A stretch of 54,859 nt of DNA from Moniliella sp. 'wahieum' (taxonomy: Eukaryota): positions 62,001 to 116,859 of the forward strand of contig RSEE01000150.1 of the NCBI GenBank assembly GCA_003971905.1, read 5' to 3'. The notes under the pieces are model-generated. The model saw only the letters and a program-made list of their open reading frames with translations, was not told the DNA's origin and made no database searches. Every line of letters begins with the position of its first letter. Position 1 is the stretch's first letter. This document shows positions 1 through 54,859 of this stretch, in pieces. The position numbers and the translations under genes are program-made.

Positions 1-770
1 GCAGCCACCACCCGCCGCCGCCCACTGGCCACTGCCCTGCCTGCTATCGACTATCTCTGCAAGGAGCACCTGGCACACGTGGCACAGGTCCCCTGCCCGC
101 CTACTAGCTACTAACTATACCAGCCAGCCACAGCTGATACTATACGCCCGCCACAAGCAGCCACACAAGCCCGACGATCGCGTAGCGCTTACCTCGGCAC
201 AACCCGACAGGAGGTTTCGCCGCGTGTAAACCTCACCCCCTTGGGCCATCTCACATCTCAATGTACGCTGATCCATAGGCGAGAATGTCGACCAGGCCGC
301 ATCGTCAGCATCAACTTGCTTCCAGGATCACTAGTCACTAGGCACTAGGCACTGGTTGGTCGCTTATTCTGTGCTCCCCGGTAGCGCTTTTCCCTAGCGA
401 TCAAGAGCTTAGCCCCGTGGTTAACTATGCTTCCCCTCTCGCACACACCAGGCACCTCACCAATGATTAATGACCTGCATCACCTGTATGACTCGGACTT
501 GTGTCGATCCGTTCTATCTACAGCCGATCGTGCCAAGCGTCGTTCCGAACAACAGCAATCCATCCAGCAGTGTACCTTGGAGTCGAGGCCAACCTTTAAT
601 CACAACAGCACTGGACCCTATGTCCCGTCAGGCCTCAGGTGAACAAAGAACCGCAACAACATGGTGCCGTAGCTGTTCCGCACCACCGTCAGATCAAAGA
701 AAAATCATGGTGGGTGGACGCTTGAAGCACGACAGGACGTGCCAGGGAGATTACTCGGGTTGCCTGAAAG

Positions 771-2653
771 CTATTGGACACAGAAGGAAAACGTTAGCGT
801 ATAGCTTCCACGCCGCCGTTGCGACAGAGGTAAAGAAGCAAACAAGAAAACAAGCAAGCAAGCAGGCTTGTTGACCACATGCTGTCCAACGAAGAAAAGG
901 AAACGTACAACCAGCCTTGATGAGATGTTTGTGGACGCGCACCATGCGAATCGCGACCCCAGCCACGCACAGGGCAGCCATACAACTGCCCACCCAAACG
1001 ACGAGCGGGGCAAACCCGAAACTACCAACGTGCCCGTTCGGGGGGTGGGGTCAGCGACGAACGAGCCAGAGGACAGGGAGGTAGGATCGTCCTTCCTGCC
1101 CATTTGCAGCAGCGCCGCGGCAATAAAGGGACCTGCGAGCGCTGAAATGCCCTTGACCGCACTAAACATGGGCAGAATCGTGCCGCTGGGTGTACCACTG
1201 AGCGTAGCCACGTCCCGTGCCGATCGGCCCCACGTCGCACCCAACCCTCCGGCCGTGACACCAAACAGTATGGCAAACACAATGATGATCGCAACGTTGT
1301 TGGTCGACAAGCCAAATAAGACCAACGACGCCACACAGGATACCCCTCCAATCGCAGCTACCGTCACACCATAGTCCACCCGATCCACCATCCAACCCAC
1401 CGCCAGCTGCCCCAAAAACGAAGACGCATTCAGAATGGCAAGTCCTCCCGTCGCGGTCGTCGTCGACATCCCGGCGTAGCGCATGTACTGCGTCAGATAC
1501 ATCGACACGGGAAGGTACCCTGCTGATCCGATGAGGTTGGCGATGAACTGTGGAAGAGGGCAAGGGGAAGGGGAAGGGGGAGGGGGGCATCAGATCAAAG
1601 CTCTCTCAAGGACACGGGGGTGGAGAGGGGTGGGATACGTACATTGATTTGCCAAGTGGAGGTAAAGAACCATTGGACACTGGGCGGGAACGACTTGTAG
1701 TGCCACCAAGCGTGTTTCGGGGAGGAACGGGCGAGTCGTGCAGTGCGCCCGAGGTGGTGGGCACAGTACGCTGCGAGCCAACAGGAAGCCGGGGCTTGAT
1801 CAAGCTCAATGCGAGTCCAGCGACAAAGAGGTTAATCAAGGCCCAGATACGCAGGGTCCAGCGGAAGCCAATGTTGCTCAAGCACGCTTGGAACAGGAAA
1901 GGGTACACGATGCCCCCAGACCGTTGCCACTAAAGATAAAGCCCACGGCAAACCCGGTACGGCGGTGGAACCATTCGGGCAAGAACATCATTACGGGGCT
2001 AAATACGAGGCCCATAGCCACCCCATTCAGCACACCCTGTAGAACAATAAGCGTGATGACGTTTTGGGCAAACGACGCGCCAATCAGCGAGCCAACCGAG
2101 AGCAGCAGTAGCGCAAAGGAGATGGGCTGGGTGTGGGCTCGGTAGCGTTGGAACAAGCCAATGCCAATGGTGCACATGACATAGGCAAAGCACGACATAC
2201 ACGTACCAATCGCACTGATGGTCACCTGCGACGAGTGGGGGAAGTAGTCGGTGTAGTAGGACGTCAGTGTACCAATCGCATACACAGGGCCCCACATGGT
2301 AAACTCGAGCGCAAATCCACACGCCAGGAAAGTGTAGGCGCCCCTGCCCGTGTCTACCGGCGGCAGTTGCTGGACCGCACCGGGCTCGGGCAGATGATCG
2401 CGCACCGCCTCTTCCTCACGCTGGTCCAGGCTGGGTGGGCGGCGTACTGCCTGCCCAAGGCTGGTACGAAACTTTCTTCGCCTTGGTCCGAGGTGAGGCG
2501 GGCGACGGCAACGGCGCCGGACGGGAGCGGCGAGACGACCTTGAGACGCTTGGCGGAAAGGTCCTCCCCGGCACCCAGGTTGGCCAGCGTGCCTACGCCC
2601 CGACTTCCGAGCGAAAGCGTCTTGAGCGCAATGTTCTCCGCCGCAGCTGGCAT
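771..2653 (-). CDS. MFS transporter, monocarboxylate porter (MCT/Mch-like) family; frameshifted in this assembly; ends approximate
   Basis: Stitched from ORFs 2354..2710, 1878..2705, 1606..1908 and 771..1508. Fungal MCT-type motifs: LPPVDTGRGAYTFLACGFALEF, FLPEWFHRRTGFAVGFIFSGNGLG, GFRWTLRIWA, GQLAVGWMVDRVDY. Intron 1642..1548 (GTACGT...CTGAT...CAG). Candidate ATG at 2653. Confidence 0.85.
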
Positions 2654-3472
2654 CGCGACGAGACGGACGGTGGTGGCGCAGACGACAGGTTCGGAGATAG
2701 GGCAAGCCAAGCGCTATGCCCGACGGGCATAGATAACCCCCGCTCGCACCATCTTCTGGGGGGTTGGGCGGTAGGCCCTAGGCCGCTACCGTGTCAGTCT
2801 GCCTGCTGAGCTGAATATTGAATCTGACACGCCAGCCCCACTTCTGACTCGACCGAGTCCAGAGCACACCCATCCGAACCGGTTCCTTAGGCCTTACGCG
2901 GGCCTTACGCCATTTACAGCCGGCCAGCCAGCCACAGAGGGCGGGTGAATATTGAATATTGAATCCTGGGGCCTGAATAGCAGCCAATGACGTCACCGCT
3001 CTATCTGCCGCACAATCGCCCCGCTCGCTTTTATTCCGCTACGGGATACCCAGCTCCCGCGCCCATGTCTGCTCCATGCGCACCACCACCAGCGGCTGGG
3101 GCCAGGGCAGCAGCCAGCCGACCGCCTGCCTGCCCCGAACGGGGGCGCTGTGTACCCAGTGCCGCCGCTCCCCATTCCGCACCGGGGCGCAAGGGCTGCG
3201 CGCTGCTTGGCGATTCAAGTGGCCGCTGGAGTGGAGTGGGTAGGAGGCGGGCCCAAACTTTCCTCGTCTGTACGTGTTCACTTCTCTCACATGTCTTCTC
3301 TTCTCAACGATGGCACAGCAGCTACTGTTCGAGGAGTGTTCAAGCGCTGCGTGTGCTCATACAGGTGACCAGCCCATCGTACGTCATGCATCATGCTCCA
3401 TGCTCCATCCACCATGCAGGCAACGGGGGAAATGGTCAGCGCCTCTTTTGCTTGCTGTGGTATAGTGCTGCT

Positions 3473-6026
3473 TCAGTGGGCTTTTAACCATTCGTGTGCG
3501 CGTCGTCCCCAATCCCAAATCAGCGCCACAGACTTGGGGTTGCGCCAGTCTTCCCCCTCCCCGATCAACTGGGCATACCGATCCAATGTCTCTTGCTGCT
3601 TGGCGTTGGGTGTTTCGCCATCATGGTATGCTTCAGGGCACTCCGTCGGGTCACAATCATCGTGAATCACATCCTCCGGCATATCTACCCAGACAGTGTT
3701 CAGCGTGACGAGCAACCCCGTTGGCCCGGGTGTCGATGCAGACAACGAAATGGGGCCGGGCACCGTCTGCTGCAACAGCGCGGCCGAAGGGGGGACCAGG
3801 AACGCAAAGGTCCTTCCCAACCAACTGTGGTGGGCTCGTGTCGATCCGGACAGGACGAATGGAGCCCAAAAACACGTACGTCGGAAATGTCTTGCGCATG
3901 CTTCCAGTCCACTACATTGACCTGCAGGCACCCCGTCAAAAGCTCATGTTGCTGCAAGAAATCAGGCACATCCGGCGTGCAAACCACATGGCCCGCGTCG
4001 CCCACGTCATAGCGCCAGCCATAGGCGTTCATGGGAAAGAAGGCTCGACCGTCCACGATGTAACGACTCTGGTCAGATGGCCAATCTACCAAGGTCCTCA
4101 ACGAATTAAAACGGAAGCTTGGCAACGCATCCAATGCATCCGTAGGATAAAACAAATGGCCCAACTCAAGTCGACTGTGAAAATCCAGGGACGCAACGTT
4201 TTTGTGCTTTGGTGTGCGGCAAAGAGACCTTGGAAGTTTTTGACGACAACGAGTCGCATACAATCTCGCTGTTGACGTCGGCGGCTTCCCTCCCTGTCGA
4301 CAAGAAGAAAGGCCCAGCTGTCCGAGCCCGGGCACGCTTTAAAGGAGCGGAAACTCCATTTTGACCACAGCTCGCCAGAGGGAACGTAGCGTTCGAGTCG
4401 AGGATTGCCCTCGGGAGTGCCTGTTCCCTCGAGACGGAAGTACGTGACAGGTACCTTGTTCTTGTCCCCGTCAAGTTGTAGTAGAGTCAACAGATCCTCC
4501 AAGGAATACAGGCGCGTGTTGCCGTAGGATGGGTTAAACGTCCCACCACCAAGACCGAGTGTAGAGTAGGAATTCCATATATAGACCCATTGCCCGTCAA
4601 CGTATAATGAGTCGGGAAGGGATTTGAATTGGTTGGATAAAGAGGAGCCAAGCTTGAATTCGATCGGGTCTCCCACGGTCTCTGTGTCTAAGTTGACCGT
4701 CTGCAGCTTCACCGTATGCTCATGTCGAAACCCCCCAGTGGTCCCCATCGTATGTCTGTAAGCGAGCGTCAGTACAAAACGCTCTGGTACGGCACCATGC
4801 CCCCATTGCATCTACGCACAGGATATGGGCGTGGACGCCGTGTCTTGGACAATTGCGCGTGACTCGTTCGCAACGGGTATGACCACCGTACTGAAGACTT
4901 TATCCTTGATCCGGCCAGCGGGAGAATCAATCCCATGGTCTCGAGCCCGATCAATCGTGTATATACTGTTGGACCCCGCGAGGCAATGTCTCTGTTTCGT
5001 GATTGGTAGAGTGAAGAGTACTGTGGTCAACCACGTCTGCAAAAATGGGGGAGGAATAGAGGCTCAAACGTGGAGCCCAACGTGCCCAAAGCATTCCCTT
5101 TCGCGGACACCCTGCCCCGCATAAGGAAATGCCCGAATAATAAGGCATCGGCCGATACACCTGCAAGGCTCTCATCACCTCGTCAAAGGACATGGGGACT
5201 GGTAGCTTATCCCCCTCCAACAGGTTTTCCGAGACGGATGGAAGACTTCCAAGTACTTTGTTCAAGTCGGGTACCGGGCCTCGAAAAGATCCCGTCTCCC
5301 AATTCGTTCACCGTTGCTGCGGTGACCAGCTCGGGCTCCATATTGGCTACCCTGGAGACCCTAGGCCCCGTCGCATCTTGGTCGACGATCGACCGACCGG
5401 TCAACGTCCATCCAAATTCTTCCTCTAGCTGCTCGGCGGCTACGACGAGCGCCTTCCATGTCCTGGAACCGGCGCGGCAAATCCAACATGCAGCGTGGCG
5501 TCCGCCAGGTCCATGTCATCAGAAGGAAGACGCAGCAACCGGACCGCCATTTGATGCCACACCTGATCGGTCTCCAAGACCCCGTACCAAGCTACCCACC
5601 AAGAAGAGGGTCAGATCCGGCGCTCAAGCGACCCAGTATCAAGACATATCGGTTCAACGGGACGAGACGACCTTTGTTGCACTGCGACAGCTGGACCAGA
5701 TCGCGCGGGTCGAGCACCCCGCTGCTGGCGACCTGCAGGATCAGTTCAAATGGAAACCTACCGAGCATGACGCTGGGGAATAGTGGTGGTAGAAACGCAG
5801 GAGCAGTCCTGTTGCACCGCCCATCCTTGAGATTCAAAGCGGCTGAAAGGGTAATTTATGTCGCGGCGGCCCCGGAAAAGCGACGACGTGTACATGGTGT
5901 GGGGTCGACATCATATGGGTTGGCATGTATATTTTTGCAATGTGCGGACCACTTGCCCAGTGCTTCGGGGGTAACCGTAAGCGTCATGCTTTCGGCCTCA
6001 ACCGTTTCTCGCCTTGCGTCCGGCAT
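3473..6026 (-). CDS. F-box domain protein with unrecognised C-terminal region; frameshifted; ends approximate
   Basis: ORF 5592..5837 contains LGRFPFELILQVASSGVLDPRDLVQLSQCNK, an F-box-like L-x-x-(L/F)P-x-E-L...L..RDL..LS.vnK pattern. It is followed by a chain of abutting minus-strand protein-like ORFs (5207..5404, 4951..5265, 4769..4954, 4098..4811, 3700..4335, 3473..3931). Candidate ATG at 6026. Confidence 0.6.
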
Positions 6027-7623
6027 CTGCTGTGGCGTATAGGATGTGGCGTAGGGAGGGCAGCGTCCCTACATAGACCCTGTGCGTCGTTTCTGGCATC
6101 AGGTTGGTCACCGGTCACACGTCACGCTCTGTCGCCGCGCTTGCGCGCCTTTTTGCTTTTTGGGGCTCTCTGGCGAGTTGTGGTCGCTCTTCCCGCCTGT
6201 CTTGTCTTGCTCGCGTCTCGCTTACCGTCTCCTGGTTGGCAGGCTCCTCTGGCAAACTGCATATGATAAGTAATGAGACCTGCAGTCCGGATGGTCCTCG
6301 AGGGTGATGCAATCGCACTGGTGGTGGTGGTGGCCTAATAAGCCAACCAGCAACGCCTTACAGAGGACCATCAAGCAGCGAGTCGCCACCAGGGAATAAG
6401 TTGCGGAACAAGGAAAAACAGGAGACAGATAAAACAACGGAACTCCCAGGCCGAGGAGGAACTGAAGGGACATTGGCCAAAGCACGAGCCACCCGATGGC
6501 TCCACAATAAGCGGCTGGGGCTATATCCGACACAGCCGTCCTTGGCCCTCTTCCACGGGTTCCATACAAAAAGGGGGCCATCCATCCCATCCCACCTCCT
6601 TTCTCTCCCACCACCTCTGCTGCCATTTTGCCACTCGCCATGCCCTCCTGCTCCGTATACATCAACGTATTTAGCCCCACGACCTCGGAGCTCATCGGTA
6701 TGCCCCATCCCCCAGCCATTTCATGCTTCATGCTATTATATCGAGCGCTAACCCCTTCGCCAGATCTCTACTTTCCATATGCGAGGGTGCAAAGAAGTAG
6801 GCTCGACATGTGCTTCGCGTTGCTCGGCCACTGGAGCGGCGCACGCTTTTTGAAATTGGAGCCAAGGTGGAGCATGCTCAGACTGAGCACAAACAAGGGG
6901 CGGCACGGGATAACTGCTTGGCCAAATCGGTGTAATTTTGCCAGCAAACTCGGCGCTGTCCTAGAAACAAAACTTGGAGCACCGAGTTGCTGTGGGTCGG
7001 CTGCGTCCGTGGCGCGGGGACTTTCACGTTCTCTCTGTTTTTCGGCTATTGAAGCGGATGTTTCTCGGAACTGCGCCTGTTCAGGCTCCAGGGCCTTTTC
7101 TGGTCTTGAGGCCCCACAGGCTTAGAGAGGCCTCAGACCTCATCGATCATCCCCGCACAGATTTCCGCGCGCAGAAGAAGAGAGGGCAGCAGAAACCGGA
7201 CAACAGTGCCTGCGACCCGGTGGTGCCTTTATCGCCTGCAAGGGTGGCTTGACGGACGTAAGATGATGAGATGCGCGAGAATTCATCGACAGCGGGGTGG
7301 GGTGTGGGGGTGGGGTGGCCCATGTCCTGTATCAATGTCAGTCTTCAGTCATCGCCGATATCCGCCTCTAGCGAGTCCCACGTTGGAGGCGTCACGGTGA
7401 ATACATACTATGGCGATATGGGCTTGGGCGTCTTCGGCCACTGCCGACCATTTTCGGCCCGATTGCATCCTAAGTATCGCAGCCGTACGAATTCATAGTT
7501 GGGGCCCACCCCCCCTTCTTTGCTTTCCCTGCGCTCCCTTTTTCCTTCTGTTACGCGCCATCTTTGCCTTCTCCTTCCGACCCACCGCAACCTTTTCTCC
7601 CCGTCACTTTCTTGCCCTTACTC

Positions 7624-9494
7624 ATGGTTACGCCAACGCATGTTTCTGGGTCTGTCCTGTCACCAGGAACAGACGCCGCCGACCACGAAGGAGCACTCGC
7701 TATGCCCATGCCCACCCCTCCTGTGGAATCCGGCGCATACGACGAAGAGATTGCGGTTAGGGAGTATGGCTTGTCCCGCGGTGATTTCAATCGACTGGAC
7801 CCAGCTGATAGAGATCTGCTTCGGACGGCAAGCAATCAGTCCTCAATCACCTCCCTTGGAGGTCGCGCAAGCACCTCGAGCTTAGCACGAGGCGAGCATC
7901 TTCCCCATGCGAATAACCGGAGGGAAAGGAGGCAATTCCTACGGAGCCTGTGCTTGCTCCTGTGAGCACTAACGGTGAAGACTCGTTTCGGGGCTCGCTT
8001 GAGACAAAGAATGATGTCATTGTCGTTCATTGGGAAGGCGATGACGAGAAGGAAAAACCCACAGAACTGGAGTCGCTCTTACCGGTAAGTAAGCCCGTTA
8101 TTGCGCTACAATCTCAGTTTGATTCCGAATTGCTCTGACCGTTCTGACCTACCTATTGTCTGTTTTTGGCACTCAGTGGCTCATCACAATCATTGCGGCA
8201 TTGACCGTCTTCTGTTCAGCGTTACGTCTAGTTCACCTTCCGGCATCGCACCCGACATTATGGCGCACTTCCATGTTTCTCGAGAAGTGGCAGTTCTCTG
8301 CATCACATCTTTGTACTAGCATATGCTGCCGGACCGTTGCTCTGGGGGCCAGTGAGTGAGATTGTTGGACGATGGCCATGCTTAGTCGTCTCCATGACTG
8401 GTTTGACGGCTTTCAATCTGGGTACTGCATTCGCTCCTAATACCGGTAGCTTAATCGTGCTTCGTTTCCTTGCCGGTGTATTCGGCTCAGCACCCCTAAC
8501 CAATGCCGGGAGCGTCATTACCGATGTATGGGACATCCAGACGCGTGGCATAGCCCTTTCTATTCTGCGTTGCTCCCTACGCTGGCCCAGCGATCGGTCC
8601 AATCGTCAGTGGTGCAGTGCATGTTTCGGGCGTTGACTTCCGCTGGGTCTTTTGGGCCATGGCCTGTTCTCGGCCGTGGTCGGGCTGGGGCCATCGTCGT
8701 CATCAAAGAAACACCCACCTATCCTTTGGCTCGTAAGGCCCAACGGCTACGCAAGGAAACCGGTGACGACCGCTACCGTGCGCCCATTGAACTGGTCAAG
8801 ATCGAACCAGCCCAAATTCTGCAAACGACTTGCTCAAACCTCTGTTACTGCTCGTCCATGAGCCATGTTGCTTTTGTTGTCATTTACACAAGTTATGTGT
8901 ATGGACTTCTATACGGCCTCTTTGGCAGCTATCCTGTCATTTTCCAAGGGTTGCACATATGAACGCCCTCGAAGAAGGCCTGGCATTTTGGGCTACCTCC
9001 TGGGTGTCTTCGCGTCCGCGTTATCTACATTTGGGTCTTCAACCCCCGTTACGTCAAAAAGGTTATGGCTGTGGTTAAAGAAACGGGCAAGATGGGCCCG
9101 TTGCCTGAGCAGCGTCTGGAGGCATGCATAGGGGCGGCCCGTTACTGGGCATTGGGTATTTTTGGTTAGCTTGGACCTCTTATCCCTCCGTCTCGTAGGG
9201 CTCCATTGGCTGCGGGTGTGCCTATTGGATGTGCAATCGTGATGCTCTTGTGGGCCTGATTGCGTTCTCGGTCGAGGCGTACATGCCTGTTGCAGCATCT
9301 GCGCTTGCAGCAAACACGGTGTCCGTTCGGCCGTCGGCGGCATTTCCCCTTTTACTACACAGATGTACGAAAACCTCAACCCACGTGTGGCAAGTAGCGT
9401 CTTTGGCGCCTGTGTGTTTGCCATGGCTCCTGTCCCCTTCGTTTTCATGAAGTACGGACCGCGTCTGCGTGCCCGATCAAGGTACGCAATGTGA
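7624..9494 (+). CDS. MFS drug:H+ antiporter, DHA1 family (Tpo/Flr-like); frameshifted
   Basis: VHWEGDDEKE(N)PQNWS motif, WGPVSEIVGRW, LRFLAGVFGSAP, KET...LARKAQRLRKETGD and C-terminal FMKYGPRLRARSRYAM*. Intron 8085..8176 (GTAAGT...CTGAC...CAG). Start uncertain (7624 or 7702). Confidence 0.88.
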
Positions 9495-10336
9495 GGGTTT
9501 AATCGCCCACTGGAGGCTTGTGGTAGCGCATTATCGATGCCTCTTTGGTACCATCTGTTTGATATGATCTTCCCTTGGCCCCGCCTTCTCTGCTGCCCCC
9601 TCTTTTCCTCATACAATCAAACCTTTCCCCGGACTCAACAATGATGGTTTACCATTGCTTCTAGCGCTGTGCCTAGTATTCGTGTTGTGCTGATGGGTGG
9701 TGTGCTACACATTCCAGCGCTAAAGTGTCCTAGGTTGAGTTCGCGATACGCTTCTTCACGCTCTTGTAAATGCCTCTGGACGTAAAAAGCTTCCCCCTAG
9801 GACCATGCAGATCATGTTACTCCCTCTCGGCGTTGGGGGGGCTTTGAATGAAATTACTCTAACGTTTACCGACGAGGGGCTTGAAGAAGCCACCACAGCG
9901 CCAATGGTCGAGCTATATCGACTGAACCCTCCTGTCCGACTCCCTGCCGCAGAAGAAACATCAGTGTCCACGTGGATGGGTGTACTAAATGGTGTGCCAT
10001 CCTTATGTGCCTTTACGCGTCAAGACTGGTTGAACACCATCAGCACAAGGACAGCCTGGGGCGAAGCCCCGCCACACCGGCCAAGAGGTCCGCCAGTGGT
10101 CCCCTCGTTAACAGACTAATAAAAGTGAACATAAAAGTTGTGAGGCGGGATGAATCTGACTTGGGGTATAGAAGTCGCCAATCGACTCTGGCTCTCTCTC
10201 GCCACTACCCCACAGACGCTAAGAACGCATCCGATCGTATTTTTCGTTTCTGCTCGTTATGGTAAAAAAGTTTAAGAGCCAAACAACGGGGGGAAGTGGA
10301 ATGAGGGGAAAGAATGAGTAAAAAAGGGTACAGCCG

Positions 10337-13300
10337 TCACACCTTTTGGGTAGTACAGGCCCTGGAGCGGGGCGCACGGGAGCGGGCGCACATTGCGAGT
10401 CAGGAAGTTTGGCGAAAATCTAAGTGCGGCGCCTGTCATCAGGAATAATCAAGCATCTTCTGCAAATCGCGGAGATGGAGGCCCATCGCCGGTGGCACTC
10501 AGGCAGACCCTTGAGAATGGGCACGGCGTTGCATGCGAACTGTACGATGGGGTCGTGAGTATTAAGCGATTGGGCCATCATCTGCACCTGGTTGGCCGGG
10601 AGCTGCTGAAGCGTGGGAAGTAGGGAGTTGGTCACCTGCTCCGGGGTGAGCACAGCCAGCATGTTGGGCAAAGATCGGCAATTGATGTGATGTTGATCGG
10701 AATGTCAAGCACGGTAGCTAGGTAGGTGGCTTGGATATCGTACCTGTCAAAGGTGTTAGTACCGAATACAACATGCACAAAAAACAGGAAAGGGAAAAGG
10801 CTCACTCTGTGTAGGGAAGACCCGGGACAGTGTATCCATCGACTTGCACCCTGATTTTAGCTTCGATGGAGAGGGTTGGAGTAGCAGGTCCAGAGAAAAG
10901 AGTAAACCGCCAGTCATCGTAAACGTCACCGGGACAATCTTAGTTTCGCCAATGCCCACATGGACGGCCGGAGTGATGGATTGATTCACCGTGGCGCGAA
11001 TAAGGGACGGGTCGCCGGCCCCTTCGAAACCTGCCTTCCAAACAACCGCTTCAATGTACTCGATCGTCAGCCCTGCCTTGAGAGGATGTGAATGAATAGT
11101 TGGGCCGATCCTTGGCTGTTCAGTAAGGCTGGCAAAACAGGAATGGTCAAGTCCAGCTCCAGCACCAGCCGAGCGCGCGCCAGTGAGGGGCAAAGGGATG
11201 CTAAGTCCATGCAAGGCTTCCAGAATTGAATCGTACGGGGTCGGGGTAAGATTGTCCTTCGGTAGTCCTCCGACATTGACGGTGGTAATGCTAGGGATGG
11301 CGCTCCCACCCGTGCCATTGTTTATTGGTCCCACATACTCGTGCAGTAGCTCAAGTCCAACAGGGTCCGACGGGTTACTAGGCGCGTAGTAAAACGCTAT
11401 TTGTAAGTGATTGGCCCAGGAACGAGACTGAGATTGGAGAAATATGAACGGACGACCTCGAGACCCTTGTAGAATGCCGGAAGATAGACGTCTCTTGTTA
11501 TGACCGTCACGTTGCTTGGGTTGAACACATCCGCAGTAATGAGCACAACCAGATGCTCGGGCGTAGACCCCACCAGGTTCACATTCGACAAAGTAGCCGC
11601 TGGTTGGGAAGGAGTTGATGCCCGCAATTGAAGAGGGTACATCGAAAGAGACGTTGGAGATTAATAGGGGACCCACATGCGTGTTTGCCCATACGCTGGC
11701 CACCAGTAACCCGGAAATCCGATTCGGCTTGTCTCCGCACTGAGCAAGGTACGCGCTATATTGCTCATTGTTCACCGATTTCAGCAGCTGGTCTTGGAAA
11801 GATACGACCAACGTGGAAAGCCGCTCTGGACCCGTAGAAGCGTCGGAAAGGACTGGCAGGATGGGCAAGTCGAGTTGAGCGGCGGGGATGTTGTTGAAGA
11901 CAATATGAGAGACATGCTGACCTGGAACGGGGCGAACGTGAAGTGGAAAGGGTTGGAGAACGTAGAAATCGTCGATTGGTTGAGAGAGGAATGTTGTAAG
12001 CCACGTTGGCAGATCCCCTGTCATGTTCACCCCCATGTTCACCATGTGCATGCCATAGATCACCTCGGTCGAGTTTCCCACCAGGGTGACATTGAACTGT
12101 AGCGTGGCCAAAGCATCGGATATCCAGCCTACCCTCCCATTTTGATACGGAGTATCCGCCTCCACTCCTTGCAACGTCAGGGTCGTATGTCACATGAATA
12201 TACCTGGAGCAGACCAATCCGAGGTTGTTCTGCCCTATTGGCGTGAGTTGCCGCACCAGCTGCCCCGTGAGCAACGAGTGAGTACGCCCGAAGGAACAAG
12301 AGTAAATCCTTGGACTTGGGATCCCCAAGATAGGTGTCCGGAAGCTGAGAGTAAAATTTGGCGGTATTCAGCTCGATTCCCAACGTTGCAGGCGAAGGAT
12401 ATCAGCGCTAACCGAGATGAACAAGTTATCTTCCCCCTCGCTAGGATGTCAAAGAAAGTGGTTACCACACCAGGCAGACCATTGAACGCCCGGACGTCAC
12501 ATTCTTCACCAAATTCACCTCGGAAAACGCCATCCCCAGAGCCAAGACATTCACATGGGGGCCCAATCTCCCAGGTGAACTCTTGGGTGGAGAATATATT
12601 TGGCAAAGGTAGTGAAGCCAGCTTGGTCGGTGATATTCACCTGGCCAGTGATGAACAAATCGGGCACCCCTTGACCTGGAATGGTTGCAAATGGGAGGAA
12701 GTGATGGTAGCAATGAATTGCCCCATTCCATCGGATCTCCAGTGGCTCGGGGAACATGATCAACGCATTGGTTGGGCGTTTGTCTGCAGCGCGCCATGCA
12801 GGCTCACCGTAAACCCATCGTCGGTGAGTGGGTAATGTTACCCTGGGCAAAACTCAGGACGCCTGATCCACAATCTCTGGATCAAAGGAGCCCCCGCCGG
12901 ACCGAGCAAATCAACAGTGACGTGTCCGTCTGCACGGGAACAGGGCCCTGGGTAAAATTGAGCCCACAGAGAGTCTTCAATGCTCACTTCCACATCGAGG
13001 GGGACGGTGACAGAAAGCGATTTGTTGGCAGCTTGGAGGATGGCTGCTCGTAGGTCAAACGCCCATTCGCAGGACAGGACGATTCGTCACCCCCGGTATG
13101 CCTCGCACTTGGGTTGAGCATCTCCAGGCAAGTCGAGGATACTCTGAAGAAATGGCGGCCAAGGTCCGAGCGAGGTTTGGCTCGCCTGTGCGAGTTGCAG
13201 GATGAGGCCAACCAGCGTTTTGGGACGCGCGTCGAGCGCCAACGGGAGCTCTGGTCACCGTGCTGGCGTTCCCAGTTGCATGGATGGGAGTGGATAAGTT

Positions 13301-15585
13301 GGTGTTGATGGTGCCCAGAGTCAGGTTGCTGTACACTACGAGTCGTGCATTGTCAGCCATAAGTTCCTCAGTTCCGGTTCACGGCACAGCACTGCAAGAG
13401 TTATACATACCAGGTGTCGACACAATTGTTTTGATGTCCATTGCTGCGGTGAAGGGGTTGGCAATGGTGACTGAGATGTTCGTCATGTTGTTAAAATCAA
13501 TAGTGTCCGGTACTTGGAGCTGCGCTTGCACAATCAATGGCCGCGCCAGCCCGGGAAGAATGGTGTTGATTCGAATCTTCTCCAGCGACGGGTTGAGCGA
13601 AGCAATAGGAGAAGAGCTACCATACCATTAATGTACAATCGCGTGTCTAGGCCCGACAGGAACCGGTTGATGGTAAGGTACCCTGTGGGTCCCACCCGCG
13701 GATCAAACGCCGCTCGTGCCGTGATGTTGTTTGCGCCCAATCAAGATGCAGGTTGGCATCGTTACCGTGCCCAAACCACTTCGTTGACCAGTTGGAATTG
13801 CCGTACCCGTGGTCAGGTCAGGTTCGAGGGGTTCACGATGGTTACTGGAATCGAGAGTTGGAGGGCCTGCTGCGTACCCCCTACCACATTCACAGAGTTG
13901 ATAACAGTCGGTACTTGCTTAGACCTTGCAGTCCCGTAAGCCCAGACTCAACGTCAAACTTGATGGGAGAGAGGAGGATGCGCCCGACAGGCGTGTCGGT
14001 CAACGCGCGGGATGACGACAAGACGTGTAGAGGTGTTGGCGCCAAAAACAATCCTCATATTGCGTCCAGAGATGCTGCGCTGTTTGGTTTTCCCCTACTA
14101 CCAACGGGGAAGGCGGAAGGGTGATGGCCAACGCTCCCTCGGTCGCACCCGCATTCACCACGTTGAGGGAAAGAGATGAGTTGGAATGGCGCCCGACACG
14201 ACACCGACGACCGAATTGTTGTACATCAACTGGATGCTGTCCTGCGTTGAAAATGTTGAGCTGAAACCGAACGGGAGTCCGAGGATTGCTTCAGACTGTT
14301 GGACCAGGCCGTCAGCTGCCAAGGCGAGGCTTCGGAAAAGGCGATGCTGAACTCATCAATCTCAATCGACTTGATTGGGTTAATGGGCGTTATGGTCGGG
14401 AGGTACGTTGATTCGCAACGCTTTAATCCCCTGAGCGAGCCAGGAAATTTCTCCTCTCCACTCTCCAACGTCGTCGAGACACCTTGGCTACCACAGGACA
14501 ACGTCGCCATTGATATACTTGGTGAACAGATCACCAATCATATCAGCTCGGTCTGGTTGGTGTGGTGCGGCAGCAGACGGCCGACGAGAAGGATCGTGTT
14601 ATGGCCCGAGGTGACGTTGATCGGACCGGAACTGGCGCTCGTCCCAATATAGTCCTTGGTAGTACAAGTCCAACTCGAGGTACCCTAGCTGCACCGAAAA
14701 GGGCGAGGGGTTGACAAAGTCGTGAGCGCCTGAAGCGTGATGCCGCCCAAAGGGTCGTCCCGGGTAACTGAAAATCAAGCAGCTGCACCTGGTGAAAATT
14801 GTCAAACCCAGTAAAGTCCACGTACTTGCGGAACTTGTAGTTTCTTGTATGCGGGCATCAAGCCCAGCACCTCAATATGCGTCGTGTTGCACACGAGCTT
14901 CCAGGTAAACCGGGGCTGGGTAAGGAGGAACTCGGTAAATTGCTGAAACCCATCCACATCGGCAATAGCAAAGTGGGTCGTCTGGATCACCTTCCCGTGG
15001 CCACTAGCTACACTCACACGTCCTAGAGGAATGTGCCCAAGTGCAGCTCTTTCATCTCTGGAGGAGGCGTCATCCAATACACATCCAGCGGCGTGCGGAA
15101 GTAGATCGATGCAGGGAAAATGCCAGCCTTGAGGGCCTGTGTGGAACTGGGGTCAGATCTCAGGCGGCGGCTACTACTGCCTATGCAGGAGAAGGAGGGA
15201 GTCGATTGGCGCGGGAACGTACCTGTCCATATAACGAGAGGGAAAACGAAGTGTTGGTAAGCGAGGTCAAGTTGGCCTGCTCAATGTGCATTTGAACGAC
15301 ACTGAGCGTGTGGTCGCCGATGGCCCATAAGACAGGCACAAGCAAGATGACCAAGGCCACCAAGGCAATGGGAGGGAAAACACAACGAGGCAGAACCTCA
15401 GCTTCTTGCTCAGGTACTTTTTCTGGTACGGCGTGCCACGCGCGGCAAAGTACCCAATCGGTGGCCGACCCGATAATTTTTTGTCGGGACCGTCGTGTGG
15501 CCTGGGCGGCGGGCCGACGGCGGCGAAGGAGCGGCGTGGTGTCCGCGTGCGCGGTCGTCCGGGCCGTGTCCGACGCGGATGGCAT
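10337..15585 (-). CDS. Very large single-pass membrane protein with repeated DUF3712 / Tag1-like beta-rich domains; heavily frameshifted; 3' end approximate
   Basis: N-terminal TTPLL motif and one TM helix (IALVALVILLVPVLWAIG), then repeated modules such as FDNFHQVQLLDFQLPG..NPSPFSVQLGYLELDLYYQG, VRAFNGLPGV, SIAGINSFP and VFNPSNVTV. These are typical of fungal DUF3712 proteins. Intron 10805..10744 (GTGAG...TACTAAC...CAG). ATG at 15585. Confidence 0.75.
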
Positions 15586-17908
15586 TGCGAGTGCCAAGGC
15601 GTTCGGTTGCAAGGTAGGTTAGGTTGGTGGGGACTCTTGCGGTCAGCGTCAAGCCTAGCGGCCAGCAATGCCGTGCTCAACGTTCAGCTTCAGCAGGTCT
15701 GGCGGGCAGCTGCTGGACCGAAGAGCACGGAAGAGACGGATGGTTATGGTGGGGTAGCCGGTAGAGGTGCTAGGGGCCGGCGGTGCTGGCCTGTCGAGGT
15801 GTGTGGGATGGCGTGTGGGGATCGGCACACGCAAGGAATGTGTGGAGCATATAAAATCGTTATAGGACAAAAGCACAGGATATTAAATTGCAGGGGTTTC
15901 TTCCTCTCTTTTCGACTAAAACGACTCTGGTCAGCCTACCTCGGCCTCCTTCGACTGCGTCTCGGCGGGGAGGGGCCTATCGCCTCGTCTGTCGTCTGCG
16001 TCATTTCATACTCGATGGCAAGCCCCCGCACAGACCCAATCTCTCCGGCCTCAGGCCAGAGGGACCTCGGGCCTCAGACGTGGGTTCGCAACCGTTGAAA
16101 AGGAGCGAATTCACATTCAATATTCAGCATCGAGTGCGCCCCAACCTGACGAAGGGTGGTTGTGTTGGGCACGGATGCAACCGATGGACGCCTGGAGCAT
16201 GCAAGATGGCCAAACGCGGTTACAGGCCGCGTGCGCTGCGCCTGAGGCCTGAGTGTACTGAGTGTTCTCGAAGGAGCTGCCGGTATCGAGTATCCTCGTT
16301 TCGCGCGGCGTCACGCGTCACGTTGACAAATTGTGGCCGTCATGCATCGCGGTGCATGATGCGTCATGCGTGAACGATGCCGCTCATCAATTTCAAATCT
16401 CATGATCCCATCGACTCGTACACTCACTACTCAGCTGGGTGCTCATAACTCAGTACTCAGTGTACGCATCAACGACATGTTCACCAAAAGCTCATGCACA
16501 CGACTAGGACTAGTGATGACACTCGTGACTAACGGCGCTGGCGAACCCGGGGTATGGAGCATGTCTGCGTAGATCGTAGACTGAGAGATTCACCGTTACG
16601 CGTAGACCAGAAGACAGGGCGGCAAGGAAGATATGACTGGAGAGCGAAGAGGATGAAGGTGGTGGTCACGAAGTAGGAGAGAGAGAAGGAGACAGGAAAG
16701 AGGAGGCCGCGCGCACGGAACTCGCTGCGCCCTACAGTGCCCAAAGGCTCCTGGGGCACATCACTGCGTCGGATCTCTACGTCACAACCACACTTGCCCA
16801 CTTGCCCACTTTCCCACTTTCCCACTTTCACGCCCCACGCTCCACCCCCAGCTCGACAGTTCCTCGCGTCCGCGGCCATCCTCGGCGGTGCTCAGGCAAT
16901 GGCCGGTGGGTTGGGGTTGCTTGCTTCCCTCGCACTCGTTGGTGTCAAACTTGTGGAGGTGTGCCAGAGCAGGAAGGAGTTAAACGTACGTTCAACCTGG
17001 ACGTTCCAATGTTCAACGTTCAACATTGTTAGCCAGTGGTGTAACATGTAAGTCCTGGGCCTGATGCATGATGCATGATGCATGATCGACAGCCTTGTCT
17101 GTGTGACCTGTGGCATGTGAGATGTGACGTGTGATACATGTGATACGTCAGCCTATTGCGCCGAATATCCGAACCTGGAGCCGAACGTCCGACTGGTTCT
17201 TTCGGCTCGACTCTGCCGACTACGCGCTACCGACTACCGCGATCGCTAGTCAAGCTAGTCACTAGTCACTTGCTTCAGCAGTAGGTGTAGCTAGCAGTCC
17301 GCAGCCGCCGGGGTGGCAGGCGGGGGTAGCGGGTATTAGCGCTAAGCTTGGGACTTGGCCGCCTTCAATATTCAAGTGTCTGATGTGCAACACCTATTGA
17401 GTCGAGTCCCCCCAACAGTCGACGGCGTACTGCTCGCAGCGTAGGGTCACTAGGTCACTAGTTTCTGGTGCTTCTCAACACGCCGCATTGCTTGCTTGCG
17501 GGCTGAAACTGGTCTAGAACAGATCTCAGAATCTCAGAATATCAGAATCTCAGAACTCGGAGGGATCGGCACAGGAGAGAAGCTTATTGAAGCTTGAAGC
17601 TTGAAGCTTAAAGAGGGATACTGATATTCGGCCTGGACGACCACTACTAATAGCATATATGACAATGCATAAGCGGTAACCGGTAACCTGTAACCAGGGT
17701 AACCGGTAACCGGGGTAAGCCACAACCTCCGCCCTCTCCACGGCCATGCAACCAAGCCGACAGAAGGTGCGGACGTTTTTCCCCACCGTCAGAGTTAAAC
17801 GTTAAACGTTAACTGCAGTATATATAGTGCAGGCGCAAAGGACCGACGGAGTGCATTGTATAGTAGCCTGCCATCATTAATCATTCTCACCACGACCTGG
17901 GTCAAGTT

Positions 17909-18175
17909 TCATCGTTGCTCCCGCAATATGAGGTTCCTCAGTTCCTTCGTGGCAGCGCCCTTTGTCGGGATCGTTTTAGTGAAGATGTATCGCGTCAAGT
18001 CATCAACGGCGAGGAGTGCGTAGCCGTGCCCCATGCTGGTTGCCCGTGGAAGGTCTACTAGTACATCAACGTGGAGGATCTCGAACGGTCTTTGGGATCG
18101 GAGGCGATCCCGCCTCGGGTGGGGTGATGCTGTCGCTAGTGCCACCGCGCAAGCTGGGCAGACCCACTCCGAGCG
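17909..18175 (-). mobile_element. Ty1/copia-type LTR retrotransposon integrase fragment (relic)
   Basis: CPAC zinc-binding half followed by RPFEILHVDV...SMGHGYALLAVDDLTRYIFT...K, the start of the rve core. It is truncated before the rest of the DDE triad; no RT or LTR pair seen. Confidence 0.8.
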
Positions 18176-18460
18176 ACGGAGGGAGATAGCATGTTGGCTG
18201 TGATGCAAAGGCCTGCAGGTTCTGACGGTATAAGCCAGGGGAGGAGATCGATGGCTACATGGTTCAGGCGTTTGTGGGCTTTGGAGACTTGGTCCAGGGC
18301 CACGGATCCCTAACACTACCCTGTAGCTCTTCGCTCTGTCCACGCTTACTAGCAAGTGGGATAGAATGTTTAGGCGCCAAGGGGAAATTATAACAAGGTG
18401 CCAGACTATAGTACGTAGTCACAAGTGAATTGAGAAGCGCCCTCTATTGGTGCAGCAGAT

Positions 18461-19183
18461 CCTCAGCGCCCCCACCTAAGAACTCTCCTGGTCCGCGTAT
18501 GCTGCAATGGCCACATGACACGTGTCGGCGTCCACACTAGTAGGTCGCTATTGTGCAAGTGCGGTGTCATGTCCTCGCTGGAGCACATCATGTATTGCAC
18601 CCGCTCCCAGGCCAATTTTTGGTGCGTTGCATGACGCAGTGCGGGAGCCCATTCTCCAGCTCCTACGCTCATCCCCGACACCCATGTCCACAACGAACCA
18701 ATGGTGGAGGACGAGGATGGCAGGAGACAGAGGACACAGCGCACCGACTACCGCGTGATGGGGCCGGGAGCACTCGGAGGATCAGGAATGGAGATTGACC
18801 ACACGCTGCGCGACACGGGATCACTGGGGCGCAGAGGGCGTTCCGGAGGGTGGTGCATGAGAGCACCGCAACCCCCGTGGAACGCCGGGAGAAGGAGCTG
18901 CTTCGGATGCTTGAACAAGCAGAATGCGACAACAACGCCAAGTACCTTAGGCAAGAGCCCGTTTTTCCCCCTGGTTTTGACGACGCGAGGATACTACGGC
19001 ACCAAGCCGCCGGGCAAGTTGTTTGCGCATTGGAAGGAGTTGGCTACTAAGTCTCAGTGGAAATGGTTCCTCGCTCGGATGTCAACCACGTTCCTCCGTG
19101 TCCACGCGCGCTTCCTAGGGTACGGGACCGGATGGCGTGAGCCGGAGGGTCCTGATATCTTGGCGATCCCCCTGGTTCCTTGA
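18461..19183 (+). mobile_element. 5'-truncated non-LTR retrotransposon 3' end, CRE/Cnl1-like restriction-like endonuclease (RLE) domain
   Basis: Read across three frames: CKCGVMSSLEHIMYC (CCHC knuckle), LHDAV (RHD/N-like), VHNEP...RTDYRVMGPGA...EIDHT, AKY...FPLVLTTRG, LFAHWKE...LARMSTTFLRVHAR. The motif order matches the C-terminus of RLE-type non-LTR elements. Confidence 0.72.
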
Positions 19184-19488
19184 CCCTGGTGGCGCCCCCA
19201 AGTAACCCCGCAAGATGAACGGATAACGGTTAGGTTTAGACGTAGCGTTGCCCCTGTCCCAGCCTTAAGCTCTGCCAATGAAATGGACGTATCTAGTAGG
19301 TCGCTATTATGAAGCTTGAAGAAACAAAGGAATGTAAATTCAAGTGAATCACAAAAGTGGCTCGCCATTCCTGGCTCCCCAGCTCCGCCCTGCTTCCGAG
19401 CTGCTCCTGTAGAAACCCAGAACGGCGTTCAGAATTGGGATGCGAGTGACGTTGTAATCGTTGCGCATTTTCAGTCATCATTAATCAT

Positions 19489-21410
19489 TTAATCTTCATT
19501 CAAAGACTGTTTGCCGGCGAACTTGGACTTGCTCCTCAAGTATGGGCCATAGTGGTAGAGGAGCATCAAAAGCGGCGAGCACAAGCAAGTAAGGCCACCG
19601 AGTAACGAAACACCTCCTCCGATGCCTAAGTTGATGAAGAGTGGGCGACCTGCCATCACGAAACCGGCCGCTAATGAGGATCGGCAAAAGTCGTTGGCGG
19701 CGAGTAGAGAGGCTGCGTACTTGGGTACAAAAGTGGGACGTACAGCAGCATGCACTGTAGGAACAGGTAGAATCCTAGAGCGTAGATGCCGACGCCCACT
19801 AGACTAGCCATCCAATGCACTGCGGGGCGCGAGGTCCATGCAAACAAAAACAGGCCGATCGGCATCAGGAGCTCGCACCAATCGCAGGGTCCAGGCGCGC
19901 CTCGAGAGGAGAAGACCGTTCTTGTGTATCTTGGGCTCAACGTAGTAATAGATGTAGTAGATGTAGCCCGCAGCGCCCATTATCGTCGTGACAACGACGC
20001 AGAGGTAGGTGAGTCCCGTCTCGCCTAGATTGAAGTCGTACACACGGGGTAGATTAGCGGGAAGCTCTCAAAGAAACTCTGTGAAACATCGCGGCAGGAG
20101 GGGGAACAAGCAGAAGATGATCCTGGGTCAGCGGGATGGTTTTGCTCTTCACAATCCTTTCTCCTTGAACACAGTAGGACTTACGTAGTAGATAGCGTAG
20201 ACCAGCGAAACATAAGCGTTCACGAAACCGGTACCAGGGTCGAGGACAGATATCTGGACCGGGCGGATAAGCGTTGTCAAGGATAATCGCCTGCAACGAC
20301 AGCTGCTGCTGCTCAATCTCGCCCATAGAGCGCAGGTTTTTATACCGCGTAACGTTTCGGATTCTTTGGGCGCGGCGGAGAAGGATATTGGCATGACTAG
20401 TCTCGGGCAAAAGGAAGATCATGACGATCAGGACTGGCCCAGAAATCCACGTCTGAATCCACATGGGCCACCGCCACGTCTTTGCGGATGCGGCAAGCCA
20501 CCCATCACTGGTCCCAACGCCGGTCCCATACTTGCCCCAGCGACCCAGAAAGAAATTGCATATGGAAACTTGACGATGGTGAACATGTCCTGCAGCGTCG
20601 CGCCTCCCGTAGCCAGGGCAGGCGAGCCGACAAAGCCGGCGAGGAAAACGGAGCGTAAGCAACCCACCAAAGTTGGGCGCAACTGCGGTGCCGATGGTGA
20701 ACGCGATGTGCATGACGAAGGTGATGATGTAAATCCAGTTGCGGCCCAGCGAGGGGATTTCGGAGAGAGGCGAAAGAGCATAGCGCCGGCACCGTCTGGA
20801 TGCAGGATGAAAAGGGAAGACCAGGTCAATATGGAAATTCGTCATGATGCGGAGGACGCGTGTGCATCAATCAATGAATCCAGTACTTACATCCCAACAC
20901 AAAAAGGGCCAGACCCACATTGGCGGCGCTTTCGGAGACGCCATCCTCCTTCATCACTCCTATAATCGATGGGGTGTAGATGGCGGACCCGGTAGACGGT
21001 GAAAGTGTACAGGCAGATGATGCAGGTGACAACTGATTTTTCGGTCGTACTCCAGTTGTACGGGTTGGCCGGGTCGTTGGGGCCGTACCAAGTAACCAAG
21101 TTATTGGCACTGGTACACAGCTTTTCGTCCGAGGCGGTAGATTCGGAACTGGGCTGTTGGGTGGGAGAGTGCAAAGAGGTCGTTGAGGCAGGGTATTCGC
21201 AGCCCAGCGGGCGGCCCATACCAACCACAAGGATGAATCAGTACCATCGGGCTCGGCAAAAGATGTGTCGGCAGTGTATGTGGAAACCACATTGAGCGCG
21301 TCCATGCGTTCGATAGACCCACAATCAGCTTGCTGCTCGGGGTGTGGAAACAGCTTGCCGCGGCTGAGCACGCGTAGAGTCTGGCCAAAGGGCGTATCGC
21401 CGATGAGCAT
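19489..21410 (-). CDS. MFS drug:H+ antiporter, DHA1 family (Flr1/Caf5/Mdr1-like); frameshifted
   Basis: [26 protein letters not shown]-terminus, [64 protein letters not shown] and [12 protein letters not shown]. Introns 20890..20796 and 20184..20079 (GTAAGT...CAG). Confidence 0.92.
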
Positions 21411-21878
21411 GATACTGGAGACGGGGGTTGCGGGACAGAGAGAAGTCCTTTTGGGAGGGATACTGCGGTTCTTTGGAGCGGATCTGAAACGGGGGATGGA
21501 AAAGGACGTATGGGCGTTCTGGGATGCGGTAATGAGTGTCGGTGGGAGGGACTGGAGATGGCATGCTTCGATCCAACGTAGGTATGTCAGCTCGACCCCG
21601 CACACGGCGGATGCAGCCTTTCGTCGACTTGGCCTCGAACGAGACCTAAGGCCCTAAACCCTAAACACGCCCCGCGTGCCATCGATTGCCCAGGCCGACT
21701 GGGAGTCAACCGTAAGCAGCACATCGTTGTGAAAGCATCCAGCTCCCCGCTGGCAATGGGACTGAAGGACTTTGTACACCAATTAATTCTCCCGAAGCGT
21801 GCTCCAAGCATCTGTTCGATTTCTCAATTGGAGTGTGGGGCCGGCTACTTGGTCCCCGAGGTTGCTGTCGGGCATCGA

Positions 21879-21974
21879 GTACGGTTGTGTGGCTGCTAGC
21901 TGCGGGGTATATACACCAGGTACGGTTGTGTGGCTACCAGCTGCGGGGTATTATCAAGTACGTATGTGTGACTG
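21879..21974. repeat. ~41-bp period tandem repeat (2 copies plus a partial third)
   Basis: GTACGGTTGTGTGGCT(GCT/ACC)AGCTGCGGGGTAT at 21879-21910 and 21920-21951; partial copy from 21958. Confidence 0.85.
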
Positions 21975-22851
21975 TGCTACAAAAACCCCACTTGGAAGCT
22001 ATACCGACGTCCTGAGGCAACAGCTACTGTCACATGTCACATGTCACGCGTCACGGGCGAACTCGGGTTAGGCGGAGTTTACGCGCACCTTTCGCCTTCC
22101 TAACTCCGTCCCAGGTTTTGGTCAGTGGGTCAGATTCGATCTGATCGATGATCCATGATCCATTTTAGCTGACGCTGAGGGCCATGCGCTCTACCCAATA
22201 ATACAGCGCGCCCTCAGGCCTCAAGATTCAATATTCAATTCAGTTCCAACGCGGTTTAAGTCTACGTATCCGCGCGAGAACAGTCGCCTCCCACCCAGTG
22301 AATTGACAACCCCAGTTTCCTGGTTCTCCGCGTTTCCATTGTCCTTGCGATGCTATAGTAGCCCTGTGCCCGTTGATCCGACCTCTGACTCTCTGCGTTG
22401 CGCTTTTTGTGGCAACCGCAACAGTCGTCGCCCCATGCCTGTTTACCTTATACCTTTCTACTACGCTGTCCGTGCGGCAGTCTTGCCTGTGTCTTCCCTG
22501 TTTTCGCCTGTTCTCCGTTCTTCCTCTTCTGCCTTGTTCCCTTTTAATCCCTGTCTGTCAGCAATGGTTCGTGGCTTTCCCCCCACGGTCCTTGGCGTCT
22601 CCCCTACTCTCCTCGCCAATTGATCAACCCGCTGCAGTACAGGCAGCCCTCCTGTTGTTGGTTGCTCCTCCAGCCCCCGTCATCAGCTCGCAGCTCCCCC
22701 AGCCAAGTCCAGCCCCGTTTAGCGGCGTGTGATCGCGCCTACAGCCACACCGTCCCCAGTCTCAGTCCAGCTCCAATCCGGCTGCGTAGGTCCTCTCCGC
22801 TGCCTCCTCCCTGTCCTCGAGCCCGGCGGCGCACGCCCGTGATAGCTACAG

Positions 22852-22896
22852 GCCGAGCGTGACCGAGCATGGCCGAGCATGGCCGAGCATGGCCGA
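22852..22896. repeat. 10-bp tandem repeat (GCCGAGCATG)n, about 4.5 copies
   Basis: gccgagcgtgaccgagcatggccgagcatggccgagcatggccga. Confidence 0.85.
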
Positions 22897-23938
22897 CGAA
22901 GACCGAGAGGTGATGTGACCGGATCCCGATGCCAAACAAAGCGAGACGCCAAGTAAGAACAGGAGGTCTTGCTGATGGGCGATAAGGAGTAGCGGAGATG
23001 GAGGAGGAGAGGAGTGGAAGGGAAGGAAGACTAAGAGCTACGTCTGCCGGGGCTTCTAGAAGGAGGCACGTCGGACAGCCACACTTCCCTTGAACGGAGC
23101 TAGGAGTTAGCTGCTGATGGATGGAAGTGGCTGGGAGCGCCAGAGTCCGGCTATGCCCTTGGCACACTGCGCAAGTGTCCCAACAGAGGACCGACGGAGA
23201 CGGAGGACGGCCAGAGAGACAAACGTGGCAACGGTGGCCAGAGAGAGGCATGGGGGACCCTGAGCAACCGGATGCACACTTACTATCCAGCCTCCTGGTA
23301 TACATTGACCCCCCTGGCATGTCGACAAACCCGTGGGCCCGCGTGCACCAGCGTCCCCCACTGAGCCGCCCAAAAACCCAAGCCTCTGGTAATAGCCTAT
23401 GTCTCCCAGAAAGTCAGATGGACAACAGAGCTGAAAATGATAGTGGTTCAAAGACACGATGCGGGCTACTTATAAGGCTCAGGAGAGGAAGAGAAGAAAG
23501 ATGAAGAATTGACTCGGCCGCTGGGCCAGTCTGAGATGTGAGGCCTGATCGAATCCAATCGAATGCGGGTTCAGCACCTTTGATGTGTGCGAGGGGACGA
23601 AAGGTCAATGCGGCTCAGAGCAGTGATTGGCCCTCGGACCGCCCAGTCACATCCTGCCACGTCACTGTCGTGTTAAAGTACCTTGTGTCGTACCCTCCTC
23701 TTTGTCAAAGTAAGCAGCCCCGGGATCCGGGTGACAAAGTCGCCTGGCAGATACGACGAAAAAATTAGACTGGGTGGAGAGATCATCCGTTTCACTGAAT
23801 GTATAAAGTCTACTACTATATAGAGACTGTGGACTGAATCTGTGGAGACGGTAAGTAACCCATTGGCATGGATACAATCGTGGTCAGGCTGGTTGGCAAC
23901 GCCCTTGATTGCTCCTTCGTTCATCACCATATATACTA

Positions 23939-24138
23939 CTAAACGATCTACTAACAAATAACACATCGTTCAGATCCCAGAGAGCCTGCATCGCATCTCC
24001 GCGCAGGCTAAACGATCCAGAGCCTGGTAACGCTCAGCAAAAAAGCTATTTGAATGAGAGGTGTGCTAACCAACAAACCCCTAAACCATCTACTAACAAA
24101 TAACTAGCGTCCAGTTGCCCGAGAGCATGCACCGTATC
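23939..24138. repeat. Imperfect ~58-bp direct repeat, 142-bp spacing
   Basis: CTAAAC(G/C)ATCTACTAACAAATAAC...GAGAGC(C/A)TGCA..G.ATC at 23939-23997 and 24081-24138. Confidence 0.75.
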
Positions 24139-25033
24139 GTCGAGACAACGGAAGGCGCACAACTGCAGCCTTTCAGGCTGATTTCGTGCGTCATAGTTTC
24201 CAGTCTACTTTCGCAGCCTCTCTCACCAAGAGCTCACTGCCGCCAAGCGGTGCGTACTGGCCCCGCTCTTCATGCGTTGCTCTCCTCGCAATATGGCCAC
24301 AATAACTGCTTCACCCGTTCTCATCAGCGCTTCTCTGTTGCTACGCACCGAACGGCATTGACTTCCAGAGGGAATGGGACGTGCCTTACACGTCACAGCT
24401 TCCTTGACTCATCTGCCCTGTGCACAGTCTTGCTCAACCGGAGTCTGAACAGCAGCAACCGCTGCAGTGGCATTTGCAGTGCCATCACTGTCTCTTTGTC
24501 CGATCAAAAGTACGTCCCCACTGCCCTTTGTAGTCCAGCGGGTCATCTGCCTTTTTTCACTCATCGCCCCGCAAGCTATCTACTGGGCTGAGAGTGCATG
24601 GGAGAATTTCGAGGCCATTGCGGACACGCATCATCCGCAAGGTTACCGTGCGACCAGTGTAACAATTCACCCTTCACCATCACATTGCCGGAACCCGGGC
24701 ATAAATAACAGACGAGGAGGATGCACGGGACATCGAAGGCACTGCAGTCAATCTCGTTGGCGCAGAGGGCACAGATGGCGAGGACGACGACGACCGCACA
24801 GACGACTCTGAGACTGAAGAGTGATTTGGCGGCTATACATTCCAAAGATCTCTCAATGGCAAGCCCCCAAGTCCATATTGACCCATCGCGATGCAAAAAA
24901 GTACCTTCGAAGACGATTGCACTGCATTCGATGTGGTACTAGAATGAGTAGTAGTATAAAATGTAATACCAAAAGTAACCCAGGGAGAGCGAGCATAGGA
25001 GGATCAGATTCGTCAGATGCGTCGCCCATGGGC

Positions 25034-25167
25034 ACGTCAATCACGTTTCTGACGTTCAAGGGGGTGACGTCGGCGACATATCTGACGTTCAAGGGGATGA
25101 CATCGAGGACATAACTGACCTGCAAGGGGATGACATCGGGTGACATCGACGACGTCACTGACCTGCA
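25034..25167. repeat. 33-bp period minisatellite, about 4 copies
   Basis: Units at 25034, 25067 and 25100 share CTGAC(GTT/CTG)CAAGGGG(G/A)TGAC; a partial fourth unit follows a 10-nt insert. Confidence 0.85.
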
Positions 25168-28100
25168 GCGCGCTGACAGAATTGCCTCTCCCAGGGCAAA
25201 TTACTCTGACATTTTCAAGGCATTTTATATCATAAACATAAATGATGTCTTTTCGTGATCCGCTGTATACTGCTATGGGTGTTGGCCAACGTATCTGGGC
25301 TCGGTCGGGCTGCACAAGGCTCATCGAGGCGTCCATGCTCTGCTGCTGCTCAGAATGTCTCGTGAGGGCACTACAGCGGGATTCGAGCTTAGTTAGATAC
25401 AGTGTTCCCAAGCACAAGCTGATGGAGGGCTTGCTTGGATTCAATCCCACACTTTGGACAGCATGCCATGGATTGCGTCCCGTTGTGCATAGTTATACTG
25501 CTGTTGTTGGCTGTGCTCCAATCTCAAACCCAATCCCTGCGCTATGGGAAAGAATTCCATTGATTGTGTCCCCTCGTCGGACAATGCTGCTGTTGCTGGC
25601 TTAGAGAAGAGGGTGAAGCACGCCGCATATGGTACGAACGAGCTAGTGTGCACAGGAAGGAAATTGTTGGTAGCCCATGTAGGACGCGTTCACGGCTGTT
25701 GGAAGAGATGGCACTGATGTTGCTCATGCAGGAAGGCGTTAGGAGCGCTTAGGCTCCGCAGGGCCCGCTCGGCCATCTTTGCCCGCGACACGTTCGGGGA
25801 CGAGTGCATCAATTTGTCCAACTCACGCATTCATCTCACCCGGTCGGATTTGATTGTGGCGGGTAACTATCCGGGTCTCTTGATCAACGACACCACGATG
25901 GAGAAAAAGCATGAAGTTTGCTATGCACCGCCGATCGGCGCTGACAACGGAAAATATATTTCGCCGTTGACGAGATAAAACGAAGAACGAGGCCGGAGAG
26001 AATCACACAGAACAGCCGCCAACGCACAGACACTTACAAAGCCTTGGGTTCACTTGGAGTCAAGTACGGATGGCGCCTTCGATGCTCATATGACGTGTCG
26101 AAAACACATACAGCGCCCGAAGATTCTACTAACAATACTTCTGGTCATTAACCCTGTGCTGCCTTGACATAAATTCTCAGAATTTCACGGCGCTAGCCTC
26201 GATCTGTATTCATGGGATTGATTACCGCGGTTGCATGGTGATCGGGGGGAACTGCGTTCAAAAGCAAAAGGCGACCTCAGCGTAGGAAAGTGGACATGTC
26301 TTAACGTCTGTGTCCAACTGCCGTCAATAGGAATTTGTTTAATTCACGGGCACCAAGTTATGCGAGTCAGCGTCATCTCCTCTCGAGGCGCTCGCAGATT
26401 GATCAGTGACTATATGGAATCTTATAGTCGTCTAGGCTCAGAGAATAACGAATGTACCCTCAAGACCAAATTCTGTTCACCCGGAGTCCTTACCCCCATG
26501 TCCATTAGCACACTGATATCGCTCGTGCCTGGGCACATTTGTATACTTGATAGTGTTTCGACATGCGCTTAAACCCAAGTAACGACACGAAAGAGCAAAA
26601 ACAGGCATTAAATGTGCAGCTTACGGAAAGTCACAATCATGATGTGAACTCAATTACCGTTTCGGAAACGTACAACCTCGCGCGCCAAAGCAAAGTGTAG
26701 AATATACATGCCCTTTACAAGCATGACCTGATTTGTATAAACTATGAAAATGGTTGGTCCGCGGTAACACGGTTTTTGCCTACGAACTGGAATAAATTAC
26801 GCCATGATACAAGAGCATGCATGCAATATCGTTGGGGTAATATTTTGGCCGCCAGATGAACCATTGCGACCGGCTCATATTTGGGAAATTCAGAGTGCAT
26901 TAGGCCTCCTCAGATATCAAAAAACCAAACGAACTCATGTATAAAAAAACAACTCATACCAAGATAATGGTTCACAAGAGTTGGATACAGTGCATGCCAT
27001 TGAAGAAGAGAGCGACCCTAAATTGAATGCTTCCGTGAACTGGCTGTGATTGGGCCGACCGATCCACCACCATTATCAAAAAAGATTTGGGAGTACACCC
27101 CGTATGGTGTCAAACCAGCATAGGGGACTATTCCGCAAATGAGTTCGATCCGCACATTGCCCAATTAGTCGATCGGATATGGCCTGCCGCATAAAGAGTT
27201 GGAGATCTTTCTGCATACCCCGCCTGTGCTGTGCATTACACACGCTCATCATTACCCTCACTTAACCGATAGTACATTATTTGGAGCAGAAGTTCAGCTC
27301 ACAGACTGCCCACTGCCCGCTCGCTCCTTCTAACACCTCGTCTCACCTGTCCACTTTGTGTCAGGTGTTCCTTGAAGACTTTTTGCTCACTTCTTTACCC
27401 TCACGCCTCGTTTGAAGGCAACGGTGTACCGATTACCCCTCAGTTCTCACGAGTCACACTCTTGCATGGTCAGCTGGTTACCCTAGCGTCCTTTTGTTCA
27501 CCTTCCATGTATGTGGTGAGTTAACTTCGTCTTTCTATGGACAATCTGTTGCTGGGAATGCATTCTCGGGGTTCCGTGGCATTTTGATGCTGTCCATAAA
27601 AATGGTCTGTGGCTTCTAAGATTCAAAACACAATTCATTTATTCATGTGAAAGACGGGGAGACGTGATCCAACCTCCATTTTCAATTATATAAGCTCTTA
27701 ATGGCAGTACTTCCTTATTTAGTGTAATGTATTAAAGAAAAATCGGTACCGGATCTGTTAATTTGGAGGCAGAATGTAGGGATAGCCTTCAAGCCCGTAA
27801 CCTTCTTTTATTCCTGGTATAACTGCGTACCCCTTGTTCGCGTGCAGAAATACAAAGAAAAGCTAATGGGAATTTTGTTGCCTAGCTTCGTGATGTGGAA
27901 TAAAAATGGAAATGTTGCCTAATGGAAACTCGAATGGCAAAAGGAGCGAGAGGCGAATCCAAACCATTATTGAGTCGGAAATATCAGTCCCGAGAAAAAG
28001 ACATACGTGCCACCCGCATTAGAAAAGATGCTAATTCGACCTTGATCGGCGGCGATGGAAAGCTCACAATGGCCAACACATGATATCAGATTCTATCTCT

Positions 28101-29953
28101 CATTTGACCTGGAGTCCGGGTGGTGTTCCAGAGAGATATCAACTCGTACTGAAGGTGGTGGCGATCTAAGCCACCTACCAACATCTACAGAGGAAGATCA
28201 TGTAGCTAGCAGCCGCCAGCAGAGACTACGCGGAAAAATCAGTTTCAGGGAGACAGAAAACACTGAACTCCTAGGCCTCATAGAGGGACTGAAGGGACAG
28301 TCACCCAACCAGGCAAGCGCCCCCCCAAGACTGAACCTCTCACCCACACCAAAGGAATAAAACAATTGTTTTGCCAGAGACGGTTTAAGAAGCACTGAGA
28401 AACCGGGAAGAAAGGGGAGCCAAATCAGACCAACTGGGTTGGTGAAGTATTAAGAGAGATGATCCACGCTCGGGGACGTGATGAACGGCAAGTTCACCGG
28501 GATGGGTGCGTTCTCGCACCTGGTGGTCCCACCCACACATCAATCGGGCAGATTTTACCCAATCAGACTGGGCTTTTCAGCAACAGTCATGGTTACAGTG
28601 TTGTTCACTTAGAGCTCGGGGTGGTGTGGGCAGAATATGTGCAGTTCAAAACAAATGGTGCGAACAAACGTGCATTGCGCAGGCCATATACCCACGGCCA
28701 TAAGTATTCAGAAATCGGTGTATTGCTCACTTTTTGTTGACCAATGGCCATTCGTGGCGAAGGTCACTTCGCTCACTGCTGACGAGGTTGAGCCCATCAC
28801 ATCGCCCATACTGGCATCCGAGGTGGAACCGAAGGAAGCCATTGGATTTCATCTCGAGAGGTCTATGCCGGCCAAGCTTGACAAGGACCGAATGGTAGAT
28901 ATCCTGCGAACGGCAAGCAACAAGAAAATCCGAGACGGCCTGAGGGCGGGAGCTGTTGGCAGCAACAGTGAGGAACGGCATCGCCTTTTCCATATCGGCT
29001 CGCGGAACAGAGCGTCAACAACAATTGAATATCGAAGCTTTTCTCTCCTTCTCCAACAGGATCAAACAGGTACGCCGGAAGACATCTAGTACCCGGGCTC
29101 ACCTTGTATGCGTGCGTGAAATACGCCTGTGGTGCGCTCTAGATTTTCGACAAGCCACACTGTTCACTAGGATCTTGTGCGTATGACCGGCAGGCACTCA
29201 GAGGATGGTAAGGAAGTATAGTACTAGGTCAAGTATAAAGGACAAACGATGACGGTCGCTATTGAGGCTGGAGAGAGAGACATCAGAAGATGAGAGAAGT
29301 TCATTCGCGCGTCGGGGCTGCCGGCCGTGCCGCGAGGAGCACCGTGGATGCAGTAAGAGGGTTTTGTATTTCAATGGTTTGCCACAACATCTCATTTCAC
29401 AAAAGTCCTATTGATTCTCGAGGGATAAGGTTTCGCTATGGTCACTGATGACAATTTTCCACTTCCCCTATTGGGTCCACAAAGGATAGAGGGCATGGAA
29501 ACAACCGAACGTACGACGCCCGCAGCGTGTGCAACCATACGGTGTGATGGTTGCTGCGAAATGGCGATCCGCCTAGGTTTCTCTTCATAGGTTCTGGCCA
29601 GAAAAGGGGGATCGAAAAGGGCAGAGCATCAGGGTGGCTGTGCCACGTTTAATGGGAGGTGAAAGAGACCCCTCCTGCCAACCCGTCCGTCGTTCTTTGA
29701 GCCCATGACTTGTAGTACATGTGATCCTGTCCAACCTGCCCACCGGCCGCATTGGTGTTCTACCAGTAGGATGGTCCATGACCTATAGCACAAGTTAGGA
29801 GGGCAAACAATCAGGCGAGAGGAAGCTTCATTCAGACTCAGCGCGTTCCCCGATACAAGCAAGTTCCTAGTTCCTAGGTCCTGGCTCAACGTTGTGGGTT
29901 GCCAGCTTCCAGTCTGCTCGTTGCTGTGGGTTGGAGTGCAGTGCATTCTCATT

Positions 29954-32288
29954 CTATTGCACCTTGGGGAGAGAGGATGTAGGGTACCTTACTCTACACT
30001 TGCCTCGTCCGTGTCGCGCGGGGCGAGACGAGCTGTATTTCCCTCGGGCAGGCGGCGGTCCAGGCTGGGGCGGAGCGAGCGAGGTGGGTGAGGTGGGCGA
30101 GGACATCAGGGTGAGTGGGGGGTTGCGGGGAAGGCGCCAGCGCGTTGGCAGCGACCAAGGTGCTGCTGCTGCTGGTGGCGGTGGTGCTGGTGGTGGTGTG
30201 TTGGTGTTGGTGGTGGTGGTGTTGGTGGTGTTGGTGGTGTTGGTGGTGGTAGATGGTGCCCCCCCCTCTGGATGGCCAGTAGATGTGCGTGTTTGGTAGA
30301 CAAAGGGGGTTGCCGTTTTGGCGCGTCCGACCAGGGCCCAGTTCTTGGTGGACGGAATCCGCAGCGGTTCCTTTTCCACCCACCAGCCCGCTTGGAGTTG
30401 GAGCCAGGCGACGTACGCGAGGTAAGCCGCGTTGCGCGTGCGCGCGCGAGCGGGCGCACGTACGTCCCCAACCCCATTCCCATTGCCACCTCCATTCCCA
30501 TTCTCATTGCCATTCGCATTCGGGTGCGAGTGTGTTGTTTGCTCGCCCGCTGGCGGCGGCCTTGGTGGGCTTGTGCGCGTCGCCGGTTCTTCGCTCGGGG
30601 GACCGAGCAGGACGGCGGCGCGTGTGGCGTCGACGTGAGCTTGGTCCGGGGCAGCGCCTGCACGGACAAGAGCCTGACGCACCTGGTCCAAGGATACGTC
30701 GAATGTGTGCTGCGGGCAAACGGGTTCCGTCCAGGTCCCAGGGGCAGCAGGGGATTTGAGGAATCCCACGTGGGATCCTGGTGCTGCAGCGGCCAAGAGC
30801 GGCACCCAGGGTGTGAGTTCGTCAGCATGGTTGCCGATGAGGAAGCAGTCGGGGTTAAGCCAGTGCGCCAAGGCGGTTGGGTCGGCGACGAGGGCAGGAG
30901 GGTCGAGGGGAAGTACACGTAAGTCCCTTTGGTTGGGAGGGAGGGAGGAACGGGTTTCGTACTGTGCCCAGGAGTGGCGAGCACGTACGTCGATGCCGAA
31001 TCCTTCAAAGCCTTCCGAGCGGAGGAGATGGACCAAGAGACCGTTGCCACAGCCTAGATCGACAAACCCACCGCGCGGTCGGCCGTGCTGGTCCGGGTAA
31101 GTGCGAGCCCACAGCTCGAGGAGGTACGCGGCAATGGCCAAGTCTTCGTACACGTGTTTTTCGGGTCGGTCACCTCTTTCCACGAGGCGAGCAAGCGGGG
31201 CGCATGGGCCTGCTTGAGCGCCACGTAGCGGTCTTGGAACGCGGCTTGAGGCACGAGCACATCATGGTGAACGCGTTTGACGTACGCGCGCGCAATGCCC
31301 AGGGTGTGTTTGTGCTGCAAGTCGAGCAGCGCCTTGGCGGTGCGCATCAAGCGAGAGGAAGGCTCGGCGGCCAGCCGCACCCACGGACCTCGTCCTGTGT
31401 CCGGGGCGAGGCGCGCGAGGCGGAAGGGGGGAAGAGGAGCGCGTCGAGTCGGAGCGTGCCGGTCGACAGTGTTCCATCTGCCAATGCGGTGCCTGTGCCC
31501 GGTGGGTGCGGGAGGAAGCGGAAAGCGAGTGCGCGTACTTTGGGGTGGTACCATGGCACCTCTTCTTCCCTCGGCGAGGGCGACAAGAGCGGGAGGTAGA
31601 CCACCAGACCTTCTTGCCCTGCGGGCGTGGAGCGGTGGTAAAAGGAGCAGAGCTGGTCCATCGGCCGGTCCAACGCTGGGTTGCGCGGCAGCAGCCGCCG
31701 GTACACCGTCTCGCGCAACGTGTATTCTTCCAGCATGGGCGGCCCCGAGGGGGGATCGACGTCCTCGTGCTCCTGTGCGGCCGAATGCGAGTCGGAGTGC
31801 GAATCGGAGGCGAGTCCGAGTCCGAGTCCGAGTCGGAATGGGAGGAGACGGAGGTCGTGGGCGGTGAGGACATGGGCCAGGCGGGGGCGGAAGGGCGCGG
31901 GCGGGTGTGGCGAGCGAGGATGTCGGCGCGGAGGATGTAGTAGGAGTTGCGTTCGGGGTGGTGACTAGCGTGTGATCAGCGTCGTCCGCGTCGAGGGGGA
32001 AGTGAGCGTCGCACTGGGCGAGGGCAGACCAAGTGGACCAAGTGGAAGGTGGAGGCGGTGGGGTTGTCGCCATGGGTGGGGCTTGGGCGTGGTGGGGCGT
32101 GTGGAAGCGCATGGCGGGCAGGCGGGCCATCTGGTGGGGCGGAGCGGCGGGGTGGCGAGGTGGGGCCAGGCGCCGCGCGCGATGAGGATGGGTTCGGTGG
32201 CGGCGGGGAGAAAGTGGACGTGGGCGCCGACTTCGGCCTTGGCTTTGCGGCTGGAGCGCACATCCTTCCTCCCGGGCGGCGCAGCCAT
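29954..32288 (-). CDS. TRM44: tRNA(Ser) (uridine44-2'-O)-methyltransferase; frameshifted; 3' end approximate
   Basis: YVKRVHHDVLVP, WKEVTDP(E)KHVYEDLAIAAYLLELW, GGFVDLGCGNGLLVHLL, GIDVRARHSW, FLIGNHADELTPWVP and EPLRIPSTKNWALVGR. Candidate ATG at 32288. Confidence 0.93.
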
Positions 32289-34874
32289 GCTGGTGACGTC
32301 CGTCGACTTGGCCTCCTCGCTCGCCGGCGCAACCAAGATGGACGCCCAGACGCAAGACGGCGAAAAAAAAATCAAAAAATGCGACCCAGTAATTAATTGC
32401 ATTTCCCCACCAGACCTTCACTAGTAGGAGTAATCGCTGGTAAATATGTAGCGAGCCGGCGCCTCGTTTTTGGCGTCGCACACACGCGTTGATCAGGCTA
32501 TTTCACCCCTACGAACGACACGACGTCGGCCACGTGCAACGTCACGTCCACCACGAGTTGGAGCGCACACCACACATGGGTTTTTTGGCAACAGGGTGGG
32601 GGCTCTTGCTTGGAAAACCCAGTCGACCGCAGCCGTGCAGGCAGGCGTGCTGAATTTGTAGTAATCGTTGAGGTCGGTATTACGCCTTGAGACAAAATCA
32701 GCTCCTGACAACTACTAAGCGGAATGCCATGACGGCGCTGGAGCACTGAAGAAGGGCGAAGTAATATAGCACCTTGGCGAGCACATCTGTCACGCCTGAC
32801 TGTGAGTGGCACAGAGAGTCATACTCTGTTGCGCCGGTGGAGGAAGTGATGCGGGTCTGACGATGGCTGTCCCGCAGGACTGGTAACCAGTAACACCCGC
32901 AGAGGAGCACCGATGCCGCCGACTACAAGTCAGGTTGCGACCGTCGCGGGCGCCTAAGTTGCTTCGAATCGACGTTCACGACGAGTGTGTGGGTCCCACA
33001 TCGTGTCGGGAGCCAAGCATCAGCGTCAAGTTCATCTTCACTGACGTTGAGCATGTTGGCCGGAAGGTTGAACGTTGAACGTTGAGAACGTAAACAGCAG
33101 TTCATCTCGCGATCTTCACAAGTTGCAATAAGCGCAATTAGCACCAATGTCAGGTGTCCCCCTGCGTGCAGGTCCAACCTGGGCACACAACAGGTAACAA
33201 CAGTGTTGATTGGGTGACCCACCTTCCAGCCGGCACTCCGAAAGGGGCGGAACCCCACCACCACCCCCATCATATGGTGTGGACCTGTTGGGCCGAGAGA
33301 AAGAGGAGGGAGGGGGACAGAAGCATGCCCGGGGCGTGCTTGCTGACGACCTGTGATGGTGGTGTGGCAGGAGTGGGAGCCAACGCACAACGCTTGTTTG
33401 TTGTTCGGATAAGGTCGACTGCGCGACGGCTCGATGAATGGCACGTCGAGAGAGATAGAGGAACATACTGCCACACGCCTCCCTTCCCCCCCCCCGCCCC
33501 CTCACTAGTACACACCGTCGAGTCGCAGTCAACGTGAGGATGGATATCTCCTCCCTTGCTTTTTTATGCGAGAGTCGCGGGTGTGCTCGGACCAAGGCAC
33601 TGGGCAGCGTCGCTTTTGGGCCGTACCCGTACACGTGTGGAAGGGTAGGGTACCGTTTTGTCCCTTCTCGGTACGAGACGAGGAGAGGCCTGCGAAACCA
33701 GCTGGCTCCACAACTAGGACCAATGGTGGGCAACAGCTGACCAGTGGGGGACTACTATTCTGTACTTTTTAACCCTCAAGACACAGAACTGAACCTTGAA
33801 GAGACACTGTACAACTGTCGGAAATGCTGATCGCAAAGCCAACGCCACTCGAACGCACGTCCAGCCTGGTTGTCCACGGTCCTTTTTCGCGCTGCATCGT
33901 CGCCTCGGACTTGAAGTGTAGAAAACGAACGGTGAGAGGGATGGATTTGCCGCGACAGTTGGTGTCACGAGGAGGGAGGCAAAGACGGATCTCGAGGTGA
34001 GGGACGACAGTTGGGATACTGACAAGATATTGTCTTTGTGAGACGAGCACGCATAGAGTTGGAGGCCAAGCGAGCGCAACAGTAACTGTGGGCAATGGGT
34101 GTGCAGGCACCAATGTCGGCGGTGCGTTTGGCCCTGCTGTGTTGGCTTTTGCATATAATAGCGACAATATAAGTTCAAAAGTAGTGATGCAGTGCGACAG
34201 GTGCCGGATGAACGATGAACAGCGAGGGCTGTTCTTCGCCCTCCTCGTTCCGATCGCTCCCTAACCCATTCCTTTCCCGCTCCCGGAGAGAGCAAGGCAA
34301 GCGCGCGACTGCGCCGCACGGATGAACAGATAGAACGGATAGGACCGATAAAAAAGAGGGGCCCAAAGTGCTCGTTGGACACTCTATCGCAGCTTACTTT
34401 TCCTCTTGCCCGTTGGCAATGACATTGGCATTGGCATTGGCATTGGCATTGTCATTCACATTCGCATCGCGATCGGGACTGGACGGCTGGCCTTACCCCT
34501 GGGCATAGGGAGTCGGAGCATGCGCATGGTCTGACGCCGATCGTGCTGGTGGAGACAAACAACTGAACCAGAAGGTGGTGATTTGGGCACCGGACCGGGT
34601 GGGGAGGGACATCCACCGCCTACCCTCTGGACCTATACCTGCCTACCACTACTGCTATCCTGCGCGGTGACCTACGCGTATCCTACACCTCTCCGAACCT
34701 CTACAGACGGACACGTGGGACCAATCGCGCACAACGTTGGCACTCACTCAAGGTGCTTGCTTCCCCCATACCCTCTGGGTCTGAACTGGATCAGGACAAG
34801 AAACCTGGACCTGGACCTGGACCTGGAGTTGGTGGGGAACACTTACCACCTTCCGTGCCTCCCCTCGCCCACCA

Positions 34875-34940
34875 CATCCCCACCCCATCCCCATCCCCAC
34901 CCCCATCCCCATCCCCATCCATCCCATCCCCATCCACATC
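34875..34940. repeat. (CCCCAT)n-like microsatellite; G-rich on the minus strand
   Basis: catccccaccccatccccatccccacccccatccccatccccatccatcccatccccatccacatc. Confidence 0.85.
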
Positions 34941-36860
34941 AGTGACAAAGGGGTAAGCGGGGGTGTACATCGCTCCATGTACGTTGGCACCACACTCGTG
35001 TCGCAAGTCCATCCCATCCCATCCCAGCCTGATCTGATCCGATCGCCAAGTACGCTTGTCGTTCCCGGTGGCGTGGGCACAAGGTGCGTGCGAGACGAGC
35101 ACGCGGTACGTTTGGATCGAGGGTGAGGCGTGGGAGCGACCATCCAGCGGGCAGAGAGACGCAGCAAGGCGGAGTGGGTGCGGAGGACGAGGTGGATGAG
35201 GTGGGTAACGTGGACGAGGTGATGGATGAGGTGAAGCAAACCCGGCTGCTTTGGCTTGGTCCTCGACGGGGGTGGATTGGAGGTGGGGGGGGGCGGAAGG
35301 TATTCCGGCAGAGTACGCAGTCGCGGGTGACAGACAGGACGCAGTGGTCGGGGCACGTGACGTGCGGAATCCCCGCGTCCCGCTTCGCGTACCGAGTGGC
35401 AGCTCTGACTTCTGACTTCTGACTGACCAACTGATGCTTTTAACCTGATCCTATTAGCTTAATGCTGACGCTTGATTGGCGGTCGCCACGAGGTCGGCGA
35501 GCATGACAGCGACGGGCTTCGCAACGCGCCACGCATCCCCCCCGTTGTTCGCTCTGTTGGTGCCAGGCGTGCGCGTGGGCATGCGGTGGGAATGGATAGG
35601 GCGCCCCACTGAGGTGGCGAGCACGCGCGCACAGCAGCATCCAGCCCAAGGGACGAGGACGAGCGAGCGCACACGCCGGTTGCCCTGCACGAACAGGGTC
35701 ATGGTGGTGGCCTGCCGCAAACTGACCCCAACGGTGGTCGCCACAGCTGCCTCGGTGCCCGAGTGGGGGGGGTGCAAACCAGCCCCAACCCGGCCCAAAC
35801 CAGTCCCCAAACCCAAGTGGACTATTACGCAGACTTGCAACGCTTTAGGCACGTTGCGCAGCAAGGCCACCCTCCTCTGTCACGTGTCCCACTTACGACC
35901 CACGCGGCCAAGCGCAAGTCCGAGCGGCGCGTAGGACCGCAGCTGGACTACCTCCCCGTGTGGCTGTGGCTGGTACCGCTACTCTACTGGTTTGTGCGAG
36001 TAAGGTCGTATTGGTTTGCTGGCTTTGGTCCCCGGCCGCGTGCAGCGCCCGACACGCGTCCTGCACGCCGAGGCGGTGGAAACGCCCCCCTCCCCCGTTG
36101 GAGTTCGATACTGAGCACGACAACTTGAACCCCAGTGGAGGAGGCGAAGAGGCCTGCTAGGGCGGGCCAGCCGGCGCTCTAGCCAGCTGAGTCGGGCTCG
36201 GCCGAACGAATGGGACCGAGAGTGGTGGAGAGGTGTGTCGAGGCAGCGGCCAGTGGCGCTGTTGCGTCTCTCGTCTCTCGTCTCTTGTATCTTGTCTCTC
36301 CAATCTCACACTCTCACCACCAAGTGCCTGCGTACTCTGTTGCTCACGCTGGGCGGTGCCCGCCTCTACGCACTAACCCCAGGACGCGGAGCGTGGGACG
36401 TGGACCCCTGAAGGGACCAGTGCCCCAGAACGAATGAATGGGCAGACGAGTCTGACGAGGTGGATAGTGGCGATGGTGGCGATGGTGGTTATGGTGGTGG
36501 TTATTTTGGTGGTGGAGGGCCGTGCGTGTTGATTCGGAACAAACACGTAGCAGGGTTCCGCGCCGCGTGGTGGGGGGACACTAGCGCTGTGCGGGCACAT
36601 GCCAACGATGGTGGGACACTGCCTCTGTGCGGGCCGTGGACCACTGGCCTGTGCCGGCCCACTGCCCCCGTGCCCCAGGGCGCGTGGCTCGGTGGATGAC
36701 ATGTCACCGGTGGGAGTTGGGAGGACAACCAGCCACGGCCGGCGTCTTTTCAGCGGGCAGGTAGGTCGTAGTACCTCCTCCTCTTGCTCTTGCTCTTGCT
36801 CTTCCTCCTCCTCCTCCTCCTCTTCCTGCCCCCACCGGCACCCCCACCACCCCCACCACC

Positions 36861-38175
<1,315 letters not shown>

Positions 38176-39673
38176 GCTGGCTCCACTGTGGGTGGGTAGG
38201 ACCGCGGTGGACCTCGCGTCGTCGTGGCGCTGTGTGATGGGGGGGGAGTGGGAAACGCGCCGCGAGGGGCGCAACCCCGAGGCGAGCGGGAGGACAAAGG
38301 GGGGGGAAAGGAAGTAAGATGGGGACGGAACGGGAGGCGACTGGTCCCAGTTTCCCTCCCTTCGATCTCCATCGTGCGTGTTTGTTCGTTTTCGTTTTCT
38401 TCGTGCTGGGCGATCGCGCGTGGGCAGGCACGGTCCGAGCGCCTGTTGACGCCGGTGACGTGGTGGCCACAGCCTCCATCCAAAGCCAAAGGCAAGGGAG
38501 AAGTGTTTAAGTGGTTAAGTGTTGGTCTGTCGAAGAAACCTTCTCGTCTTGCCTTTTGTCCTCGATGCTCTCGTTTCGCCCTTACTTTGCCCCACGTTAC
38601 TCCCCTACGAAGTGGCGTACGAACTTCTTAGCTCTTACCTCTCTCATTCCTGCGTGCTCGCTCCGCCCCCCCAGCCCCTTCGCTGTGTCTTTCTGTCGCT
38701 GGCTCTCAACCTCTACCTCTTCCTTTTTCCCTCTACCTTTTTCCCTCTGCCTCTTACCTTTGCCTCTCTGTCTCTCGATCTCTGTGTCTCCCTCCTACCG
38801 CTCTCGATCTGCTCCCCCTCTCTCTCTCTCTCTCTCTCCGTTCGCATGCATCAGTCCCGCCCCACCTGCTCTCCTTGCCGCCCGAACCGCTTGGGTCCAT
38901 GCTCGTCCTCTCTCTCTCGATGCCTCTCTCTCTGTCTTTTTTCCCCCCATCCCCTTCCCATCCCTCGCCGTAGTATGTGACATTGGTCCGTGCATACACC
39001 AGCGTGGCCGAGGCGGGGGGGGGGTTGAAGCTTGAAGTTTTGAAGCTTGATGCGTGTCGTTCAGTACTACGTGTCGGTCAGTGCGTGTCGCTGCGTTGCG
39101 CTCTCGAATGTAGCATTCCGTTCACCCTGCCTGTTTGTGTCTGTCTGTCTGGCTGTGGACCTGGCTGGCGGGTTGGGTTGCGTTCGGATCGATTCGATTC
39201 GGTCGGCGCAGCGGGTGTGGGTTGTAGCGTGAGACTCGGAGTGCTCAGTGTGCAGGACAACAGAATGATCCGTACGCCATATGCCGGACGCCGAACGCCG
39301 TGCTCAGTACTCAGTCTGAGTGAGTGTGTAGAGCTCAGTACTCAGGGACTACTACTACTACAGATTTTGAGTGTACACAGCAGCGTTCTTGTATGCCTCG
39401 CGCGCGCGCGCGCGGTTCGTTTTCCCCAGTTATCCCAGCGTGACCGTCCTCCCCTCTCGTTCTGCTCTCCCGCCGTGGTAGGCAACCAGGGTAACCAGGA
39501 CCCAGGGGCGAGGACCAGTGGGTAAGAGATATCCGCGTACTATGTGCCACGCCCTCCCTCGAATCTACGTGCAGTTGTTCGTGGGATCTTCACCTTGCTT
39601 CCCTCACCGCTGAGAGTCCCGCGCCGGAGAGAGGTGTACATGAAGACCCATTGCACGTTCTTTTGCCATGACC

Positions 39674-39751
39674 AGAGCTAGAGCTAGAGCTAGAGCTACT
39701 AACTGAGCTAGAGCTAGAGCTAGAGCTAGAGCTAGAGCTAGAGCTAGAGCT
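39674..39751. repeat. (AGAGCT)n hexamer microsatellite, about 12 copies with one interruption
   Basis: agagctagagctagagctagagct-actaact-gagctagagct... Confidence 0.9.
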
Positions 39752-42700
39752 GGCGATGAGGATGAGGATGCCGTGGACGTAGATGGGAGGAGCAAGCCAG
39801 CTGCGCACGCTTGGATCGAGGAAAAGAAAAGAAAGAAAAGTAGAAAAAAGAGAGAAGGTGGACGAGGGGGGTGCGACCCAGCAACAAAAAGAAGAGACAG
39901 TGAGAGATGAATGAATGAATGGCTCTCATCAGAGGAAACGCTCCTTCCTCCAATCGGAGGGCAGGTCCGCGAGGTTCCGGGGGGAGCACTACGTTCGTCA
40001 GAGCATTTTCGTCAGATGGGATCTCCTCGTCTCTTCGACTCTGTCCTTAGTTAGGTAGTTTGACCCGCTGACTTGGAGCCACTGTTAGGGGACTACGCGG
40101 AGGGCGACGAGGGTAGAGTTGGTCGTTGCCAAGCCTAATAGCCAGTAGGCAGCCGGTGTAAATCCAAACGACGGGTCGGGACGAATGTCGTGTACGACTT
40201 GAGCAAATACAAAACTAGGTGTGGCATCCACTGTTTGGGCCATATTATTAGTACAGCCGCCGCGACAACAGCCAACGTTCATGATCATGATCATGACCAA
40301 GGTGCGGCGCAAAGCCAATGCTGCAATTGGGAGAGACGTGCTCCCGGCGTCGCGGCATTAATATGTGCTCCTGTTGGAGCACGCGGGCGGGCGGACGGCC
40401 TGCCCTGCACACCATCGACTTTCTCACTCCGTCATGGAAACGTGGAAAGGGAAGGGGCGGAAGGACAGTGTGCCTCGATTCGCCTCGTCCTCGCAAAGCC
40501 TACGCTCACTTCAATGTGTAGCGATGACGAGGTGCAGGTCCTGGACCGCTCACGAGCCCCACTGCATGTGGCTCACCAATATAAACGGATTCCCAACCGG
40601 CCACACTGCTCTGCTCTTTTTGCATCACCCACCCGGTACCCCAGCTGACGGGGTAGAAGGTGGTTGTGATCGCTTCACGCGCTCCGTCAGCTCATCGACG
40701 TACGAGAAGAGCAGGTCGAGCACGTTACGGGGGTACTACGCAACCACCTAGTGGGCTGGGCCTGTCAGCGCCCACTGATAAGTCCGCCAAGCGCCATCCG
40801 CCGAGCCTCACCAGCTCCCTCAGAATGCAGTGGATAAATGTTTGCCTCACTTCCCCGAGCGGTTGCCCATTACATCCTTGCACCCGCCGTGGCGCACGTA
40901 ACCAGGCATGCGAATCGCCCAAGCCCCCACACCCATAGGGCAGGACAGAGCCACAGCTGCGCGCGCGTACTGCGTGGATCTGCATCTGCATCTGCATCTG
41001 CATCTTCCTTTGCAGGTAGTGTACCCAGTGCCAGGGCACGCAGGAGGTTGTGGATACCACAACAAGGGTACAATGACGCCACCGGCTTAACGATACCCAC
41101 AACTTGGCGGATCCAAACCGTGCAGTGTGCCGTGGGTAACGTGTTGGACCCACACTGCTCCGGCCCCGTGAGGCCGGGGACGTCTGCGACGGGGCATGGG
41201 GAACAGGAAACAGGGAACAGGCAGGATGATCGGGTGGGATTTTGAACAACACGTGTTCCAGCCTGTGCGGGTGCGAACTAGTCAACTCTTTTCCCCGGGG
41301 TAGCGTGTAGTGAGTACGTACCAAGTACGGAGTGGTTGGTGGTCGTAGTCGGAGCCGCAACAAAAGTGGGGCGACAGAAGACACTGTTGGCTGTTCTGTT
41401 CTGTTCGCGTGTCTGGCACGGCGCATCACCGTCGGCGAGAAACGGCGATACAACAAGAGAGACTTGGGTGGCCGCCGCTGCGGTTCCCCCTGGGCACCAG
41501 TAAAGAATGGCCCTGCGACTCGGTACCTCTCGCTGCGGTGGTCTTTTGGTTTGGGCTTGCTTCTTCTTGCCACCACGGTTGCCCTTGTCGATCTCGCGTT
41601 GTCCTTTTGTCGCATGTCAACATGTCAACGTTCCGTACTTCAACTGCAACCGCTCGTGGGTTCACCTTCAAGCTTCAAGCTTCAAGGTTCAGAAGAGTCA
41701 AACTACAAGTCACTATAGAAAATCCTCACTGTAAGGATTGGGAATATCGATTTTGTCCGCGTCTCCATGCATATGGTGCGCCGGTGGACTCTCCGATACG
41801 AAGAGTCTCATACTTGTGTGCACCTTGTGGGGACCGATCCGGCTTACAATATACAACCCCCTACAGCCCTCCTACTCCACCACTGAGGCCTGAGGTACCG
41901 AGAACTGAGGACTGAGGGAGGTGTGCAACTCCCCTATATCAGCGCTAAGTACTAAACGCTAAGCACTAACGCGCGAACCGGCCGGATCTGAGGCGTCAGT
42001 CCGATGTCTGAGATCGGGCTAAAGGCTGGAGCCCTGAGTCCCTGAGACACTTGTTCCGCATCAAATATTTAGTGCAAGCTTGACGAGATTGACGAGATTG
42101 ACGAGATGGACGCCTCCTGCTTCTGGCGCTCAGCCCCAGGTCTCAGAGGGGGGGGGCAAGACCAGTGGGCGCGTCTTAGGCTTAGGCCTTATACCCGCCC
42201 TCAGGCCTCGCGCTTCACGCGCTACCGTGCTCCCGTCTCAGTCCCCAGTAGTGAAGCTTGAAGCTTGTAGCTTGTAGCATACGATGGGATCGAGTCATCT
42301 GTGCATCGAGATATCAACGTTCAACCGCTTCTAGTGTGGCGGCAGTGGATTGGCGCGGTGGGCAGCGACCATGTGCACTAGACAGAGCTGGGGTATAGAG
42401 CTGGTGTGTCTATATCCTGTCCACATATCCTGACCATCAATGACCATGCTGTCCAAGAAATACGCATGGGTGGGATGGACAGAGGACAGAGCGCAGACGC
42501 CCGCGGGGGTTGGACTCAATGCAAAACAACTGGTTTGTCGCGTGGGATTCCATGGTGCATGGTGCATGGTGCATGGTGTATGTTATGTTCGGCCTTATAT
42601 AGGCCTGAGGGCTTGCTGCGGCCAATATTAATACCGCGGAATCGGAATCCCGTTGTACGCTATTCATATGGCTGTGGATGTAGCTGGAAAGTAAATGTAG

Positions 42701-44823
42701 ATGTAGATGTAAATGTAGATGCCTCGATCCGCGGCACTTTTGGGTTCGGAGGATCAGAGCCCCTCGGAGCGTGTCGTACCTGATGCAATGGTTACTGGAT
42801 GGTGTGGACGGTGGTGTTGCACCGCAGTGGCTGTTGGGAGTGGCACTGCCGTATACTAGCTTGGTTCAACGTTTACATTTTTTTTGTACGCCGCACGTGT
42901 AGTAAACACTGCTGGAGGGCATTCCTCTGTTCTTCCTTATCACCACCACATCTTCGCTCAACGTCTCAACGTTCAACCCTCGGTACCTCTCGTTCTTGAG
43001 CTTCAAGATTGACCGTCGACAGGAGTCCGAAGGTCAATCGTCGATGGTCGATGGCTGCAACCTTCTTGGTTCGCATATGCAACCTGCCCAGCGAACCGAA
43101 CCGAACCGAACCGAACTGAGCCGAATGGAATCGAGTCGATGCAGCAGGGGATGCCAAGAGAGGAATGATTAATGAGTACTCGGACTGAGTAGTACTGAGT
43201 ACTGAGTAATGCAGATGGTGCGAGGGATGCAAATGAAGGGTACGCTTGGCATGTACCTGTGCCCCCCACTCGCCACTCTCGATCCTCCGGGAGAGAGGAA
43301 CAGAGTGGACCGATGGGGCCCTGAGCTATCACGCGTCACGCGTCACCAACTCGTCGGATTCCAATCGCTCCCGTTATTGTAGTCACGAATAGCCAAGCCT
43401 TAGATCTCCGAAGCTCGGCCTCCCGCCTCCCGCCTACCGTGTGCGTGGGCGTGCAATATGGCCTGGAATATGGAACGGTTAATGGCGCTTGAAACCGACG
43501 TGTGGCTGCCCTGTGTGATCTGTCTGTAACCTTCTGGCCACGCAACAACACACAGCTGGCCGTAGATCTCTGGTCTTTCATCGATAATCTTCCAGCAGCC
43601 TACTGTACAGCGGCGGCACCCAACCCACCTCCCTGATGCAGGCGATATGCCATACCTAGCCCCGGTCCCTGGCCAGGCCCGACTGGGCTCGTAGTAGCTA
43701 GCGGGAAAAACGCACTGCCAGGTCTTAAGCCTTAGATACGCCCCTCACGCGCGCCTCACCACGTGAGGGCCAAGACCAAGGCCAAACGTTACTCGTTAAT
43801 CGCACCCCCGCTCGTGCGGGCAGGTTGACCGGTGACCCGGGCTGGGGTGCGGACACTCTCCGTGTGCCGGGGCCCACCAATGGTATCGCAAAGGTTATCG
43901 ATTATCGAGTCATCGAGGTATCTCGCCGACTCGGGAATCGCCAGTAGCACAGCGCGCAAGTATGATACCCTAAGTAGGACCTGTACCTAGCGTAACTGAT
44001 TCACCTACCTAACCCAACCCCACCTTCAAGTTCAAGCTTCACGTGCTTCACATCCGCCAAGGCACACCAGGGCACAGGCACGCCTCTTTCGCATGCAACA
44101 TGTACCACGGCAACTCACTGAAACGCGCTCCCAGCATGCACCACGAGTCCCTGGTCATTGCAGTGCTCACGCGCTCACGCACGCAGGCCATGCGGGACCG
44201 GCGATACCCGCCTGCTGGGGAGCGGGCACAGGGTAACCAGTTAAGCCGTAGGCCTTAGATCGTAGAGGCTGGATTGGCAGGGGCAACAGTAGACCATGGG
44301 CAGGCCATGGCAGGCCATGGGCAGAGGTTCCGAGTGTCCACGCGGTACGGGACGCCTAACTTGGCTTGACACGTCACGCGTCGAGCTTCAAGTCAAGGTT
44401 GCGGTTGCGGTTGCGGTTGCGGTTTTGAGGTTGAGGTTGTTCCGGCTTCGCGACACTTTTGCCGTTGGCTGGTTACATGTTACCGGTGTTAGCGGGTAGG
44501 GTAGTCACCGAGTAGGCTGGTTAGGCAGGTCGCCTGTGTTGCTTGACTCGAAGCCTGACTAGTGTGACTCCTACCGCGTGCCACCAGTAGCGAGTGCCTA
44601 ACGAGGTACTGGACCAGCTCTTACCTCTTACCTCTTGCCTCTTGCCTCGTACCTCTGACGGGACGCTTGGCGTGAACCTGGGGAAGCAGGCGCCCACAGT
44701 GTGCGTGTGCGGTGGCCAGACCCAGTGGCAAGTCGCAAGTGGTAAGCGGCAAGTACATCCGTCGCGCGGATGCCAAGCTTCTGCCAAGCCAACTGCCACG
44801 CCAACGGGCGGCCAACCACGTGG

Positions 44824-44882
44824 TGACCAGTGAGCGGTGAGCGGTGACCAGTGACCAGTGACCAGTGACCAGTGACCAGTGA
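44824..44882. repeat. 7-bp period array (TGACCAG/TGAGCGG)n
   Basis: TGA at 44824, 44831, 44838, 44845, 44852, 44859, 44866, 44873 and 44880. Confidence 0.9.
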
Positions 44883-45498
44883 CTATGAGCAGAGCGGTAT
44901 AGTGCGGCGCACCCACCTGCTGCGGTTGCAATTCCCCACTATCCACCATCCCAAACTCTAGTATTCCATCTGGGGTAATTAAATTACCGTTTAAACCATC
45001 CGAGTGAGTTTCCAGTTGGGCTGGGCAACTGCACAATCGCACCTACAATCGCCAATCGCCAATCGCCAATCGCCTAATCGCCTAATCGCCCGTCTGGGCT
45101 GGGTCTAGGCCTGTGTGGGCAGTCTGGCTGTGCCGCTGCTGTGCGCCGATAACCCGACGCGTGGCGCGTGGCAGAAGGCGGGCGAGACTGGTGCCACACC
45201 GTACGGAAAAAAAGGGATCCATATCATTCAAGCCTGCATAAGCATTAAGCATTGCCACTCCACTGACCACTGAATCCCACACTGGCGTTTGAGATCCGGC
45301 GAGGCGAACTTAGTACTTACCACTTACCCCTGTTGTGCCACCGGAGTATATTTACCCCTGCCCTGCCCTTTTCCTGTTCTCTTCTTACTTTCTTCCTCTG
45401 TATCCGAACCTCCTTCCCGCTTTCTCTCTCTTCCCCTTTGCCTTCGCCTTTTTCCCTTTGGCTTTCGCTTTTTCTGCGTTTCCTCTACTCTTCCCACC

Positions 45499-48167
45499 AT
45501 GGCCGCCACGTTCCGGCCTGACCTGGAGGGGGACAAGATCCTGGGCCACATGTCGGGGCCCGAGTCCGAGGGCGGTACTCGGACCCTGTTTTGGCAGAGA
45601 AGAAACGGTCGATGGAGGACAAGATGTGGTGGTGAATGAGCTTCCAAGGGACGGTTCGACCGGATCCGCGGGAGCGTGTACCAGCCATTCGATATGACCA
45701 AGGGCGATCCGTTGGACATGAGCGATGTACCAGAAGAAACGGGACCAGCGTTGACCGTGCGAGCGTTGACGGTTGGCACGGTGTTGGGGCTTGTGGGGCA
45801 GCATCGAATGTCTACCTTGGCCTAATGACTGGGTTCACATTTGGAGCGTCGTTGTTTGGGTCGTTATTGGGTGCAGCGATAATCAAGTCGATTTGTCGTT
45901 TGCCCATGGTAGGTGGACACTTTGGACCACGGGAAAACGTAACGATCCAATCGACTGCCACGGCCGCAGGAGGGTTGACAAGTCAATTCGTTTCTGCTAT
46001 CCCGGCCATGTACCGTCTCGGGTTACTTAAAGATCCCGTGTCGGATTTCGGACGGTTGTTCACCTTAACGCTGGCATGTGCGTTTTTTGGTGTGTTTGTC
46101 GTCCCTCCGTTCCGCAAGTTTTACATTCTCAAGCAAAAGTTGGTCTTCCCCACCCCCTCAGCAACGGCTTTTACTATTCGTGCTCTCCACTCGGTTGGGT
46201 CGGGCGATGTGACACTCAAGAAGAAGACACGCTGTCTCTTGGTTGCCATGATTGCCTCGATTGTGTTTTGTGTCGTCAACACGTATGCCGCGGGAAGTAC
46301 GTTTTATTCCCTCTTTTCTGTCCATCCACCAGGTACCATGGTGGACGTAAAAATGATCTTATGATCTTGTTGGTGAGAGGCAGATGAAGGCGGAAGATGC
46401 TGACCCAGGATGCTATTTCTTCTTTCTTCTTCTTTCTTCTTTCTTTTCACTGTCTCTTTGGGTTGGTTTTGATCGTGTGTGCGGCTGGACGTTTTTCTTT
46501 ACGTTGGCTTGATCGTGTGCGCGGCTGGACGTTTCGCCTTTCCGTTGGTGTTGGTTTACTTGCTGGCCTACACCAGTCCTGAAGGACTGGTACGTGTTCT
46601 ACTGGCTGTACAAGTGGGGGTGGAAAGGCGCGTTATCAGGGAACAACTACGGGTGGTCCATTGAGCTCACACCAGCGTTTGTGGGAGCCGGCATGCTGAG
46701 CGGGACGAACGCAAGTTACTCCTACTTATTTGGCGCGGTACTGGCCTGGGTATCATGGCACCCAGCTTTGTCGCTACCAAGTGGGCCGTGGGGAAACAGT
46801 CCCCTGAAAATCCTTATGCGTGGAATTACATGTCCATGAAAGGCCCTGTACCGGGAACGCCAAATGGCAACGTATCTCCTCGGTACGTCTTCTCTTCTCT
46901 TTTTTCTCTTGGCTTGGTCTTGGTCTTGGTCATGATCATTTCCCCCCCCCCGCTCCTCACAAAAAGGAGGAAGTGAGAGACGCATGCGCTAACCTGTACC
47001 CCATTTGTATTGGAAAATTGCGTTTTGGTGCGAGCAGGTACGCGCTTTTGTGGATCGGAGTCTCGCTGATGCTGTTCAGCTCGCTAGGCGAGGTACTGGT
47101 GAATGGGAAACCGATTTACCAAGCGTTGCGTGGGCTGGTGCGGCACGCCAGTGCCAAAGTGAGTCATCGGGCGACCGCTGCGCTCGGGCGGGCGGGGGAG
47201 AAACCTGGCTCCAAGGGCGATCCAGATGAAGAAATTTACGATCCTGCTCCCCCCTCGGAACAAGTTCCGTGGTGGTGGTGTGTGATTGGGATTTTGATTG
47301 CGAGTGCAGTGACGATGGGCGTGTGTGGCGGGCAGTACCATGTCAATGTGGGCAACGTCGTGTTGGGATTACTTTTGGCAGCGATCTTTTTGACGGTTGG
47401 AGTGACCAGTTCGGGCGCGACGGACATTAATCCCATTTCACGTGTGCAAAGGCAAGTCAACTGATCATTGGTGGTGTGGTACAGGCCGAAGGCGTGCACT
47501 CGTCGTCGCCCATGCTCAAATGGAAAATTTAGTTGCTGGATCTATCTCTGCGTCGGCCGCTTCGCACGGCGTAGACATGCTCGGTGACATGAAGACGGGA
47601 CATTTGCTCGGTGCGTCTCCAAGGGCTCAATTTTGGGCTATGCTATTTGGGTCCGTATGGGCCATTCCGTTCTCCGTCGGCATGTACGTGCTCTTCTCCA
47701 AGGCCTATCCCTGCATCAACGACGCAACCATCGAGACGTGCAAGTTCTCCCTCCCGAGCGTATCGGCCTGGACGGCAGTAGCGGAAGCCGTGACGAAATC
47801 CGGTGCTATTCCATCACTCAAACTCGGTCTCGTAGCACTCTTCCTAGGCCTGTTCTCCTTTGCCTTGGTCTTCGTTCGCCAATGGTTCGTCCCGAAACGT
47901 TACCACATCTTCTTTCCTAACTTCAACTCGGCCGGACTGGCATTCGTCACGCCGCAGCTGTACTACCCCATTGCCATGTCCATCGGCGCAACCGCCGTGC
48001 ACTTTTGGATGAAGAAGAACCCGCGCTCATTTGACTTGTATGGCTACGCCCTCGCCGGAGGCATGGTCGCAGGCGAAGGTTTGGCTGGTGTGATCAATGC
48101 CATTCTCACCATTTGCAACGTCGATGGCGCCACCGTCGGCACCACCGTCGGCATTCCGCCGTGGTAA
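45499..48167 (+). CDS. OPT-superfamily transporter, YSL-like fungal clade
   Basis: LTVRA, SNVYLGLMTGF, FGPRENVTIQSTATAAG, KLVFPTPSATAFTIRALH, GATDINPIS, DMKTGHLLGASPRAQF and AGGMVAGEG. Introns 46297..46576 and 46883..47037; ATG in CCACCATGG context at 45499. Confidence 0.92.
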
Positions 48168-49330
48168 ATGGTAAGGACCCCCCCCCCCCCCCCCAAAAAC
48201 AGCAACAGCAACAGCAAGGTTTTGTTTGTTTCTACCTCCCCCCCCCCCCCCACCCTCCTTCCGCTACCAACGTATTGGCACCTTGGGACATGTGCCACCA
48301 GTTTGGTGTGTAGCTGTTGGGAACGCCGGGTCGGGCGATACTCTCACTTTGTCTCTTTCCCCCCTCGTTTTCCCTATTCCCTATTCCCTTTTGGCCGCTA
48401 CCTAACGGACCACAACAAGCGACGGTCAGATGCAGCAATGCGGATTTGGATTTAATCTGCTGTACCATGTACCATGTACCGGCCGGATGGCTGCCTTCTC
48501 TCTCCCCGTTTGTTTACCTGGCAAACCAAGGGTACCCGTACCCCCCTTGGGCCTTGACGTCGATAACCCCCCCCCCCCAATACGGTTACGTTTTCTCTCT
48601 CTCTTCCTGTGACGGTCATGTAACGCAGTGAGTAGTGACGGTTGGATCCCCCCCTCTCTCAGACTTCAGTTCAGTCCTAGTCAGCCATGACTGGACGCGT
48701 ATTGCATGTACATATTCCGCGCTTACTAGGTACTGTCGTAGTTGCTCTCCGGCCCGCCCTCGCGCTGTCTTGGGCGTGAGATGTGAGAAAGGTCCGCGTA
48801 GACCACGCGTAGTTCTGGCGACGCAACGTGGTGGGCGCTCCTACGCGGTTATTACCTAGCACCGGTGGTGGTGTGACACCGAACAATGACGTTACCCATC
48901 GAGATCAAGCTAAGGGTGTGTTGACTATTCGGGGCAATATAAGTGGCGACGTGGACATCAGAGCGTTGTTCTTCACCCCGACCACAGTCAACACATCTCC
49001 CATCTCACACGTGACCCCACGGGTGAACTTCAACTTCAACTGAAGGATGACTTGACGAGAGGCTTGGATCGGTGGAATGACGTGGAGGGGCCGAGCAGCC
49101 GCTCACGTGATGGGTGTCGGCGGGTGGGGCGGGGTGCTGGTGGGCACTGGCGCGGTGCGTGGTGGGTTAGGTAAGCGGCCTTTCTACGCTCTTCCAGAAG
49201 CGGCCCGATTGATGGGATGGGATGGGCATTGGCATTGAATAGGATGCATTGCACACGACACGAGCTGCCCATCCGCACTCGCACCCACCCACCCCCCTAT
49301 CCACCACCTCCATCCCACTCGTCCTCTACC

Positions 49331-50564
49331 ATGGTCACCTGCACACGTCGCGGCTGTGGCGCCGACTTTGATCCGTCCGCGCCGGGGGAAGCGTGCGTGT
49401 ACCACCCCGGTACGGCCGTGTTCCACGAAGGACTCAAGTCGTGGTCCTGCTGCAAGGAAGTCAACAAGCCCGTGCTGGAATTTGACCAGTTCCTAGCCAT
49501 ACGCGGGTGCACCACTGCCCCCGCCCACACGACCGAGAAGCAAGTCCTTCCTACGGCATCCAAGCCTGCCGCCAGCCAAGCCAGTGCGTCCCACGTCACC
49601 CCGATGGGAAAGAAGTGTATGGCGCTGCAGGTGCTGGCGCTGCAACTCAACCAGGTACCAAACCGACGCTTGCTCAACCAGTTACCCAGCCCTTGGCTGG
49701 AGCTAGCTTGAGTGCTGCGCAGCGTGCGCAGGCGCAGGGCCCCAAGCCCGAACTGCCCGAACCGCAGGACCCGCCCGAGGCAGATGAGCCCGGTGCAGTG
49801 GTCGAGGGAAGCACGTGTCTCCGGCCCGGGTGTGGCCATCGGTTTGCCAGTTCGGAAACCGACTCGGAAACGGGCCGACGGGTGCGCTCGAAAGAGACTT
49901 GTTGTACCACAAGGGAACGCCCATCTTCCATGAAGGTTCCAAGGTGCGTATGGTAGTGGTACTCCTCTACATGGACATTGAGTTGGATGTTGTGGCTGCT
50001 TCGGCGGAGACTGACGACAGACGGGACGGATGCTTTTTGTTTTTGTTTTTCTTTTTTGTGTGGCTGCAGGGCTGGTCGTGCTGCAAACGCAAGGTGCTGG
50101 ACTTTGACGATTTCCTCAAGATTCCTCCGTGCACCACGTCGTCGCATGGGCATCTGTACGTGGGCGCTGCGCCCGAGGGGTCCGAGGCGTACGAGAAAGT
50201 GGACGCACGGGTGGACCACTACGAGACGCCCGACAAGGTATTTGTGAGTGTGTATGCGCGCGGGGCAGCGCCACCGCCCGAGTCGGAAATCACGATTGAA
50301 GCAGAAAAGGTTGAGGTGGACTTATGGTTGCCTGCGGTGGCGGGACGACCGAATGTGCGTCGGCGGGTGCAGCGTACACTCGTGCCGTTTGCCCCCGTCG
50401 ACCCGGCCGCGTCCCACTTCTCCATCGGCAAGTTCAAGACGGAAATCGTGCTGGCCAAGGCGACGGCCGGCGTGTCGTGGCCTGCGCTCGAGGCGGGCGC
50501 GGGTGCGGTCGGGTACGGCCTGACGTTTGGCCGCGAGGTGGATGCGGCGCAGAACGGCGCGTGA
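49331..50564 (+). CDS. CHORD-CHORD-CS Hsp90 co-chaperone (CHORDC1/Chp1-like)
   Basis: CHORD-I: CTRRGCG...CVYHPGTAVFHEGLKSWSCC...FLAIRGCT. CHORD-II: CLRPGCG...YHKGTPIFHEGSK/GWSCCKRKVLDFDDFLKIPPC. CS domain: RVDHYETP...KTEIVLAK...SWPALE. Intron 49944..50069. Confidence 0.93.
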
Positions 50565-50957
50565 AGAGTGGATGGGGGTGCAATTGATACTAGCTGCATG
50601 GTACTCGAGGCATGTTCGATGTAGGCCAAAAACCCCAATGCAATAGCAATCGATAGACGACAGTGGTTAGGCCTTAGGTAACCCCCCCCCCGGGGGCACG
50701 TGCGTAGGCCGCGTTGAACGTTCAATGTCCAATCCCCTCCGATTGCAATTTGAAACGAGCAGCGCACGAGCACAGCGCCCCCGTGCAGCACGCGTGCCGC
50801 CAGCCCCCTTGCAGGCGGCCTGGATGCTGGCCGGGCGAGGCACGCCCCCACCACCGCTCCCGCCACCGCCACTGCCATCGCCACCGCCATCGCCACCGCC
50901 ACCGCCACCCACCACCGCCATCGCCACCGCCACCCCACCACCGCCATCGCCACCGCC

Positions 50958-53900
50958 ATGGACATCCTCGACTTTGGCCGCGACCTGGACCTGGGCGAGC
51001 TGGACGCCGTCGTGGCTGCCATGTACACGGGCTCTGGCGCTACGCAGCGTGATGCCCAGCTGCTCCTGGCCCAGTTCCAGCAGCACCCCGATGCCTGGCA
51101 GCGCGTCCCGGCTATCCTCCAGCAGTCCTCGCGCAACGAATCCAAGTACCTTGCCCTCCAGATCTTGGATCGCCTCATCGCTACTCGTTGGAAGACTCTC
51201 CCGGCCGACCAGCAGCAAGGTATGTCTCTCTCTCTCTCTATCGGGTGTTCTCTCGGGTGTTCTGTCTCCCTGTCGTCTAACCCCCTTCCCAGGCATCCGC
51301 AACTTTATCGTCGAAACCATCATCAGCGAGTCGAGCGACGAGAGCAACCTCCGTCGCCAAAAAACGTACATCAACAAGCTCGACATGACGCTGATCGAGG
51401 TACGTCCCCCCCCACTGCCTGGCCCACTCTGCGCTGGCCTTGCCTGACCTGGCTGTGCTCCTCCGTTCTCTACCCAGATCTTGAAGCAAGAGTGGCCGCA
51501 CAAGTGGCCCAACTTTATCTCTGAGATCGTCGCGTCGTCCAGGCGAGTCTCCCGATTTGCGAGAACAACATGGCCATCCTCCGGTTACTCTCGGAGGAAG
51601 TGTTTGACTTTAGTGCGGAGCAGATGACGCATGCCAAGACCGAGACGTTGAAGCGGCAATGTGTGCTGAGTTTAGTGAGGTGTTTATGCTTTGTTCCCAG
51701 GTACTCGAGAAGGCTCAGAAACCTAGCTTGATCAAGGCTACACTCGAAACTACGTTGCGCTTCCTGGGCTGGATGCCGATCGGGTTCATCTTTGAAACGA
51801 CCATCATTGATACGCTTTTGTCTAGGGTACGTTCCACCCATTCTTGCTGTGCCTACCTGTACCGATACCGATACCAGGTGCAGATGCAGATGCGCCACGG
51901 GAAACGAGGGTGAGACTGTGACTGACACTGACGATCGCTCGCCTCGACTTGCAGTTTCTCGAGGTGCCCGAGTTCCGCAACATTACGCTCAAGTGTCTTT
52001 CGGAGGTGGCTGCATTGAGCATTCCCGAGTACGAGCCCAAGTTTCTCGTTCTGTTTGAGGTGGTGATGGGAGCGATTACGCGCATGATTCCGCCCTCGGT
52101 CGATTTGGCAGCGGTGTATGCCGACAGTTCGGACGAAGAGCAGGAGATGACGTTAAATTTGGCCCTGTTCATTTGCAATTTCCTGTCGCTTCACCTGCAC
52201 GCGGTGGAGCAAGACACGCAGCATTGGGAGTTGCTGTTACGTGCCCATGCTTACCTGATCCAGATCACGCGCGTGCCGGAAAAAGAAGTGTTCCGTATCT
52301 GTCTCGAGTACTGGCTCAAGTTTGTCCGCCAGCTCTTCTCGGAAGAGTGTCGGGTGGATGGGTTTTACCCTATGATCGTCAATGGTCGGTACGTGATTAC
52401 GGGCAATGGGTTGGGCAGTGGGAACCCCAACAATGGCGGGCCGCCGTTACGCAAGTTCGGGTACGCGTCCGTGCTGTCCAACTTGCGCTTGGTCATGATT
52501 GAGCGCATGGCCACCGGAGGAAGTGTTGATTGTCGAGAATGAGGAAGGGGAGATTGTGCGTGAGTTTATGAAGGAGAGCGATGCGTTGGTGATTTACAAG
52601 ACAATGCGCGAAGTGTTGGTCTACCTCACGCACCTCGATATGCTCGACACGGAAAACATCATGACGGAGAAGTTGGCGCGGCAAGTGGATGGGACAGAGT
52701 GGGGCTGGAACCAACTCAACACGCTTTGTTGGGCTATTGGGTCCATCTCGGGTGCCATGTCCGAGGAACCGAGACGCGATTCTTGGTCACGGTGATCAAG
52801 GACTTGTTGGGGCTGTGCGAAAAGAAGCGCGGGAAAGATAACAAGGCCGTGGTGGCGTCCAACATTATGTACATTGTGGGCCAGTATCCTCGGTTCCTCA
52901 AGACGCATTGGAAGTTCCTCAAGACGGTGGTGAATAAGAACTTTGAGTTTATGCACGAAACCCACGAAGGCGTGCAGGACATGGCGTGCGATACCTTTCT
53001 CAAGATTGCGCAAAAGTGTCGAAGGCACTTTGTCATGTTCCAAGCGGGGAGCCCGAGCCGTTTATTGAGGAGATTCTACGCGTCTTGCCAGCCACGACGG
53101 CGGATTTGTCCCCACAACAAGTGTGTACGTTTTACGAGGCGGTCGGGTACATGATTTCGGCCCAACCCAACCGTACCGCACAGGAAAAACTCATTTTCCA
53201 ACTGATGCAAGTGCCCACACGGCGTGGGACGAGATTATTGCCCAGGCCAACGCCAACACGCCCGTGTTTGACAATGACCAGCAACTCAAGGTGCTGGCCA
53301 ACGTGCTCAAAACCAATGTTGCAGCCTGTACCTCGGCCGGCGGCGCGTTCCTCCCGCAGGTGGAGCGAAATCATGTGGCGACGCTCGAGGTGTACAAGAC
53401 GGTGAGTGGGTTGATCAGTTTCAAGGTGCTGAACGATGGCTGCTGGCGACCAAGACGGTGCATGTACGCTTACTGCGTACGATCAAAAAGGAGATTCTGC
53501 GGTTGGTCGAGACGTTTGTGATGCGCACGACGACCAAGCGTATGTGCATGCGAATGTGATTCCATCGTTGCTCGATGCGATCCTGCTGGACTATCGGGAC
53601 AATGCGCCTGCGGCACGCGAAGCCGAGGTACTCAATACGATGGCGACGATCGTTACGTGTTTAGGACCGTTGTTGAACGAGCAAATCCCACCGATGCTCG
53701 AGGCTGTGTTTGGTCCAACACTCAGTATGATCTCGAATGATTTTAGTGAGTTCCCCGAGCACCGCGTGGGCTTTTTCCGTCTGCTGCGCGCGATCAACGT
53801 GAAATGTTTCCCTGCGCTCTTGGGCTCGAAGCGGACCAGTTCCGCTTGACTATGGACAGCATCATGTGGGCCATCAAGCACACTATGCGCGACATTTCCG

Positions 53901-54815
53901 AGGTCGGATTGACCATCTTGTACGACCTCTTGCGCAACGTGGCGTCCAAAGCCGACCCGAACTTTGCCTCTGGGTTTTACCAAACTTACTTGCTCCCCAT
54001 TATGCAGGACATGTTCTCCGTCATGACCGATACGGAACACAAGAGCGGATTCAAGTTACAGTGCGCCGTGCTCGCTAAGATCTTTGAGTTGATCGAGAAG
54101 GATAAGGTCGATGTACCACTTTGGTCGGCGTCGGAAACCCTACCGCCCGAAGCGGGCGCTACGAACCAACTTTACATTCGCCAGTACACCGCTCAACTCT
54201 TGACTAATGCGTTTCCTAATGTTGAACCGTGCGTATCCACCTCAGGCTTTCCTCCTCCCCCCCCCCCTGTTTTTCTCTTGGCGTGGCTTGGCTTGACTTG
54301 GCTTGGTAGGAAGGAGTGGTATGCTGGATGCTTACCTTCCGCTATTGCTTTTGGTTTGTTTGTGTGCAGGGTGTACATTGAGCAGTTCGTCACGGGTCTG
54401 TGCCAGCAAGCCGGGGACATCAACAAGTACCGTACCTTGGTGCGAGACTTTCTCATCACGTCGCGCGAACAGTCGGGCAGTTTGTCGACAATGCCGACCT
54501 GCTGGAAGATGACAAGGAGGCTAAAGTCAAGGCCGAACAAGAGGAAGCAGCTAAGATCCCTGGAATGCTTAAACCGTATGTACTCTTCTCCTTTCTTTCC
54601 TTCTTTCCTTCTTTCCTTCCTCCCTTCTTTCCTCCCTCCCTTCTTCCTTCCGCCCCCCTTGCTCTTGCTCTTGCTCTTTCTCCCCGGTTCCACTCTCCCC
54701 TTTGGCACAGTGCCAAAACGTACAGGTTGATCTAACGTTTCTCCTTTGCGTTTTTTTGTTTGGTTTGTTTTGGCCTGTCAGCTCCCAAATGCAAGACGAA
54801 GACGAAGAGTTATGA
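50958..54815 (+). CDS. CRM1: Exportin-1 (nuclear export receptor)
   Basis: [109 protein letters not shown] and [17 protein letters not shown]. Introns 51220..51292, 51400..51477, 51827..51954, 54229..54369 and 54576..54781. Confidence 0.97.
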
Positions 54816-54859
54816 CTCATTCAGGAGCTGCTCTATGGCTAGCTCCTATTCCTATTCTT

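Follow-up and report, generated by a model that had tools for sequence, protein, structure and literature searches.

Flank-templated heptamer repeats in intergenic DNA of a basidiomycete are probably a record of past mutation

Results

Heptamer loci in the window

The window, by which we mean the whole stretch of 54,859 nt analysed here, comes from a basidiomycete that is a relative of the smut fungi. Scattered across it are 53-54 loci, approximately one per kb, at which a T-N-A triplet recurs every 7 nt around a 4-nt spacer that is its own reverse complement; 46 of the 54 consist of just two units. The loci are densest in the 800 bp that the initial annotation had singled out for this property, which hold 15 of the 74 palindromic-spacer matches and 9 of the 53 loci, and all nine arrays that it had listed are present where it placed them. 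Tandem Repeats Finder returns eight period-7 rows within 17001-17812. Some 10 bp beyond the end of this first cluster lies a TATA-like sequence, at about 17820. A second dense cluster (Table 1) contains 18 of the 54 loci in DNA without a Pfam match. Upstream of it lies a minus-strand stop-free frame of 299 codons, also without a Pfam match; downstream, the first exon of an OPT transporter gene begins near 45636.

The window is GC-rich, and neither ORF length nor GC3 told its coding and non-coding parts apart; we therefore count as coding only those frames that are supported by Pfam. These Pfam-supported ORFs, or evidence-supported exons, make up 20% of the window (11.1 kb). The arrays had been described as intergenic, and indeed none of the 53 loci falls in a Pfam-supported ORF, against 10.7 expected (P = 6e-6).

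Table 1. Position and structure of individual heptamer loci, in window coordinates.
Position	Strand	Feature	Structure
2885..2909	.	three-TTA composite	putative one-sided footprint, spacer GGCC, templated by left flank CC
2892-2909		exact putative two-sided footprint within the composite	7-mer, 4-nt filler, same 7-mer; filler as predicted
16979..16996	.	putative two-sided footprint	TNA-centred 7-mer, 4-nt filler, same 7-mer with a mismatch at N; filler is the reverse complement of the left copy's last 2 nt plus the reverse complement of the right copy's first 2 nt
17011..17024	.	two TCA, spacer ACGT	14-nt exact period-7 run; both flanks continue 2 nt
17040..17051	.	two TAA, spacer CATG	putative canonical 12-nt one-sided footprint; continuation left 2 nt, right 0
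17062..17086	.	four TGA, spacer TGCA	3.6 heptamer copies
17102..17150	.	decayed TGA array	spacers near CATG; contains 17130-17145
17130-17145		7-mer, 2-nt filler, identical 7-mer	filler is the reverse complement of the 7-mer's first 2 nt
17255..17270	.	two TCA, spacer CTAG	16-nt run
17336..17345	.	TTA and TAA around GCGC	middle base unlike between copies
17364..17375	.	two TCA, spacer ATAT	12-nt run; 1 nt extension each side
17445..17461	.	period-8 variant	7-mer nnTCAnn, one filler base, same 7-mer; filler is the complement of the 7-mer's last base
17523..17555	.	period-8 array, 4.1 copies	TCA plus 5-nt odd palindrome
17587..17613	.	three TGA, spacer AGCT, then a TAA unit
17670..17718	.	decaying TAA array	spacer CCGG and variants, one small insertion; exact sub-runs 17674-17688 and 17698-17713
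17794..17812	.	three TAA, spacer ACGT	19 nt (7x2+5); continuation left 2 nt, right 0
17873..17885	.	two TCA, spacer TTAA	just beyond the initially annotated interval
22028..22055	.	four TCA	first two spacers CATG, last CGCG
41666..45319	.	second dense cluster
44823..44883	.	heptamer array, 5.7 exact copies	TGA with spacer CCAG, one change off the class

Comparison with randomized sequence

Unless stated otherwise, the baseline in what follows is 200 dinucleotide-preserving shuffles of the whole 54,859-nt window. T.A-(4 nt)-T.A occurs 199 times in the window, and the spacer is palindromic in 74 of these cases (37%), as compared with 7.4 +/- 2.5 in 100 shuffles; in the remaining 15 X.Y frames, palindromic spacers amount to 3.2-7.1%, which is background. 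Chains of T.A at period 7 are themselves in excess, whether of two units (199 versus 125.4 in shuffles) or of three (47 versus 5.7). The two-unit excess is absent at periods 4-6 and 8-12, and among three-unit chains at those periods only period 6 is raised (13 versus 6.2). The rule proposed in the initial annotation, that is, a T.A every 7 nt with a self-complementary 4-nt spacer, therefore holds against both shuffled sequence and other periods. Its suggestion that the T.A frame is special at period 7 holds for the palindromic spacer only. Other X.Y frames are also enriched at that period (three-unit T.T chains, for example, number 47 versus 6.6), and so the excess of period 7 is general, extending even to units far from the TNA-plus-palindrome class, whereas the palindromic spacer is unique to T.A.

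Exact tandem duplications tell us more about this symmetry. At period 7 there are 53 of them, versus 2.84 +/- 1.56 in shuffles; the corresponding counts are 11 versus 0.84 at period 8, and 68 versus 11.5 at period 6. The period-7 unit is dyad-symmetric in 20 of the 53 (10.9% expected), with T-N-A on the axis in all 20. No dyad excess is seen at period 4 (93/239, 53.7% expected), period 5 (17/91, 28%), period 6 (12/68, 20.7%) or period 8 (1/11, 7.7%). When dyad loci are sorted by axis, TNA accounts for 47, and the other three pairs together for 8 (A-N-T 2, G-N-C 3, C-N-G 3). Among spacer lengths 2-10, palindromes are enriched at length 4 only. At length 11 there are 10 versus 0.21, and these derive from three-TNA arrays, in which two 4-nt spacers surround a TNA. 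As many as 14 of the 16 palindromic tetramers serve as spacers, AATT and TATA being absent; the broad usage noted initially is thus correct, and its count of 13 lacked GATC. GGCC is the commonest spacer per locus (8 versus 3.3 expected). In 63 of the 74 palindromic-spacer matches the two TNA copies share their middle base N, as in a duplication, and the mixed pairs TGA/TCA and TTA/TAA occur only twice each. We conclude that the heptamer pattern is real, and far beyond chance.

The initial annotation also pointed to heptamer repeats said to fill the intergenic DNA of Ustilago maydis. A full-text literature search found no paper on heptamer repeats of Ustilago intergenic DNA, and literature searches for the TNA-plus-palindrome heptamer pattern found no description of it.

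Anatomy of the units

The modal unit is a 12-nt run of the form TNA-rs-s'r'-TNA-rs. That is, a dinucleotide sits between 5-nt direct repeats and reads as the reverse complement of the two bases next to TNA. The window contains 69 instances of TNArs followed by its reverse-complemented rs and a second TNArs, versus 0.23 in shuffles, and 113 instances of a 5-nt TNArs repeat at gap 2, versus 4.6. In 36 of the 46 two-unit loci the spacer is flank-templated, in the sense that the period continues for at least 2 nt on a side, as compared with 54/404 in shuffles (chance about 12%; binomial P about 1e-24); only 2 of the 46 have no continuation on either side. The two orientations are nearly equal, with 9 loci of type (0,2) and 7 of type (2,0). 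The first half of the spacer thus repeats the dinucleotide next to TNA, and the second half is the reverse complement of that dinucleotide, the outcome to be expected of hairpin-derived P nucleotides; in substance, this supports the fold-back process that the initial annotation had proposed.

The same annotation had coupled fold-back with slippage, and here the run lengths are informative. Runs at two-unit loci measure 10-13 nt in 34 of 46 cases, with a mode of 12 nt (19/46), and the 19 runs of exactly 12 nt all begin at an offset of 0, 1 or 2 nt upstream of the T, with none at 3-6 nt. A tandem duplication gives at least 14 nt, and so plain slippage is not the seeding step; a simple 7-bp tandem duplication is rejected on the same ground. 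Slippage does hold as secondary expansion. The 44823..44883 array, for instance, amplifies a unit that had itself decayed, which places slippage after seeding, and in general units one change off the TNA-plus-palindrome class are frequent (43 versus 10.3) and are themselves repeated. At 22028..22055, the first half of the terminal CGCG repeats the CG found behind the last TCA, which is what a later event at the edge of an established array should produce.

In rare, fuller forms the entire 7-mer nnTNAnn stands on both sides, with 1, 2 or 2+2 flank-complementary bases between. The form with the predicted 4-nt filler is found at 2892 (exactly) and at 16979 (with one mismatch), and this form arises 4 times per 100 shuffles. 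The 2-nt gap at 17130 is filled by what would be the right-hand P nucleotides, and in all five cases of a one-base gap between 7-mers, the base equals the P nucleotide of one side. The period-8 array at 17523..17555 may be interpreted as the later expansion of a 7-mer with a single filler base. How often each rs and each N is used depends on how often the window offers the corresponding TNArs, with no GC preference, and so nothing selects a particular sequence; only the T and the A are specified.

Several schemes were worked through and set aside. A filler drawn from element termini, to which each inverted repeat would contribute 2 nt inside a duplication of 3 bp, disagrees with the 36/46 flank-templated spacers and with the mere 2/46 that lack continuation on either side. 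A fold-back copy of TNArs predicts a complementary N, and N is the same in 63/74. A 5-bp duplication of TNArs is disfavoured, for the two-sided forms also duplicate the 2 nt upstream of TNA, with P nucleotides. By hand, the product was not reproduced by a 3-nt staggered TNA cut with fill-in, by piggyBac-like hairpins with a TNA loop, by flap or strand displacement with a template switch, or by a hairpin of hAT type with a 1-nt offset.

Search for a source element

We found no source element within the 54.9-kb window, which counts against reading the repeats as excision products. A scan of the window for inverted repeats gave nothing convincing. Scans for terminal inverted repeats (TIRs) flanked by TNA-containing duplications gave 12, versus 8.25 in shuffles, for a 3-bp duplication, and 1, 3 and 0, versus 0.40, 0.85 and 0.55, for a 5-bp duplication. 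With a 7-bp duplication, the counts are 0 versus 0.00 at 10/12 TIR matches, and 4 versus 3.8 at 8/12. None of these counts is above chance. The candidate pair 26400/29451, with TGA on both sides and 11/12 TIR matches, was rejected: its inverted repeat is not extended, and it encloses short ORFs only. A megablast of 26300-29550 against plasmids, which are not a sensible target set, returned nothing. Pfam was run on every stop-free frame of 70 codons or more in the window, 424 in all, and detected no transposase domain, and Rfam (gathering thresholds) and tRNA scans of the whole window returned nothing.

Discussion

A proposed origin

The pattern to be explained is pq-TNA-rs on the one hand and pq-TNA-rs-s'r'-TNA-rs (or its mirror image on the other strand) on the other, along with a rarer pattern in which two copies of pqTNArs enclose one or two such bases, or the 4-nt s'r'q'p'. 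From structure only, we infer that the direction of change is insertion. To judge by its sequence, the structure has the signature of a target-site duplication of 7 bp, joined by P nucleotides that stem from flanking DNA in hairpin form. On balance, and with a somewhat better than even chance of being right, we take the heptamers to be excision footprints of a TNA-targeting cut-and-paste transposon, expanded by slippage and decayed by point mutation. The repeats are probably a record of past mutation, and not docking sites for a protein.

Under this proposal, a cut-and-paste DNA transposon would insert with a TNA-centred 7-bp target-site duplication, and its excision would leave both flanks as perfect hairpins. 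A host nuclease would open each hairpin 2 nt from the tip, producing a self-complementary 4-nt 3' overhang (rs-s'r', for example) on a duplex that would end exactly at TNA. End joining would usually retain one overhang and clip the other, so that the site grows by 7 bp; in rare cases it would retain both, and the site would grow by 11 bp. In each primary event at a T-N-A, an ancestral pq-TNA-rs would thereby become pq-TNA-rs-s'r'-TNA-rs, 7 bp longer. Repeat events at the same TNA, together with replication slippage, would then create short arrays, which point mutation erodes. That loci cluster in certain gene-free stretches may be due to a preference of insertion for accessible DNA or to local hopping, as well as to purifying selection against frameshifts in exons.

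Some observations count against excision. TNATNA, the product expected when both overhangs are clipped, is not enriched in the window (33 versus 33.9). The high density, with about one locus per kb and 9 in 800 bp, also speaks against it.

Comparison with known systems

Perfect flank hairpins are known for Transib/RAG and for Mutator-like elements, and hAT elements form flank hairpins with a 1-nt offset. The hAT target consensus is nTnnnnAn, which is not TNA-centred. Artemis opens hairpins 2 nt off the tip. KDZ elements are recognised by a KDZ transposase and by 5'-CA..TG-3' termini. Galileo and other P-superfamily elements of Drosophila, which are animal elements, make 7-bp target-site duplications, like the putative scars; their target consensus is palindromic and not TNA-centred, and P-element excision is not known to use flank hairpins. 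V(D)J coding joints and Transib/RAG resemble the proposed intermediates in their perfect flank (coding) hairpins and in P nucleotides of about 2 nt. In the window, the general features of a flank-hairpin footprint are both found, namely the target-site duplication on both sides and the P-nucleotide filler.

Flank hairpins are described as forming on excision of hAT, Transib, RAG and MULE elements, after which Artemis-type host enzymes may open them and NHEJ may join the ends, often leaving footprints (PMC5499845). A role of Artemis-like enzymes in hairpin opening is discussed in both PMC5499845 and PMC5873905. The Ac/Ds elements, which belong to hAT, offer a close parallel among footprints in fungi: these are P-nucleotide palindromes whose predominant types are specific to the species, and yeast Pso2 is implicated (PMC5873905). 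As in the window, the target-site duplication is kept on both sides along with short flank-templated palindromic insertions, which that paper's account attributes to off-centre opening of flank hairpins and joining by NHEJ (PMC5873905). However, the hAT palindromes are described as centred on the complement of the element-adjacent base (PMC5873905), whereas those in the window are centred between bases, rs|s'r', and so the known hAT chemistry does not fit; by hand, a 1-nt-offset hAT model fails to reproduce the products at 2892 or 16979. The hAT duplications are 8 bp, and those of hAT7 are given as 7 bp (PMC12730594); a length of 7 bp would fit hAT7 but not classical hAT. Natural footprints are also more varied, by the figures given for them: only 8 of 94 rice excisions are simple (PMC4423477), and 28 footprint types occur among 128 Candida clones (PMC5873905). 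The putative scars in the window are far more uniform than these, which again counts against excision.

Other families match some of the features. Transib/RAG duplications are described as 5-bp, GC-rich and symmetric (PMC1131882), whereas the fuller forms in the window keep 7 bp, of which only T and A are specified. Muta1, a Mutator-like element, also forms a flank hairpin, whose linearised 86 nt (43 + 43) is compatible with a blunt hairpin, but it duplicates 8-9 bp, and its excisions in yeast are reported as precise in more than 90% of cases (PMC5499845). PIF/Harbinger, in the form of mPing, shares a T-N-A target with a free middle base (PMC4561436). It differs in a 3-bp duplication, TNA/TWA for the superfamily, and in excision that is described as precise, through complementary 5' overhangs (PMC4561436), and that yields no palindrome templated by the flank. 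Two transposon groups of Basidiomycota, hAT7 and Kyakuja, are listed with 7-bp duplications (PMC12730594), hAT7 in Pucciniales and Kyakuja (KDZ) in Agaricomycotina; the available part of that source reports neither from Ustilaginomycotina, and the window contains no such element or transposase. A 7-bp duplication in a basidiomycete is itself found at 2892, 16979, 17130 and five loci with a one-base gap. It is conceivable, though on the whole doubtful, that a TNA-centred 7-bp duplication, perfect flank hairpins and a fixed 2-nt opening form a previously undescribed combination that belongs to one transposon family or one transposase-derived nuclease.

Alternative explanations

A mobile element might be dispensed with altogether if an endogenous nuclease specific for TNA, such as a domesticated transposase, cut accessible intergenic DNA time and again and an invariant repair pathway with a hairpin or snap-back stage added 7 bp. 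The lack of an element in the window, the very uniform outcome, and the dense and clustered loci would all suit such an enzyme. But a single break gives no reason for 5-7 bp to be duplicated on both sides, and the forms with a complete 7-mer on each side would follow from integration and subsequent excision; one-step TNA cuts worked by hand (a 3-nt stagger, a piggyBac-like hairpin, a flap) give other products. We regard this explanation as unlikely. It is more unlikely still that the pattern is a signature of a break-repair polymerase, which in alternative end joining would use snap-back synthesis to copy the flank in direct and in inverted orientation, at breaks with a chance bias to TNA. Such synthesis does yield inverted copies of flanking bases, and again demands no element of the kind sought in the window without success, but it leaves the 5-7-nt direct duplication unexplained, as well as the strict requirement for T and A (47 TNA-centred loci versus 8 for the other pairs together) and a filler of exactly 2 nt. 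Footprints of PIF/Harbinger or of MITEs, in which a 3-bp TNA duplication encloses a palindrome made of the two terminal bases of each inverted repeat, are an improbable source. They would account for TNA with a free middle base, which is the mPing target (PMC4561436), for the same N in both copies, and for the top spacer, GGCC, which matches the rice Harbinger terminus given as GG(G/C)CC (PMC4423477). Yet the spacer is templated by the flank in 36/46 loci and lacks continuation on either side in only 2/46, 14/16 palindromes are used roughly as the flanks make them available, the duplicated block is 5-7 nt rather than 3, and mPing excision is described as precise, through 5' overhangs (PMC4561436).

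Ordinary microsatellites, with replication slippage acting faster on heptamers whose dyad symmetry makes them prone to hairpins, are very improbable as the whole explanation. Arrays of up to 5.7 exact copies, amplification of decayed units and the general excess of period 7 all bear the mark of slippage. Nevertheless, slippage predicts runs of at least 14 nt, not a mode of 12 nt in a fixed phase; dyad symmetry would equally permit A-N-T, G-N-C and C-N-G centres, which number 2, 3 and 3 against 47 for TNA; and the dyad excess is missing at periods 4, 5, 6 and 8. Slippage is thus contradicted as the seeding step. Marginally less probable again are selected cis-elements, that is, binding sites at which a dimeric or polymerising factor would recognise just the T and A positions at 7-bp intervals, with insulation, origin function or nucleosome exclusion as its role. 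The initial annotation had offered this as one of its two readings, and the clustering in gene-free stretches, the self-complementary pattern and the TATA-like sequence just past the first cluster are in keeping with it. But the spacer is arbitrary and is copied from its own flank, and spacer and N usage simply follow availability, so that a protein site is unsupported; in addition, decay is rapid, 46 of 54 loci have just two units, and selection against frameshifts, or a preference of insertion, would lead to clustering just as well. As for an artefact of assembly or sequencing, we found no point in its favour and consider its probability negligible, given that the pattern depends on the local flank, uses 14 different spacers and is missing from 11.1 kb of evidence-supported exons.

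Implications

If the repeats are indeed excision scars, an apparent regulatory code would turn out to be a clean and abundant mutational signature, and dyad-symmetric periodic motifs in promoters should be taken for binding sites only with caution. A single genome would then yield the target length (7 bp), the target motif (TNA), the blunt form of the flank hairpins and the position of their opening (2 nt), all four of them readable for an element that is absent from the window. Transposon scars would also seed microsatellites, such that one odd period comes to dominate the intergenic repeats. Should a single family be responsible, about 2% of all TNA sites would be scarred, and most promoter-proximal microsatellites would have been seeded in this way. 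Thousands of past excisions could in that case be read from one genome, and the family's activity, its choice of target and the repair rules of its host could be reconstructed without the element ever being seen. The loci place a large number of 6-bp palindromes, and of TGA/TCA half-sites, ahead of genes and, speculatively, these could serve as raw material for regulatory change.

Period-7 duplications and palindromic spacers

All of the arrays listed in the initial annotation are present at 17013..17812, and TRF reports eight period-7 rows over 17001-17812. We tested counts against 200 dinucleotide-preserving shuffles of the window. Exact heptamer duplications occur 53 times, versus 2.84 ± 1.56 in the shuffles, and 20 of these 53 units are dyad-symmetric, given an expectation of 10.9%. 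In every one of the 20, a T-N-A triplet with a free middle base (TNA) lies on the symmetry axis; at the other periods from 4 to 8 there is no dyad excess. Likewise, two T.A separated by a 4-nt spacer are found 199 times, versus 125 in the shuffles, and three-unit period-7 chains 47 times, versus 5.7. At other periods two-unit pairs show no excess, and three-unit chains are raised at period 6 only (13 versus 6.2).

Palindromic spacers account for 74 of the 199 pairs in the T.A frame, where 7.4 ± 2.5 are expected, and for 3-7% in the fifteen other X.Y frames. Among spacer lengths 2-10 the palindrome enrichment is confined to length 4; a palindrome excess at length 11 comes from the three-TNA arrays. 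The spacers use 14 of the 16 palindromic tetramers, and 63 of the 74 matches carry one and the same middle base in their two TNA copies. The 800 bp that had been singled out as the densest cluster do top the window, with 15 of the 74 matches and 9 of the 53 loci.

A CT-rich heptamer background, unrelated to the TNA class, is also present. Long CT-rich tracts with CT-rich heptamer arrays, typical of polypyrimidine promoter or intron sequence, lie at 38716-38838 and 44618-44656 and explain part of the non-TNA period-7 excess. A hexamer array, (AGAGCT)13 at 39674-39751 (89% matches), holds the AGCT palindrome at period 6 without a TNA.

The basic unit

When same-N matches are merged into maximal exact period-7 runs, we obtain 54 loci; 46 of them consist of two TNA units, and the other 8 contain three or four. 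The modal run length is 12 nt (19 loci), followed by 13 (8), 14 (6) and 11 (5). Tandem duplication would require a peak at 14 nt or more, and the lack of one is at odds with it. The 12-nt runs extend from the T to 2 nt past the second A at 9 loci, in mirror image at 7, and by one nucleotide on each side at 3; offsets 3-6 never occur. Therefore the basic unit is TNA-rs-s'r'-TNA-rs, in which the copies of a 5-nt direct repeat enclose a 2-nt reverse complement of the flanking dinucleotide rs. Over both strands we count 69 instances of this form, versus 0.23 in the shuffles. Fillers of the same kind with 1, 3, 4 or 5 nt are absent or at background, the sole exception being 1-nt right-hand fillers (8 versus 0.93), mostly in TCATGA/TGATCA repeats.

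The left TNA is part of the event and not a by-product of the filler, since 69 of the 109 "palindrome + TNA + rs" sites (background 21) carry an identical TNA on the left. In 36 of the 46 two-unit loci the spacer runs at least 2 nt into a flank, versus 54 of 404 (13%) in the shuffles (binomial P ~1e-24). The choice of rs and N tracks the frequency of TNArs in the window; the only specified bases are T and A.

Fuller forms

The arrangement TNA-palindrome-palindrome-TNA is found 3 times, versus 0.45 expected. Two of the three agree with their flanks on either side: the dinucleotide preceding the first TNA supplies the second palindrome, and the one following the last TNA supplies the first. Where a TNA-centred 7-mer is repeated after one base, the filler matches the first P nucleotide from one of the two sides in 5 of 5 cases. 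These fuller forms are the products expected from a duplicated 7-mer nnTNAnn (pqTNArs in the table) with 0, 1 or 2 palindromic bases per side. The product with both sides clipped, TNATNA, is not enriched in the window. The only dyad-symmetric period-6 array with between-base axes is at 40279-40296, where the fully palindromic hexamer TCATGA stands three times with TCA and TGA alternating; it could represent a 3-bp-type product at TNA, although that class, TNATNA, shows no enrichment.

Variant scars and Pfam-supported genes, by position in the window
Feature	Position	Description
CACTAGG unit run	328-353	decayed unit, repeated; adjoins TCA array with spacer CTAG
Composite	2885-2909	one-sided and two-sided event with TNA in common
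Two-sided form	2892-2909	exact 7-mer pqTNArs, then exactly s'r'q'p', then identical 7-mer
Two-sided form	16979-16996	7-mer + s'r'q'p' + 7-mer, one mismatch, at N; chance level of such cases (this one and 2892-2909), four in 100 shuffles
2-nt-filler form	17130	7-mer twice, filler q'p'
Period-8 arrays	17445 and 17523	within 17013..17812; among the five one-base-filler cases
Composite array	22028-22055	spacer CATG; terminal unit's spacer CGCG, templated by downstream CG
Decayed unit	44844-44883	TGA, spacer CCAG; 5.7 copies
OPT transporter	45636-48164	Pfam on stop-free frames
Exportin-1/CRM1	50754-54727	Pfam on stop-free frames; spread across many frames

Decay and distribution

Units that differ from the class by one change are also in excess: runs of 12 nt or longer number 43 versus 10.3, and runs of 14 nt or longer 15 versus 0.58. 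Several of these decayed units are themselves repeated; thus ordinary slippage lengthens the arrays once they are seeded, and repeat events at one TNA perhaps contribute.

None of the 53 loci falls in the Pfam-supported frames (11.1 kb), where 10.7 are expected (P = 6e-6), as for any frameshifting insertion. Over the rest of the window the loci are concentrated at ~15.1-17.9 kb and 41.6-45.3 kb, with none in the AT-richer stretch at 24-30 kb. Insertion into accessible promoter DNA could explain this clustering, as could local hopping. The sequence suggests that the dense cluster sits in the promoter of a candidate plus-strand gene. At ~17820 there is a TATATATAG stretch, and then an ATG at 17929 opening a short plus-strand frame (17820-17935).

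Proposed excision through flank hairpins, and its rivals

A target duplicated on both sides, with inverted copies of the flanks as filler, is the classical signature of cut-and-paste excision through flank hairpins. We therefore favor reading the scars as excision footprints of a TNA-targeting transposon, later stretched by slippage. PMC5499845 attributes such hairpins to hAT, Transib, RAG and MULE alike, with host enzymes such as Artemis as possible openers and NHEJ as the possible joining route. For Ac/Ds in S. cerevisiae and C. albicans, PMC5873905 describes footprints that are P-nucleotide palindromes with species-specific predominant products, and implicates Pso2 in yeast. Here, a perfect hairpin opened 2 nt from its tip would leave rs-s'r', a 4-nt 3' overhang that is self-complementary, on a duplex ending at TNA. 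The common +7 product would arise when one overhang is kept and the other clipped, in one orientation or the other (at 9 and 7 loci), and a +11 product when both are kept. The structure of the scars suggests insertion as the direction of change.

The palindrome centre lies between bases, consistent with the blunt hairpins of Transib/RAG and of Muta1 (a 43 + 43 nt product). Ac differs: its hairpin is offset by 1 nt and its palindromes are centred on the terminal base's complement, as reported in PMC5873905. A 7-bp duplication is unusual, and PMC12730594 gives it in Basidiomycota for hAT7 (rusts) and Kyakuja (Agaricomycotina). Weighing against this reading, the scars are denser and more uniform than the footprints described in rice (PMC4423477) and Candida (PMC5873905). 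The window holds no source element, and Pfam on its stop-free frames finds no transposase domain; these results and the lack of TNATNA enrichment weaken the reading too.

Among the rivals, in decreasing order of weight, an endogenous TNA-specific nuclease with a fixed repair route, acting without an element, stands foremost, though we consider it unlikely; a polymerase snap-back signature is somewhat less likely still. PIF/Harbinger elements such as mPing share the target TNA with its free middle base, but are reported to make 3-bp duplications and to excise precisely (PMC4561436); therefore the motif is common to both and the scar is not. Since flank templating also contradicts Harbinger-type footprints, we regard them as improbable. 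Slippage alone, which is contradicted by the 12-nt mode, by the specificity for TNA and by the missing dyad excess at other periods, is more doubtful again. Selected binding-site arrays, which flank templating and usage in proportion to availability both contradict, have slightly less to recommend them, and an artefact is scarcely credible.

Excision footprints with P nucleotides are a well-known type of process. The combination found here appears to be a new variant: a 7-bp TNA-centred duplication goes together with a blunt hairpin that opens at a fixed 2 nt, the scars are very dense, and they act as seeds for heptamer microsatellites. Full-text searches, with subscription journals mostly outside their scope, returned no account of palindromic heptamer scars centred on TNA, and none of heptamer repeats in the intergenic DNA of smut fungi.

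Source DNA and other features

The window is nuclear, eukaryotic DNA with split genes. Besides the genes in the table, Pfam on stop-free frames gives a CHORD protein, a protein kinase, two MFS fragments, an AdoMet methyltransferase and a DUF3712 fragment; the whole window contains no Rfam families or tRNAs. The best named relatives of a CRM1 fragment are in Tilletiaria, Malassezia, Thecaphora and Ustilago (43-46% identity over ~70% of the query). Judged by this protein, therefore, the source is a basidiomycete near the smut fungi (Ustilaginomycotina), without a close named relative in the CRM1 search. GC content is 45-66% per kb; ORF length and GC3 fail to discriminate in this window and yield no dependable exon map.

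An AT-richer island at 26000-28400 (45% GC versus 51-65% in its surroundings) has only short stop-free frames and no TNA scars. Paired 12-nt inverted repeats (11/12 matches) at 26400 and 29451, each flanked by TGA and with no extension of the repeat, may be an old element or chance. A 33-bp tandem repeat (2.8 copies, 86% matches) occupies 25048-25139, in a stretch without Pfam support. A (TGG)26 run at 30173-30250 lies inside the long ORF with the AdoMet methyltransferase match, and (CCT)18 at 36774-36827 overlaps the start of the first Pkinase-matching stop-free frame (36772-37272), whose domain match starts ~230 nt into the frame; both runs are likely to code for protein segments of low complexity. 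The heptamer CCCTAAA, which resembles a plant-type telomere repeat, occurs twice internally at 21652-21666, probably by chance.
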